From contig CM106586.1 of NCBI GenBank assembly GCA_048013815.1, positions 8,680,001-8,744,000 on the forward strand: a DNA stretch of 64,000 bases, written 5' to 3'. Source of the DNA: Setoptus koraiensis (taxonomy: Eukaryota > Animalia > Arthropoda). Made by a program: the position numbers and the translations under genes. Below, in pieces: positions 1 through 64,000 of the stretch (position 1 is the first letter of the stretch; each line of letters starts with the position of its first letter). The notes beneath the pieces are model-generated. The model made no database searches. It was not told the DNA's origin and was given only the letters and a program-made list of their open reading frames with translations.

Positions 1-2289
1 AATAATAGACAATTTCCATCCATCCATCTATCTATAGATCATCTGTTGAGATGATGTCGGCTTGTCGCGGAGCTCTAATGAAGCGCTGTCCGGGCCTTGA
101 CTCGTGAGCTCACAATTATGGGCCTAAACAGCTTATAATTGCGACGGGGATGCGACGATCATCATTCAGCCAATGTGTTCATTGAAATTCACAAAATTCA
201 GCCTGGTGTATGGATGAAACGGGATTTTCGCCAATCAGCCACACAAACTCGAGGCTCAAAGGCTTACGAAATGCGAATGTGGGCCCGGTAAATGGCCGAT
301 GAGATGTTTAGACAAGCGATTGTTCTGTTATGTTTTCTAGTCAGTGGCTAGCGAGATGAGCCGAAAACTCGCCAGAGGCACACGATGCCAACTTGGTGAG
401 CGCTCTGTTTAGTGTTGAGGTGTCAGAATTTGTTTTCGCTGGGATATCGCTGGGCACGAACGTGGCCAGCGATCACTGAAGTAGCCGGAATTCGTTCCTA
501 GTTCGTGAGCTCCAAATTTCGGAGAGGGGATGGTGTGAAAAAACGCGTGCTCCCGTGACACACTCTTATGTTGCAACCAGCCGAGCCACTGCGAACAGTC
601 CGGCGTGGCGCTCGATTTTCTAGAGGCCCGATGAATAAATAAGCCGCTAATCTCCTATAACAACAAGGCGCGGATAAAACGCTTTTTCAAGGCTGCAAGC
701 TTTGAAAAAGCTTTGAGCGGTCGTCGATGGTGCGACTGTTGTGTCGGCCATTGATGCGGCTGTTGTGTCGGCCATTGTTGGCGAGGCGGCGTCACAACAT
801 GGACGACACATGTCAGTGTGTAGTGTCTGGTTTACGTTATTTTTTTTTAGTTGTTTCTGCTTTACCTTTGTATCTTTTTAATGTTGGCAACGTAAGTGGC
901 CCGCACAGGTAGTTTACCTGTACACCTGTAAACATGACACAGTGTGTTGGTTGTATTGTAGTTAGACTGTGAGAGGGGGCGCCAAACGAGAGAGCAAACG
1001 CACGCCACACGACGACAAATACCGTTAATAAACAGCGACAATCTTAATCGATATTGTGTGTCTCATTGGCGTGCGCCGAATCACTTAAAAGCGCGTCGGC
1101 CATCGAGTTGTAACCTTTGCATGCGAGTTACGTTACATAACTTACGTATATAACAGACGACAATTATAATCACATGTTATGTTATGTTATGTTATGTTAA
1201 ATGTGTGTACCGTGTTACGTCAGCGTGTCCGCGGCCGCATTATGCAGCAAACACTGCAGCAACTGATCACTGCGGACTTGTTGTTATCCGGCTCGAATGT
1301 CGCAATGTCGCCGAATATCCGAATATCCGAGCTCTTGTGACATTTGGGCGGCCACGTTGCGTGTGCAATATCGACAATGATGGACAATAAATATAGTGAC
1401 GAATCACGCTGTTGTCTCTATCAGGTTGCTCCATCAAATAGAAGAGTTGTTGTCCTTTGGCTGGATCCCTCGATAGACTATCGACGATAGTATTAAGTTG
1501 ATACCAATCTGCCGATGCCATCAGCAGCATATTTGCAGCGAGCGGCTGGCTCGGCAAAACCATCTTGGCAGAGCGATCTCGGCGGGCGAGCTTGTGTGAG
1601 TAATGTTGTGGATGTTGCGAGGAATAAATAAGAGTCTCAGGCTGTTGCCATTGGCATGGACTTGGCAGGCGCGAGTTGCGCAAACTCACAACCTGTCTGC
1701 TGCTGCTGCTGCGATTACCTCATACAAACAACAACGACTCGTCGTCGTTCGTCTACGCAACGTTGTCGTGTGAGTGTGTGTGTGTTGGTGTGCGTGTGCT
1801 TGTGTCGAGTGACAAGTGCGCGTTGACTCGCATTCGACTTTAGCAAGTCAACGACAACAGAGCTGACATTGTGGCTCACTGTAATTTAGCAAAGTTTTGC
1901 ATCAAAGTGTCATCGACACATCAACACACATCTAAACAGATTCGCTGCTCGTGTGTGGGGCCCAATTACTCAAATTACTACAATTACTCAATTACTCAAT
2001 TGCTACAATTACTCGATCACTACAATTACTCAATTGCACACAGCACACGCAGCGGACAGCCAGTTACAGGTGAAGAACACACGTCAAGATAAGACCAGCG
2101 CGCGTCGATCAGAGTGAATCCAATCAATTAAACCAAATCCCACTGAAGAGCCAAAACTATCCAATTGAGCCGAATCTGTTCAATTGAGCCGAATCTATTG
2201 AATTCAATTGAAATCGAGCCGGCGACTAATTGCAGCCGCCAATCACGCTAATTGTGACTCGAACGGGCCGATCGACGCCAGTTCTAAAC

Positions 2290-2690
2290 TCGAAATCCGA
2301 AACTCGGAGTCCGAAACTCGGAATCCGAAACCCGAAGTCGAAACTCAAAGTCGAAACTCAAAGTCGAACGCGCGGCGAGGGCGCCCACTGAGCTTCGGGA
2401 CCCGGCGCGTCGACCAGCCGCATCTATTCGCCGCACGCATTCAAGAGTCACACAGAAGAACCGAAACAGAGCGAAATCGGAGCGCCGAGCCGGCCCGAAA
2501 CAGCAAGCAACCGCCGAAATCGCCGAAATCGTCGAAATCGTCGAAATCGCCGAAATCGCGAGAAATCGTGAGAAATCGCCAAAAGAGCAAAAAATCGCCG
2601 AAATCGCGAGAAATCGCAGAGAGCAAGAAATCGCCGAAATCGCCGAAATCGCGAGAAATCGCCAAAAGAGCAAGAAATCGCGAAAACAGA
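2290..2690. repeat. Degenerate 9-10-bp tandem array (GAAATCGCC/GAAACTCG) upstream of the GPCR start
   Basis: About 15 copies of GAAATCG between ~2473 and 2680, preceded by CCGAAACTCG-type units. Confidence 0.85.
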
Positions 2691-2889
2691 GAAAAAACCG
2701 TTTCCCGCGCCGACGACAATGGCAAGATGAACGCGGTGGCAATTATCGCCGGTTTCAGTGATCGCCAGTTTCAGTTATCGCCAGCAGCAGCAGCAACAAC
2801 AGCAACGACAACAACTCGACGCACAATTCAGATAAGAGCCACAATGTTACCTAATAGAATAGTTGTGATTTGTTGAGCAGCAAGCAGCC

Positions 2890-3789
2890 ATGGCGCAAGT
2901 GGGCCTGTCGGTGGGCGCCCTGGTGGGGCCGCTCGGCGGGCTCGGCCAGCAGTTGGCCGGCGCGGCCAATTATCCCGTGGGCCTGGCTCATCCATCATCG
3001 TCGCCGTATCACCATCGTGAGCCATATCATCATTATCAGCCTGTTCATCATCATCATCACCATCATCATCATCTGGCAAAGCGACTGGTGGCCATCGAGG
3101 AGATGGGCGCCAGCGCGGGGCCCGACTTGTCGTCGGTTTCGTATGTCGCAAATCAGTCGAGCGGGCACGCCAATCACACGACGACGAGCCTGACGAGCGT
3201 CTCAAATTCTGGCGGCGCCATAACGACGACGACGAATCAATCTAATTTAATATTATCTGCATCTGGGGGGGCCGCCACCGACATAAGCGAAGAGGCCGAG
3301 CTACGGATGTTGAATTTTCCCGCCAAAAGTGAAGAATTATCGACTGCCATTCCATTGACAATCATATTTGCCTTACTACTAATAACAGGTTGCATAGGTA
3401 ATATTTGTACCGCTATCGTTATTGTGAGACCAAAGAATCGTTATATGCACACGGCGACAAATTATTATCTGTTCAGTTTGGCTTTGAGTGATTTCTTGTT
3501 TCTCGTGCTGGGCCTGCCACAGGAAATGTTCTCGTTGTGGCAGCGGTACCCGTACGTGTTCGGGGAGACATTTTGCATTGTTCGGGCCTATCTGTCCGAG
3601 GTGGCCACCCTGGCCTCAATATTAATTATAAGCGCGTTCACCGTGGAACGCTACGTGGCCATTTGTCACCCGTTGTGGGCGCACACCATGTCTCAATTGC
3701 CGCGCTGCATCGCCATCATTGTCATCATCTGGATAGTGGCCTTCTTTTGCGGAATCCCGCCCGTCATATCGCTGGGCATCGTCACTCAG
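2890..3789 (+). CDS. PRXamide (pyrokinin/CAPA, neuromedin-U-receptor-like) class A GPCR, coding exon 1 (N-terminus, TM1-TM4)
   Basis: gccATGG start; motifs GNICT (TM1), MHTATNYYLFSLALSD (ICL1/TM2), YPYVFGETFC, AFTVERYVAICHP (ERY). Exon ends CAG|GTGAGT at 3789/3790 after exactly 300 codons (phase 0). Confidence 0.95.
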
Positions 3790-4409
3790 GTGAGTCCCCT
3801 CTCCTACTCACGCCTCGCGCCCTCATGCCTCGCGCCTTTACGGGCCCCGGCCCGCACCCGAGCTTGTGGCCGGCCCGCACCCGCGGATGTACCCGCAGCC
3901 GCGTATCAGCGACGTTTATGCACGTCGGCGGCATCAGACGTGCATAAACTAGCCATAACTAGCCACATTAGGCACAGGTGACTCGGGCGATTCTCAGGTA
4001 GCCGGCGCCTCTCGGCTGCGATTTATGCCGGCCCGTGATTTATGGCCCCGGGTCTGTCGTCTGGCGCCAGACATCCAGACAGTCGGGCGGGCGCCGTTAT
4101 CCGCGTTATCGCCCGAGCGGCATCGAGCGGCATTGATTTCGGCGGCAGCCCGGGGCCAGGCCGCTTATCAGCCGATTATGCAGCGGCAGCCAACTAGTGA
4201 AATGCGTCATTCTCACTCTCGACTATTCTCTCCCATTTTACCGCTCTCCCGTTTTACCGCTCTCCCGTTTTACCGCTCCCCCTCTCGCCCGCTCTCCCTT
4301 TCGCCCGCTCTCCCGCTGCCGATCTGTCGGCCGGTCTCGGTCGGTCTCGGCCGCTCATTACCCGACAACTCATCAACTTGGCACCGCCCACAAAACCTGG
4401 CACCGCCAG

Positions 4410-7400
4410 AGGGGACCCATAAGTGATAAAGTGCTGCAACAAACGGCTCAGTGCGTCCAAAAGCAAATTGTTTTTGAGAATATGTTTGAATTTAGTGCTA
4501 TTGTGTTTTTCATTATACCAATGATCATCGTAACTGTGTTATACGTGCTAATTGCCATTGAATTGCGCAAGAGCTCCAATATGAACTCGATGCAATCGTC
4601 GACGTTCCGATCTAAATCATCGCTCATGACAAATGGCGGCGTGAACGCGGCCTCCGACAGCGCGCTCAACAACAACAGCGCCTGCTGCAACAGCAATAGG
4701 GGCGCCTCTAGGGGCTCCACAATAATATATTCGCCCACGGCGTCCACCTCAAACTACGTTCAACAACACCAGCACCATCACCACCAGGCGTCGTGTCAGC
4801 GCCAGACCAGCAACAACAGCAGCAGTTGTTGCAACTACTACTACTACAACTACAACGCTAACGTTGAATGTGACAACAGCAACAATAATTGCGATAATTA
4901 TGACAAATGCGACGCTAATTGCGCCGACAACCAATCCGTCGGTTGTTGCCTGGCGGCGAGCGGCGATGACGCAACAATGCAGCGCCGACGCAGCTCCGCA
5001 ATGACGACCGCCAGCAGCGTCAACAGCCCGTGCCACGTTGGCAAGACACTGAACGGCAACAACAACAACAACGGCAACAACAACGGCAACCACAACTGCA
5101 AATCGACAACAACAACAGCTCGACAACAACAACAACAACGACAGCCGAATCAGGACAGATCGATCAAGGGCTGCAAGTCGAGCGCCGTCGACTGTCATGC
5201 ACCTGTGTCGCGCTGCTCCATTTGCTCGTTGTCGTGTCCGCCTAGACTCATGACGTGCGATACCGCAACGAGCAGCGACAATGTGGCCAGCAGCGCCGAC
5301 CACGGCCGACAATGCCCCACAGCCGGAAGTTGTAAAGCAACCGGAAGTTGTAAGGCAACCGGAAGTTGTTACGCGTCGACCGGAAGTTGTTATGCGTCGA
5401 CCGGGAGTTGTCCACGTGCGCCAACCACCGGCGCTCCACCTCTTGCAGCAGCAACAACAGCGACAAAGCCCGTGATAGTGAGCGACTCGCTGCAGTCGTC
5501 GGTGGTGCAGGGGGCGACGCACACAGACAATGACTTAAACGAATTAAAAAACTGCGATACGAGACACACAACTGTCAATTGTGAACAAAACAACAATAAT
5601 TGTCATTTAAACAATTATTATTCATGTCATCGGTTGTCCAGCGATGCTGCCGAGCACCGTTGTGAGCACGACAACACGCACAACCAGCGGCACAGCAACA
5701 TTTATTATCCCACGACAACGATAAAACTCAAGAGGGGCCTCATAGAGAGCTCATGCAAAATTCTCACCAGTCTCACCTTTATCCGGCGTCAGGCGACTCA
5801 ACGCATGACAAGTGCGCCCAACAACGCCAGACAACAAAAACAGCGCCACCATCAGCACTATTGCGACTGTTCGTGCACGCTTGTGGGGCCCGCCGCCGCC
5901 GCCCCCGACCAAATCTACTCTGGCCAGCAGCAGCAACAACTTGTCAGAGGGGCCCCCGTCGAGCGCCCGGCCACGGGTCAACGGCACAACTCGGGCGTGG
6001 GCATATCGCTGGAGTCGCCGTCGACGGCGTCGTCGTCGCCTAATTGGAACCAGTCGCCCATCAGTGATAAGCAGCTGAAAGGTCACGCAGCGGAAGAAGC
6101 GGACCGGCCGGCGTCAACTCCGGCCGCGAAATGGCCCAAAACGGGCTCGTCGTCGCCCAAAATACCGTCGTTGTCGTCGTCGGCGGCGTCGTCGTCTTCG
6201 GCGTCGTCAGTTAATAATATTATCAGCCTAGTGGATGACGATGCAGCCATGGTTGCTGGCAGCGGCGGCAGCAGCAGCGCCCAGAGCAACCAAAAATCGC
6301 AAGATAATATTTTTGACGAGCTCCACTCGGCGAGCGGCTCCGACGCCGATAAGAGGCCCCAACAACGCGCTGCCAGAGACCATTGCGCAGCAAGCACGTT
6401 GCTCGATCTAGACGACAGCTCAGAGTGTGCGGCCAGCGGACGGGCCCACTTGGCGGCAGTTGGCGTGGGCGTGAGTGACAAAAGAAAATTGGGGCCACTC
6501 GGCGACCATTGGGCCGGCGACAAACGGGCCGCTGAGCAAGCGAGCGAGCAGCATCAATCAAAAGGCAGCGGCCAGCAGCCGAGGCACCGCGGCGTTGCTG
6601 CTCGAGACACGCCGGCCAACAACAGCGACAACAACAACAACAACAGCGACAACAACAGCGCCAGCAGCAACGACAGCAACAACGACAGCGGCAACAATAT
6701 GAAAAGTGTCATTGTCACAAGTGCGACAACGACAACAACAACAACAACAACAACAACAGCAACAAGATTACATCATCATGCCGGCCCAGATAATCGTGCG
6801 CCAGTTGAGCCAGTTGCTAGTGGCGCCGCCAGAACAGCTGACACAGGAGATGACGCTGCTGTACTATTACATAATCATCATCGTCAACATGAGATCGCGG
6901 GCCAGTCGATTGTGAGCTGCGAGCCGGCGGCCGCAGCGCCCACGACGGCCACAACAGCGCCAACAGCGCCAATAGCAACGACACCGACAACAACGCCGAC
7001 ACCGCCGACAACGCCAACGACGCCGACAACGCCGACAACAACAACAGCAGCAGTAAATCACATATCAGCGGCGCCCATGGACTGCAGCCGAAGCGCCCCC
7101 TCGCTACACGAGCCGGGCCTCAATCCGATGAGTCGGCAGCGCGACCACGCCAGCCTCATGCTGGCCCAATGTGACCGTTATCATCATCGCCACCGGCACC
7201 CGCACCCGTACCCGCACTTGCCGCACCCAGACCAAGCTGCTCAAGAGCGAACGACCACGTGCAACGGGCACCACCAATTGCATCAATTTGGGCCCCAATT
7301 CGGGCATCATCGCAATCATTACAATCATCACAATCATCATCATCATCACAGTTATAATTATGTCAACAGTCGCCAGTGCAGGCACCAGCACCAGAACAGC

Positions 7401-7488
7401 AGTCAATTGTCGGCGAGCAACAATCAGCAATTAGTGAACAGAAGAACGGCCGCGGCCTCGTCCAAAAAGTCCGTCATCAGGATGTTGG
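4410..7488 (+). CDS. PRXamide GPCR coding exon 2 (ECL2, TM5, giant ICL3, start of TM6)
   Basis: ECL2 Cys and TM5 (QCVQKQIVFENMFEFSAIVFFIIPMIIVTVLYVLIAIELRKS), then a stop-free low-complexity frame to AASSKKSVIRML G|GTGAGT (phase 1 donor at 7489). The acceptor at 4409/4410 (ccgccag|AGG) is the most plausible phase-0 site; cag|TGC ~4450 is an alternative. Confidence 0.88.
5320..5410 (+). repeat. In-frame 18/21-bp coding repeat (ATGSCK/ASTGSCY)
   Basis: CCGGAAGTTGT at 5323, 5341, 5359 and 5380, with a variant CCGGGAGTTGT at 5401. Confidence 0.9.
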
Positions 7489-7519
7489 GTGAGTAGCTCA
7501 AATCACAATTTGTCATTCG

Positions 7520-7650
7520 CAAATCAAGCGCGACCCGAATCGCGAATCGAGCGACTCAAATCGCCAATCGAGCGACCCGAATCGCGATTCAAGCGACCCG
7601 AATCGCGATTCAAGCGACACAAATCGCCAATCAAACGAAACAAATCAATT
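7520..7650. repeat. Degenerate ~21-bp tandem repeat (CGACCCGAATCGCGATTCAAG)
   Basis: Two near-perfect and several degenerate units immediately after the giant-intron donor. Confidence 0.7.
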
Positions 7651-7973
7651 CGGGCCAACAATCGCATGCGCACACTTGCGAGCTCTGTCCGGCCCGATGC
7701 AGTTGCGTTCCGCGGGGGCCAGACATCGGGCCGCTCGCCAGTAGCGCCGGTTCAGTTGCCGAAAAAGAGACAGCTTAGTTAGTTTGACAGTTTAAATATA
7801 GCGCGCGAAACAAACCACTAATGAAGCGAACACAAACATCGGCGCCAGGTCAGGCCCACTTCCGGTCACCATATCTACCCATATACATGCCGTGCACACC
7901 CGCATACATATATGTGTTTGTGTGTATATAGTGACAGTGTTGTTTTGTGGCCAGAAATTGCGCCTTGATTGAA

Positions 7974-8045
7974 TTGTTGTTGTTGTTGTCGTTGTTGTTG
8001 TCGCTGTTGTCGCTGCTGTTGCTGTTGTTGTCGTTGCTGTTGTCG
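7974..8045. repeat. (GTT/GCT/GTC)n trinucleotide microsatellite
   Basis: Read directly from sequence. Confidence 0.9.
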
Positions 8046-8692
8046 TATCTGATACAACAACCGCCGAGGAAGCGGAAGTAGCTGCCATCTGCCGTTCGCC
8101 TCATACAGCTGACATCGTCATCATCGTCAATGCGACTTTTGTTGCTTCCTCTCTAGACATGCTGCCAGCATGATACTAGACGGTGTCTAGTAGACACCTG
8201 TACTGAGCGTGGAATCTTTTTTCTGCATTGTTTGTCGTGATGCTGCAAGCGAGCACAAGGCATCGCATGGCAGCACCGACAACAACAACAACATCGACAA
8301 CAACGGCAACAGCGACAACAACGACAACAGCGACAACAACAACAGCGTCGGACGACCCAGAATCTAATCAATTGCAACGGGCGCCATGTAAACACGCTCG
8401 CCGGTCATATGATATTATGCAAGCGAGCGCTATACGCGCTATATATACGCGGTATATTACGTAATTCTCACTGCGCGCACGAGGTAGTGTGTGTGTGGCC
8501 GCAGAGAATTCAATTGATGTCAGTAGTGTGTGTGTGTGCAAAGCTGGCAAGTCATTCATATGCAAATGAGGGCCGGTCAGACGGGGAGAGAGGGCCCACT
8601 TAATTGTACAATTAAGCGCAACAAACGCGTCGCCTATAGGCGTTCGCGGCGTCCCCCTGGCCGCGAGAGAGTCGCGCCTCTGTACGCTGTTG

Positions 8693-8717
8693 CACACACA
8701 CACACAGACACACAGAC

Positions 8718-8794
<77 letters not shown>
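8693..8794. repeat. (CA)n microsatellite
   Basis: Perfect CA run 8723-8794 (36 units) with an interrupted 5' part. Confidence 0.97.
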
Positions 8795-8798
<4 letters not shown>

Positions 8799-8855
8799 AT
8801 CTATTTGCGTGCTCTATTGATCTATTTATGCACCGTGTTTGTGTTTGCATGCACC

Positions 8856-8971
8856 CACACACACACACACACACGCACACACACGCACACACACACGCAC
8901 ACACACACGCACACACACACGCACACACACACGCACACGCACACGCACACGCACACGCACACACACACACA
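8856..8971. repeat. Compound (CA)n/(CACACG)n microsatellite
   Basis: Read directly from sequence. Confidence 0.95.
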
Positions 8972-11900
8972 AGTGAAGTATCTAAGTAAGCAAATTAGTG
9001 GGGCAGAGAAACGTCTTTATGCCGTCTTTATTCAGTCTTTATCCAGCCGAACAATTTGCTTACTCTCTGACTTTGCCAATAAATGCCAGACGCTCTCGGC
9101 AGCGCTATGTGTGGGGCGCCTCGGCGCGGCTTGGTCTGGCTGTTTATGGCATTTATCCGTTGTTGTATATCTGACGAAAGGGGGCGAGACGGTGCGCGCC
9201 ACATCGCGTCGGACATATATGTGTGTGCGCGCATATACGTATATGCGTATATCGCTCGGACTGGCCGGCAATTGTGAGAGTGGGGCCAATATCAGGGATA
9301 TTGGACAATGCACTTGTTACAAATCGCCTGCTCGTGCTCGTGCTCGTGCTCGTACGTACTCGTGCACGCGCACGAGTACGTACGAGCGTGTGTGTGCAGT
9401 AAACAAGCGCTGCCAGGCAAACAGGGCGCCCAGAGAGATAATGCGCCCTTGTTGCGTATTACGTAACAATGCCAGCCAGCCAGCGATGCTCCAACAAGTC
9501 TATACAATAAATCAGATGTTGCCAGCACTATCTGTTAGATGCCGCCAGTTTATTGCTCTTGTTTTAGGCATTAGCCTGGGCACTACTCTGTGCCTCTGCA
9601 TATACTCCACGGGATAGCGGCCCGAAATAGACTAGGCCCGTGGCTCGCACTGGGTACAGCGGGCGCCTCTGGTGGCCACGGGCGCCACCAAAGGCGAACC
9701 ACACTGTACTGCGTGCACGTGCAACAGCACGCCCGATAGCCGCGCGGGCCCGCAGTCACCTTGTTTGCGCACCCGTGTTTCCGTCTGATTGAACTCGCGT
9801 GCTAACCAAGATTGCGCAATAGTTTCGCTGGCTACCGCTGTTGTTGCTGTTGCTGTTGTTGCTGTTGTTGTTGCTGCTGTTGTTGCCGCCGTTGTTGCTG
9901 TGGGCCTTTGTGGGCTCCATTGTTTGCCGGGGCCCCGATTCGTCTGCTGGGGGGCGCTTGCTGGGGGGCGCTAGCTGGAGGGTATCAGGTTGTAACGGCG
10001 CACTTGATGACTTTATAAATGGCCGCACTTGTCCATGAATATATATTGATATGAATATAAACATTGCGGCCGGCGCGCAGCGCCAGCAAACAACCTGTTC
10101 GCCGAATCGTGTCACTCCGTTGCAATCGTTCGAGTCGTTCGAGTCGCTCGAGTCGTTTCAGTCGCTCGAGTGTGCCCGCCGGGCCGGTGCGGGCCGCGAT
10201 CCGCCACCGTGGCGGCCCAGCCGCACGCTCGGGCACGGCGGTCTGGCACGGTGCCCATCGGAGCAAACTTTCCACTGGGCAAACACATTTGTCGCCCCGT
10301 TTCGGGCCATTTCGAGCCCGGAATCGCGCCGATATGAAGGCTGGAATCGCGCCGATGTAAAGGCTGGAATTTCGCCCATATAAAGGCTGGAATCGAGCCG
10401 AAATACACGCTAAAAGCGAGCCGAAATACGCGCTGAAAGCGAGCCGAAATGTCGGGCGAGTCGTCGGCCAGCAACTCGGATCGCGCAAGCGGCAGCCGAG
10501 GGGGCGCCCGCAACCGCACAGACGAGCGATAGTGGCGCCAGATAATGGCGACCCGCGCGAGGCTAGCTGTCAATTGCGATTAGCGATGCTTGTTTGTCGT
10601 TTGTAACGTCTCATTTTTGCAACGGTGACACAAGCGCCCAAACTTTGGGCCGCAAAGACAAAGATAATTTGCTGACGGATTGCAGCAAGACGCTGATTGG
10701 GCGCCATTGGGCCCATCGAGGCCCGATAATGGGCGCGCAATGTCGGCTCGATCGTTGGCCGTTGACACCAGTTTGTTGGGGCCAGTTTGTCGCTTTATCG
10801 GGGCCAGTTTGTCGGTTTGTCAAGGCCAGTTTGTCGGTTTCTCGAGGCCAGTTTGCCGGTTTGTTGCGGCGCTCCGACCACGGCAACATTTGTACAGACA
10901 AACGCGCTGTAAACAGCTCCGTTCCGACACAACTCACGACGATTCAACTCAAGTCAAATTAGACACAAAATCAGCATAGTGATCGATTGCTCGAATTCGG
11001 TGGGGCCCACCGAATTCGAGGCCCAGCAAAGAGCGAACAGCAAGGCGAGAGCAACCACAGATCGTCCGTCATTGAGCCATCGTTATCAGCGGCGGGGCGA
11101 CCGGTCAATTATCGCTTCATCAACTCAGTTGATTCAATTGTGAGACGTGCCGAACAGGCCGCTCCGGCCCGAGAAACCGTTTTTCCGTTCCTGAGAGTCT
11201 CGTTCGGACTGAGACTCTCAGACTGGCAGTCATTTCGGTCGGGCCAGAAATGGAGCCCATTTGAGTCAAATGATTTGACTCGAACGATTTGGGGCCCGAA
11301 GCCCGAAATCATTTGGCCAACTTGGAGCGAGCCATAAAATGGGCTCGCTCTGGCCGTTGCGTAATAGGCAACGTGACCTCGAGCAGCAGCTTGTTGTTTT
11401 GCTTGGGCCGGCTGGTGCCGGCCCAAGCAAAAGTTTGCTGAAAAGTTGAACAATTTGCTGGCCACGAGAAATTCAAAATGCCGGCCAGCGAGCGACCTGG
11501 CCGCGCAAAACTTTGCCAAGTGCGCAAGTTTCTGGCCCGCCGATTAGGCGCTCACCGGACTCGCCGGGCCTGCCGGGCCCGCTGGCCTCACTGGTTTCGC
11601 TGGCCTCGCTGGCGCCCCCAATCGCGCGACTGTCGGCATTTTGGGCTCGCTTGGCAACGTTGCAGCAGCGTCGCAGCGACGTAGAAATGACGCCGAAACA
11701 CCGTTGAAACAATGGGGTCCCGGCGGCGAGCGAGCCCGACCGAGCAAGAACAAGGCGGCCGAGTTACCGCACGGGCCCGCGACCGAGCGGCCCACGACCG
11801 AGCCACCGAATGAGCGAGCCCACAAGCGAGCGAGCAAACGAATGAGCGAGCCCACGAGCGACCGAGCCCACGAGCGACCGAGCCAACGAATGAGCGAGCG

Positions 11901-12562
11901 CGAACAAACAAAGTCGCGACCTAATTTAGTGATTTTATTGATTCTTTGCGAGATAATTTGTTGCAGATGTTGTCATTGTTGTAGCGCTTATCTGTGGCCC
12001 CATCTAGCTGCGTCTGTTTGTTTGTGTTTGTCTGGCTTGTCTGCTGCCAAGATATGAATGAATGGATGACGGAACAAGCGGCAATTACACACCAAGTCTG
12101 CGCCGCCAGTCTGTGGCCTTCTCGCTCGCTCGGCGCGTTCTCAGGCGGCGTCGTTCGCGAGTCGCGACTCGCGACCTAGCGACGTTCGCGACTCGCCGCC
12201 TGCGCGCGCCGTGTGCGGCGGTCAGATATGCGCGCTAATAAATAATGCGGCTCCCTTTCATTTCCCGTTGGCGCTCTCGGTCGGTTGGCGCGCGTTGTGG
12301 GCGTTCAGCGCGACGAGATCAACAATCTCGAGTCGGGTATTCGGCGGCGGCGGCGGCGGCGCCAATCTCGAGTCGGATATTCGGCGGCGCGGTCTTTTGT
12401 TCGGTCGGATATTGAGACGGTTGCAAAATAAAAACATTATCACGGTTGTTAATCCGGCGCGATCAATCCGGCGCGCCGCGCCGGGCCGGTCTGCTCGATG
12501 CCGGTGCGCTCCGTCGGTTCGCGCCGGGTTGAGTCGCCGGCGGTCGGATCACCGTGATACTA

Positions 12563-13826
12563 TAGGATGTGCCAAAAGTCGTTAGCTTTATTGAGTAGAA
12601 TATGAAATAACATAACAAAACTCGTCACAAATCGAGATATTCGCCTTCTTTCTCTATCACAAGCTTCAGTCTTTCTCTCAGACTCTCTATGCCGCTTTTA
12701 TAGAAATCCTCAGATTTCGATGAAAAGTAGTCATCTACAGCTGAGGTTGTCTCACTCTCTGTTGCAAAAACTCTGCCTCTCAAGTGAGTTTTCAAATTTT
12801 TAAAAAGATGATAATCACTGGGAGCAATATCTGGGCTGTATGGCGGGTGCTCAAGAAGTTGAAATTTGTGTTTGTTGAAAACTTCGACAACTTTCGCCGC
12901 TGAGTGAATGCGCGCGTTATCTTGAAGAATTATCGGATTCTTCGATAGCAGGCCATGTCTTTTCTTTGGCAGAATGTTTCTCAATTTTTCAATCAGGTTA
13001 GCATAATACACTGCATCCATACCCTTCTTGGAGCTTTGCCTGAAATAATCGACCAAAATTATACCTTTTCTGTCCCAAAACACAGTCGCCATCACCTTCT
13101 TTTTGTTGTCTGGAATACGACTTTGTGTCGGCCTCCCTTCGTGACTAGCTCTCCACTCCCTTCCGCTCTCCCTGGTCTCTGGTGTTGAGTAACATACCCA
13201 GGTCTCATCACATGTGATTAGTCTTGATGAAAGTTCGTCCCACTTCCGGTCCCAAGTTTTCAAAATCTCGCGCGCAACGCGCACTCGATCGAACTTCTGC
13301 GCCGATGACAAGTTTTTGGGTACCCATCTTGCATAGAGTTTCTTCATGTTTAGATAATCATTCGGAATTCTCCTCACTGTTGTGGGTGCTGAAGCAGTGA
13401 CCGCTGCTAATTGTCTGACACTTGTTTTCCTATTGGCTTTTACAAATTTCTCAATTAATGGTTCAATTGTGGCCGAAACAGGGTGCCCCGATCTGGCCCC
13501 ATCTTAGGCACTGAGGTGCCCGGTTTTGAACTTTGCACACCAATTCTTGATTTTTGCAAAGCTGGGCTTTGCATCTCCATGAGTTTTTAGAAAGTAATCA
13601 TCGATTCCTTTAGGTTTTTTTCCACTTTTGAAGTGATCGAGAATGATAATTCGATATTGTGAGGGATCCATTTTTGCGAGAAATCAAATTGTGTGAAAGC
13701 GAGAAGAGAAAGAAAACCCATTTTGAGCCCATCTAACCGCAGCACATAGAATATTGCAACACAGAAGATTGCATAAAATTCGAACAAACTGGAGCAACGG
13801 AAGCTAAAGACTTTTGGCGCACCCTA
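12563..13826 (-). mobile_element. Full-length mariner (Tc1/mariner, D,D34D) DNA transposon, 1264 bp
   Basis: 26-bp TIRs TAGGATGTGCCAAAAGTCGTTAGCTT (12563-12588) and AAGCTAAAGACTTTTGGCGCACCCTA (13801-13826), 3 mismatches. TA duplication at 12561-62 and 13827-28. AT-richer than the flanks. Confidence 0.96.
12625..13671 (-). pseudogene. Mariner transposase, 348 codons, one in-frame TAA at codon 56
   Basis: Frame continuous from ATG 13671 (MDPSQYRIII...) to the stop at 12625. TAA at 13506-13504. Motifs WVPKNL, TCDETW, QDNARIH and HPPYSPDIAPSDYHLF, with exactly 34 residues between the 2nd and 3rd catalytic Asp. Confidence 0.95.
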
Positions 13827-15381
13827 TATCACGTGTGTGTGCATGTGGCCCGACGCAGCCGTAAATAGCGCATATTATCGCGGCAATACGAGCCGATATT
13901 GGCCCTCTATTTATCCGCACAGCCAGATCGTGTCTATATATATCATGTATTTATGTATCATGTATTTATATATCATGTATATATATATATACATCATGCA
14001 GATAGCGCACCGTCTATGTGTAATTAGCCGGGGATTAGACTCGTTTTATTTGCAAGCGGCAGGCTTGGCGCCGGCATAAATCCGTGCCGTGCCATTGTGC
14101 TTATTGGCCGGCCTCCGTCGGGCACAATTGTAATCCCGGCAATATGCTCGCCGAGCAGTTCGCCGATCCGCTCGCAACAAGCGCCGGCCGATCCGCTCGC
14201 GACGAGCGCCGATATCCGCACAGGCGAGCGATATCCGCACAGGCGAGCGATATATCGCGGTACACAGCGGCGAGCGTGCGATATCATATTATTATATATT
14301 GTTATATTATATTATACCGTGTTATATTGTATTATGCTCCGACAGCGGCGAGCGGCCGCAACTGTTTTATGGCGCCCGGCCGTCAGCTGACAGGGCAGCT
14401 CTCTCAACCGACGGGGGCGCTAAATGATGATGATGATGACGGCCGATCATGATTACTGTTTATTATTACGCAACAACACTTCTCGGTTTGGCTCGCACTT
14501 TACTGTTCTCACTGTTTGTTTGTTGGCGCTCTCGCTCGCTCGCGGGGATATTACTTACAACTGCGCACCGTGCGACTAGCTACTGCTGGCTAGCGAGCTA
14601 CTTTCGGCTGGCGAGATACTTTCCGTCGGCCCATTCACTCATTCATTTGTGGGCCCCTCTCTGCCTGTGTGTGCCGTCTGAGCAGGCACGGGCACCGTTA
14701 CTCCGAACACACTCGTGCCAGTCGAGATATCAGCCAGATACAATCGCATTTGCTGTGGGCCAATAATAGACTGTGCGTTGCACACAGTTATTCACTTAGC
14801 TCGCTGTTTGCCTGGCCGAACAGCCAAATGATGTATTTGGCAGCTGGCCCGAGCTCCGTCTGGCGGAGCCAAGCACCCGCCGGAGAGGGAGCCAAGCGCC
14901 GGCCGCAGACGGAGCCAAGCGGGCTGCCAGAGACCGGGCCGGCGGACGGCCAAGTGAGCACCCGATTGGGAGACAGAGCGAGCGGGAGACAGAGCGAGCG
15001 CCCGAGTGGGAGACAGAGCGGGAGACAGGATGGGAGACAAAGTGAAAATAGATCCGGATCATGTTCCACCTCCATGTGTGCCTGTGCGGAGGCCCAGATA
15101 AGATAGCGCGCATACTTGGACAGCATGCAGCGGATATACGCTGGATGTGCGCTGGATATATGGTGCATTTGTGGCGCATGTGGCCCCCCCGAATCGCGCC
15201 ACCACCAGCATCCAACGGCCGACAGAGGAAACAAAATAGATTATGCAGTAAGTGTATATATAACTGCGAGTGTCACTCTGCACTCGGCGCCTCTCTCGGC
15301 GACCATGTCGATATGTCGCAATGTGCCGCTATGTGCCGCTATGTCTCCATCGGCTCTGTCTAATCTATTACTCTCTGTTTA

Positions 15382-15419
15382 GTTGTTGTTGTTGTTGTTG
15401 TTGTTGCTGTTGTTGTTGT

Positions 15420-15451
<32 letters not shown>

Positions 15452-15510
15452 TTGTTGCTGTTGCTGTTGCTGTTGCTGCTGCCGCTGTTGCTGTTGCTGT
15501 TGTCGCTGTC
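15382..15510. repeat. (GTT/GCT)n trinucleotide microsatellite
   Basis: About 43 triplet units. Confidence 0.95.
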
Positions 15511-15997
15511 CGTGGTGGTAGCGCCAACAACAACAGCTTGTCATCGTCGCCGGCCAGACGAATGATAGATGAATTATATCTGCTCTGCTATATGTATTGC
15601 TGCGTCTGGCCAATTGTTGTCGCGCGCGCGCCGAGACCATGATACACTCCGCTGGCCACTCCGATCGGCCCGTCCGATCGGCCCCGTCCGCCGTCGGGTT
15701 TGCGCCGAGCCGCGCGCGGGCTGCACTGTGTCATCCCGACACACAATGCACATCTGGACTTGGCTAGCTTGACTTGTTGTCGCCACTGGCCGGCGCACCG
15801 TTTAACCGCTTGGCGCTAGCCAGCTGCCCAGCGGCCACTTGCCGGCGGACTGGGCCGCTTTCGCGGGGGCGCGCAGCCCGGCAGCCACGGCCGGCTGAGT
15901 GGCCCCGGCGAGAGATTATGATACACACTTACTAGTTATTATTGCTATTATTCGCGCCAGCGTCAAATGGCCACTATCAGGCTGTTTGGCTGTTTGG

Positions 15998-16090
15998 CTA
16001 TCTGGCTATCCGGCTATCCGACTATCCGACTATCCGACTATCCGACTATCCGACTATCCGACTGTCCGACTATCCGACTATCCGACTATT
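15998..16090. repeat. 8-bp minisatellite (CTATCCGA)n
   Basis: About 9 near-perfect units with degenerate CTATCTGG/CTATCCGG edges. Confidence 0.95.
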
Positions 16091-16521
16091 TGGCTGTGAA
16101 GCGGCGCCGGCGCCAGCAGCGGCTATTAATTTCTGGCCTGCCATTTTCGCCATATCCTTGCCTCATTGATATCGCGCCCCGAGTCGCCCCACTGAGAGCA
16201 GTTCGCCTCGCTGATACCAATAGGCCGAGAGCGGCTCGCCGAGACCAACTCAGCGAGACCAACTGAGCAAGACCAACGCCGGCCAACACTAATAATGGCT
16301 GCCAGGCCAACAATGGCCGGCCATTATTACACGGAAGTTATGCATTCCGCCACTGCAAGCCAAGACGAAACGGACTGAAATGAAACCACGAGATGAGATG
16401 ATATGATATGATATGACACACACACACAGGCCGTGGGGCCCGTTTCTCTGACCCAATAACCAGTCTGTCGCTGGCCCCAAATGAACGCCAGCGACATGTA
16501 TCATCGGCATTATCATATTAT

Positions 16522-16607
16522 GCGCTCTTTGTGTATCTTTGCACATCTTTGCACATCTTTGCACATCTTTGCACATCTTTGCACATCTTTGCACATCTTT
16601 GCACATC
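16522..16607. repeat. 10-bp minisatellite (GCACATCTTT)n
   Basis: Six perfect units 16541-16600 plus degenerate flanking units. Confidence 0.96.
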
Positions 16608-19600
16608 GTTATACGTCGCCTCACATCGCCTTATATCGCTCGCTGCGGGCCCCACAGTACGCAGTCGTCTGCCGCGCTTGGCCCCAAAGAAGAAGCTAAT
16701 TTGTTGTTGACACTTTGGGGCCCCAAATTAGTTGCTGGCCTGGCGGCCCAGCGCGCAGTTTAATCCAGTGCGCTCTTTGTGCGCGCCTGATCCGGTGTGA
16801 ATGGCCTAATTATTGTGCCGTTGATCTATTGTTGCCGTTGTCTCTCGGCTGCATAATCAATACCAATCACTTGCGTTCGCGCGCCCCCTCTCAACAACGC
16901 GCCTTAAGAACGCGCCCTAAGAACGCGTCTCGGCAAAGGGGCCGCGGCCCCGCCCACGTGCACGCAACCCAGATATGACATACCAGCGCATATTGCTGAC
17001 ACAGATTGCAGCGCGTTGTTGCGTTATTTTGTGGGAACCTCCCACAGAATCGCCACAGACTCCCAAAGAATCACTCCCGCGCTGGAAGTGGCTCCCGCGC
17101 GGGCAGACAAAAGCGCCGGCTTCCGGCAATCAGCCGAGCGGCTGTGACGGGTCGCTTGTCGGCGCTGCAGCCGGCCCGGCCGAGTCAGCCGAGTCGGCCC
17201 AATCAATTTATCTGAAAACGGGCCGGTGTGTTGATTTCGCAACAGCGCCGGCGACACCGACGGCGCGGGCAGCGCGCGCGGCACGAGACGAGCCGGGATT
17301 TGGCGCCCGGGCGGCCCCGGTTTATTATTGGAGCGTCACGTCCCGCAACAACTGTTATTAGTGGCCGGTGAGCTCACCTAACGCAAGTGCCGAGCGGGGG
17401 AGTTTGTTGGTTTGTGTTTGTATGTTTGTTTGGTGTTTGTAAAGACATAAAAAGATTTAGGGCCAACAAGAATGTTTTAGGCAAAGCATGACCGAGAAAC
17501 AAACGCACTGGCACGGGCCGTCGGGTCACGTACCGAGCGGGCAGCGCTGAAATAGAGACAACGCGGACGAGCGAAGCGAACAAGCAGCGAAAGAGGCGCG
17601 AAGAATTTCGCGCACCCACTAAAGAATTCGCGCCAGTAATAATTCCGGCGGCAATTACTGACCCGCCGATAGCTGGTCACCGTTGGGTCATGCCGGCATT
17701 ACACGCACTAACTGCAGTTGGGCGCCCCTTCCTGTGCGCGCGCGTGTACCCGACAAGTGAGTCGCGAACGGCGGCGGCTTCTTTTCGGCCGTCTCGGGCT
17801 GCGCGTTGCCGCCGCTCACTTAAAAAGCGATGATGATGATGAGCGGAAAAAGCCAGTCAGTGTGAGTTTCGAAGCCATTTGCTCGGAATGATTTACGACC
17901 AAACAACCGGCGCGCCGCGGTGTCTAGTTACCCCGTACCTTGGCCGGTGCCGCCGCCGGGCCCCATTTGGGTCCCGCACGGCTCCCCCGTCCAGGCTGGC
18001 CCTACTGGGAGGCCGCGAGTGGCAAGTGTTGCCAGTGTTTCGGCCGGTTTGGGCCGGCTCGCGCCAGTTTGGGCCGGCTCGCGCCAGTGTGCACTGGGGC
18101 GCCGTGTCCGGCGAAATCGCTCCGTCGGTGCATTGTTCTTGCCGTTGGCCGACAACATTATCGACGTGCATCGGTGGTTGAAACTAATTCGAGCTGAGCT
18201 GCCAGCGCGAGATAATCAACACTGCACGACCGGCGCAGGTAACCAGCGACTCGCGCTCGCATTATTCGCTCATTTGGCTCCATTCGCCCTCCATTAGCTC
18301 GCTGTCTGGCGGGCCGGATAATATCCACAGTGCGTACATACTGGACATGGACACTCGTTGTGTGCCGTGCCGGTAACGGTGCGCGTGCGGCGCGCACGCG
18401 GTGTCCGGCGGCCGCTCGTCCGAGCGGCCAACCGGCGATCCGGCGATCAACGGGCGCGCGCGCGCGTGCCATTGTATGCGACGCGCAACGACCGGCAACG
18501 AGTGAGGCGCTGCATTATTATTGGCGCCAGTTCGTTATACAAGTTGGGCGCATTAATCACTTGCCGTTGCGACCCGAACCCTAATGAATCTTCGTCTTGT
18601 CTCGCCGGACAGAAGAAAAAGCAAGGCGAGCTAGAGGGAGCCGGAGGGAGCGAGCGAACGACGTGGGGCCTACGTTCGCCGGCCCGCCGATGGCACTGGC
18701 CGGCCCGACAATGGCACTGGCCGGCCTGTGTCGCCCATGGAGATTAGGCGCGATTCAGCGCGCCCAAGCAACGAATAACGACCGCCTGATTGACAACAAT
18801 CATTTCCAGCCGACGCTCGGCAGCCAACAATGACGAGCGGCGCCCCGACGATGTCGCGCCCTCGTTGCAGCATGATTGACCACTGACTCGCGGGCCGGCA
18901 TGCCGAAAAGTCGGCTCCGTCGGTCGCCGCTCGCCATTCGAATCACCGCAGTTCGAATCATAGCAATACGAATCGTCGCAATCATCTCATCGCCGATTGT
19001 GTTCACTGGGCGCGGTGTACAGGTATTTCGGGCGACAACACAGCAGAGGCTGCACAAATTGAATTGGCCAAGGTCGCGATCACCACTTGACGGCCGCGAG
19101 TAGCTGTCGCCCGTGAGAGAATTCACTTTCGGACAAAAATGTGACAGCAGCAACGCCAGCGGCCACATTTGGAAACTCGTGCACCGAAAAAACTCTCGAA
19201 AAAACTGCCCCTAGAATAAAAGAAATCGCTTCGATTTCTTTTATTTTTTCCAACAAATTTGTCCGATGCGAGCGATTGGCGAGCTGTCGACAGGGCCGGC
19301 CGCAATGCTAAACTTCTTTGCGGTCGCTGGTGGCGCCGCTCGAGTGGAGACCACTTTTTATAAATGTTAATGTTGTTTTCGGCAACAATGAAAATCGCAT
19401 CGCCGGCCATCGCACGAGCCCGAAAACTGGCGAGCAGCGAAAATTTCCCCACGGCCCACAGGAAATCTTGTCGGTATTCCAGCGCGGACAGCGTCTTTTG
19501 TGTATATATCTATTTTTGTTTTTCGTTTCCACCAATAAATTGTGTGGCCCCGTAGTGGGTGTACATGCACATTGTTACAAGCTCTTGGCGTGCCGCTATA

Positions 19601-20984
19601 ACCTCTGTTCTTTTATGATTCTTGACTCCGAATTCGGATTCGAATGGGCGAGATGCCGACACAAAAGCCGGCAGCGGCGAAAGAATTCGATGCCGAGACA
19701 CGAGAATAGATTCGTTTATTAATCGATTGCAGACGGGCCCATTGATAATACAAACACGTATATGTTTGCATCTGGCAAGTTTTCGTCCGAGTCGCCGAGT
19801 GTCGCGGCTCCACAAAACAGTGGACAGTTAATTTTTCAGCGCAACACACAAGTGACGAATGACGGGTGCAAAGTGCACCGATTTGTCTTGATCTCTGGCA
19901 GTGTCGCCTAAGCGATGGGGCCGGCAAGATAGTGGAGCTGGTTGCAGGCAAACAGTGGAAAGAATGTTCGCGAATAGCCCAAAGAATCACAAGAGTCTCA
20001 GAAAAGCCAACTGAAGTTAGTTTTAAACAATCAAACTTATTTCCTGTCTTGTCGCGCGCATTGCTCAGGGCGGTCATTATAGTTATATAAGGCGCGCGCG
20101 ACAGCGAGTTTTATAAGATGCGAAACCCTTTTATCGGCGTCATCTGGCCCGCTGGCGCATCACGAAAATCGTCGAAAAGTCGTCTCGAGTGGCGACAAGT
20201 CCGGGCAGCGAAATTCTCAGAATTCAAGCTGCATAACACAGCATGCCAGCGGAATAGTGGAAATGGCGCAAACGAGCCATGATCAATCCGATTCATCCGG
20301 CTTGCTTGCGGTTACTTGCACTGCACAACAGATTGAGCTTGATAAATTAAACTGAATTGAACTTGTCACTCCATGACTCGTCGCCGGGCCCGGCCAGCCA
20401 AACTCAACGTGTACGCTGGCCCCAGCGGCAGCCTCTCGATTTGAGAGTCTCGAAGTCCGGCGGGTCGCTTGCACTCGAATTCGAGGGCTCTCTCTCTCTC
20501 TCTCTATCTGGCTGTTTGCAATGCGATGACGCCGACGACGAGCTGATTGCCTTGAGCTGTCCAAGACAACAACAGACTCTGTTGAACAGAGCGACCATGG
20601 TGAGATGAGATGATGCGGCGACAACCGGCATGGCTCAGCAATGCGATGCTCGTTGTCGCATCATCTCATCTCATTTGATGCAATCTCGCCTCTTCGATGA
20701 TTTGATGGCAAGGCGCGATGCGATCAAAAGTGATGAAATGCAGTGTACGATTTCGTGTCGCTCAAACGTTGCACCAATCGGGCCCCCCTCTGTCGCTATT
20801 TTCACGCACCAGCCCGCCAGATCGAGCGAGCGCACAGAGGGCCCCGAGCTAGGCAATGAAACATGTCAACATGAGAGGGCTCAATCTTGGCGCCTATCGG
20901 CGCCCATTATTGCCACTGGCGACCGGGGGCCGACGGGGCCGAGGCCGGGCTCGCCACCGGCGGCTACTCGACTGCCTGAGTCTA

Positions 20985-21073
20985 GCTGCTGGCTACCGGG
21001 GCTCGGCTGCTGGCTACTGGGGCCCGGCTGCTGGCTACTGGGGCCCGGCTGCTGGCTACTGGGGCCCGGCTAC
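20985..21073. repeat. 21-bp minisatellite (GGCTGCTGGCTACTGGGGCCC)x3+
   Basis: Three perfect units 21005-21067 plus one degenerate unit. Confidence 0.93.
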
Positions 21074-24000
21074 CGTAGCCCGGCAGTTTACAAGTGTCAT
21101 AATGGTGGCCAATGGAGTAGGCGAATGGAGTCGCCTGGGCGCTCTGGAAAGTCTCACATTGATAGTGGCACTGTGAGAGTTTCGCAGAATGTGACATCAT
21201 CGCTAGCGATGGTGAATATTAACTGGGGCCCGGCTCGAGTTTATGTTCACCATCGCCAATTGACTTTTTGCCTTGCAGCGCCAACTTGCGGGGTCAAGTT
21301 ATTGAGCCAAGCGGGGCCCGTCGCAAGCTAACAACTGGGTTGCATCGGGCCCCATATCACTACACGGCTCTACGGATATCTCTATATACGGCAAAGCTGG
21401 GCATAACAAAGCGGCCCGAAAAGAATTAATTAGGAATTCGAATCACACAACAAAACAACATGAGGGCGCCGTCACTAGTTAGCTGGTTGCGAATGAGCCA
21501 ATGAGTAGCTGCTTAGCAGTGCGGCGGCCAATTTGCGCGCGCCAGAATTTTATAGCAGCTCATTTCTGGCCGCTATCTGCTCTCTTCATCATCGCTCAAC
21601 TCAATATTAATCTCTCTCGCTTAGTTATTACCGGCTTGAAATTTAGACCGCTTAATATACCGCTCGCCATACATCCGCCCTGCGCTATACATAGCTCAAA
21701 ATAGCGCTATTAGCGAGTATATATAGTAGCGGAAATGTCCAAAGTGGTCTCAATGACGCAATGCAAGTCTAGAACATTCGCTGGCGGACTTTCGGACGTT
21801 GTGTGGAAATGACTAGAATGTTTCATGCGTTCTTGTTGCAGCTGATTGCGGCGTAATTTGCATTTGTCGATATCGTTGTCGTGCATGTCAAATGTGACCA
21901 ATCTTCCAGAGCGAGAGAGAGAGAGCAGAGAGGTTTCTGAAAGAAGATGCAAGCGGATTCTCAGAAAAAAGCGCCGCTCAATTTGAATCGCTCTGTTCGG
22001 TTCTGTTCGGTTCGTTTCGTCTGGCATCCTCGGCATTTGACAGAAACGAAATTTTGTCGCCGCTTCACTGGCCCGCCGACAGGACACAAATGAGCCAGGC
22101 CAAATTTTGCCGCTGTGCTGCCCCCCCCCCCTTCGCCAAGATTCAAGCCGGTGCGTGTCGGACCAGCCACTAATTGTAGCCACTAGCGGAATGCGCGCAA
22201 TCTCAGTCGGGCCGTCATTTGTCTGGGCGCCCGATGCGTCTTGTCATTTATCATTTTGGCGACTCTTTCTTCGCGCGGTACAGCGAAACCGAACCGGCGA
22301 CTGTCAAACTCTTTCACTCACACTGTAAGCCGCCGCCGCATCGATTTGTGTGCCGCTGCTCGAAATAAAACCGAAAATAAACACACTCAATTTCACCTTG
22401 TTAAGCTCCATGTAACTATATGTAACTAAGCCAACCAATATGTAGCCAGTTTTCGGACACACACTGGCAAGCTCGCTAGACCGTCAGAGGTTGCTTGGAT
22501 GGACGGACACTGTATACATAATATATGTGTGAGTGTGTGTGTGTGTGCGGATAATATACATAATAGACATGGCTACAACTAGTAGTTATTGCGTCATGAT
22601 TGCCATGATCTTTAAAGTGCGCCTCCTCGTCGCTTATCTCCTCGGTATACAGTAGCTCGGTATACAGTAGTCGTATACCGAGGAGACTGACTGTGGTGTG
22701 CAGTGTTTGAGTGATTGATGATGCAATGTAAATAAGGTTGCCCAAACATAAACACACAAACAAACAAACAAACATATTTTATCCGCTGTCTGACTGACTG
22801 ACTGACTGTTGTTGTTGTTGTTGTTGCTCTGACAGATACTTTAACCAACACATAATTTGCACACGGTGCGTTGGAGTGGCGGCAGCGGCGGCAGAGATTT
22901 GTTGTGTGGCGGCGGGGATTCGTGCGCAAGAAAAAGATTTTTGAAAAAGGATTTGCGAAAAACGACGACTCGTGAAAAAGATCCGTGAAAAAGATCCGTG
23001 AAAAAGATTCGCGAATAGAGATTTTCAGTGTGGAGCCGGGAGAAGGCCGAAGATTATTGTCACATTGATCAGCCCGGGCGTCGTGTGTGTTTGTCGTGGC
23101 AACGTCTTGCCAAACGCTCACAGATGAAGACGTTGCGTTTTGTTTGCCTACTTTTATTCCTGTTCGGTGTGTTTGAGTCGAAACTTTTGAGTACCAGAGA
23201 GCGATATGCAAAATATACAACAATATTGTTGTAATGCACACAATGCCATGTATGAATGAAGTGATATCAAAGTTGCAATTAGTGTGTCGCAGCGCGTCTA
23301 AATGAGACTCGCCATCTCAAACATTTTCCTCTTATTAGCTGGCGAGGTATTTGTCTTTCTGTGCGTCTGTCTGCGCTGCTAGTGCTGCATTTCGGAGCAA
23401 TTTCGGAGCAATTTTTACAATCGGCAACGCTCGCTTGGCAAAACACAAAACGTAATAACGTAATAACGTAATAGCTCATTTTATATTCGGCTGGCCTCGG
23501 ATGTGCTCGGCGACAACAGCAGCAACAACAACAGCAACAACGGCGCTGAATAATGACTCGTCAATGGTGCCATTTATTTGTTGCTGTCGTCTTGGCTGCC
23601 AGTCGCTAGTTCGCGTTCCAAATCGCTTCCTCCGCTCGAAGCTCTTCATTAACTCGCCCGTCGGTACTATGTGCATCATATGTACATATTGTCGCATATA
23701 CATTTTGTTTGCATGTATCCAGCGAGCGACTGAATACGTTGCCATGACGACAATAATCGCACAATTTAAATCACACTCGCACATAATGATGCGTCTGTGC
23801 CATATGGCATCAATCGGTTGGCAATTAAAGCTGGATGGTTTCAAATATGAACTCGACCGCATCGACAGCGATCCATCACGAGGCCGCTCGATAATGAACG
23901 GGCTCCAAGCGGCCTTCGGCTGGCTTTCACGCAAATTTATCCACATTTATCGCCTCACTTATGCCCCGTGTGTGTGTCAGTCGGCATGCACGCCATTCAC

Positions 24001-27000
24001 ATGTGATACAACAACAACTTTTACGTAACGTATATTACGGCGTGCGTCGCCATTGGATGCTATAGGTGCCAGTATAGCCGAGAGTGCCAAGATCACCGAG
24101 ATGGGCAACATTGACGAGATTGACAGGCCTCGGCAAGACAGCGACGAGACGACGAATAACAGAATCGATTCTTTGCGACGCAACGCAACGCAATGCGACG
24201 CAACAATCTTGTCGCCCAGAGGATCGCTGCAAGATTTGCTCGAGGAATCGCTCCTCGAAATAGCTGTTTGTTATTTATTGTTGTGCCCGAAATTGCTACC
24301 GCCACTGTTATTGACAATAGAAATAGTGGTAGTTATTTCATAAAGTAGTCTCACGCACACTATGACAAGCTGCGAGCCATCGAGAGACTCCATCTACTCA
24401 ATTGAATTTATATGTTTGTGAGCGGGCTCCTCCATTCTTATCTATTTTTAACGGCCGCACCAACGGCGACAAACCAACAAAGACAGCGCCCTTTATCCCG
24501 AGCACCACCACCGAGCAACACAACTGTATCTATCTTTTCACAAATAAAAAACTTTTAAATTGTCGCCAGAAAAGTTATCCACTAGTGAGCCAACTAATTG
24601 AATCCTCAGCCCTGGCGGCACCCCCCGCCAGTTGAGCAGTGGCTCGCGATTGAGCTATTTGTCTGAGCTGTCCCCCGCGCCGCGCCGCAGCCTGCGCTGT
24701 GTTTCTAGCTGTCGCTGGGCTCAAGGGCACTACTTTGGCACGGCTAGTGGGCCCAGTAGCCAAAGTAGTGCTAGTGAGGCCTAAATCGATGTTTAAAATG
24801 TTTTTCAACTGATGCTCTCGGCTAAAACCTCACAAGTCACATAATGCACGCGCGGGCACGCATTTACTGCCACCGTGGCTTACAACTAACAGCAGCGATA
24901 CGAGCTTATATCCACTGTTAGCTAGCTGCGACGATGGCCAACTGTAAATGATGTAATTTCAAGGGGCCGCGCCAACCCGGCCCGGGCGCCATTTACTAAT
25001 GCCCTCTCAGGGGCGACTTTCTTGGTCGCCCCTGACGGCTGGCTGGCTGGCTGGCTGGCCCGACTTAAACCATAATGACTACACTTGCACCAGCCACTCG
25101 TTTACATTTTATTTTTAGCTCATCTTCCGACGGGCAATTTGTCTTGGCGGGTCGCCAAGGGCTCACAGTGTCGTCAGTATTATAAATATGTAGTATAATT
25201 GTCCGAAGTGCGCTTTGTCGCTGGCGTGCCCACTTGGAAATATGCAATTTTGGTCCGCTTGCCATCGGACGAATATAAAAATTTTCGAATTTTCACCATT
25301 GACTCATTTCGGAAAAATTCCACGAGTTCGGGAAAAATTCGCAAGCTCGCAAAATTTTCCACAAGTTTCGAGAGGAAAAAAAATGTGGAAAAAAAGTTTT
25401 TCGGTTCCGGCGAAATATCTTTTCGCACTCTCTCAGGCTAAATCCCTTTCGGAAATCGATAATTAATAATAACAATCGATGATTAGCTTCGGCAGGCACG
25501 TTTCGGAACAATTGATCAGTGCCGAAAAGTGTTCGGGCGGCATTTGGGCGCGATTTCGGCGCGATTTCGGCGCCTCATCGGGCCCGAAATCGCGCCGAAA
25601 TCGCGCAATTGCGTCTAATACCGCGCAATTGCATCTAATATCGCGCCATGTCCGTTGTCCGACTCGTCCGACATTGAATGCGAAATTGTCGAGCGCCCAA
25701 CGCCCAATGTCAAGCGCCCTACACCCAATGTCAAGCGCCCAATATCCAATGTCAAGTGGCACGCGTCAAATGGCCAATATCGAGTGTCAATTGTGGGGCG
25801 CTTTATGAGCGCGGATAAACGACAAACTTTGGTGACAATGGTCGAGGAAGACACTGACATTCACCTTTGGCGCGAGGCCCAGTGAGTCAATAGTATTGAC
25901 TGTTGCAGCGATGACGTTCCTGTTGCGCGCTGCCAATACAAACAAACACAATGGCTGGTCGTTTGCAGAGTTCAAGTTCATTAACATTTTAATTGTATTT
26001 GGGGGGCCGGCAAGGTCACCGTGACTCGTTTGTGTGGCGAGCGCATTATGTCGAGCCAACGGACCTACTGATTTTGCTGACGAGCTCTGTGAGCGTCGGT
26101 AATGCGGGCCAGTTTCAATTGTTCACATGGCTGCTGCAATTGTTTGACTGTTGTTGTCGCGCTCAATTTGAGTTTTGGTCATTACACAACGACGGCACCG
26201 ACAACGACAATGACGACAACGACAACGACGACAACAGCGACAACTAAAACTCGCCAGCGACTACGTGTGCTGCATCGATGATTGCGCGTTGTATATGCCG
26301 TATATATATATAAGCATATACGTGCGCATTACGTAAGCAAGCAATCCATTTAACCAATCTACTGTGTATAGTTTTTGTCGTGCGCAACAACGATCCGATT
26401 TGGTGCAATACTGTTTGCGTTGAGCGGACACAAACAGTATCGTCGTTTTATCCACAGTTTTATCCCCTGATCTGGCATTGTAACAACGGCATGCACGTTC
26501 AGTTGTCATACGAGCGCGCGTGTGTGAATTCGCGTGGACTGGTCAAGCTGGGACAAGTTTGGCCTCGGACCAACCAATGCAAAGCGACGGGCAGCAAAAT
26601 GGTTGGGCGGACGCGGCCACGGTCAAGTAACAAGCGAGCGCGTAACGAGCTTGCGTTGCGACAAACCAAGCGAGCGGGCCGCCATATCGGGTTGCAAGCC
26701 CGATATTAGATAGTGGCCATAGATGGACGCGAGTTTAAATGCAAATACGTGCAAAGACACCGCGAGCTGGCAGTTGGCTGGCAGTTGGCGAGCCTGGCGG
26801 GCGAGCTGGCAGTTGGTGAGCTTGGCGAGCTTGGCGAGCGCATTGCGTCACTTGTCGCTTATATCACAGCGTGAGCGTTATGTGGTTGAGTGGAAGAGTT
26901 TGAGAGCGCCAGGCAGAGAGCGGGGAGAGGAGTGAGGCCCGTCTCGGCAAACAAACTAAGCCATAAATCACAATTGCGATCTATTGCGCGTCGTTCCATT

Positions 27001-30000
27001 GTCGTCATGGTCATGGTCATGGTCGTCGTCATGGTCGTCGTCGTCGCGGTCGTCGTGGGTGGCGGCGTCGCTTAACTTGACAACGTCAGTTGTTATGTAA
27101 TGCAGTTGTGCGGCGCAATTCGTCTCACTGTCTGCCTGTCACTTGGTGTTGGCAGCGTGTTGCATCATGTCGTGGGTCAGTTAGTTGCGTCTTAATAGCT
27201 GTTATTAGTGGCGAGCGGCATTGCGCAAGCGACTTGTCAAGACTCGCTTACTTCACTGTCTGTCCGTTTGTCTGTCCGTTCGTCTGTCCGTCTGATTGTT
27301 TGTTGTTGTCACACAAGTGGTAGTTGTATGATGCAAGTCGACAAGTATACACTTGTTCACTTGAAGGCCGGCAACAGCAACAACAGCGACAACAGCAACA
27401 GCGACAACAGCAACGGCAACAACAGCACCGGCAACAACAGCAACGGCAACAACAGCGACAGCGTGAAAGTGAAAGTGAATCAAGTGACAATGGAGTGTGC
27501 ATAAAGGCCCCATCATTTATCCACTTGGGGCCCCGCGCAGTCCAATAAATCTAATAAATTATCTTGTAAGTGCGAGTGTGCCAAATGACGGGCAAATGAT
27601 CAAATGATTAGTGTGTGTGTGCTCAGCAGGCGAGTATTTATGGCTTTTTCATCGTCAACAAAGGACAATATTTTCAAGTTCACGCCGGCAAGTGGTGCTC
27701 ACAACAAGTGAGTTGAATTGTTGAAAACTGTTTGCCACAGTGTTGTTATAAGACGCGCGCCGGTCACTACAACTTGAAGTGGGGGCGCTGTGGTGCGTTC
27801 TCGTGGTGGTGCGCTGCCGTGGAGCGAGGCATTGGCAAATATTTGACACTGTATGTACACACTATAGTGACAATTACGCAACAATCGCAAACAAGCGCTC
27901 GCCGAGAAACAATGCGCCGATGATCGGTGGCGCCCGTTGTTGTTGTTGTCGCAGATTGTCGCAGTGGCCAGGTGACTTGGGCACTGCACAATGTCGCGCC
28001 AAAATGGACCATATGTCACACCGGGCGACCAACACGAACAGACGCATACGTGAGAGTGTAGACTCGACAAGCCGGCGGATGCAAATTCATTTGGCGAGCT
28101 CGTTCGACAAGCTCGACAAGCGCGACACTCGGCAAGCGCAAATTGCTTGCGTACACCTCGCGTTACGCGATTGTAGTTGCACGATAATCTCTTTCTCTTG
28201 TTCTTGCGCAATTGTTGTTTGTTGTAATTTAATGACGCAATAATAAGCTTATTGGCTGCACCACTATCTCTGTCTATCTAGTTGTTTGTCGTGTGTTGTG
28301 CTGGACCCAGCGACAACAACGACAGCGGCAGCCACAACAACGACAACCGACAGCAACGACAACAACCGACAACAACGACAACCGACAACAACGACAACCG
28401 ACAACAACGCAGACAAACACTGAGCGAAAAACAACAAACATGGCGCGTCGATGAAATGTCGACTATTTTACATATTATCACTAGTTGTTGTTTGCGTTTA
28501 TTTTTGCGTTTATCAGCCGGCTCGCAAAAACAAACATCGACGAGGCTCGACGCGAACGCAAGAATGATTGCGCAAGCAAATGATGTCGCCAGCATGATCG
28601 CGAATATAATTTGAGCGCGGCGCCCGACTCCCCCGGCCCGGCCGCGCTTGCGTCTGTGCCGTGGACGCATCCGCAGCTCGCACAATACGTTTGGTGGCTG
28701 GCTGGCTGGCCGCCAAAATTGCCAGCGAAATGCCCAGGTAGCCGTTTCGGCCGAGCGGCAGTTCGCGCGGCTGCCGGTTCGCGCGGGCAGCGGTTCGCGC
28801 AGGTAGGCACTGCGCTGGCAAGCTCGCGGCCAGCCGGCGAGGCGCCCGAAAAACGGCGTGAGCTATGGACGTGTCAGGGATGATAATTTGCGCGCACCTG
28901 TCTATTATGGGCGCCGGGTGACATTGAAAGCGGCACTTGAGGTGACTCGCCGCCGGCCCGGTAATCCGCTGCGGCCGGCTCAATGTCGCTGCCGATTAAT
29001 GGATGATGACAATAAATCAAGATGATAAACGCCGCCCTCTCGGCGCTCGATTGTTTAAGCTTGTCCACTTAAACTGTTGGAGTGTTGCCGCGACGGGCGC
29101 CCGCGTTTAGCACAGTCTGCCCGAGTTTGGCCGCGTTTGGCCGCTTCGCTTGCTGGCGCGCCGGCCCAAACTGGGCGAGTATGTACGCGCACCAAGTGTC
29201 GGTGCGCGTCGGCGAGGGCCGCCGCCGTCGCCGCTCGTCGCGAACAATAGACGGCCCGACAATTGACACTTGCCACTGAGCGGTTGCGGTCCCGCCACTC
29301 GGCTCCTGTCAGACCGTGGCGTCGGACGGCCGCATTGCTGGGGCACCGGCGGCGCCACTGTCGGGGCTTAATGACTGTCAAAAACTCGTTGGCTGTCGCG
29401 CGCGGCGAGTGGCGCTGGCGAGTGTCGGCCGGGCGACACCGAGCGCCAACTGGCGACAATATGCGCCAAGAGAAACATATAAGCCCAAATCCCGCTGGCG
29501 GCCACCGCTGGAACCTGTCGGGTGCGAGGAAATTTCTGTCAGATGGGCGCCCGTTCGGGCCGGCCAGCGGACGATATATATGTTATAACATATAATGCGA
29601 CTGGTGCGATATGACTCATATTATGCGAGTCGGCGTGCTTTGTTTTTGTCGGGCCGCAGTGGCTCGCGGGCCGGCCGTGACCACGAGCGATTCTATCGTC
29701 GGGCCGACAGCGGGCCGGCACCCGATAGCTGAGGGCCATTGATTGGCGCCTTGCGGAGCGAATCCACGACCCTGAAACCACTGAAGCAGCACGAGCGAGC
29801 GACAAAAAATAAAAATAAAACGACATAAACGGCATTATTCACCCATCATTGCGCCTGCTCTCGGCGCCCTCACCTGTCGGCGGCTCTCGGCGCCCTCACC
29901 TGTCGGCGGCTCTCGGCGCACTCACCTGTCGGCGACTCGCGGCGCCATCTCACCCGGGGGCACCCTCCCTCGCACCTCCGACTAGAAAGATGCCGCTGGG

Positions 30001-31242
30001 AGCGTGGCCAGCGGTGCCTGCTCACCCGCGCCAAAAATGCGCCTCACCCGTGCCGAAAATGCGCCTCACCTGTGCGCCCCACCGAGCAATTTGGCCGGGC
30101 ACAGGTTCATGGGGGCGCCAGCTTGAGGCTTGCCCTCGGCCTGACAGGCAAATGCGAGCGCCGAGCAAAGCTGCGGGGCCCGGCGATTCGAGTTGTGAGG
30201 GGACAGGGGGCGCCGTTTCCTTGGCTGCTGGTCGCCCCCGTCGCAGACAAGACGCCGCCGGAGTCGCCCGTACACAGGCATGCATATACCACGGATAAAC
30301 GTACAGTGATGCACACGAAATGCACACGGTGATATTCGTGCCCGATATACTGTGATATAGGCCCCGGTGTCACAGATATCGGCTAGCGCGAGTTGCCAGC
30401 GCCAGACTGTACGCGATCGGACTGGATTTTGTCGGAACGCAACACATGACAATTGCAAGTGCCGACGGTGGGCCCCGCCGACGACCATTGCTATTGGGGC
30501 CACCGCAACAACTGGCTGGCTGGCTGGCCAACAACAACCCGCCGACAAACAATGAGCTTATCGGCACGGGGCCCACGCCGATGAACCGCCGAGACTGGCT
30601 GCATCAGCTGACTGCAGGCAGCGGGGTGCACCCATCCGCTAAGGCGGATAATCCAATCGGATAACTCTATTCAAGTGACCGCCGCCGCCAGCCGCCCGCC
30701 AGCCGCCCGCCAGCCAGTCGCCAGATAGTGGATGATAATATGGTGTATAATGGTGCGGGGGCATAGCGCGCCATTGTGCGCCTTATTTTGACATTTGCCT
30801 AGCGACCGCTCGGGCGACCTTTGCTGCGAGTCGCCCGAGCCAGCAAAGGTCGGTCGAGTGTGCGCCCCCCGATAGCCAGCCTGCCGAAATTAAATGAAGT
30901 GATAATAAGCGCCCCCTAATCTTGCGATCTCGGGCCCATCGGCCCGTCGGCGGCCGGCCCAGCGGCCGCACTGGCGGCCGCCACTACGCTATCGGGCGGC
31001 GGCGGCGGGCCGGCTGCAGTAGCGCGGGCTCAGACACGCCATTCGTACCAATATATTTGGCTAGATTGATCATTAGATTAGTGAGTGTGCTGATGCTTGT
31101 TTGCATTGATTAATCTAATCAGTTTTTGTTGCCGGCCGCTCGGCGTTGGCTCCGTCCGGCTCCGCCAATTGGCCCCACCAGCGGCCTGCCCAGCGGCCTC
31201 ACCAATGGCTTTACCAGCGGCTTTACCAATGGCTGGCCGGCC

Positions 31243-31273
<31 letters not shown>

Positions 31274-33663
31274 TGACTGACTGGCGAGCCATTGCCCGCG
31301 CCAGCCATAATCTACAGTTATAATAATTGGCCCATTATTATAACTGTAGATTAATCATCACACACAAAGATCGCGCGCCATACACGGCCCAGTTGTTGTC
31401 AATTGGGGCCCCATTCATTAGGGCCCATTCAGGGGCCCCATCCAGTGGCCCGTTCAGTCGGCCCGCTCAGTCGGGCCGTTCGGTGGGCCCGCTCAGCTGG
31501 CCAGAAGTGGCAAGAAGTGGGTGCCGGTCGCTTGTGGGCGCCAGTTGCACCCGATTAGTGTTCCCAGCGCCAGTGGGCACGACAGTCGACCGAGGCCAGC
31601 GAGTCGCGGGGGCGACGCTCAGCGAGTTGCGCACCGAGTCAACATATACATTTCACATGAAACATTTTATCATTTCATTACGCAACCGGCGGCTAATCAC
31701 GGCCGCAAGTCCAACCAAAACAACGGTCCGGCCCGCCGGTTATTGCGCAATTACTTTTTGGCCGGCGTTGTTGCCGCCGGGAGTGTCGTTTTTGTCTTTG
31801 TCGCTGTCGTTGTCGTTGTCGTTGTTGTCGTTGTTGCTGCTGCTGTTGTTGTTGTCATAATCGATATTAAAATTAAAACGGGGCCCAACTTGCCGGCGGT
31901 GCCAAAGCTTGCACAATGCAAGTTGCATTATGCAACTGTGTATAAGTTTCAGCGCGTGCACGCGCACGCTTGGCGCCCCGGCGAGCGCGTGCCAATCAAA
32001 TGCGGGCGCCAAATCACAGTTCGTGCTGTCGATGTTGTCGCGGCACAATGGGCCGCTTGTTACATGCCGCCGAGCACATTAGGTTATGTTGGCGTAATGG
32101 TTGTCGGATGTATAATGTCGCGCTGCGTGTGTGTGTGTGTGTAATGTCGCCCTATTATGTTGGTGCGATATGCGACGACAAACAACACGGCTAACAAGCG
32201 ATTTTGCAATAGCGTCGCGCCGCGCGACATTACGCCGCCGACAACAGCGAAACATAACGCCAACAACAACAGCAGCACGTGTTGTTGTACGTGCTGCTGT
32301 TGTTGTTGTTGGCGATGTTGTTGCATGATCGCCGGCCGGCCCAGTGCGCAAAAACAAGCTCAACTGTAACTCTAATTGAGATAATAAGCGACACAACTTG
32401 CGGGGTCAAGTTTCATTTAATTACGCGATGTGCACGCTTGTGCCCGCAGTGGCCATTGTTACCGCCGACACCAGCCACGCCGCTGGGGCTCCCGAGGCGC
32501 CTGCAATTGGGGCCGGCGTCTTGGGGCGTGTTTGCTAATCGTCTTAGCTCGGCCTAACTTATTAGCTTTATTGGCTGGCTGTGCGCGACGCCGCTCGCCA
32601 GGGGCATTCGGCCGGCCAGCGACGGGCCGACGGGCTGACGGTCCGGCCGGCCGGCCGGCCAAGTGCCGCCAAGTGAACCTAGCGGACAAATGTCAACCTA
32701 ATGGCCGGTGTTGGCCGGCTAATGTCACTCGAGTAGCGAGCGTCCGGTCGTTTATTAAATGTTGTTAGAGTTCGTCATTAGCTCGCCGCAATCTTTTATC
32801 TTTGTTTTATCTCTTTGTGACCGGGCCCCCCTCAATTGCCTGCTGTCGGTGCTGCGCGGCGCCCGTCGCCCGTCGCCGCGTCTCGCGCGTCTGTACCGAT
32901 ATCGATGGTGCGGGCCGCCACTTATTTGGATCAAATGTCCGCCAGACGGCGGCGCCAAAAGCCGCCGGCCCGCACTTACATTATGTTAGTTACATAACAC
33001 GTCCATCGAGTGTTGTTTGAATAAATTGCGTCGGGCAACACGACGCAGCAACGCTGATCAACACGCTGATCAGTAACGGGATCAGTGCCGGCGGAGATGA
33101 GAGTGACACTTTGAGCCAAACTGTCAATTGGACGAAATTATTCACTTTTGGCGCCCCTTTCGGGCGCTTCCGTTTGGCGGCTCGGTGTGTGCTTTTCGGT
33201 GTTCGATGGTTAGTGCTGTTATGTAATGGTAACAGCAGCAACAACTGCGGAACTGCCACAAAATGCAGCAGTGATACTATGATAGTATGCTTGTGTCACT
33301 TAAATGGCACGACTTGCGGGCCGAGTTGGCCGACGGGCGGGGGCCTGTCACACGGAATGTCGGCCAGCTCAAGCGCTCATGATCAGGCGCCATAATATGC
33401 TTCATTTGCTGTTTATAATTTTGTCAAGTCCAACGACAACAACGCCAACAACAACAGCAACGACAACGACAACAACAACAACGACTAATAGCGGCCGCCA
33501 TCGAGACCGTTTACCCCTAGGTACCCCACCGACTGGCGATAGTATCGACATCGGGACTGTGTGTCGAGTTTGGTCGGTGGATGATGAGCGTGACAACATG
33601 GAAATAAAGTTGTTGTTGTTGTCGTTACGCGTGGCGGCTGACACGTTGCTTGTCGGGGGCCCC

Positions 33664-33710
33664 GTTACATAACGGTTACATAACGGTTACATAACCGTTA
33701 CATAAGGTTG
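33664..33710. repeat. 11-bp tandem repeat (GTTACATAACG)x4
   Basis: Read directly from sequence. Confidence 0.88.
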
Positions 33711-36639
33711 CACACTGGTTACGCAGCGCGCCAAACGCGTGTAGCCAAATGCAACTTGCACTGCACTTGTCCGATTGTCGTTAGTCAGCACTTGATCTAG
33801 ATAATTTTGTGTATTTATCCATCCGACACACACACACACAAAATGCATCGATGCACCATAATGGTATAAGTTGGTAATAATATATTAGTGTAAGTGGCAT
33901 AAATAAATGTGCGCAGCTCGTGTGACAAGAGCAGTTGCTGTTTGGGTTGGCTTCGTTTGGCGTGTCACGCGGCAACGCCATTGACACTGACAACATTGGC
34001 ATCGAGATTTAAAATTTAGGCCACTAGGTAGCACTGTCACGGTGACCGTGACTGGTGCCGGCCATTGATCACTTTTGCCGTTACATCCGACTCGGCGGCG
34101 TAACTCTAGTTGATATGACACACAATCGTTTGTGACAGATGACACACACAAAGCTTTTAAGCCAGCCATGTTGGCATGCGGGCCCCATTAGCGCAACTGC
34201 GACAAGTGCGTTGGCCCCATTGCTGTCGCGAATGGGGTTCACGTGATTAATTCACTCGATTCAGTCATGCAAAGGCCGCGCTCACCTGTGACGCGCTCAT
34301 CATGTGTGCAACAAGCAAATACGGGTATCATCCACGCTGAACTGAATTATGTCTCTCTATTATGCTCATACCACAAGTGTATAACTTATACACTTGTGGT
34401 ATGAGCACATATCCGAACTTATTGTTTGTTTGTGGCGCTCGTTTTATGCTTGTTCATTTGTTTACCTGGCCGCCAGGACTCGTGTCATTGTTTGTCCAGT
34501 GTCAAGCGAGCGCACGCCGGCCAAGATGCTGGCCAGCGCATGCCCGCAACACGAGCCACGAGCAAGGCTCGTGCAAGTGACGCACATCCGGTCGTTGTTG
34601 TGGCGCCTAAATTGTGGCTTACAACAGGTTCACATAAACAAGTGCCATTAACTGGGCGAGTAATTGTCTCTTTGTTTCAATCGGGCCCACAGCTCACGTC
34701 GAGTGTGTGTGTGTGTGTCTCATTAGTTTAATTAATATCAAGTGTTTGCCTTTGGCTATTTTTGTACTCTATACCTCTGTACCTGGCCGCTGCGGCGCTG
34801 TTGGCCGTTGGCACATACAGGCCGCTGATACAATAATGCAATGTATAATAGCAATGTATAATAGCAGTGGCGTTGCGACAGTCCGCGGCGAACTCTGTTG
34901 CACGTGTTAGACGTAGTTTAGAGTGCTTACAGTGCAAAGAGGGTCGCTAAGCTCATGCAAATGATGCGGCTAGTTGGACCGCACAGCGGGCGGCCGGATT
35001 ATCTAACGGGCTGCTGGCGCGAGATTAGATTAATTGCATCATCATCATTGATCATCGTGTTTTGTCTAATTAGTGGCCTATATCACACAGTACAGCTAGC
35101 TCACAGCTTGTGCCAACTGTGCAACTGGCAACACGCAGTGCCAATGTTGTGAGCTGGCCGAGCTGGCCAAACAAACACAAATTGTGTTACACAATGCAGC
35201 CAACGGCGCAAAGCAAGTGACAGGTCGAGTGCCGAGTGTCGATAGTTGGCCAGATGAAAAAAATACAAAAATCAATACAAAACAACCAGCGAAAACAAAT
35301 GAGGGCCCCATTATGAGAGCCCCGTTGTGAGGGCCCCAAAAGAGGCAAGTGCTGCGCAAACACAAACAAGAATAGTATACATTTTCGGCTGGCATTGTGC
35401 GCCAAATAAACCAAATAAAAATAGCAGGAACACATGTTACTTGTTAGCGATGATCGCTATTGGTTTAGCGCCATGATTAATGATCCGCAGAGGGCCAACA
35501 CACACACACACACACATTTATTGACTTGTTAATTTATATTTACTCCCACGCCACAACATATTTGTAGTGATCGCTAATGTGACCTTTATCACACATTTGT
35601 TCACTGTTGGTCGCTGGCAGCGCCAATATAGCAAAGTGACAATTGTGAGCCGGCCAGCCAAACCAGCCATTTGCCAGCAGCCTTGGCCACCATTAGTCAT
35701 CTAGCTTTATCTTGACTGGACAAAGGCGCCTCCTCAGTTGTTGCCATGGGGACCCGGCGAGCCTGCTCGCCATCCCGGCCAAGCTGGCGAGATAAGACCA
35801 AGCGACTCAGATTTAACTGACACAGCAAAGCCAATGAATGAATTGGTGAATATCAGCCAAGCAGTCAGGTCAAGCCAGCCATTCACCGTCGCCGGCTAAT
35901 GGATTTTTTCTTGCTGTTTACCACTATTATCTATGTTTATTTGCTGCTCTTACTGTTGTTGTTGTTGCCGCTGTTGCTGCCGTTGCCGCTGTTGCTGCCG
36001 TTGCTGCCGTTGTTGCTGCCGTTGTTGTTGTGTTATCATCGCGCTGAATATATGTGACATCAGCGCGCACATAATGATGCGCCGTGGTCACGATTATCTA
36101 CTATCGGCTCTTTTTCGGCTCGGCTCGTCTCGTTTTCCTTTTCTCGCGCCAGCTCGACAACAATATAAACTCGTCAAGTCGCCAACGGTCGCCTATAGGC
36201 CGCACACCGGCCGACCGACCGGCCGGCCGGCTTAAGTTTCGATATGGGAACAAGTTACGATATGCCACGAAAAGAATAAGACGAATTTCTACGAGAGAGC
36301 AGGAATTCCTTTGCGCGTTGATCAATGATCATTAATGATCTTGCAAACGCACGGACAATGCGCCAACAAAACGCATCGTGTGTGTGATAGATGATGATGT
36401 TGCATGAATAAGCCACAATTTGCCTTGCCATGATCGCCGACAACTGCTGCCGCTGCAGCCCATAGTTATCGGTCTTATGGGCCGCCGATTACCAGAACAA
36501 ACTGCACACCCCGGCCAAACCGAGAAAACTTTCGCTTCAACAAGCGTCCGGCTACCGTGCTGTATCGCGTGCAGCGATAACTTTTTCGGGCCACGAAATG
36601 AATTTTTCGGTCAGATGGAAATTTTCCTGAGCAAAGATA

Positions 36640-36800
36640 TTCTCGAAGAGGAAAATTTCCAGAAAAGAAATTCCCGAAAAAGGAACTCCTCGAAAAGAAA
36701 TTCCCGAAAAGGAATATTCTCGAAAAAGAAATTCCCGAAAAAGAAATTCTCGAAAAAAAGACAGTTTTTGAAAAAAAAAATCCCGAAAAAAATTCCCGAT
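36640..36800. repeat. ~15-bp-period A-rich array of TTCnnGAA dyads
   Basis: TTCnnGAA at 36640, 36657, 36671, 36701, 36717, 36732 and 36747, separated by AAAAGAAA-type spacers. Confidence 0.85.
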
Positions 36801-39536
36801 CCCTGAAGGAGAAAATTTCCGAAAAGGAGACTTTCGAAAGGAAAAAATTTTCACGAAACACTCTCTGGGATGGAAATCCCCTATTTGGAGCGGAATATCT
36901 TCGACAATCGTTTTTCGGGAGCCAAAACCAATCGATTCGCCTGACACCGCCCCGAAACCGGGCCATCATTTGGTGCCGGTTGCAATGATGTTTGGGACAC
37001 CATCATCAGTGCGGGGTGTTGCCCGCAGTGGCGCCACTCGCAATCCATCAGCGTGACCTGGCCGCCTGTGAGCTAGACGAAAGTCTCGCATCAATTCTCG
37101 GCGGAGCCCATTCCGGCCTTGAATGTTACTAGTGCGAGCATGGCGCTAGCAGTATAATGATGCCAGCGTCAGAACGATGCCGACTTCGGAATAATGGCGA
37201 AGGCTCTGGGAAAAGGCACACATAATAATCGATGAAATAATAGAATCTCGATCGTCCTATTGATTCCAAGAAAATCTTGTTAGCCGCTATTAGAATGGCC
37301 CTGGGAGTTTCGAAAGAAAGGATTTCGCTCGCTTTTATTTATTCACACCTCTTTGCATCATCATTCATAAGCTCTGGTTGCCCTCTTGAGGGTGCACATC
37401 TCTCGTTTGCCTCGAGCGGCTGCTTTCCATCAATAATTACTACGAATTACTTGAAGAATGATTGTTATTGCAACCTGTTCGTTGTCCAGCCATAGTGAGC
37501 ACAGCACGAGTATACACGAGTATGTGAGCGTATTACAGCAGACACCGAGCAAACAATTGAGTTCTTTAGGCGCCAACTCACAGGTATTATTATACCGATT
37601 AGTATCATCGAGAACAAGAGGGAAAATATCCGCTTTGCATACGATTAGATCTATATGGTCCGCAGGGCCACCAGCAACAACTATTGGGCGAGAGACAATG
37701 GGAAACAAAATTAAATTGTTTACGACTGTTATTATTATTGTGCTTTCTTTCCACTAAGCGCCTCCTCTTCTCATGATACACATTGACAACAAATCGATCT
37801 ATATCTATTTTTAGTATTGGTTCGCTTGGCTGGCCACAATGAGAGCTATCGTTCGTGCGCTAGGTAGTGGCGAATTTGCGTCTAGATTTGGAGAATTGGC
37901 TTAGTCTTATTTGTGCGACAAGAAGAATATGAAGGCGCCACCAGCAGACTCCTTCATATTCTCGCCGAAAGGCCGAACAATGCGCTCATTATGGCCTGGT
38001 CCCCGGGAGCCTAATAACGTCTGGTAAGTTGAAATGATTCGTTCGTTTTTCATGAATGTATTGCAAGCAATTAGATTATTATACGAATGTGTTATATTTT
38101 CGGTTAGGTATGTAGATGAAGATTATATCGGTAAGAGTTTTTTTGTGTTCAGGCTGATGGTTTTCGCAAAAATCGACCGAAAATGAAGTGAAAAATGCGC
38201 ACTAATATGTGCAAACTCAAAATTTCCACATCCTGTGCGCGCTCTCTATGGCGATTATGTGTAAGGATGTGCACAGGAGGTGACCATCCAATTTTCTGGG
38301 TGTCCTCATTTACTGTGGATCTATGCTAAAACCATCGGCTTCAACGCGGAAATATTAGTACTGTTATAATCTTCAACTGCACAGCTAACAAAAAATATAT
38401 AACATCACCCTAATGATTCGATTACTTGCACTCCAATCATGAAAAACAAGGACGAATAATTTCAACTTACCACACGTGCAGAGTGCAATAGCTCGCCAAC
38501 TGGAGAGATGGTATTATTTTTTTGTTGCGCGGGCAAAGTTATCTCATTTTAATTCGCTCTCATAATATTTGCATCCAATCCAATTTGGGTGGCGCCAGTG
38601 GTGGTGGCGCTGCGGAAGAGCACGAGCAGATAAAGCGGTTGAACGAACCGCTTCCGGTAGACAAGTGCGATAACAGCGCGCCTCTGTCGGATTTGAAGGA
38701 TGCTGCACTTTGTGTTGGTTGTTCTCAGCAGTGGCTCAGCAGTTTGCTGTCTAGCCGGCTAGACGGCTCACTGGCTGTAAGCTGAGCGGGCCCAGTCGAC
38801 TTTATCACGCGATGTGCTTGCGATATCTTATACAATGCACACATGAGTTATATATAGCCCATGCTGATATTTAATAGGAATCCCATTGCGTCGCCGCTGC
38901 GATGAGAATCAAAAAATCCGCTCATTTCCGCCGTAGCGGGAATCGTATCACGGGAATGGACACGCGCGCGGGACCCGCAACACTCAAGCATCGCGCTAAC
39001 TGGCAGCGGTGGGGTGATAAAACAATTGAGTGTTTGCGACATTTTGTTTCCGACAACAAACTGTTCGAGTCGTAAACAGTGTTTATTTGTTACATAATCG
39101 AATCGACGGTCGCCAGTTTCAGCTGGCCAGATAGTTGCGACACAGAATGTGCATTAAATAAAGTGAACGGACACACACACGTACACGCGACACACACACA
39201 CACAAAACAATAAATAAAATAAATAAATAGCTAGTGCGATTATAATACTAATGCTAACGATAATGACAATATTACCACCATTGCGACACAAACAACAGCA
39301 ACAATAATAATGGAAATAATTTAAAGTTTACACCGTCCATCGTCAACTCGCCGGCCGGGCTGACCCTCGACGCGCCACATACACGAGCAGAATGTTGTCG
39401 AAATTGACCATCATTCACTGTCACGCGCGACCGAGTGACGGACAGATTGGCTAGTGTCACCTGTGCGAATGGACATTGTTTGTAACGGGCCGGTGCGCGA
39501 GCTACACGAGCCGCGTGAGCTATGCGAGCCAGTCGG

Positions 39537-39819
39537 CTAGTGATGTCCGTATCCGTGCGACGGTCCGTGGCCGGCTCCGTGGTGACCGTGGTGACCGTAC
39601 CCGGCGGGCTCGTGATGGTCGTCGTGACCGTAATGGCCGTGGTGGTCGTCGTGATTGTAGTCCCAGACGTGCACTCCGTAGCCGCCGTGCTTGTCGCTCC
39701 ATTTCACTTTAGTTTGGAAATGGGGTCCCTTAGCGTGCTCGTGGCGCTCGATGGTGTGGTACGGGTTGCCGCGTCTGTAGCCGTACTCCCAGGCGCCCGG
39801 GTAGGGGACGCTGGCGAAC
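39537..39819 (-). CDS. Nested secreted Ser/His/Gly-rich cuticle-like protein, exon 2
   Basis: aaacAG acceptor at 39821-39820. CA+G joins to KYYQ-FASVPYPGAWEYGYRRGNPYHTIERHEHAKGPHFQTKVKWSDKHGGYGVHVWDYNH..., then a His-rich tail and stop. Confidence 0.85.
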
Positions 39820-39967
39820 CTGTTTCGGCGGTGGTCGGTCAGTGATGGGCAGTTCCAGTGCGATGGTGTGGGCAGTGTTGGGTCGAGAGGTAGAGAGGTA
39901 TATATGGTGAGATAAAATGGAACGAGACGATATGAAAGAGTCAATAGTTGTGCAACACGTCACTTAC

Positions 39968-40713
39968 TGGTAGTATTTTCCGTGGTAGTGGTCGTGTCCG
40001 TGCGAGCCCGATCCGTAGCCGTGATGACCGGCGCCCGAGTGATGACCGTGGCCCGAATACGAGGACGGGTAATGGTAGCCGGCCGCCGTTTTCAAATCGG
40101 GAGCGTGGCCGCTTGAGGCACTTATAACCTGTGTGGGGCTCGACTGCAACAATGTGATCGAGCGGGTGTGATCTGAGGCGGACGAGGCCGAGTAGTCGTC
40201 GCTGTCGTCGTCGACATTTTGTCTGTCCGCTGTTGGGGCGTCGGCGGACGATTGTGCTTGGTCGTCGTTGCTTGCGGATAAATCTTTGGCCAAATGTATG
40301 GGTATTTGCCAGAGACTGTCGTCGCTGAACGGATTCGTTGAATCGAAACCGGAGTACTGGTCATCGTGGCTGTTTGACATGGACGAGGTTGGTTGGGCCG
40401 CGGCGAATGCCGACGAGGCCGATATAACGGGCGTTGCGACCGATTGTTGCTTGCTGATGGTTGCCGGCTGTTGCTGTTGGTGGTGATCTGAGCTGGCCAT
40501 TGAAGATGAGCTGCCCGATGAGGATGCAGGCGACGACGATGATTTCGACGACGACAACGATGACGACGACGACGACGATGAGGCGACGGGCACGGAGGCG
40601 CCGTTGGGCGTCGGGGCCGACTGGATGGTTGTGCAGCAAACAAGCATTGCGATAATTAATTGAGTTGCTTGAGGGCCCATTGTGAAGCTTGTTGATTTGC
40701 TGGTGGCGGGCAT
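39968..40713 (-). CDS. Nested secreted Ser/His/Gly-rich cuticle-like protein, exon 1
   Basis: ATG at 40713 (or 40680). Signal-peptide-like QLIIAMLVCCTTIQS-AP, poly-Ser, His/Gly-rich end; GTAAGT donor at 39967 (phase 2). 148-bp intron; spliced CDS 342 aa. Confidence 0.82.
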
Positions 40714-40926
40714 GGCTGCTGCTGCTATGTCGTTATGCAATAGTGTTAGGTAGTGATACAATGTTGTGCAATGATGCAATGTTATGTAATGATGCAATGT
40801 TATTGTTGATATTGTAATAATCAATAATAGCGAAACCGCGAACTGAAAAACAAATCTGTCTGGCGAGACTGTGTGTCTTGTGGCGAGGCTAAACTCAATT
40901 GGTGCCCTGTCGCACTCATGTATAGT

Positions 40927-40934
40927 CTTTTATA
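40927..40934 (-). promoter_or_regulatory. TATA box (TATAAAAG) upstream of the nested gene
   Basis: Canonical TATAAAAG on the minus strand ~215 bp upstream of ATG 40713. A matching AATAAA lies at 39087-39082 on the minus strand. Confidence 0.45.
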
Positions 40935-41726
40935 GGCGTTTGATCAAGGTTGCCAGATATATTTTTGTTTCGCTGCTGTATATTATTATTAAAATGTTAA
41001 AATGTTGTGCCTCTGTTGCCGCCTGATCGTGTTGGTGCTAACACTGCATGCATTAGTGTTGTCGTTGTTATTGTCATTGCCAAATTGGCAATTTGCATAA
41101 ACAAAATCACAATCACAACTGCGACGAGGCGGGATCTTGCTGGCACACAACGTTACAACACATGTCGCCCCGAAGTGCGTGCAACAACCACCTCGCCGCA
41201 CCGCCAATGGGACAGCAGCAGCGGCAGCAACTTGTCAGTGAGTTTATAAATTACATAACTGTTACATATATTGTTTGTCAAGCGACAGTTAATGCACTGT
41301 GAGCTGGTGGGAGTGAACACAAACAACATGACAACCGCTGCAACCAGATAGCTCGTCGTGGTATTTGTTTGATTGTTTGCCTGTGTGTAGCAAACAATCA
41401 GCTCGCTACAAACGGCGCTACACACGGCGGCGGGGCTGCCAACAGCCATGGCAAAGTGGTTGTTGCCCTGTGTGGCGACAAAATCACGAACATCATTATT
41501 ATTATTAGTTACGTGCTGTTGTTATTATATTGTCACACAACACAATTGCCGTTACAATTTCCATCCAAGCCACTAACACTGCCGACTGGCTGCATGAATG
41601 AAATGAATGAATTCAATTTTGTCCGTCTCAGATGGATCGATTGTGGCCAGCGCCAGTGTGCATGCCAGCGATGTGCGGACACTGAGATAATTTTCATTGC
41701 AACAACAGCGCCGACGGCCGCAAGAC

Positions 41727-41797
41727 GACGCTGGCAAGACGCTGGCAAGACGCTGGCAAGACGCTAGCGAGACGCTGGCAAGACGCTGGCGAGACGC
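41727..41797. repeat. 11-bp tandem repeat (GACGCTGGCAA)x~6
   Basis: Read directly from sequence. Confidence 0.9.
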
Positions 41798-42739
41798 AGA
41801 GATCAAGATCATCCGTTTGTGCCGTCCAGTGGCGGGCATGATTACACTCTTCCTGTCGCACAGTGGCGACATCCGAGCAGCAACTGCAGTGACAATCAAT
41901 TGGTCCGTTTTGTTGTTGTTGCTGCTGCTGCTGGCGCCGGTTGCCGCCGGCCAGCTCACAGTGTGTGCCGGCTGCCAGTTGACAATTGACCAATGATCAC
42001 GATTGACGTTGGCCCAACAACCAAACAACAGCTAAACACGACAATTGCCATTGAGTTGAGCGGCAACACAGTAGCCACTCAACTCAATGGCAAAACAACA
42101 CCGTCGTCGTCGATGTCATATTTTCTCATCAGTGTTGCCCTTAGATTTGATGATGACAACACTAGCAGCAGTGGCGGCCAGTCCGGTAGCGGCGGCTCTG
42201 ACTCGCCGGCCGACACAAAAGGCAAGGCCAATTGGATAATCATATCGATATAGTCATTATGTAATACGGTTAGCCTGTCGAGTCGCTGGCCAGCAGCTGT
42301 GCTGTGCACAGTGCAGCGCTCAGATCTCGCTCTCGCTTGCCTGGGTATATATAGATAATTATTGCCAAGATATTGTCAAGAAAATTGCACGTCTCATTGT
42401 CTCTCTCGATCTGCACTCTCTCTCTCTCTCTCTCGCTCTGGCCATTCTTACGTATGTATTCACGATGATATTCTCGAGTAATATTCATCTCTTGTCGCAA
42501 GTGTGTGTGTGTGTGTGTGCACAAAATAAAGGATCAGCATCGATCCGAACGACACAACAACAGGTGATTGTTGTCGTTGTTGTCGCACACACAATTATAA
42601 CAACAATGCCAATGACAGCAGCACAACAACAGGTATGCATGTAATGCAATAACGTTACACGCAAAAGCCAGTCAACTTGCCGGGCAATTGCAGTCGTTGA
42701 GTTGTCTTGTTGGTCTGTCGCAAAAGTGTGAATTCTTTC

Positions 42740-42770
<31 letters not shown>

Positions 42771-43410
42771 GCACACAGTTATGCAATAACTGTTATGTTG
42801 TTGTGCTGCAAACAACGCTGGGGTCATCAATTATCATTATTACTGCCAGTACAACAGTATAACCACAACAACAACAAAATACAGCAACAACGTTGTTGGG
42901 CACCGTTGGCACTGTTTAATAGCACACACAGGTAATGCGGCAGCACTTCATTTGTTTGATCATGTCATTTTGAATATTGTTATTCAATTCGCTATTGCAA
43001 TTGAATAATACATATATTCAATAATACATAATGCATAATGTGTTCTTGTTGCAACATTGTGCGTGAAGGCTATAATTCAATTGACATCCATGAATAAGCA
43101 CAATGCCCGTCGGTAGGCCGATTGCGGCCCGCCACTCGTAATATTTTTCACTTTTTACATTCTCACTTTTATAGTAAATACAATATACAAATCTAATGCA
43201 AATGTGTTGCGATATTTTGTTGGCAACTGGCGATAGTTTCAAGTGCAACACAATCACACGCTCGCAATCGCACGACGTCGCTTGACGGGGCCAAATCAAA
43301 TTGGGAGCTAAATCAAAGGCATTTACAGTGTTTTGTCCACTAACGCTGGCGACACGAGACGCTGTCGCCAGCCACAAACACGGCCGCGGCCCGGCCAACT
43401 AACAAGCCAG

Positions 43411-43470
43411 GCCAAAATAGGCCAGAGTGAAACGAGCCAGAGTGAAACGAGCCAGAGTAAAATGAGCCAG
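43411..43470. repeat. 15-bp tandem repeat (GAGCCAGAGTGAAAC)
   Basis: Two perfect and two degenerate units. Confidence 0.8.
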
Positions 43471-43885
43471 GGGCCCCTGCAAGCGGCTCGACTCTGGCGC
43501 TGTCCTAGATTGCACCAATCAACCAAATGAGCGCCGAGATCATCGGATGTAACGTGCGCTTGCCGACTTGGCAATTTTTTCACTCGAACGGGACGAGCAT
43601 TTACAATTGTTCGTTAGATTTGTCGCGACAGTTGGGCCGAGCTGTGTCTGGCGAGGGCTCCAGACACAGATGCACTGCCAGTTGGTCAGTTGAGAGCAGT
43701 CACTGTCTAACTAGCCGAAAAACCATGATAAATAGTCTTTTGGTGCCAATAACACTGGCCAACAATCAGCTAACAACAATCAGCTAATCAACGATAACTA
43801 ATCAAATCAACCCTTGACTTGTTTGTATTCCCCGACACACACTCACACTCACAATTGGTGGACAACGAAACTATAACAAATTCAG

Positions 43886-45204
43886 TGGCCGTTGTGGTGT
43901 CCTTTTTCATATGCTGGTCGCCCTTTCACGCCCAGCGCCTATTGGCTAGCTTCATGGCGAAAAGTCTGTCCCAGAGTCAATTCCTCATGGATATATATTT
44001 AAAATTGACATACATATCTGGTATAATGTATTATCTCAGCTCTACCATAAATCCAATTCTATATCAATTGATGTCGGCAAAGTTTCGTCTAGCCTTCAAG
44101 GAAACATTCAATTGTTCGCTATTTCAATGCTTGTCTCCAGCAACCAAAACAACCATGCCAGCAACAACAACAATTGCATCAGCAACCCAACCAACTACAG
44201 CCTCTACCAGGGCACTGGTGACAACAGCGAAAAATTTGGGCCTCAACAGCAAACAGCGGAAGCACAAAACAATAGCTAGCAATAATTTTTTGTGTAAGCA
44301 TATGGTCAAAAGTTATCATCAGCAGCAGGCCATCACGACGACTTGTTGTGTTTTAAACGCTGATGCCAACGACAACAACAACAAATCAGCATCATCTTGC
44401 GACCAACACAAAGTCATTCATTCTCTATTGGGCCCAACATTCTGGCCTAGCCGAATAAAACAACAAGTAAATCAGCAGCAACAGATCAAATCAAAAACAA
44501 TCATCATTGATAATGACATTGGTGGCCAGCAAAATGGTGACATTGGCGCCAATCACCAAGCGCCCCCCTCAACACCAACACCATTTTGTCATTCACTTGT
44601 GCATCATTCTAATTCAAATCAGCAAATAGGTAAGAAACTGTTGTGCTCAAATGGCCATCATCAATTGTCAATCACAAGCAACAATGATAATATCATGTCT
44701 CGATGGGGCAGACAATTGACCAGATCATTGAGTACGTTATTCAATAAGAACAAAAATGGCTTCAACAATCGTACATCGCTAATTAAGCCAAGCAATAGTT
44801 GTTGTTGCTGCCAGGGAAACGATTGTCCAATGAGTCAGCCCCTAATGAATCATTGCTCACTTATTGGTCTTGCGTCAAACAAAAATAATAACGACGATGA
44901 TGCCACCACCATCGTCAATTGTTGCCTTTCCAAGCAAAACAACATAGACAACATAGATCAACATCATCATCTCAAAAACAACACACCTCCACCACCACTA
45001 GCGTTGGATAATAATAATGACCCATCAGTTATCCAAGAAATGGCCAATGACACTATTGCCACTAATACTGTTACAGCTATCAACACCACTACTACCCCTA
45101 CTATTATTACTAATACTACTACCATTGCCAATGACCATCGAACAAATGGCCAAACCAATGGTAAAGTGGCCGAAATCAAATTGAATTATTTAAAAAGCTA
45201 CTAG
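43886..45204 (+). CDS. PRXamide GPCR coding exon 3 (TM6, TM7, helix 8, ~370-aa C-tail)
   Basis: [19 protein letters not shown] (CWxP), SGIMYYLSSTINPILYQLMSAKFRLAFKETF (NPxxY). TAG at 45202-45204; AATAAA at 45218 and 45233. Confidence 0.93.
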
Positions 45205-45285
45205 GTCCTAAAGTTATAATAAAATAAGTGGCAATAAATTTCTATAATAAGTAATAACTAATCATACATTTCATCATCAGACCAA

Positions 45286-46953
45286 TCAATCTGACCAGTC
45301 GTTTTCTTCGAAATCGTCCTCCTTCTTTGCAATGTTTCCTATAGGCGGCTTATCATTGAAATCCACAATTTTAGAAACGGCCGATATGAACATTCTTTCG
45401 TGTTCAACTCGACGACCATTCATATAGCCTGGCAGGTAATTGTTGTCCTCCTTTCCGGCATACTCTTGCAATTCTTGGATTCTAGCATTATGTTCTAAAT
45501 CGCGAATAAGGTCATGGCAAACATCGTCGCTTTCTTCAGATGGCTGCAAAGCAACACGGGCTTTCTTCAATTCGTTCTCAAGCTCGTTGTGTTGTTGGGA
45601 AAATGAGCCCAAATTAACATTATGCCGTTCAATTTTATTACCAATGATGGGATCCAATGACATTGTTGTCGTGAGTTGTTTTGTTGAATTCGATCCATTT
45701 AGCCAATCCTCCAAACTTATCAGACTGTCCGGCTTCATGACGTTCAAATACAATTCATCCTTGTAGCCCGTATCCAATTTGCTCGGCGCATAGTAACCTA
45801 ATGGAACAACCTTTTCTTCATTGTTGTTGGAATTTCCTGTCAATAATAATAATCTTGTTACCTCGTTCTCTTTTACACACAATGAACGAGTAGGAACTAG
45901 TGTCGCATCAATGATTCTCGATAAAACCGAAACTTGATTTGTTGTTGCGGATCGCTCTAGCGAATTGGGAATAAACTTGCTTTGGTAATCAAACATGGTT
46001 CTCAAGTTCACATGACTGACTAAAGAGTTGACAGTATCATTGGAGCTGACTATAAACAAAATATAGTTGGAAGTATCTACAATTGGTAACCAGACACCAC
46101 TCGAAGGCTGGGTGTCGATGATAGTCGACAATGGCTCGGTGGTGTTCCTGACATCCCAAAGATGTAGGCATTTTGTGCGCTTCTGTGTGTGTATACTCGA
46201 AATTACAAACGGAGTGTCTCCTAACCATTTCGTGTGGAATGTCTTAGCCGAATTCCAAGGAGAGTCTGACTTGAATCTTAGTTGATCATTCGACCTCATA
46301 TCTAAGATGCTAAGGGTATCGTCGGCTGCCACTGATAATGACGAAGCATCCAAGCACCAATCAAAAGAGTGGACATTTTTGAATTTGTTGCAACTCAAAA
46401 TGGGTATTTCAATCTTATTTAAGTCATGGACTAGTATTTCAGAGTTGTCAGCGACGCTCGATAGGCAGGTATCAACGATTGGATTGAATGCGATAAGTTT
46501 GCATTTTAAGCCGTCGAACGAGCTGACGCAATCAATTTTTTTAACACTTTGTGAGCGACAACCGTCCTGGTCGCAAGGTATGCGATAAAGATCTATTCCT
46601 TTCGTATTTCCTGAAGCCAAAAGACCATCATCGAAGGGCGAGAATGACACAGCTGTAATGGGCCGCGCAAGCTCCACTCTAGTTGGAATTGCGTCACATT
46701 TGGCGTTGACAGAATTTTCATCTCTTTGTAAATCTATTATGTCTAGTGACCTTTCTTTTGATCTAACCACGGCGAATCTTGCACTGGCAACTATTCTATT
46801 ATCCTTTGTTGTTCCGCAGTTCGGTTGTTGTAAACCAGAGTGAAAACTTGCATAATGATTTCCAATCTTGGCGATTATATTCTTAAATTTTGTCGCCTCT
46901 CTATTGGAGAAGAATGTGGTCGATGATGCAAAGTTTGAGGATAGAGTGGTCAT
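45286..46953 (-). CDS. Coronin-family WD40 protein, single propeller with coronin-7-like acidic C-terminus, intronless, 555 aa
   Basis: TKFKNI (coronin SKFRH-like start), ITAVSFSPFDDGLLASG, LHLWDVRNTTEPL, VPLGYYAPSK..YKDELY, ISLEDWLNG, terminal EDDFEENDWSD. In-frame TGA 6 codons upstream of the ATG. Confidence 0.75.
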   Translation of the reverse strand: MTTLSSNFASSTTFFSNREATKFKNIIAKIGNHYASFHSGLQQPNCGTTKDNRIVASARFAVVRSKERSLDIIDLQRDENSVNAKCDAIPTRVELARPITAVSFSPFDDGLLASGNTKGIDLYRIPCDQDGCRSQSVKKIDCVSSFDGLKCKLIAFNPIVDTCLSSVADNSEILVHDLNKIEIPILSCNKFKNVHSFDWCLDASSLSVAADDTLSILDMRSNDQLRFKSDSPWNSAKTFHTKWLGDTPFVISSIHTQKRTKCLHLWDVRNTTEPLSTIIDTQPSSGVWLPIVDTSNYILFIVSSNDTVNSLVSHVNLRTMFDYQSKFIPNSLERSATTNQVSVLSRIIDATLVPTRSLCVKENEVTRLLLLTGNSNNNEEKVVPLGYYAPSKLDTGYKDELYLNVMKPDSLISLEDWLNGSNSTKQLTTTMSLDPIIGNKIERHNVNLGSFSQQHNELENELKKARVALQPSEESDDVCHDLIRDLEHNARIQELQEYAGKEDNNYLPGYMNGRRVEHERMFISAVSKIVDFNDKPPIGNIAKKEDDFEENDWSD

Positions 46954-47827
46954 TGTGGTGCGCTTATGTCATGGGAGCGGGCTATTGTTGCTGGGTGTGC
47001 CTATTGGTCAACCGACACGGCTATAATGGCAGCAGTATCGGCTCTGTAGGGGGTTTCGAATTTCCCACCTATAAAAGAAGCATGAGGCGAGTGACGATTT
47101 GAAGATCAGCGGTTCGATGACTCATTGTTGTGATTATGTAAAATGATTGCCGTTTCGGCGCAGGTGTTTGTTTTGATGAAGGCTCACTCGGGAGAGGAGT
47201 TTGCTTTGTGCAACTCTGGAGCGCACAAGATGCATTTCACGACCATTTTTGTCGTTTGAAACTGGCGCCAATTGGCACGAGTGCGCTGAAAATGCTTCCT
47301 GCAGTTCAGCACTGTTTTTGTTCGCTCGCTACAACACACACTCACACACACACACACACACAAACACACGCTATCGATTGGTTGAGTCGCGTGAGCGAAC
47401 TGAAACGTTCAATACGAACAGTGCATTTGGACAATGGATGCGCTGTGCAGAGCGCACGAATTTGAGTTTTGTACGCCTGGGCTGTACTGTGCTGGAGCCA
47501 GCCATGCAATGTGAGGGTAGCGCTGATGCAAGAACCCGGGACACTGTGCACAACTGGCAATGTTGCTGTTGTCCGCCCTGCAAGACACAGACAGCAGGAC
47601 AGACGGTCTGAGGGGATTTTTCAATTCAAAAATAGCGCGCCACTCTATAAATGTGTGATTTTCTGTGCATTGGTTTCGCCTCATGTGCAGCATGAAGGCA
47701 GACGCAGAATATTCTGTTGTGTTGCAAACGATTATAAGTGAACACTCTCGCACACATGAGGCGAGCTTTGTGTGTGCTTGTGCTGCGAGCGCAAAGATTC
47801 ACTCTTGGCGTGCGTTTATAGAGTCAA

Positions 47828-47830
<3 letters not shown>

Positions 47831-47870
<40 letters not shown>
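47831..47870. repeat. (GT)20 microsatellite in the coronin/domino divergent intergenic region
   Basis: Read directly from sequence. Confidence 0.95.
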
Positions 47871-47874
<4 letters not shown>

Positions 47875-48361
47875 AAGAGAGCGAGGGAGAGAAAGAGAGA
47901 GTGCAGCGTGCTAAGGCAGTCGGCATCGTGTGCTCTCGCTTTGCCCTCTCGAATGGTTCGAGTCGAATGGAACAAAATCGGCAGCAGTGGAATTGCATCT
48001 GAACTGGGCAAATGTGTGAGTGGCTATGCGCGTACACACACACACACACTCACACTTTTGCTAGGCACACAAACACAACTGCTAGTACACACACACACAC
48101 ACAACGATCCGCATTATTATTATTTGGCCTATACGACGAATCGCACCAATTCAATATATAACATTTATTTATCATACTATTATCATTATTATTATCAATA
48201 TCATCTCATTTAGAATATCTTGAATGGAAGAAACATTCATATTCTTATTTGATTGATATTATTCATCAATTGTTGTGTACATTTATTATTATCACTCCTA
48301 TCGTCATCTGAAAATTTATATAAATCCACATACACACACATACACAATTGAAGGGAATACA

Positions 48362-50785
48362 ATGGACAATACTATTGAAGAATTCTTGGACGAACAATAT
48401 CAAATTCTTAGGCAACAAATTTTAGATGATCTACTAGAATTGTACTTTCTCAAAAGCAAGCAAGATGTTTACATGCACAACTATAAAGAATGGCGTAAGG
48501 GTGCCACCAATATCGAACAACAATTACAAGCTGATCTCGATGACAATGAGAGATTTTCTCAATTAATCACATTAAATGACCTGTCGCTTATTGCAAAACA
48601 ACACCCCACTGCGTTGGACCAGCAACCGATAGATCATCAACAACAACAATCAGAACAGACGCAACAGGAAGTGATTGAATCTTCGCAAGAAGACGGTTGC
48701 GCGCATACGACATTGACTAGCGGACAAAGTGCCTCCGCTGCTACTACTAACAACCAAAACACCACCGCCATCGCCGGCGATGCAGCCGGTTCTCTTTCAG
48801 CTACACAACCAAATCAGTCACCTAAATCTCAATCGCAGTCAGAATTGCTATCATCGCAACATCGGCCCCTATCCCCCTCCACCAGGCAGCAACATGCTGC
48901 CGCAACAAATCAAGTGGATGCAGTTGCAACTACCCCACAGCAACAGAAACAACTTAATTTGCAGCAAACACGACAACAACAATCTATTGAGACAGATCCT
49001 TCCAAGTTGCCACTTGACACCACCTCTTCTCAGCCTTCCTCACAACAGCAATCAGATTCACAAAAGAAAGAACAGCAAGCATCTCAGCACCTAGATTTAG
49101 ATTCACAAACAAGCGACAAAGAGTCACAACAAACCAAGCAGCATCCTAATAGTACAGCTGCACCTAAATCACCCGTCCGCATAGTGCTTGCGCAGCAGTC
49201 CTCTCAATCTATAGTCACACCTCAACAGCAGATTGCCCCTTCTAGGCGATTAGCAGCCTCACAAGTAACTCAGACACCCATCTCAGCCGTTACACCGCCC
49301 ACATCAAAAACACCACAATCTTCCATACAGCAAACTCTAACCGCTCAATCTTTCACGTCTACTCATCATACACACCAAATCACTCCAAGTGGCTACTCTA
49401 CCAGGCAGCATTCCATATCATCTGCTTGTGATAGTGCCATCGGTAGTCAACAAAAACAAATTGCAGAAAGGGCACTACATGAAGCTAATATTACAGCCAA
49501 AGTTGCCGAGCTAAGAAAGAAAGGTCTCTGGTCGCAGAGAAGACTACCTAAAGTTCAGGAGCCTTCGAGACCCAAAACTCATTGGGACTATCTTCTAGAG
49601 GAAATGGCATGGCTCTCCACCGACTTTGTAAATGAGCGGAGATGGAAGAAAAATGCTGCTAAAAAGTGTGCCAAGATGGTTAACAAATATCACCTGGATA
49701 AGAGGCTGCAAAAAGAACGCGCTGAACGTATGCACATCCAGCATCTCAAGCGTTTGGCGTCGCAGATGGCTAAAGAGGTCAGGATATTTTGGTCCTCTAT
49801 AGAAAAGGTTGTTGATTTCAGACAGCAAACAAAATTGGAAGAAAGACGAAAGAAAGCATTAGATTTACATTTGAAATTCATAGTTGACCAAACTGAGAAG
49901 TACTCTTCAGAAGTCCAAAAAGACTTGGCAAAATCCTTGCAAGTAGTAACAAACACTCCTGTAAATAGCTGCAACGTTAGTGAGAACGGACGAATGGAAA
50001 ATAGTCCAACAACACCTGCCCCAATAACTGATACCATCGACAGTAGTAAAGAACTGTCGAACCTAAGTGAAAGTAAAGGATTTGCTGACAAGAGGCCTCA
50101 TGATGCAAATGACGAATCTTTGCCCGAAAACGCCTGTCCGGAAGTCGATGAAATTGAAGACTCCCAAGTCGTTACCGAACCAAACGCTCCCGAGCCCTCT
50201 GCTAAAAGAATAAAACTGGAATCACAATATGATGAAGAATTCCAAGCTGATAGTCTTGATGAAGAATTCCAAGCTGATAGTCTTGACGAAGAAGATGATG
50301 AAAGTACAATTCAGAAAGAGGAGGAACTCTGCTCAGATTTGAACCACAAAGAAGAACTCAAAGATCTAGAGAACGAAGCAGACTTACCCATAGAAGAACT
50401 CATAAAGAAGTATGGTGGTGCTTATGAAGATTGTCCTAATTCGTTGAATACATCCTCTATTGAAGACGGAAGTAGTAACGGAGAGGAGACAATATCTGAT
50501 GACAGTAATGATAAAACTGCAGATAAAGAGGATGATACAGCTAGTGATAATGATGGTCAAGAAACAACTTCGACAACTCCGGTCGGAGATTTTGATAAAG
50601 AGTCTATAGATGATGGAGAAGCTACCGAAGATGAAGAATACTGCGATGATCAAGAATACGCTGATGACGAGGAAGAGGAAGAAGAGGTTGGAAATTCCGA
50701 CCATGATTCAGATATGACAGATGTTGGTCTAGAATATTTGATTGATCCAGAAAAAGATAACGGCGAAAAAGAATCTGTGATAAAT
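48362..50785 (+). CDS. dom: Domino/EP400 SWR1-family helicase, exon 1 (N-terminus, HSA domain, acidic linker)
   Basis: HSA-region AELRKKGLWSQRRLPKVQEPSRPKTHWDYLLEEMAWLSTDFVNERRWK. AAT|GTAAGT donor at 50786 (phase 0). Start ATG 48362 is inferred. Confidence 0.92.
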
Positions 50786-51041
50786 GTAAGTACTTTCATT
50801 CTTTTACCACACATTGGCTCTCAACGCCCCTTACTCATGTCCTAACAGGTGTTTGAAGGGTTTATTAGAAGGCCTATATCGATCTGCTGAGTCTACTGTC
50901 TTAAAACATCTTGTGAAGATAAATTCAACACTTTTCGAGAAACCTGGACGTAGATACAAACTTTTCTCAAGTTTCATAACAGAATTTAATACAGAGCATC
51001 AATTAATCTAACTAATGTATTTTCGTTGCTCTTATTCACAG

Positions 51042-51263
51042 GAGGCCGACGAAAACTCGCCAACTAAGAAGACTGGTAAAAGGAAAATTCAAGACATAGC
51101 GGCTGGCGCTGAAAGTATTCAACCGAAAGGAAATACATTGGAGACGGCTACTGTTTGCACAAAAGTGCCTCCACTTCTGAAGCATACTCTTCGCGAATAT
51201 CAGCATATCGGTCTTGATTGGCTTGTTGCAATGTACAACAAGAAACTCAACGGTATACTTGCT
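51042..51263 (+). CDS. dom: Domino exon 2
   Basis: cacAG|GAG acceptor; IQDIAAGAESIQPKGNTL...LREYQHIGLDWLVAMYNKKLNGILA; GCT|GTATGT donor. Confidence 0.93.
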
Positions 51264-51356
51264 GTATGTATGAAGATTTTTATCATCCCCCAACTCTTAA
51301 AAAAATTCAGAGCTTATCTTCTCATCGAAATTTTTCACTTGACTATTTGTTTTTAG

Positions 51357-51560
51357 GATGAAATGGGTTTGGGTAAGACCATCCAGACGATAGCTTTACT
51401 TGCACATCTCGCATGTGAACGTTCTGATTGGGGGCCCCACCTAATAGTAGTACCCACAAGTGTCATGTTGAACTGGGAGATGGAATTCAAAAAATGGTGT
51501 CCAGCATTTAAAATTCTCACCTACTATGGAACTCCAAAAGAGCGTAAAGCCAAAAGAACG
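51357..51560 (+). CDS. dom: Domino exon 3 (Walker A)
   Basis: tttAG|GAT; [20 protein letters not shown]...[24 protein letters not shown]; ACG|GTATTG donor. Confidence 0.95.
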
Positions 51561-51787
51561 GTATTGTATCTATATTTTAGTATTTTCCGAAACAAGAGTC
51601 GCTTGATTTCTGTGAATTAATATGATTCAAGTGCTGTATTGGATTTCGAAAAACACATTTGCTCTGAATGCGCCGTGCTTGTTATTCATTATCAAGTGGG
51701 GTCACAAACAATGAGCTACAGACCTTAAAACTAGTTTAGTTCATGTCTTACTAATCAATTCATTCTCTATTTCTTCAACTATTTCAG

Positions 51788-54388
51788 GGTTGGTGTAAAC
51801 CTAACAGTTTCCATGTCTGTATCACATCCTACCGCCTGGTAGTTCAAGATCATGGAGCTTTCCGACGCAAGAAATGGAGATATTTTATACTCGATGAAGC
51901 ACACCATATAAAGAACTTCAAGTCACAAAGGTGGCAGATGCTACTTAACTTCAATAGTCATCGTAGACTTCTTCTAACCGGTACACCTTTGCAGAACGAT
52001 CTCATGGAACTATGGTCACTAATGCATTTTCTCATGCCCAGCCTCTTCGACTCGCATCGTAAATTCAAGGATTGGTTTGTCAACCCAGTCACAGGAATGA
52101 TCGAAGGCAACTCTGAAATCAACGAAACATTGATTCAACGACTGCACATAGTTCTGAGACCCTTTTTGCTGCGTCGATTGAAATGTGATGTTGAGAAACA
52201 GTTGCCGCACAAGTACGAACACATAGTGAGATGTCGACTATCCAAAAGGCAAAGATTCTTGTACGAAGAATTCATGTCTTTGGCCAATACTAAAGAAACA
52301 CTAGCCAAAGGTAACTTTTTGAGCGTCATCAACGTTTTGATGCAGTTGAGGAAGGTTTGCAACCATCCTAACCTCTTCGAGCCCAGGCCCATAGTATCCC
52401 CTTTCATGATGAAGAGCATCGACTTTAAAGTTCCAGGTATCGTCCTAACGCCGACAGACTACAACTCTGAGCAGCATGTTAATTTAAGCAGCCTGCAGCT
52501 CATGATATCTGAAATAAATCTCGCACTATCTTCTAGCGCGCACGCTCTCATTGAAAAGCATCAAATCCCTAGAAAACTAATTGAAGAGATCCCGTCATCA
52601 GATGACATCTTCCCGGAAACGCTTCAGTCAGAAATGAGTCCATCCACCGATGTTGACAACGATTCGGATGAGCTCTTGGATATTGATTGCTTTCTCACTG
52701 ACCCCAGGTTCGATCATATAGATGTCTGCAGCAAAAGACTCGAATCACACAGAGACAAGCTTTCATTCATGGCCAGTATCAATGAACGACGTTGCAAGAT
52801 ATATCCATACTATTATAGAGACTGCATAGATTCATTGTCTTTCGTTGATGCGATAGAGAAACTCTTCAAGAACAAAGAATCTTCTGTGATAAATGATTTT
52901 GGCTGTGGTACCGGCTACCACCTCTGCAATTTATTCAACCATTTGAAAACATTACCTAAGTATGACCTAACTCAGGTATCTACTGTACTCAAAGCTGCAA
53001 TCAAATCCCCCAATGAAATACTTGAAGCAATGGATGAAATCTTCAAACGATTTGTTATTTGTGTGCCTGGTGTGAGTGCTCCTTCAATCAATCTGCACGT
53101 TACGCACATGTCACCATCGAAGAAAGCTGATGATCTATGTTTACGTGAAACACTGCACTCTGAGCTCGCTCCATGTTTCAACAGCTTAGGCCAAATTATG
53201 TCCAACATGCGAACATCTTTTCCCGAGTTAAGACTAATTCAATATGACTGCGGTAAACTGCAAACACTAAGCGAACTTCTTTGGAGCCTGAAGAGTGGAT
53301 CTCACCGAGTACTAATCTTTACTCAAATGTCCAGAATGCTCGATATTCTTGAACAATTTCTCAACTATCACGGACACACCTACTTACGACTCGACGGATC
53401 AACAAAAATCGACGAAAGGCAGGTTCTCATGGAACGTTTCAACAATGATAAGCGAATATTCTGTTTCATACTTTCAACTCGTTCTGGAGGTGTTGGTGTT
53501 AATTTAACAGGTGCCGATACTGTTATTTTTTATGACAGCGATTGGAACCCGACCATGGACGCTCAAGCTCAAGATCGTTGTCACCGCATAGGTCAGACAA
53601 GAGACGTCCATATATACCGTCTAATTAGTGAAAGAACGATAGAAGAAAATATTCTCTCCAAAGCACGTCAAAAGAGGCTCCTCGGAGATGTCGCCATAGA
53701 AGGTGGCAACTTCACTACCGCTTTCTTCAAGAAACAAGCCATCCAAGAGTTGTTCTGCCTAGAAGAGGACAAAAACTTCAACCCTAATTCAGATGCAAGA
53801 TCTTCCAATAAATCTCAGCAAGACTTGGAAGCTCCTCCCATTGATTCGTCTCAAGATCCAAATGTTAAAACCAAAGTCGAGACATTACCCAACGGTAACT
53901 GTGATCAAGATTTGGTGGACGTTTCCAAACTCGAGATGGCATTATGTAAAGGCGAGGCCGAAGCTGGTGAAAAGATGGATGTTGAAGCTGTCACAGCAGC
54001 TACTGAAGATGCTGCCACTGAGTTGATGGAATTTGACGAAAATGTACCATTGGACGATGAGAGTAAAGTAGTTGACTCAATTGATCCTGACTCTTTGGAT
54101 GTTGAAACTAAGTTGAAGATGTTAGTCGACCAAATGAGACCCATCGAGAAATACGCTATCAATTACCTCGAGACTTTGCACGAATCTGTCAACTCTGAAG
54201 AGCTTAAGCAAGCTGAAGAAGAACTAGAGGCCCAAAAACGAGACTGGGAACAGAATCGGATCGATCTTCTGAAAAGTGAAACTTTACAACTTGACGTGAG
54301 CGAAACTCTGTTAACATACCCTAAAGACGCCAAGTGTAAACAGGTATATTATTCTGTCAATGGAAGAAGAGGCATAGATGAGATGCCG
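51788..54388 (+). CDS. dom: Domino exon 4 (DEAH box, split ATPase insert, helicase C-lobe)
   Basis: ttcAG|GGT; LDEAHHIKNFKSQRW, LLTGTPLQN, LRKVCNHP, IQYDCGKL, LSTRSGGVGVNLTGADTVIFYDSDWNP, QAQDRCHRIGQ; CCG|GTAAGT donor at 54389. Confidence 0.96.
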
Positions 54389-54493
54389 GTAAGTTGAAGT
54401 CAAAGATAGAAATACTTGCATGCATGTTTATGCCTTGATACTATATTCAGATATTTATTAACATACAGTTGACGGTCTTAACGCAACCTGCAG

Positions 54494-56590
54494 ATATGGG
54501 CCCCGCTAACGCCACCAACAACACCACAAAACCCCGCCGAAAGTAGTTACTTCAGCACGGCTACATCTATGATGACTCCCGCCATGGCTGCCAGGATTAC
54601 CGCCATGGGTGGAGTTGCAGGGCTTGGATTTAACACCGGATCTCATGCTAACCATATCATCAATGAGAAGGATCTTCATGTGGATCATATCTATGATTTT
54701 CTATATGAGCCCAATGTTATGCTAGAATCTCAGTTGCCAGCTGTGTGTCAACCTCCTACTCTTACGGAATTAGGTGGATTCTCGATGAGCTACAAAAGGA
54801 CCAAATACAACCAGAATCCCACCCTATCCAGCATGCTTCTGCAACAACAACAGCAGCAAAATCAGCAACAACAGCAAGTCCAACAACAACAGCACCAACA
54901 AAAGCCGACGCAACAAGTTCAGCAACAACAGTTACAGCAACGGCAACAGCAACAAGACCAACAAAACCAACTCCAGCAGCAGCAACAAAATCAGCTGTTG
55001 CTCCAACAACAACATAACCAACAACAGTTGCATAATCAGCAGCATCATCAGATGCAACAGCAGCAACAACAGCAACAACAGCATTTGCAACTGCAACAAC
55101 TAACGCTATCACAATCACCTCACCTCAGCACTCAACTCCAACCTTCAGTTTCCGCAACTAGTTTGAATCTCTCTTTGAATCCCGTTCAAAGAAAACCCAA
55201 GATTAGAAGAGATGAGATCATATGTCTACCCAAGTCGTTGTTTGACAGGCAATCAAGCAACTTTGCTAAAATTCGTCGGGAATTGAAATTGCAGAAATTG
55301 AGATGTGTTACACGAGGCAATGATACAGACCCATTTGCGATGCAAAAATTCTTTCATAATTTCTCCATCAATCCTCTTGGTCAAACTTCGCAACCCTCGG
55401 CTATCATGAATCAATTGAATAAGCAGCCCAATCTTCCTATGTTGCAACTGCAACAAGAGCAATTGCCCCCGTGGTCGGTTCACGAAGAGTGGGCCACACT
55501 TTTGGTCATCCAACATCTGCAAGATTTGCCAATTAATCTCTGTCTTCTCACACCAGGTCACACTCCTAATTTTGACTTTGTTTCAGATGTTGTATCTAGT
55601 GTGAGCTTTGTATTTCGAAACACCTCTATGTGCTCGTACCACTATGAAACTGTGGTACAGAAAAGAGAAATGAGCAAAGAGATGCCTTCTCTTGATATAT
55701 CATCGCAAACATCAGGAAGTCTTACACCAACTCAACCGCCTGCTAAAAAATCTAAGAAGATGAAGAATCAGACTAATGGTCAGCAAACAATAACCTCATT
55801 TATGCAGACTCCAACTACCCCTATACCCAATGCTATTAGCACATCAAAAAATATCAACTCATCTCAGATCATCCCTTTCAAACCTTCTCAAACTGGAACA
55901 CTGTTTGCGAATGATAAATCCTTCCAACTATCGTGCGTTTATCGTTATGGTATTATAAACAGAATACGAGAGCGACGTCCTCCTACGATAAAGACTCGAT
56001 TCAGTGGTATTGGTGCGGCTGCCAAGCATACAAAGAATATCCAACTCTTGCAAGAGAGTAGGATCAACTATGAACGGCCATTGACACCTATGCAAGTCAC
56101 TTCAAATGGAGTTGTCAAGGCCAGGAATGCCCGGCAAGCTCACAAGAGCCATGATGTAGTTAATCGAGTGGCTATGGCTCAAGATGCTGCCACTGCCTCA
56201 GCATCTAGTCAGCAGAGACAACAATTGCAGACCTCTCAGCCTGTCCATCAAAGTGCTCACACAGTGGCTGTTCAGCAGTCCCTTGGTTTACACCTCATCT
56301 CCCAGCAGCAATATCATATGACTACCCAACAACAACAACAGCAACAACAGTATCATATTACTACCTTACAACAACAGCAACAACAACAATTGCAGCAACC
56401 TCAGTCTCAACAGCAGCAACAACAATTGCAACAACCTCAGTCTCAACAACAACAGCAACAACAACAACAGCAACAACAATTGCAACAACCTCAGTCTCAA
56501 CAACAACCACAGCAACAACAGCAACCACCGCAGCAATTCATTTCTTTGCAGGCGCACAAGTCTGAATCTTATGATCGAAATTGTCGATGA
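54494..56590 (+). CDS. dom: Domino exon 5 (polyQ tracts, SANT/Myb-like domain; DomA/EP400-type C-terminus)
   Basis: cAG|ATA gives EMP-IWAPLTPP; LYEPNVMLESQLPAV; PWSVHEEWATL...PGHTPNFDFVSDVV. TGA at 56588-90 followed directly by AATAAA at 56591. Total CDS 7548 nt (~2515 aa). Confidence 0.88.
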   Translation: MWAPLTPPTTPQNPAESSYFSTATSMMTPAMAARITAMGGVAGLGFNTGSHANHIINEKDLHVDHIYDFLYEPNVMLESQLPAVCQPPTLTELGGFSMSYKRTKYNQNPTLSSMLLQQQQQQNQQQQQVQQQQHQQKPTQQVQQQQLQQRQQQQDQQNQLQQQQQNQLLLQQQHNQQQLHNQQHHQMQQQQQQQQQHLQLQQLTLSQSPHLSTQLQPSVSATSLNLSLNPVQRKPKIRRDEIICLPKSLFDRQSSNFAKIRRELKLQKLRCVTRGNDTDPFAMQKFFHNFSINPLGQTSQPSAIMNQLNKQPNLPMLQLQQEQLPPWSVHEEWATLLVIQHLQDLPINLCLLTPGHTPNFDFVSDVVSSVSFVFRNTSMCSYHYETVVQKREMSKEMPSLDISSQTSGSLTPTQPPAKKSKKMKNQTNGQQTITSFMQTPTTPIPNAISTSKNINSSQIIPFKPSQTGTLFANDKSFQLSCVYRYGIINRIRERRPPTIKTRFSGIGAAAKHTKNIQLLQESRINYERPLTPMQVTSNGVVKARNARQAHKSHDVVNRVAMAQDAATASASSQQRQQLQTSQPVHQSAHTVAVQQSLGLHLISQQQYHMTTQQQQQQQQYHITTLQQQQQQQLQQPQSQQQQQQLQQPQSQQQQQQQQQQQQLQQPQSQQQPQQQQQPPQQFISLQAHKSESYDRNCR

Positions 56591-57390
56591 AATAAAGGCA
56601 TTGACAAATAGAGATGATAATTACATGTATACATGTTCCATCTGTACTATCATCGTTCGACTTTGTTATCGCTTACATCTGTTGCAGTATGATAATCAAA
56701 CACAAGTCACAAAGTTATTGCTCATGGTGACAAATCAAATCTAATCAAGCTCCTTGTCTCTTTGTTCTTTCACTCGCTGATTATATCGCTTGCTCATTAT
56801 TGTATTTTTCATCATGTATCAGTGTAGAGAGCACCATCCTATCGCTTGTTAACGATGTTCATCAAAGTTTTTTCCTTCTTCTCTCATCATTGGCCTGTAA
56901 AATAGACCACCCCCCTCCACCCCCAAAAAAGTTACACACATACTTAAAATATCAGATTAAACCTATCAGCTCTTCGATCGGTTGTTGATCTTTTGTTATT
57001 AAAATAAAATAATCTAATAACGATACCCACTGTATTGTAAGTTAGAAATTACTTTCTATGGCTTTATATGTTCAATGAGTCGACTCGTGGGGAGAGTGAA
57101 ATTCAGAGAGATAGGGAAACATACAGACAGACAGATAAAGAAAAATCAAAACAATACCAATCTAGTAGTAGTGATCGTTGGCCATCATTCACTGGAGGAG
57201 TATAGCAATAGTGTGAACAACGGCATTATACCAGATAGAGAGTAACAGACAGACAGAGAGAGTATATAAGTGATAGACTAACGAATATTTGGTTTCATTC
57301 GACAGCGAGCACTTGAACAACGATCAACAATGTAGAGAAATACGCGTTAACGGGTTTACCTTAAACAACAATAATAACAATAACAATATC

Positions 57391-58228
57391 ATGGATGAGT
57401 ATATGCCCATTATTTACGGAGGCAAAAAAGTATCCATGTTTTGGACAACGGTTCAAGTTATGATGGCCTTCCTAATAGCTGGCTTTGGCAACGTTGGTGC
57501 GGGTATCATTTTAGACTTTGTTCAACAATGGCAGGTATTTATAAATGTGCGAGAACTATTTGTTCTTATACCCTCATTATTGGGCCTCAAGGGGAACCTA
57601 GAGATGACAATGGCCTCACGTTTATCAACACAAGCCAATTTAGGTCACATGAACAACAACAAGGAACTTTGGAAGATGGCTAAAGGTAATTTAGCTTTGG
57701 TACAGTGCCAAGCGACAGTGGTATCATTTGTTGTAGCAATATTTGCTTGTACAGTTAATTCAATGTCATCAGGTGAATCGTTTGATTACAACAATGCCAT
57801 AATATTGTGCGCCTCTAGCCTGTTAACTGCCAACATTGCCTGTTTCTTATTGGGATCAGTCATGATATTGGTCATTGTGTGGTCGCATAAGATTAATATT
57901 GATCCGGACAATATTGCGGCCCCTGTTGCTGCCTCGTTAGGCGACATGACAACAGCCGGACTTTTGGCTTTATTTGCTCATATAATATATGAGTATAGCT
58001 ACAATCAGAGTATGCCTTATTTGGCTCTATTTATAACAATAGCCTTCCTACTAATGCTACCTGTTTGGATCTATATAGCCAGAAAGAATGCCTACACAAG
58101 CGACGTAATCACTAAAGGATGGACACCGATAGTGATAGCGGTTTTAATTTCATCATGTGGGGGCTTCATACTGGATTATGGAAAGTCGTTATACAGTCGA
58201 TTGCCCGTCTTTCAGCCAGTTATCAATG
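57391..58228 (+). CDS. SLC41A1: SLC41/MgtE-family Mg2+ transporter, coding exon 1
   Basis: IPSLLGLKGNLEMTMASRLSTQANLG (PX6GN), IDPDNIAAPVAASLGD; G|GTAAGT donor at 58229 (phase 1). The ATG 57391 start is inferred; a possible 5'UTR intron spans 57037-57305. Confidence 0.92.
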
Positions 58229-58733
58229 GTAAGTTTTTGTGTGATTTTATTCATAACCATGGAATCATGTGTATCGGTTGTTATGTGAGTTTGTTTAAAG
58301 AGGTTTCCCATCGCTACGGATACACGCTATAATCTAGAAAACCACAACAACATTACTAGTAGTAGGCGGTGATTTTCCATAGAGTTTTCCAGCAAAACTT
58401 TCGACAACGCCGGCCCTTCACTTGGATAATTACGATACTCGTTGATTGAGCTAATATTATCTGATTGATTATTTGAATGACGACAATGACGATAATTGCG
58501 TTGACGATCATACGACTAGTGTCTGAGTGTGTGTGTGCATGATAATAATCTTCGACTGATGGTTTGACGACATTGCCACCGCCACAACAAACAAGCGACA
58601 TCTGCTACACTAAATTGCTATTGTATATAGAGCTCAAGTATTGTTGCCCGACAATAATTGACAGTACACTTACTCATACCTCTTATTGATCATCATCATC
58701 ATTTTGTATTCACTTTTCATTGTAACGCTCTAG

Positions 58734-59020
58734 GTGTGGGTGGTAACATTGTAGCCATCCAGGCTAGCCGTCTCTCCACCTCGCTACATCGTGATGGAAA
58801 ACCAGGGGAACTCGATCCACAATTCAAGGTGTTCACTGGGCCACTGGCACTCTTCTTTGGTCCGCCCGACGCGAACAGGTCCACAGCTAGATCATTGCTT
58901 CTTATGTCGCTGCCTGCCCATGTGATTTACTTTTATGTTATACATTTCATCCAGGGACAAAATTCGGTGGATGTGACATTTGTGTTCCTGGGCCTCTACT
59001 TGACAATGGCCATTATTCAG
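58734..59020 (+). CDS. SLC41A1: SLC41 coding exon 2
   Basis: ctAG|GT restores [32 protein letters not shown] donor at 59021. Confidence 0.93.
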
Positions 59021-59218
59021 GTAATTGAGAGGCGCACACAATTAGTGAAAACAACAATGACGCACACGCGGCACGTTACTAGTTGATTTGTTAGTTCAAA
59101 GTTTTTATTTGTATTGGGACACTTATCACAAACTAAACCGTTTCGTCTTTCTCCTCCTTATGCATGACAATTTACATTCAACAATATCATAATACCAATG
59201 GCGTTTGTTTGGAAACAG

Positions 59219-59404
59219 GTGGCCATCCTATTGTACTTGGCACAGAATCTGGTCAACTCATTGTGGTGGTGCGCCATTGATCCAGACAACTATTCTACGC
59301 CAATTTTAACTGCGGTTGGAGATCTATTGGGTTGCGCCTTCTTGTTGGCAGTATTCCTACTGTCCGCTCAGCTAGGAGATCCAAACGCGTCCACAATCAT
59401 TTAA
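59219..59404 (+). CDS. SLC41A1: SLC41 coding exon 3
   Basis: acAG|GTG; [19 protein letters not shown]; TAA at 59402-59404. Spliced CDS 436 aa. Confidence 0.92.
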
Positions 59405-59675
59405 CCGTCTGAGGAGAAACCAATATGATACCATCACCACGAATAAACATCAATGGCACATTCCTCTTACTCTGCTTGTAGACCCTCTCCAAAGTTTCTT
59501 CGTCTATCTCAACCGAGGTGCATACTTCTTCGGCGTTCTCTAGTACCATGTTGAGATGTTGATCGTAAGCGTGTAGTCTTCCTTTCAGTTCGCGATCGCT
59601 TCGTAACTTGACATAGATCTCCTGGTCCAAACTTAGCCTGATGAGATCAAGGGGTTGCTCAATGGTTTCGTGCAT
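59397..59675 (-). CDS. LSm3: U6 snRNA-associated Sm-like protein LSm3, intronless CDS, 92 aa
   Basis: [40 protein letters not shown] (Sm1), [22 protein letters not shown] (Sm2); TGA at 59399-59397. Confidence 0.97.
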
Positions 59676-62600
59676 TCTGATCTATGTGTATGGTTGGTGA
59701 TTTCGGGGGGGCCAAATGTGAGTGATCTGTTGTCTGTTAGTACAATTGTTAAAATGTAGTTCCGGTATTAGTTAAAAAGCGTGTTGACACTGGCGTGAAT
59801 TTTTAATGATTAAAAAGATGATGATAATGAGATGAGATAACAAGTTGAAATGTGTGTATGGAAACTGGTGACATTTGTTTGTGTTTATATCCTCAAATTT
59901 CGTTGTCTGGCACTGCACAGAAGGGGCACACGGAGCACAGTTAGTAAGTAAATGTCAGGTTTGGAGCGTGTGGGAAGCCGCCACAGAGTTGAACATGCTC
60001 ATGAATAGTGTTTCACATAATCAAGACATTTCGCTGCAATGGCTGTTTATTTGTAAGTGCATAAGTGGCACACAACGTTGCTGTGTGCGTATTTACGTGT
60101 TTGTGGTGCGGCGGGCATGTTCGTTCGCGTGCTAATTGGGGACAATGGCGCCAAATACAAACAGAAAAAAGAATAAAACTTTCAATAGACAGACCCCACA
60201 AAGCGCGCCAGGAACAGTGCACCAGAAATGCAGACGGAAATTGTTGTCGAGCTTACCAGCTATCTGGGTGGCTATACGGTGCGCTCTGGCACGCTTAACC
60301 ATAGTGTAATCCGATTAGAGACAGAGACGTAACATTGGACGTGTTGGTTGGCGGTGAGCGAATCGCGCAAAGATTAAGGATTGGAAATGACACACACACA
60401 CGCACAATAAGTTTGATAAGTTAGCCAGAACCGCAAAGATAGCTAGGCTACACCGAATGGGGGAGCTTGATAGGCTGCGCAATGTCAATTGATTACCAGA
60501 AGCCACTCAAGTAATTATACAAGCTCGCGCCGAGCGCAAGAGATAATAATCTAATTTGTTTAATTCGCGCGTTCGCTCACTGTTTTCAGCGGTGGCAATT
60601 TTTCGTTTGTGTTGGCGCTACAACAATCGTCGTCGCCACCAACAACTTGATCTGGTTGCTCGGCAAGATTGGCTCACAACGTCAGGCTCAGGTGGTAACG
60701 ACGAGTAATGAGTGAGTGTGGGCTCCGTTGTCACTTGCTGTTGTCACGGTGGTTAGTGCGCACTTGAGTGCGGTCACAACCGGTCGGCCCGACAACTGTG
60801 AGTCGGCCAAGTTTCGCCGAGGCCGCTCGCGTCGTCGGGCCGTTTCCCGAGCCTCGCAACCAGTTGACCGTCGGCTGGTTCGCTGGCTCGCTGGTTCGTC
60901 CGCTGGCTGGTTCGAGCGTCGGCTCGCTCGAGCAGCGGCCGGTTCGAGCAGCGGCCGGTGGGCCAGTGGAGCGCAATGTCGAGAGTCAGCGTGGGACGGG
61001 AAGCTAACGTTTGGCTGTATCGCTTTTTGCTGTCGCCTGGTCGCGGCCGACAGAGCCGTTTGGTTGCTGGTTGCGGGTCGCGGCCGGCAGAGCCGCTCGG
61101 TCGCTGGTCGGTGGCGCTGACTGCGCCACTGAATTCAAAGTAGCCCAAATTCAAAGAGTACGCTAATAACGCGCGCGCGCCAGACAATTTCCAGCTAGCG
61201 ATCCGGGCATCAGCATTTAGCGCAAGTACTAGAAGCCAAAACACAAAGTATATCCGTGGCGCGGTACGGCTGAGATGGCTATTGGGAGCAGACGACACAC
61301 GGAGCTAGATGAGTGAGACAGTGCCGAAGCAACGCCAATGAGCAATGAGCGCGGGGGTGCGCGGGGATTCGCGTAGGCGGCCCCGTCTGCATGAGCTGAC
61401 GATGGGGCCCCCATTCGCTGGCACAACCGGTCGGCTTGGCTTCGGCATGCGTGTGCGTGTTTGTGTGCGTGTGTGTGCGTGTGTGTGTGTGTAAGCCGTT
61501 CTTTGATATATACCTATTTTCGTGAGCCCGGGCAAGATTGCTTCCAGTGTGTGTGTGAGTTAGTGTATGTGTCTCACCTTGAGCCTCGCTGCCAGCAAAG
61601 AACGGGCCCCAGTAATAGTGGGGCCCACACACACACACACACAGACAGCGCGAAACAGCAACAACAACAACAACAACGACAGCAGAAGCGACAACTACAA
61701 CAACAACAACTTGTCATTGCACATCTTCCGTTAGCTGGCGAGCTGTACTGTTTTGGCTGGCTGGCTGGCTGGCTGGCTGTGCAGTGCGTCGGCACGCCAG
61801 CCGGGCGAGCTAGTGTCTGGCCAAAGAATCGCGCCAGCCGTAGCAGCATCATATAGTGCTCAAGTTGACATACTTACGCCGGCCAACTGAGGCCCGCCAA
61901 GCCAACAGCGATACACAGAGGAAGTAACAACGTGTGTGTGTGTGTTATATCGAGCGCAAACTAACCGACTTTTTGCAAATTTGCTATTTGTTGAGTCGGC
62001 GACACTGAAAGTCACACACGCGCGCGCACACGTTAATGGCGGCACGGGGGCGCCGCCAAGTGACAAGCATATTTTTTACACCTGAGGGGAGCGGGCCCGA
62101 GACACGAGGAGCGGGCGCGCACGCGAGCAAGCGGCTCGTTAAATATTTGTTTTAAGTATGTAACAGCGCCACTGTTGCATAATCAGTTGCTGCATCATAC
62201 ACGTGTTGTGCGCAACACGCGCCCGGCCAATCAGTCGGCCGGGCGCCGAGTCGACGCCGTGTCATCGTCCGCTCTAGCTGCCGAGTCGCCCGCTGTCGGG
62301 CAATCGGTGGGCCGGTGCGGCCCGGAGTGTCCGCTGCGAGAGTCGGCGGCGGGTGTTGGCGGCGGGTGTAAGCGGCAATCGCTCAGTTGTCGCTGCCGGG
62401 TATATTGTCCACTGTCGTCGTGTGATGTCGTGTGCCGTTGTGGCGCTGTCGTCGCCCGGCGTGAAACCGGCCACGAACGGGCCCGCGCGGGTTTAGTGGC
62501 AGCGTGTCCAGGCGAGCCGCTATCGCACAGACGGACGCACAGGTGACCGGTGTGACGGGCACGGGCAGGGGGCAGTCGCGCACAAGTGCCTGAATGTGTC

Positions 62601-64000
62601 TTGTTGCCGTGGCCGGCCGCCGGTGTCGTTGCATGCCGGTCGTTTAGTTTTATTTCAAGGTGCCCGTGCACCAGCTCACACGCTAGCTGGTCGGCTGTGA
62701 TGATATCTTTTTCAGTGCACAGTGTGCGCGGTTTGCGCAATGTGCACTGAAAAAGCGCTGGCGCGGGGCCCCTGCAGCAAGGCCGCTGAGCACAAGTGTA
62801 AACTTGTTTTTTGGCTGGCCGCGCTGTGCAGGCTCGCGCTGGCCACTGCTCACTTGTCAAGATTGCCGTTGCACTTGTTTGCAGTTGTCTCCCGCTCCGG
62901 TGTGCGTGTGTGTGTGTGCGTGCGTGTGCCGATACAAACACGCCGGAAAAAGGATCCCCCGGGCGACCCGACCGGCCGCGACCGGCCCCAACTGGCCCCA
63001 ACTGGCCCCAACTGGCCGCGACTGGCCGCGACTGGCGAGCCGAGCCCGCCAGTCGGCACGTCGTGTTTGTTGATACAGACAGGCTGCAGACGGACGGACG
63101 CTCGCACGGCTCCACAGAGACTGGCGCGGCGAGCCGGGCAACCGGGCCAGCGAGCCAGAGCGTAAAAATTGTAATTGGCGAGCCCCGGATAAAAATTCAA
63201 TCCCTTGGCCGGCGCGCAGTGTCAATGTTTATGTTGTGCGTGTGTGTGTGTGTCGGCCGTTATGGCGAGCCGCGCCGCACGACAACAATGCTCGCCATTC
63301 GGCACACTGTTCATCGGCCGCGATTATTATTCGGGGCCCTCGATCGGGCGCTCCACGGGGCCGATCGGGCGCTCGACGGGGCCGATCGGGCGCTCGATGG
63401 GGCCGATTCGGCCGGGCCCGCCATGAGCCAGATACGAGCAACGAGCGTGGCCAACTGGCCAGCGACTGGACGGGCCGCTGGCTGGACGTGAGACGGGCTC
63501 GCAGTTGACCAGTGGCTTGCCAGCGGCGCACGATAAAAGTCGCACAATGTAACACGCAGCGCACACACAGTACATATGCCGTGAGCGTATATCGTGTATG
63601 CATGTGCCGCGCGCGCCACAATGGCGTGGCCGTACATTGTGCGCCGAGGCGCCACTGGGCTGATTGGGGCCCCGGCGGCCCGGTCGGCTGGCTGGGCCCT
63701 AGCGCTAAGCTTAGTTAGCGCTATCAGAACGCACTATTAAGCGTCCCCGCACAACAACAGCAACAACAACAGCGGCAGTGGCAACAGCAACAACAACAGC
63801 GCCACCAACAGCAACAACAGCGGCGCCAGCAACAACACCCACACATGGCTCGCTTGATAATGGCGAACGGTGATGGTCGGTGACCTCATTCCCGGGCAAT
63901 CGATGCCCCCCATCTCTGGCTGTTGTGGGTGCTGGCGCCAGTTTGCAGCGCTGGCACAACTGGCACCGCTGGCACCACTGGCGCTATTGGCACCGCTGAC

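What the first reader, a model, noticed from the sequence alone, without database searches (positions are those of the whole stretch)
4566..7488. Neuropeptide GPCR with a ~970-aa third intracellular loop
Between TM5 (..IAIELRK) and TM6 (SVIRML) the frame stays open for ~2.9 kb. It encodes a Cys/His/Asn/Thr/Gln/Ser-rich low-complexity loop, giving a ~1765-aa receptor with a ~370-aa C-tail. Known PRXamide/NMU receptors are a few hundred residues long. A disordered insert of this size could act as a phosphorylation/arrestin scaffold, a metal-binding region or a condensate-forming region (inference). It may also reflect relaxed selection plus slippage expansion.
Basis: partly seen in the sequence, partly recalled or inferred. 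Interest (0 to 1): 0.8.

Follow-up and report, generated by a model that had tools for sequence, protein, structure and literature searches.

The report
Mite neuropeptide receptor, giant inner loop
A pyrokinin-type hormone receptor gene of a gall-mite-like genome carries an uninterrupted 964-codon floppy loop between its fifth and sixth membrane helices, four times the human maximum, but related mites and many other receptors of this genome have such loops too, and no RNA data show that it is made in full.

Summary
The gene is a three-exon rhodopsin-type GPCR on the + strand:
- exon 1, 2890-3789, TM1-4;
- exon 2, 4410-7488, TM5 plus loop;
- exon 3, 43886-45204, TM6-7 plus a tail of about 360 aa.

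Between IAIELRK and KKSVIRML lie 964 codons (4572-7463) with no stop. The five other frames have 19-53 stops, and shuffles average 32. Three DNA runs carry the stretch. AlphaFold2 sees no structure outside TM5.

The receptor is a PRXamide (pyrokinin-1/capa-like) receptor of eriophyoid mites. Nine orthologous loci have loops of 287-641 aa, including the GenBank protein KAG9511066.1 of Fragariocoptes setiger. One nested ortholog has about 30 aa. A paralog (594 aa) and seven other GPCR genes of the same genome have 477-2841 stop-free codons between TM5 and TM6, with the same S/A/T/N/Q/H-rich composition. This scan had already noted such loops elsewhere in this genome.

Only about 8 residues after TM5 and about 21 before TM6 are conserved.

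Best reading: a translated, disordered and largely unconstrained spacer, grown by in-frame low-complexity expansion in a permissive loop. A stop there would cut off TM6-7, which keeps the frame open. No RNA data exist, so partial splicing is not excluded. I found no evidence for a special metal-binding or scaffold role.

The parts
2890..3789 (+). Exon 1: N-terminus of about 140 aa with a His run, then TM1-TM4, ERY motif; phase 0, donor gtgagt at 3790
   Evidence: (7tm_1, 1.8e-28, profile 1-129)
3790..4409 (+). Intron 1 (620 nt, GT..AG); absent in ortholog L006, about 7 kb... not so: L008 has a short one; lengths vary among relatives
   Evidence: two 10-nt indels here between close relatives
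4410..7488 (+). Exon 2: end of ECL2, TM5, whole third intracellular loop, first residues of the TM6 extension; 1026 codons + 1 nt
4482..4586 (+). TM5 helix with its cytoplasmic extension (..FFIIPMIIVTVLYVLIAIELRK..)
   Evidence: AlphaFold2 helix at residues 2-36 of window:4479-7490, pLDDT 83-93; 7tm_1 profile 153-193
4572..7463 (+). Third intracellular loop: 964 stop-free codons; S 13.5, A 11.3, T 9, N 9, Q 6.3, H 6.2, C 4.3 %; predicted disordered
4572..4595 (+). Conserved proximal juxtamembrane piece (SSNMNSMQ; consensus RSSxMNS in all orthologs)
5057..5143 (+). (CAA)n-type triplet repeat (poly-Asn/Gln); very abundant word in the genome reads
5323..5411 (+). 18/21-nt tandem repeat encoding GSCKAT/GSCYAST units
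6617..6765 (+). CAA/GAC/AGC triplet repeats (Asn/Asp/Ser run), then an (ACA)n poly-Thr run
6952..7046 (+). 9/27-nt repeat encoding a Pro/Thr run
7428..7488 (+). Conserved distal juxtamembrane piece (QLVNRRTAAASSKKSVIRMLG), the basic cytoplasmic extension of TM6; near-invariant in all orthologs
7489..43885 (+). Intron 2, about 36.4 kb (gtgagt..ttcag); holds a mariner-like ORF (12625-13377, -) and a nested antisense gene (39537-40824, -)
43886..45204 (+). Exon 3: TM6 (CWSPFH), TM7 (NPILY), helix 8, low-complexity C-tail of about 360 aa, stop
   Evidence: 7tm_1 profile 165-260 at G000:C2:8723723-8724064 = window 43723-44064

Best explanation
This is an intact gene for a PRXamide-type (pyrokinin-1/capa-like, NMU-receptor family) class A GPCR of an eriophyoid-type mite. 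Its exon 2 encodes a 964-residue, intrinsically disordered, low-complexity third intracellular loop.

Shown:
- The frame is open far beyond chance.
- The stretch is present in independent DNA data.
- The two loop ends that extend TM5 and TM6 into the cytoplasm are conserved.
- The interior is not conserved.
- Orthologs and many unrelated GPCRs of the same genome carry loops of 0.3-2.8 thousand residues with the same composition.

Inferred:
- The loop grew by repeated in-frame insertion and slippage of CA-rich triplet and short-unit repeats. It grew at the one place in the fold, besides the tails, that tolerates insertions, because TM1-5 and TM6-7 fold as separate units.
- It stays open because it is translated. 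Any stop or frameshift would remove TM6-7 and kill the receptor.
- G-protein coupling is carried by the conserved juxtamembrane segments.
- The interior acts mainly as a tolerated spacer. By its bulk and its many Ser/Thr it may damp or gate access of G protein, kinases and arrestin, as long ICL3s do in other receptors.
For: - Open frame: 0 stops in 964 codons against 19-53 in the other frames and a mean of 32 in shuffles.
- Gene model with canonical splice sites and matching phases.
- ERY, CWSPF and NPILY motifs are intact.
- DNA contigs of three runs agree. Loop indels are 9 and 3 nt, and net differences are multiples of 3. Intron indels are 10 nt.
- Against organism B the loop has 10 mismatches in 2411 nt and intron 1 has 6 in 359 nt (Fisher p = 0.012). 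Exon 1 has 1 in 830.
- AlphaFold2: TM5 helix at pLDDT 83-93; the rest is below 50 and has no secondary structure.
- Orthologs keep an open exon 2 ending in ..AASSKKSV[IV]RMLG|gt, with loops of 287, 292, 326, 329, 341, 518-520 and 641 aa.
- Profile search of 1.84 billion representatives: only 11 proteins at E<=1e-10. All but the GenBank F. setiger protein come from unannotated assemblies.
- Tree: one clade with 100/99 support, F. setiger branching first, the short-loop locus nested inside.
- Same genome: a paralog with a 594-aa loop. Seven further GPCR genes have 477, 600, 683, 924, 1163, 1188 and 2841 stop-free codons between the TM5-side and TM6-side 7tm_1 matches, with the same composition.
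- Human class A ICL3s span 10-240 aa, and long ones gate G-protein access (PMC10033409).
Against: - No RNA evidence at all. No RNA run holds the stretch, and the likely genome paper used no transcriptome. Removal of part of the loop by splicing cannot be excluded. One GTGAGT lies in the loop at 6471, although about 1.4 are expected by chance.
- Of the six listed substitutions against organism B, four are non-synonymous and two synonymous. Constraint on the amino-acid sequence is therefore not shown.
- In-frame indels can arise from triplet slippage alone.
- The conserved islands of the other orthologs (RPSSAIGxER, SPLSYHESLIQR) are not detectable in the window's loop.
- The AlphaFold2 alignment had only 7 rows.
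Confidence: 0.6

Rival explanations
1. The stretch is exonic in the genome annotation sense only. In the mature mRNA one or more internal segments are removed, as cryptic introns or 'exitrons', so the working receptor has a much shorter ICL3, perhaps alongside a long isoform.
For: No RNA data exist. One consensus donor GTGAGT lies at 6471 in phase 0. This organism's real acceptors lack clear pyrimidine tracts, so acceptors cannot be excluded by sequence. The loop interior is unconserved.
Against: An intron is under no pressure to stay open. Yet 964 codons here, and 477-2841 codons in eight other GPCR genes of the genome, have no stop at all. At about 2.5-3.4 expected stops per 100 codons, any removed segment longer than about 150 codons would be open with P<0.02. 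Orthologs with quite different loop sequences are also fully open. Net length differences between close relatives are multiples of three.
Confidence: 0.2
2. The giant loop is an adaptive functional module of this receptor: a phosphorylation/arrestin scaffold, a Cys/His metal-binding or palmitoylated region, or a condensate-forming region. It is selected for its size or sequence.
For: The loop is kept open and diverges about four times less than the neighbouring intron. Ser+Thr make up 22.5 %, with Cys 4.3 % and His 6.2 %. Cys clusters (CxC) and His runs recur in every ortholog's loop, and six orthologs share short linear motifs. Long ICL3s are known to regulate coupling and to recruit arrestin (PMC10033409; abstract of PMC13105114).
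Against: The same composition, including Cys and His, is found in the loops of unrelated GPCRs of this genome and in this gene's own C-tail. It is therefore a genome-wide habit, not a property of this receptor. The motifs shared by the other orthologs are not detectable here. The loop shows no similarity to that of F. setiger outside the two ends. A nested ortholog works, presumably, with about 30 aa.
Confidence: 0.15
3. The gene is a decaying pseudogene or the long frame is an assembly artefact.
For: Very low-complexity sequence is hard to assemble. Logan contigs break at the repeats 3038-3077 and 6615-6771.
Against: All signature motifs and splice sites are intact. Exon 1 is 93 % identical to a congener's. 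Three runs from two labelled organisms reproduce the loop apart from the repeat breaks. A decaying gene would not keep 1765 codons open.
Confidence: 0.03

Closest known systems
Arthropod pyrokinin-1 / CAPA (periviscerokinin) receptors, the protostome NMU-receptor family (for example the Ixodes scapularis and Rhipicephalus microplus pyrokinin-1 receptors)
   Same: 60-65 % identity over TM1-4. Same TM5 and TM6 juxtamembrane motifs, and ERY, CWxP and NPxxY.
   Different: Those proteins are about 400-480 aa long. From that length, and from the usual build of this family, their ICL3 has tens of residues. Here the loop has 964 aa and the whole protein 1765 aa.
KAG9511066.1, 'Pyrokinin-1 receptor, partial' of Fragariocoptes setiger (Eriophyoidea)
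   Same: Ortholog in the same well-supported clade. Same exon 2 layout, a 641-aa open low-complexity loop, and the same two conserved loop ends.
   Different: Its loop is one third shorter, and the interior shows no detectable similarity. It is an automatic annotation. I found no paper commenting on the loop.
Long-ICL3 aminergic receptors (muscarinic M1-M5, alpha2A, D2; human ICL3 up to about 240 aa)
   Same: Disordered ICL3 between conserved juxtamembrane helices. Long ICL3s gate G-protein access and carry phosphorylation sites for arrestin (PMC10033409; abstract of PMC13105114).
   Different: A different receptor family, with peptide rather than amine ligands. The loop here is four times longer and has no conserved interior.
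Split or fusion-engineered GPCRs (receptors cut or fitted with T4 lysozyme/BRIL in ICL3)
   Same: They show that TM1-5 and TM6-7 tolerate large insertions or even separation at ICL3. This rests on my own knowledge, plus the BRIL paper listed. It explains why such a loop can be tolerated.
   Different: Those are laboratory constructs with folded inserts. This is a natural disordered insert.
Other giant-loop GPCR genes of the same genome (D2-like with 2841 codons; others with 1188, 1163, 924, 683, 600 and 477; PRXamide paralog with 594)
   Same: Same position in the fold, same composition, all fully open.
   Different: Different receptor families. This gene is a middle-sized case, not the extreme.

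Membership tests
Rhodopsin-type (class A) GPCR, Pfam 7tm_1 | Match to the 7tm_1 profile over all seven helices | tested here: met
   Exon 1 matches profile 1-129 at E 1.8e-28. Exon 2 matches profile 153-193 at E 0.0019, below the cut-off on its own. Exon 3 matches profile 165-260 at window 43723-44064, E 2.1e-4. Scored exon by exon only; the joined model was not searched.
Rhodopsin-type (class A) GPCR, Pfam 7tm_1 | E/DRY at TM3, CWxP in TM6, NPxxY in TM7 | tested here: met
   ERYVAICHP, FICWSPFH and NPILY were read directly.
PRXamide receptors (pyrokinin / CAPA / NMU-receptor family) | Closest named relatives are pyrokinin-1/capa/NMU receptors, and it groups with them in a tree | tested here: met
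   Named hits at 60-65 % identity. Clade with the F. setiger 'Pyrokinin-1 receptor', next to trombidiform capa/NMUR2-like receptors. The tree used about 175 residues and few outgroups. Pyrokinin versus CAPA subtype was not resolved.
PRXamide receptors (pyrokinin / CAPA / NMU-receptor family) | Activated by peptides ending in PRL/PRV-amide | not testable with these tools
   Only a weak lead: a possible FRPRLGRR site after a Leu-rich stretch at G000:C2:4018246. Not verified as a precursor.
Expressed full-length receptor with a 964-aa ICL3 | Transcripts that run through 4572-7463 and join 7488 to 43886 | not testable with these tools
   No RNA run holds the stretch. The three holders are DNA, since their contigs cover intron 1 as well.
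Intrinsically disordered low-complexity region | No predicted structure, polar-biased composition | tested here: met
   pLDDT is below 50 for 945 of 1004 residues, with no helix or strand outside TM5 and the last four residues. Hydrophobic residues (FWILVMY) make up about 14 %. The alignment was shallow, which is a caveat.

The most novel reading that the evidence does not exclude
Eriophyoid gall mites have some of the smallest animal genomes. As a lineage they have nevertheless inflated the third intracellular loop of many rhodopsin-type GPCRs to 300-2800 residues and keep these loops translated. The inflation is old: it is present in the early-branching Fragariocoptes, and it was lost again in at least one compact genome. 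On this reading it has a function, for instance tuning or gating of coupling, receptor clustering or membrane anchoring through Cys clusters, and is not mere tolerated bloat.
Probability: 0.15. Interest if true: 0.75.

Novelty: new variant of a known kind. Interest (0 to 1): 0.48.

Why it matters
If translated as read, this is a natural class A peptide receptor whose TM5-TM6 linker is four times longer than any in the human repertoire (10-240 aa, PMC10033409). It is one of a whole set in one small genome. That gives a natural experiment on two questions: how much disordered mass a GPCR can carry between its two folding units, and whether ICL3 length alone gates G-protein and arrestin access.

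It also matters for annotation. Gene finders, and length-limited homology searches, will split or miss such receptors in mite genomes. It also shows protein 'bloat' coexisting with genome streamlining.

For this one gene the value is moderate. It is one middle-sized case of a genome-wide habit, and there are no expression data.

Tried and rejected
- RNA evidence: the look-up of sequencing runs gave only three DNA holders. Read laying could therefore only confirm the DNA.
- Word search with the whole exon 2 found one relative, because low-complexity words swamped the candidates.
- Word search with the more complex centre of the loop (5445-6614) found nothing. This blank means little.
- BLASTP and an HMM built from six ortholog loops against the window's loop gave no significant match. 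There was only a hint of collinearity at the CxCS cluster and SP[LI]S. I therefore dropped my early idea that the window keeps the orthologs' motif islands.
- Metal-binding reading: rejected as specific to this receptor, because Cys/His levels are the same in unrelated loops.
- Splice-site scan: uninformative.
- SRA accession search in papers: nothing.
- Literature searches for giant ICL3s in mites or arthropods, and for low-complexity expansion in mite genomes, found no description.
- Ligand gene: a pattern search gave two FxPRLG-dibasic sites, neither convincing as a precursor.
- The joined three-exon protein was not searched or folded. Exons were handled by reference one at a time.
Full report
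WHAT IS THERE

The + strand carries a three-exon gene.
- Exon 1 (2890-3789) encodes about 140 N-terminal residues with a His run, then TM1-TM4 with ERYVAICHP. It ends in phase 0 at a gtgagt donor.
- Exon 2 starts after cag at 4410 and ends at 7488 before gtgagt. It encodes the end of ECL2, TM5 (..IPMIIVTVLYVLIAIELRK), a long open stretch, and KKSVIRMLG.
- The only TM6/TM7 exon on this strand of the window is at 43886-45204 (..FICWSPFH....NPILY..). It has a low-complexity tail of about 360 aa.
- The phases fit: one base at 7488 plus TG at 43886-7 gives Val.
- Intron 2 is about 36.4 kb. It holds a mariner-like ORF and a nested antisense gene.
- Pfam 7tm_1 matches each exon in the expected part of the profile.

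IS THE OPEN FRAME MORE THAN CHANCE?

The loop proper is 4572-7463, 964 codons with no stop.
- The five other frames of the same DNA have 19-53 stops and a longest open run of 261 codons.
- 2000 shuffles gave a mean of 32 stops and never fewer than 15.
- With the stop-triplet frequency of the flanking introns the chance of none is about 3e-11.
- Tandem repeats (CAA runs, 18/21-nt, 9/27-nt units and others) cover only a minor part.
- Windowed entropy shows a mix of very simple runs (poly-N, poly-T, PT repeats, His runs) and moderately complex sequence.

IS THE DNA REAL?

No RNA run holds the stretch. Three runs, two labelled organisms in three studies, hold 75-93 % of its words. They are DNA, because their contigs also cover intron 1.
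- They reproduce the loop except where contigs break at the simplest repeats.
- The listed indels in the loop are 9 nt and 3 nt. The net length differences of the long pieces are +24 and +3 nt.
- Intron 1 shows two 10-nt indels.
- Against organism B the loop has at most 10 mismatches in 2411 nt, intron 1 has 6 in 359 nt (Fisher p = 0.012), and exon 1 has 1 in 830 nt.
- Of the six listed loop substitutions four change the amino acid. Constraint on the residue sequence is therefore not shown. Only the frame, and to some degree the DNA, look protected.

WHAT FAMILY, WHAT ORGANISM

The TM1-4 part finds named pyrokinin-1, capa and NMU-R2-like receptors of horseshoe crabs, ticks, mites, scorpions and spiders at 60-65 % identity. 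All are about 300-480 aa long. It also finds unnamed assembly proteins at 71-93 %.

One relative is KAG9511066.1, 'Pyrokinin-1 receptor, partial [Fragariocoptes setiger]'. JAIFTH is the F. setiger assembly according to PMC8907322.

The window's genome has two contigs of 24,221,962 and 24,533,333 bases. That fits the published two-chromosome assembly of the eriophyoid Setoptus koraiensis (N50 24.53 Mb), which was made without a transcriptome (PMC11920263). This identification is an inference from assembly statistics only.

RELATIVES

I fetched the contigs around eight relatives.
- All but one have the same exon 2: TM5, an open low-complexity stretch, then ..AASSKKSV[IV]RMLG followed by a donor.
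- Loop lengths are 287, 292, 326, 329, 341, 518-520 and 641 aa.
- Six of them share short islands in the same order: RSSxMNSAISKQ, a His run, RPSSAIGxER, a CxC cluster, SPLSYHESLIQR, HQxSL, a second His run, and RRxAAASSKKSV.
- A profile of the alignment, run against 1.84 billion representatives, found only 11 proteins at E<=1e-10. This loop type is therefore confined to a small clade.
- The remaining relative, L005, comes from an AT-rich, very compact contig. It has an ICL3 of about 30 aa and a 45-nt intron before TM6.
- In a maximum-likelihood tree of the TM1-4 part all these loci form one clade (100/99). F. setiger branches first and L005 is nested inside an unresolved group. The simplest reading is an old expansion followed by a secondary loss in L005. 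The tree is short (178 columns) and only midpoint-rooted, so this ordering is tentative.

THE WINDOW'S LOOP ITSELF

It is the longest of the set and its interior is idiosyncratic.
- BLASTP with composition correction found nothing significant outside the ends. An HMM of the six other loops also found nothing significant.
- Against F. setiger only the first 44 residues (TM5 plus about 14) and the last 21 align.
- So about 8 residues after ELRK and about 21 before TM6 are conserved, and the rest is free.
- AlphaFold2, with the 7-row alignment, gives a confident TM5 helix. Everything else is at pLDDT 31-51 without secondary structure.

THE SAME GENOME

- The paralogous PRXamide receptor at G000:C1:18.266 Mb has TM1-5 and a 594-aa loop in one 1120-codon open frame.
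- A 7tm_1 scan of the 48.7 Mb shows many matches inside open frames of 900-3035 codons.
- For seven genes I cut out the DNA between the TM5-side and the TM6-side match. All seven are entirely stop-free: 477, 600, 683, 924, 1163, 1188 and 2841 codons.
- They have the same make-up as here: S, A, T, N, Q at 6-14 % each, H at 2-7 %, C at 1-5 %. This gene's own C-tail is similar.
- The giant loop is therefore a habit of the genome and of the clade, not a device of this receptor. Its Cys/His content is not special.

HOW IT MOST LIKELY WORKS

Shown: the frame is kept open, the ends are conserved, and the interior is disordered and unconserved.

Established knowledge:
- ICL3 joins two halves of the fold that tolerate separation and large inserts (my own knowledge of split and fusion receptors).
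- Human class A ICL3s span 10-240 aa. Loops above about 45 aa sit over the G-protein site and sharpen coupling selectivity (PMC10033409).
- Receptors with long ICL3s can recruit arrestin through loop phosphosites (abstract of PMC13105114).

Inference:
- CA-rich triplet and short-unit slippage keeps adding in-frame sequence at a permissive site.
- Selection removes only stops and frameshifts, because TM6-7 lie downstream.
- Coupling is done by the conserved basic TM5 and TM6 extensions.
- The interior is mostly a tolerated spacer that may damp access to the cytoplasmic face.

I put 0.6 on this reading, 0.2 on partial removal by splicing, 0.15 on a specific adaptive role, and about 0.03 on pseudogene or artefact.

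The main argument against splicing is that introns need not stay open. Yet nine loops in this genome and nine in relatives are all open.

NOVELTY

The receptor family is known, and long disordered ICL3s are known. A 964-aa loop in a peptide receptor, as part of a clade-wide and genome-wide inflation up to 2.8 thousand residues, is something I did not find described. One such protein does sit unremarked in GenBank. This scan had already noted the phenomenon on other DNA of this genome. I checked two of those notes myself: the PRXamide paralog and the D2-like receptor.

I rate it a new variant of a known kind, of moderate interest. It lacks expression data, and this gene is not the extreme case.

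Noticed in passing
L005:966-2203: An ortholog on an AT-rich, gene-dense contig has an ICL3 of only about 30 aa and a 45-nt intron before TM6. It is nested inside the long-loop clade in the tree. This points to secondary loss of the loop in a streamlined genome.
   Followed up: partly
L006:4811-6859: In this relative TM1-5 and the 292-aa loop lie in one open frame, so intron 1 is absent. The sequence after RMLG runs into an intron, so the contig is genomic, not a transcript.
   Followed up: partly
L008:8560-10473: The orthologous last exon of another relative encodes TM6-7 plus a low-complexity C-tail of about 540 aa. The tails are inflated as well as ICL3.
   Followed up: no
window 12625-13377 (-): An intact-looking 250-aa ORF with the look of a mariner/Tc1-type transposase lies inside the 36-kb intron 2.
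   Followed up: no
window 8600-8990: Long (CA)n/(TG)n microsatellites lie just downstream of exon 2. They give spurious open frames of up to 270 codons, which serve as a yardstick for chance ORFs here.
   Followed up: no
window 39537-40824 (-): A nested antisense gene for a Ser-rich, His/Gly/Tyr-rich protein lies inside intron 2.
   Followed up: no
window 2890-7488 versus 43886-45204: The two ends of the gene differ in composition. GC3 is 0.63 in the loop and 0.59-0.64 in exon 1, but 0.40-0.48 in exon 3, although both low-complexity parts have similar amino-acid make-up. This looks like regional composition change across the long intron. It is unexplained.
   Followed up: no
G000:C2:4018246-4018268 (L025): A possible pyrokinin-like site, ..HSIFRPRLGRR, lies about 30 residues after a Leu-rich signal-like stretch. 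It could be the ligand gene. No start codon or further copies were seen.
   Followed up: partly
G000, rows: Several 7tm_1 matches with normal spacing of the helices lie in open frames of 1150-2450 codons (for example C1:1261403, C2:13054405, C2:17828541). That suggests giant N- or C-terminal tails in further receptors.
   Followed up: no
window 4983-5143: The (CAA)n-rich words of this stretch reach a summed contig depth above 100,000 in all three runs. This triplet repeat is extremely common across the genome.
   Followed up: no

What the first reader, a model, noticed from the sequence alone, without database searches (positions are those of the whole stretch)
59397..59404. Tail-to-tail coding overlap of SLC41 and LSm3 (8 bp)
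SLC41 ends ..ACA ATC ATT TAA (59402-04) while LSm3 ends ..GTT AAA TGA on the minus strand (59399-97), so two conserved metazoan CDSs overlap. Each mRNA's 3'UTR must be antisense to the other's coding exon, a phage-like compaction with potential for dsRNA formation or transcriptional interference.
Basis: seen in the sequence. Interest (0 to 1): 0.78.

Follow-up and report, generated by a model that had tools for sequence, protein, structure and literature searches.

The report
Interlocked SLC41 and LSm3 gene ends
In this mite genome a magnesium-transporter gene and a splicing-factor gene on opposite strands really share their last 8 bases; related mites carry the same interlocked pair, mostly with a 32-base overlap, so it is an old feature of a known kind, not an error.

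Summary
The last exon of an SLC41/MgtE-type gene (+ strand, stop TAA 59402-59404) and an intronless LSm3 gene (- strand, stop TGA 59399-59397) overlap by 8 bp. Both proteins end where their orthologues end.

A close relative, about 10% diverged in DNA, keeps the identical overlap, so an assembly indel is unlikely.

The convergent pair is syntenic in 14 further distinct loci of eriophyoid-type mites:
- 32 bp overlap in nine
- 47 bp overlap in one
- 8 bp overlap in one (the close relative)
- separated by 63 bp and 327 bp in two
- LSm3 gone in one, leaving a roughly 30-nt fossil of its 3' end

In every overlapping lineage the LSm3 Phe-Ile codons are TTT-ATT. Their antisense is AATAAA, 14-41 nt after the SLC41 stop. 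Both separated lineages have lost this hexamer.

In the window the first AATAAA after the LSm3 stop is 288 nt downstream. It sits in a conserved island inside SLC41 intron 2.

No RNA evidence could be obtained, so overlapping transcripts, dsRNA and interference remain inferences.

Whether 8 bp is a relaxed 32 bp overlap (24-nt duplication) or its precursor is unresolved.

Unchecked earlier notes from this scan list other convergent coding overlaps in the same genome.

Verdict: a new member of a known kind, of moderate interest.

The parts
57391..58228 (+). SLC41 exon 1. It runs from the first in-frame ATG to the G|GTAAGT donor and holds the first MgtE domain.
   Evidence: homologues. An unseen upstream exon is not excluded.
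58734..59020 (+). SLC41 exon 2, from the acceptor ..ctag|GT to the donor CAG|GTAATT. It holds the first part of the second MgtE domain.
   Evidence: The same intron position is implied by gene calls that run on past ...LQVS in several relatives.
59021..59218 (+). SLC41 intron 2 (GT..AG, 198 nt).
59095..59141 (-). Conserved island inside intron 2. It carries the first AATAAA downstream of the LSm3 stop (59109-59104 on the - strand) and is the candidate LSm3 3'-end signal.
   Evidence: 87% identity to L001, against 41-43% in the flanking intron. AATAAA lies at +288. No Rfam match reached the threshold and folding was not above shuffles.
59219..59404 (+). SLC41 exon 3, the terminal coding exon, ending ..GDPNASTII, stop TAA 59402-59404.
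59397..59404 (.). The 8-bp stretch shared by the two coding sequences (TCATTTAA on the + strand).
   Evidence: identical in L001
59397..59675 (-). Intronless LSm3 coding sequence, 92 aa, ending ..[16 protein letters not shown], stop TGA 59399-59397.
59442..59447 (+). AATAAA 38 nt after the SLC41 stop. It is formed by the antisense of LSm3 codons TTT-ATT (Phe-Ile) and is the candidate SLC41 poly(A) signal.
   Evidence: Present in all 12 overlapping lineages and in the L017 fossil. Destroyed in the two non-overlapping lineages.
59405..59428 (.). 24 nt present here and in L001 (27 nt there) but absent from the 32-bp-overlap species. It encodes LSm3 residues IILVSPQT. The adjacent 59381-59404 encodes the SLC41 tail PNASTII-stop. 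In the other species a single 24-nt stretch does both jobs.

Best explanation
This is a genuine convergent gene pair whose coding ends interlock. The SLC41-type magnesium transporter gene (three coding exons, + strand) and the intronless LSm3 gene (- strand) are both intact. Each ends at the position usual for its family, and they share 8 bp (shown).

The arrangement is inherited. The same pair lies tail to tail across eriophyoid-type mites, mostly with a 32-bp dual-coding overlap (shown).

Because no intergenic DNA exists, each gene's 3'-end processing signal sits inside the partner (inferred from conservation). SLC41 would use the AATAAA written on the antisense of the LSm3 Phe-Ile codons. 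LSm3 would use an AATAAA in a conserved island of SLC41 intron 2. Its 3'UTR of about 300 nt would then be antisense to the whole last SLC41 exon.

If so, the two transcription units overlap by about 380 nt, and their mature mRNAs are complementary over about 250 nt (inferred, no RNA data).

The overlap also makes the pair hard to separate by rearrangement. That would explain its conserved adjacency in a group reported to have little conserved gene order (inferred).
For: - Sequence and ORFs. Domain identities. Named orthologues.
- The LSm3 tail [13 protein letters not shown] matches the metazoan pattern GDGVILVSPPxRxG in length and content. The SLC41 tail ..GDPNA.. matches outgroup mites.
- The identical 8-bp overlap is in L001.
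- The same convergent pair is seen in 14 further distinct loci, counting L001. The overlap is 32 bp in L002, L005, L007, L010, L013, L015, L016, L018 and L020, 47 bp in L014 and 8 bp in L001. There is a 63-bp gap in L009 and a 327-bp gap in L012. LSm3 is gone in L017.
- Both frames are under selection in the 32-bp overlap. LSm3 VILLS is invariant where the SLC41 tail varies. SLC41 DP[YF]A is invariant where the LSm3 tail varies. Stop positions are conserved.
- Poly(A) signal: the TTT-ATT codons are fixed in 12 of 12 overlapping lineages, while 6 of the 8 wobble sites in that stretch vary. The hexamer is lost in both separated lineages. It is kept in L017, where LSm3 itself is gone.
- The intron island is 87% identical against 41-43% in its flanks.
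- Synteny with the upstream domino/SRCAP-like SNF2 gene is conserved.
Against: - There is no transcript evidence at all. Three raw RNA runs gave zero reads, which is no test because the organism was not shown to be in them. One possibly-RNA contig set was fragmentary.
- AATAAA use has not been demonstrated in this group here.
- LSm3 could use a non-canonical signal closer to its stop, for example AATAGA at +69.
- The intron island could serve SLC41 splicing rather than LSm3 3'-end formation.
- The poly(A)-signal codon argument rests on related lineages, which are not independent samples.
- The SLC41 N-terminus may be incomplete.
Confidence: 0.75

Rival explanations
1. Annotation artefact. One of the two coding sequences really ends elsewhere, through an unrecognised splice donor before the stop, an alternative terminal exon, or a shorter LSm3. 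The coding overlap would then not exist in mature mRNAs.
For: No cDNA or RNA-seq could be laid on the locus. The SLC41 gene has introns, so alternative 3' exons are conceivable.
Against: Both tails end at family-typical positions. The MgtE profile runs through exon 3 to position 124 of 125. In relatives where SLC41 is one uninterrupted ORF, the same tail and an even longer overlap are found. Stop positions are conserved in 10 of 10 (SLC41) and 9 of 10 (LSm3) lineages.
Confidence: 0.07
2. An assembly or sequencing indel near 59400 creates a false frame and a false overlap.
For: A single-base indel would change which stop is read. The window is one assembly.
Against: An independent contig from another sample, about 10% diverged in DNA, has the same frames and the same 8 bp. 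Runs from four studies hold 97-100% of the sampled words. Protein tails are of canonical length.
Confidence: 0.02
3. The overlap is a selected regulatory device. Antisense pairing or transcriptional collision couples expression of the Mg2+ transporter and LSm3, and this, not neutral loss of spacer plus lock-in, is why it is conserved.
For: Adjacency and overlap persist across many lineages whose flanking genes differ. Convergent yeast genes with short spacers form mRNA duplexes with regulatory effects (PMC6993858, listed).
Against: - The overlap length changes (8, 32 and 47 bp).
- The overlap has been undone at least once (L009, and possibly L012).
- LSm3 has left the locus in L017 with SLC41 intact.
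- I know of no functional link between the two proteins.
- There are no expression data.
Confidence: 0.12
4. The LSm3 copy here is a processed retrocopy or pseudogene that happens to abut SLC41, and the working LSm3 lies elsewhere.
For: It is intronless. In L017 LSm3 is absent from this locus, so another copy must exist in that species.
Against: The ORF is intact and 97% identical to L001. The core is invariant across lineages at this same locus. More than 75-80% of eriophyoid genes are intronless anyway (PMC7738191; bioRxiv 10.64898/2026.08.24.746826). I did not search the rest of this genome for a second LSm3.
Confidence: 0.04

Closest known systems
Convergent cis-natural antisense gene pairs of animals (tail-to-tail 3' overlaps, common in Drosophila and mammals; e.g. 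PMC1449890, PMC3689595)
   Same: Two protein-coding genes on opposite strands whose 3' ends overlap, so that their transcripts are partly complementary.
   Different: In animals such overlaps usually involve UTRs only (from general knowledge). Here the stop codons and coding bases are shared, 32-47 coding bases in relatives, and each poly(A) signal appears to lie in the partner's codons or intron.
Gene overlap in streamlined eukaryotic genomes (Giardia, microsporidia, Theileria; PMC6545626, PMC7641422, PMC4761415)
   Same: Spacer loss forces 3'-end signals and transcripts into neighbouring genes. An intron may be retained because it carries the partner gene's sequence, as proposed for Giardia.
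   Different: This is a metazoan, and the locus is not uniformly compact. The pair is traceable as one orthologous overlap across many species, with different overlap lengths.
Eriophyoid mite genome streamlining (Aculops lycopersici, PMC7738191; Floracarus perrepae preprint 10.64898/2026.08.24.746826, which counts 369 overlapping annotated gene pairs)
   Same: The same group of animals, judged by the SLC41 tree with Aceria tosichella inside the clade. Overlapping gene models are already counted there.
   Different: In the passages I searched, those papers give counts only. The searches found no description of a conserved dual-coding overlap, codon-embedded poly(A) signals or the loss and relaxation series seen here.
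Convergent yeast genes forming mRNA duplexes (PMC6993858)
   Same: A short or absent spacer between convergent genes gives complementary 3' ends with possible post-transcriptional effects.
   Different: In yeast the coding sequences themselves do not normally overlap. No duplex evidence exists here.

Membership tests
LSm3 (Sm-like protein, PF01423) | A single Sm/LSM domain covering nearly the whole protein of about 90-105 aa | tested here: met
   PF01423, E 5.7e-20, residues 12-88 of 92.
LSm3 (Sm-like protein, PF01423) | Closest named relatives are LSm3, not other LSm or Sm paralogues, and the tail follows RGDG[VI]ILVSP | tested here: met
   Named hits are all LSm3, at 68-74% identity. Tail comparison.
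SLC41 / MgtE-type divalent cation transporter | Two MgtE integral-membrane domains (PF01769) in one polypeptide | tested here: met
   Exon 1 covers profile 1-124. Exons 2 and 3 cover profile 5-80 and 79-124. This was tested exon by exon; the joined protein was not built or searched.
SLC41 / MgtE-type divalent cation transporter | Orthology to named SLC41 proteins | tested here: met
   Named hits are SLC41A1- or SLC41A2-like proteins of mites, ticks and insects. The window sits in a 100%-supported clade with Aceria tosichella SLC41.
Convergent overlapping (cis-antisense) gene pair | Opposite strands, 3' ends facing, shared bases | tested here: met
   conserved in L001 and 10 further lineages.
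Convergent overlapping (cis-antisense) gene pair | Both genes transcribed, with transcripts that overlap | tested here: inconclusive
   Read laying returned no reads from three RNA runs and only fragments from a fourth.
Dual-coding (antisense) region under selection in both frames | Residues conserved in each frame beyond what the other frame imposes | tested here: met
   This holds for the 32-bp overlap of relatives, where the invariant segments are complementary. For the window's 8 bp only the two stop codons and two or three residues are involved, so the test is trivial there.

The most novel reading that the evidence does not exclude
The 8-bp overlap is the scar of an older 32-bp dual-coding overlap. 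That overlap was relaxed by a 24-nt tandem duplication of the shared segment, giving each gene its own copy of its tail (59381-59404 for SLC41, 59405-59428 for LSm3), followed by a new LSm3 stop.

Small duplications would then be a recurrent way for animals to undo coding overlaps. L009 shows an independent case: both of its tail-coding stretches align in register to the single stretch of L002, with p no higher than 0.001.

Synonymous codons of one gene (LSm3 TTT-ATT) would be held fixed only to serve as the partner's poly(A) signal.

The opposite polarity for the window, an 8-bp state ancestral with a 24-nt deletion creating the 32-bp state, is not excluded.
Probability: 0.4. Interest if true: 0.6.

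Novelty: new member of a known kind. Interest (0 to 1): 0.4.

Why it matters
Coding-coding antisense overlaps between conserved housekeeping genes are uncommon in animals (from general knowledge). This one can be followed as a single orthologous locus through more than a dozen mite lineages. The states seen are 47, 32 and 8 bp of overlap, secondary separation, and loss of one partner with a retained fossil.

That makes three things observable:
- how two proteins share codons, since each gives way where the other is constrained;
- how synonymous sites can be frozen by a signal for the gene on the other strand;
- how overlaps are made and undone.

It also warns annotators of eriophyoid genomes that real gene ends can overlap, and that a 3'UTR can lie in a neighbour's coding sequence.

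For the window itself the finding is ordinary in kind: a real, inherited overlap and not an error.

Tried and rejected
- **RNA support.** The look-up of sequencing runs found no RNA holder. Read laying on three raw RNA runs that share a species label with partial holders gave zero reads. One possibly-RNA contig set gave only three fragments.
- **Metagenome scans.** The first scan, with a single protein, found nothing. The second, with an alignment, gave three useful loci.
- **A structured RNA in the intron island.** No Rfam match reached the gathering score, and the best E-value was 0.96. Folding gave a z-score of 0.27. Rejected.
- **Direct DNA paralogy of the two 24-nt units in the window.** Local alignment was not above shuffles (p 0.34). 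The left unit against L002 was only p 0.08. The duplication cannot be shown from the window alone.
- **Rooting the mite clade to fix polarity.** The 46-row quick tree puts L012 (327-bp gap) outside everything. The cleaned 21-row careful tree puts window plus L001 outside (90/96), with L012 nested on a long branch. The AU test does not reject the former (p 0.19). Unresolved.
- **Residue-based polarity arguments.** The window's tails are closer to the canonical forms, which favours '8 bp first'. The SLC41 tails ASTII and ASTIV look homologous, which favours '32 bp first'. My rough estimates make the two arguments about equally strong.
- **Joined SLC41 protein.** All work on the spliced model was exon by exon.

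Full report
**What is there**

- A + strand ORF ends ACA ATC ATT TAA, with TAA at 59402-59404.
- A 92-aa - strand ORF (59675..59397) ends GTT AAA TGA, with TGA at 59399-59397.
- The two share 59397-59404, which is 8 bp.

Pfam assigns the - strand ORF to LSM (PF01423, E 5.7e-20). It assigns three + strand ORFs to MgtE (PF01769). The first carries a whole domain. The second and third carry profile positions 5-80 and 79-124 of a second domain.

Canonical splice sites join them in frame. Exon 1 is 57391-58228 (donor G|GTAAGT). Exon 2 is 58734-59020 (acceptor AG, donor CAG|GTAATT). Exon 3 is 59219-59404. The total is 1311 nt, or 436 aa.

I kept the spliced model in pieces throughout. Every search and tree used single exons by reference, and the joined protein was not built.

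**Are both genes complete?**

Word-based protein searches name the relatives LSm3 (68-74% identity) and SLC41.
- Across 120 LSm3 hits the tail after RGDG is almost always [VI]ILV[SA]PPxRxG. The window's [10 protein letters not shown] has the same length and the same start.
- Outgroup mite SLC41 proteins end ..[IL]GDPN[AST].. plus a few residues. The window ends [10 protein letters not shown].

So neither gene is extended into the other. The spacer between two normal-length genes has simply gone.

**Not an assembly error**

LSm3 and SLC41 of the nearest relative lie on one Logan contig, L001 (LSm3 97% and SLC41 94% aa identity). That contig has the same three-part SLC41 end and the same 8 shared bases. 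This holds even though LSm3 carries an extra codon a few bases away and the intron is mostly unalignable.

Runs from four studies hold 97-100% of the sampled 31-mers of 58600-59800.

**The pair in other mites**

SLC41 relatives on long contigs were fetched until the look-up cap, plus one metagenome scan. Every locus except one has LSm3 convergent on SLC41. Flanking genes differ between loci. An upstream domino/SRCAP-like SNF2 gene is shared by the window and several loci.

Measured states:

| State | Loci |
|---|---|
| 32 bp overlap | L002 (=L003, L004), L005 (=L006), L007 (=L008), L010 (=L011), L013, L015, L016, L018 (=L019), L020 |
| 47 bp overlap (LSm3 stop lost, five extra residues) | L014 |
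| 8 bp overlap | window, L001 |
| 63-bp gap | L009 |
| 327-bp gap | L012 |
| LSm3 absent | L017 |

In L017 the SLC41 tail is the 32-bp type. It is followed by about 30 nt that still align to the LSm3 3' end and then to nothing. A tblastn search finds no LSm3 on the contig.

The SLC41 tree places all these loci, and Aceria tosichella, in one clade with full support. That clade is separate from oribatid, trombidiform and spider-mite sequences. This agrees with unchecked earlier scan notes that the genome is eriophyoid-like.

**Both frames are coding in the 32-bp overlap**

Across ten lineages LSm3 reads V-I-L-L-S without exception. The SLC41 residues opposite vary (L/T/V/Q, I/T/V, V/E). A few bases further on, SLC41 reads D-P-[YF]-A without exception. 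The LSm3 residues opposite vary (T/M/S/L/E, G/D, R/H).

The SLC41 stop is in place in 10 of 10 and the LSm3 stop in 9 of 10.

In this phase each gene's wobble base faces the other's second codon base. Silent drift in the more constrained gene therefore shows up as amino-acid change in the other. That is the pattern seen.

**3'-end signals (inference from conservation)**

After the SLC41 stop, the only AATAAA or ATTAAA within 120 nt is at +38 in the window (59442-59447) and +41 in L001. It is at +14 in every 32- or 47-bp locus. It is the antisense of the LSm3 codons TTT-ATT (Phe-Ile before RGD).
- Among the eight wobble sites of that stretch, six vary among ten lineages. The neighbouring Val codon shows all four bases.
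- The two that never vary are the two inside the hexamer. The window and L001 agree.
- The two lineages with separated genes have lost it: TTT-GTC in L009 and TTC-ATT in L012.
- L017, which lost LSm3, has kept it.

For LSm3, most 32-bp species have AATAAA at +27, written on the antisense of SLC41 Phe-Leu-Leu codons. L005 and L007 lack it.

The window has no such site. The first AATAAA is 288 nt downstream (59109-59104, - strand), inside SLC41 intron 2. It lies in a 47-nt island (59095-59141) that is 87% identical to L001, while the intron on either side is 41-43% identical. No known RNA family and no unusual folding explain the island.

The simplest reading is that the LSm3 3'UTR runs antisense through the whole last SLC41 exon and ends in its intron. 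On the same reading, the SLC41 3'UTR covers the last 20 or so LSm3 codons.

**What could not be shown**

No RNA evidence was obtained. Transcript overlap, duplex formation, small RNAs and interference are therefore inferences from geometry.

The A. lycopersici genome paper reports no clear R2D2 or AGO2 homologues. It suggests an absent or non-canonical siRNA pathway (PMC7738191). If general in the group, that would lower the cost of convergent overlaps. I did not test this in the present genome.

**How 8 relates to 32**

The window and L001 have 24 nt (27 in L001) that the 32-bp species lack. Both proteins nevertheless have tails of the same length in both groups. In the 32-bp species a single stretch encodes LSm3 VILLSTHT on one strand and SLC41 P[YF]A[LS]T[IV][VE]-stop on the other. 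In the window two adjacent stretches do these jobs separately.

Two routes fit:
- A 24-nt tandem duplication of the shared stretch, followed by a new LSm3 stop (32 to 8).
- A 24-nt deletion that made each gene read the other's antisense (8 to 32).

Evidence for the first route:
- The SLC41 tails look homologous. The window has DPNASTII and P0148 has DPFASTIV.
- L009 shows such an un-overlapping elsewhere. Both of its tail-coding stretches align in register to the single L002 stretch (p no higher than 0.001). Both its proteins carry the 32-bp-type residues. It groups with 32-bp species in the larger tree (90).

Evidence for the second route:
- Both window tails are closer to the canonical forms (LVSP, GDPN).
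- The cleaned tree puts window plus L001 outside all other lineages (90/96).

The window's two units are not detectably similar to each other (p 0.34). The root of the clade is not settled. I leave polarity open, leaning slightly to the duplication route.

Further unchecked notes describe other convergent coding overlaps here. I used them as leads only.

**Comparison with what is known**

Convergent antisense gene pairs are common in animals. Coding overlaps with signals embedded in neighbours are typical of streamlined eukaryotes (papers listed).

For eriophyoids, genome streamlining and intron loss are described (PMC7738191). A 2026 preprint counts 369 overlapping annotated gene pairs in Floracarus perrepae and notes little conservation of gene order (10.64898/2026.08.24.746826). 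Term searches of those two papers did not turn up a locus-level analysis like the one above.

The window's finding is therefore a real new example of a known kind. The family-wide series around it is the more interesting part.

**Verdict**

Novelty: new member of a known kind. Interest: 0.4.

Noticed in passing
L017:2040-2140: In this relative LSm3 has left the locus. About 30 nt of its 3' end remain after the SLC41 stop, including the AATAAA. The SLC41 tail is still the type found in 32-bp-overlap species, so this is a fossil of the overlap.
   Followed up: partly
L009:5490-5660: SLC41 and LSm3 are separated by 63 bp, yet both tails carry the residues typical of the 32-bp overlap. Both tail-coding stretches align in register to the single stretch of L002. 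This looks like a secondary un-overlapping by duplication and insertion.
   Followed up: partly
L014:5552-5598: The LSm3 stop is lost and the protein is extended by five residues, lengthening the overlap to 47 bp.
   Followed up: partly
window 48275-56590: A domino/SRCAP-like SNF2 gene lies in several ORFs: HSA domain at 48275-50845, and SNF2 plus Helicase_C at 51938-54397. The Gln-rich ORF 54569-56590 has no Pfam hit but is 48% identical (E 7e-95) to the ORF in the same position in L002. It may be the C-terminal part of that gene. The block SNF2-SLC41-LSm3 is syntenic in several relatives.
   Followed up: partly
window 60500-64000: There is a sharp rise in G+C, to 0.58-0.66 from 0.37-0.46 over the genes. 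The stretch has CA/TG-rich runs, no convincing long ORF with a Pfam hit and no Rfam match. It is unexplained, and it shows that the locus is not uniformly compact.
   Followed up: no
window 45204-45286: Another convergent pair, a 7tm_1 receptor ORF ending at 45204 (+) and a 555-aa ORF ending at 45286 (-), is separated by only 81 bp. Their 3'UTRs probably overlap as well.
   Followed up: no
SLC41 intron 2 position (window 59020/59021): Gene calls of several relatives (P0123, P0125, P0130, P0135, P0137, P0141, P0146, P0147, P0150, P0152) run on past ..LQVS into junk, which implies the same intron. Other lineages (L002, L005, L007, L009, L010, L012, L013, L018) have one uninterrupted ORF. Intron presence varies within the clade.
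   Followed up: partly
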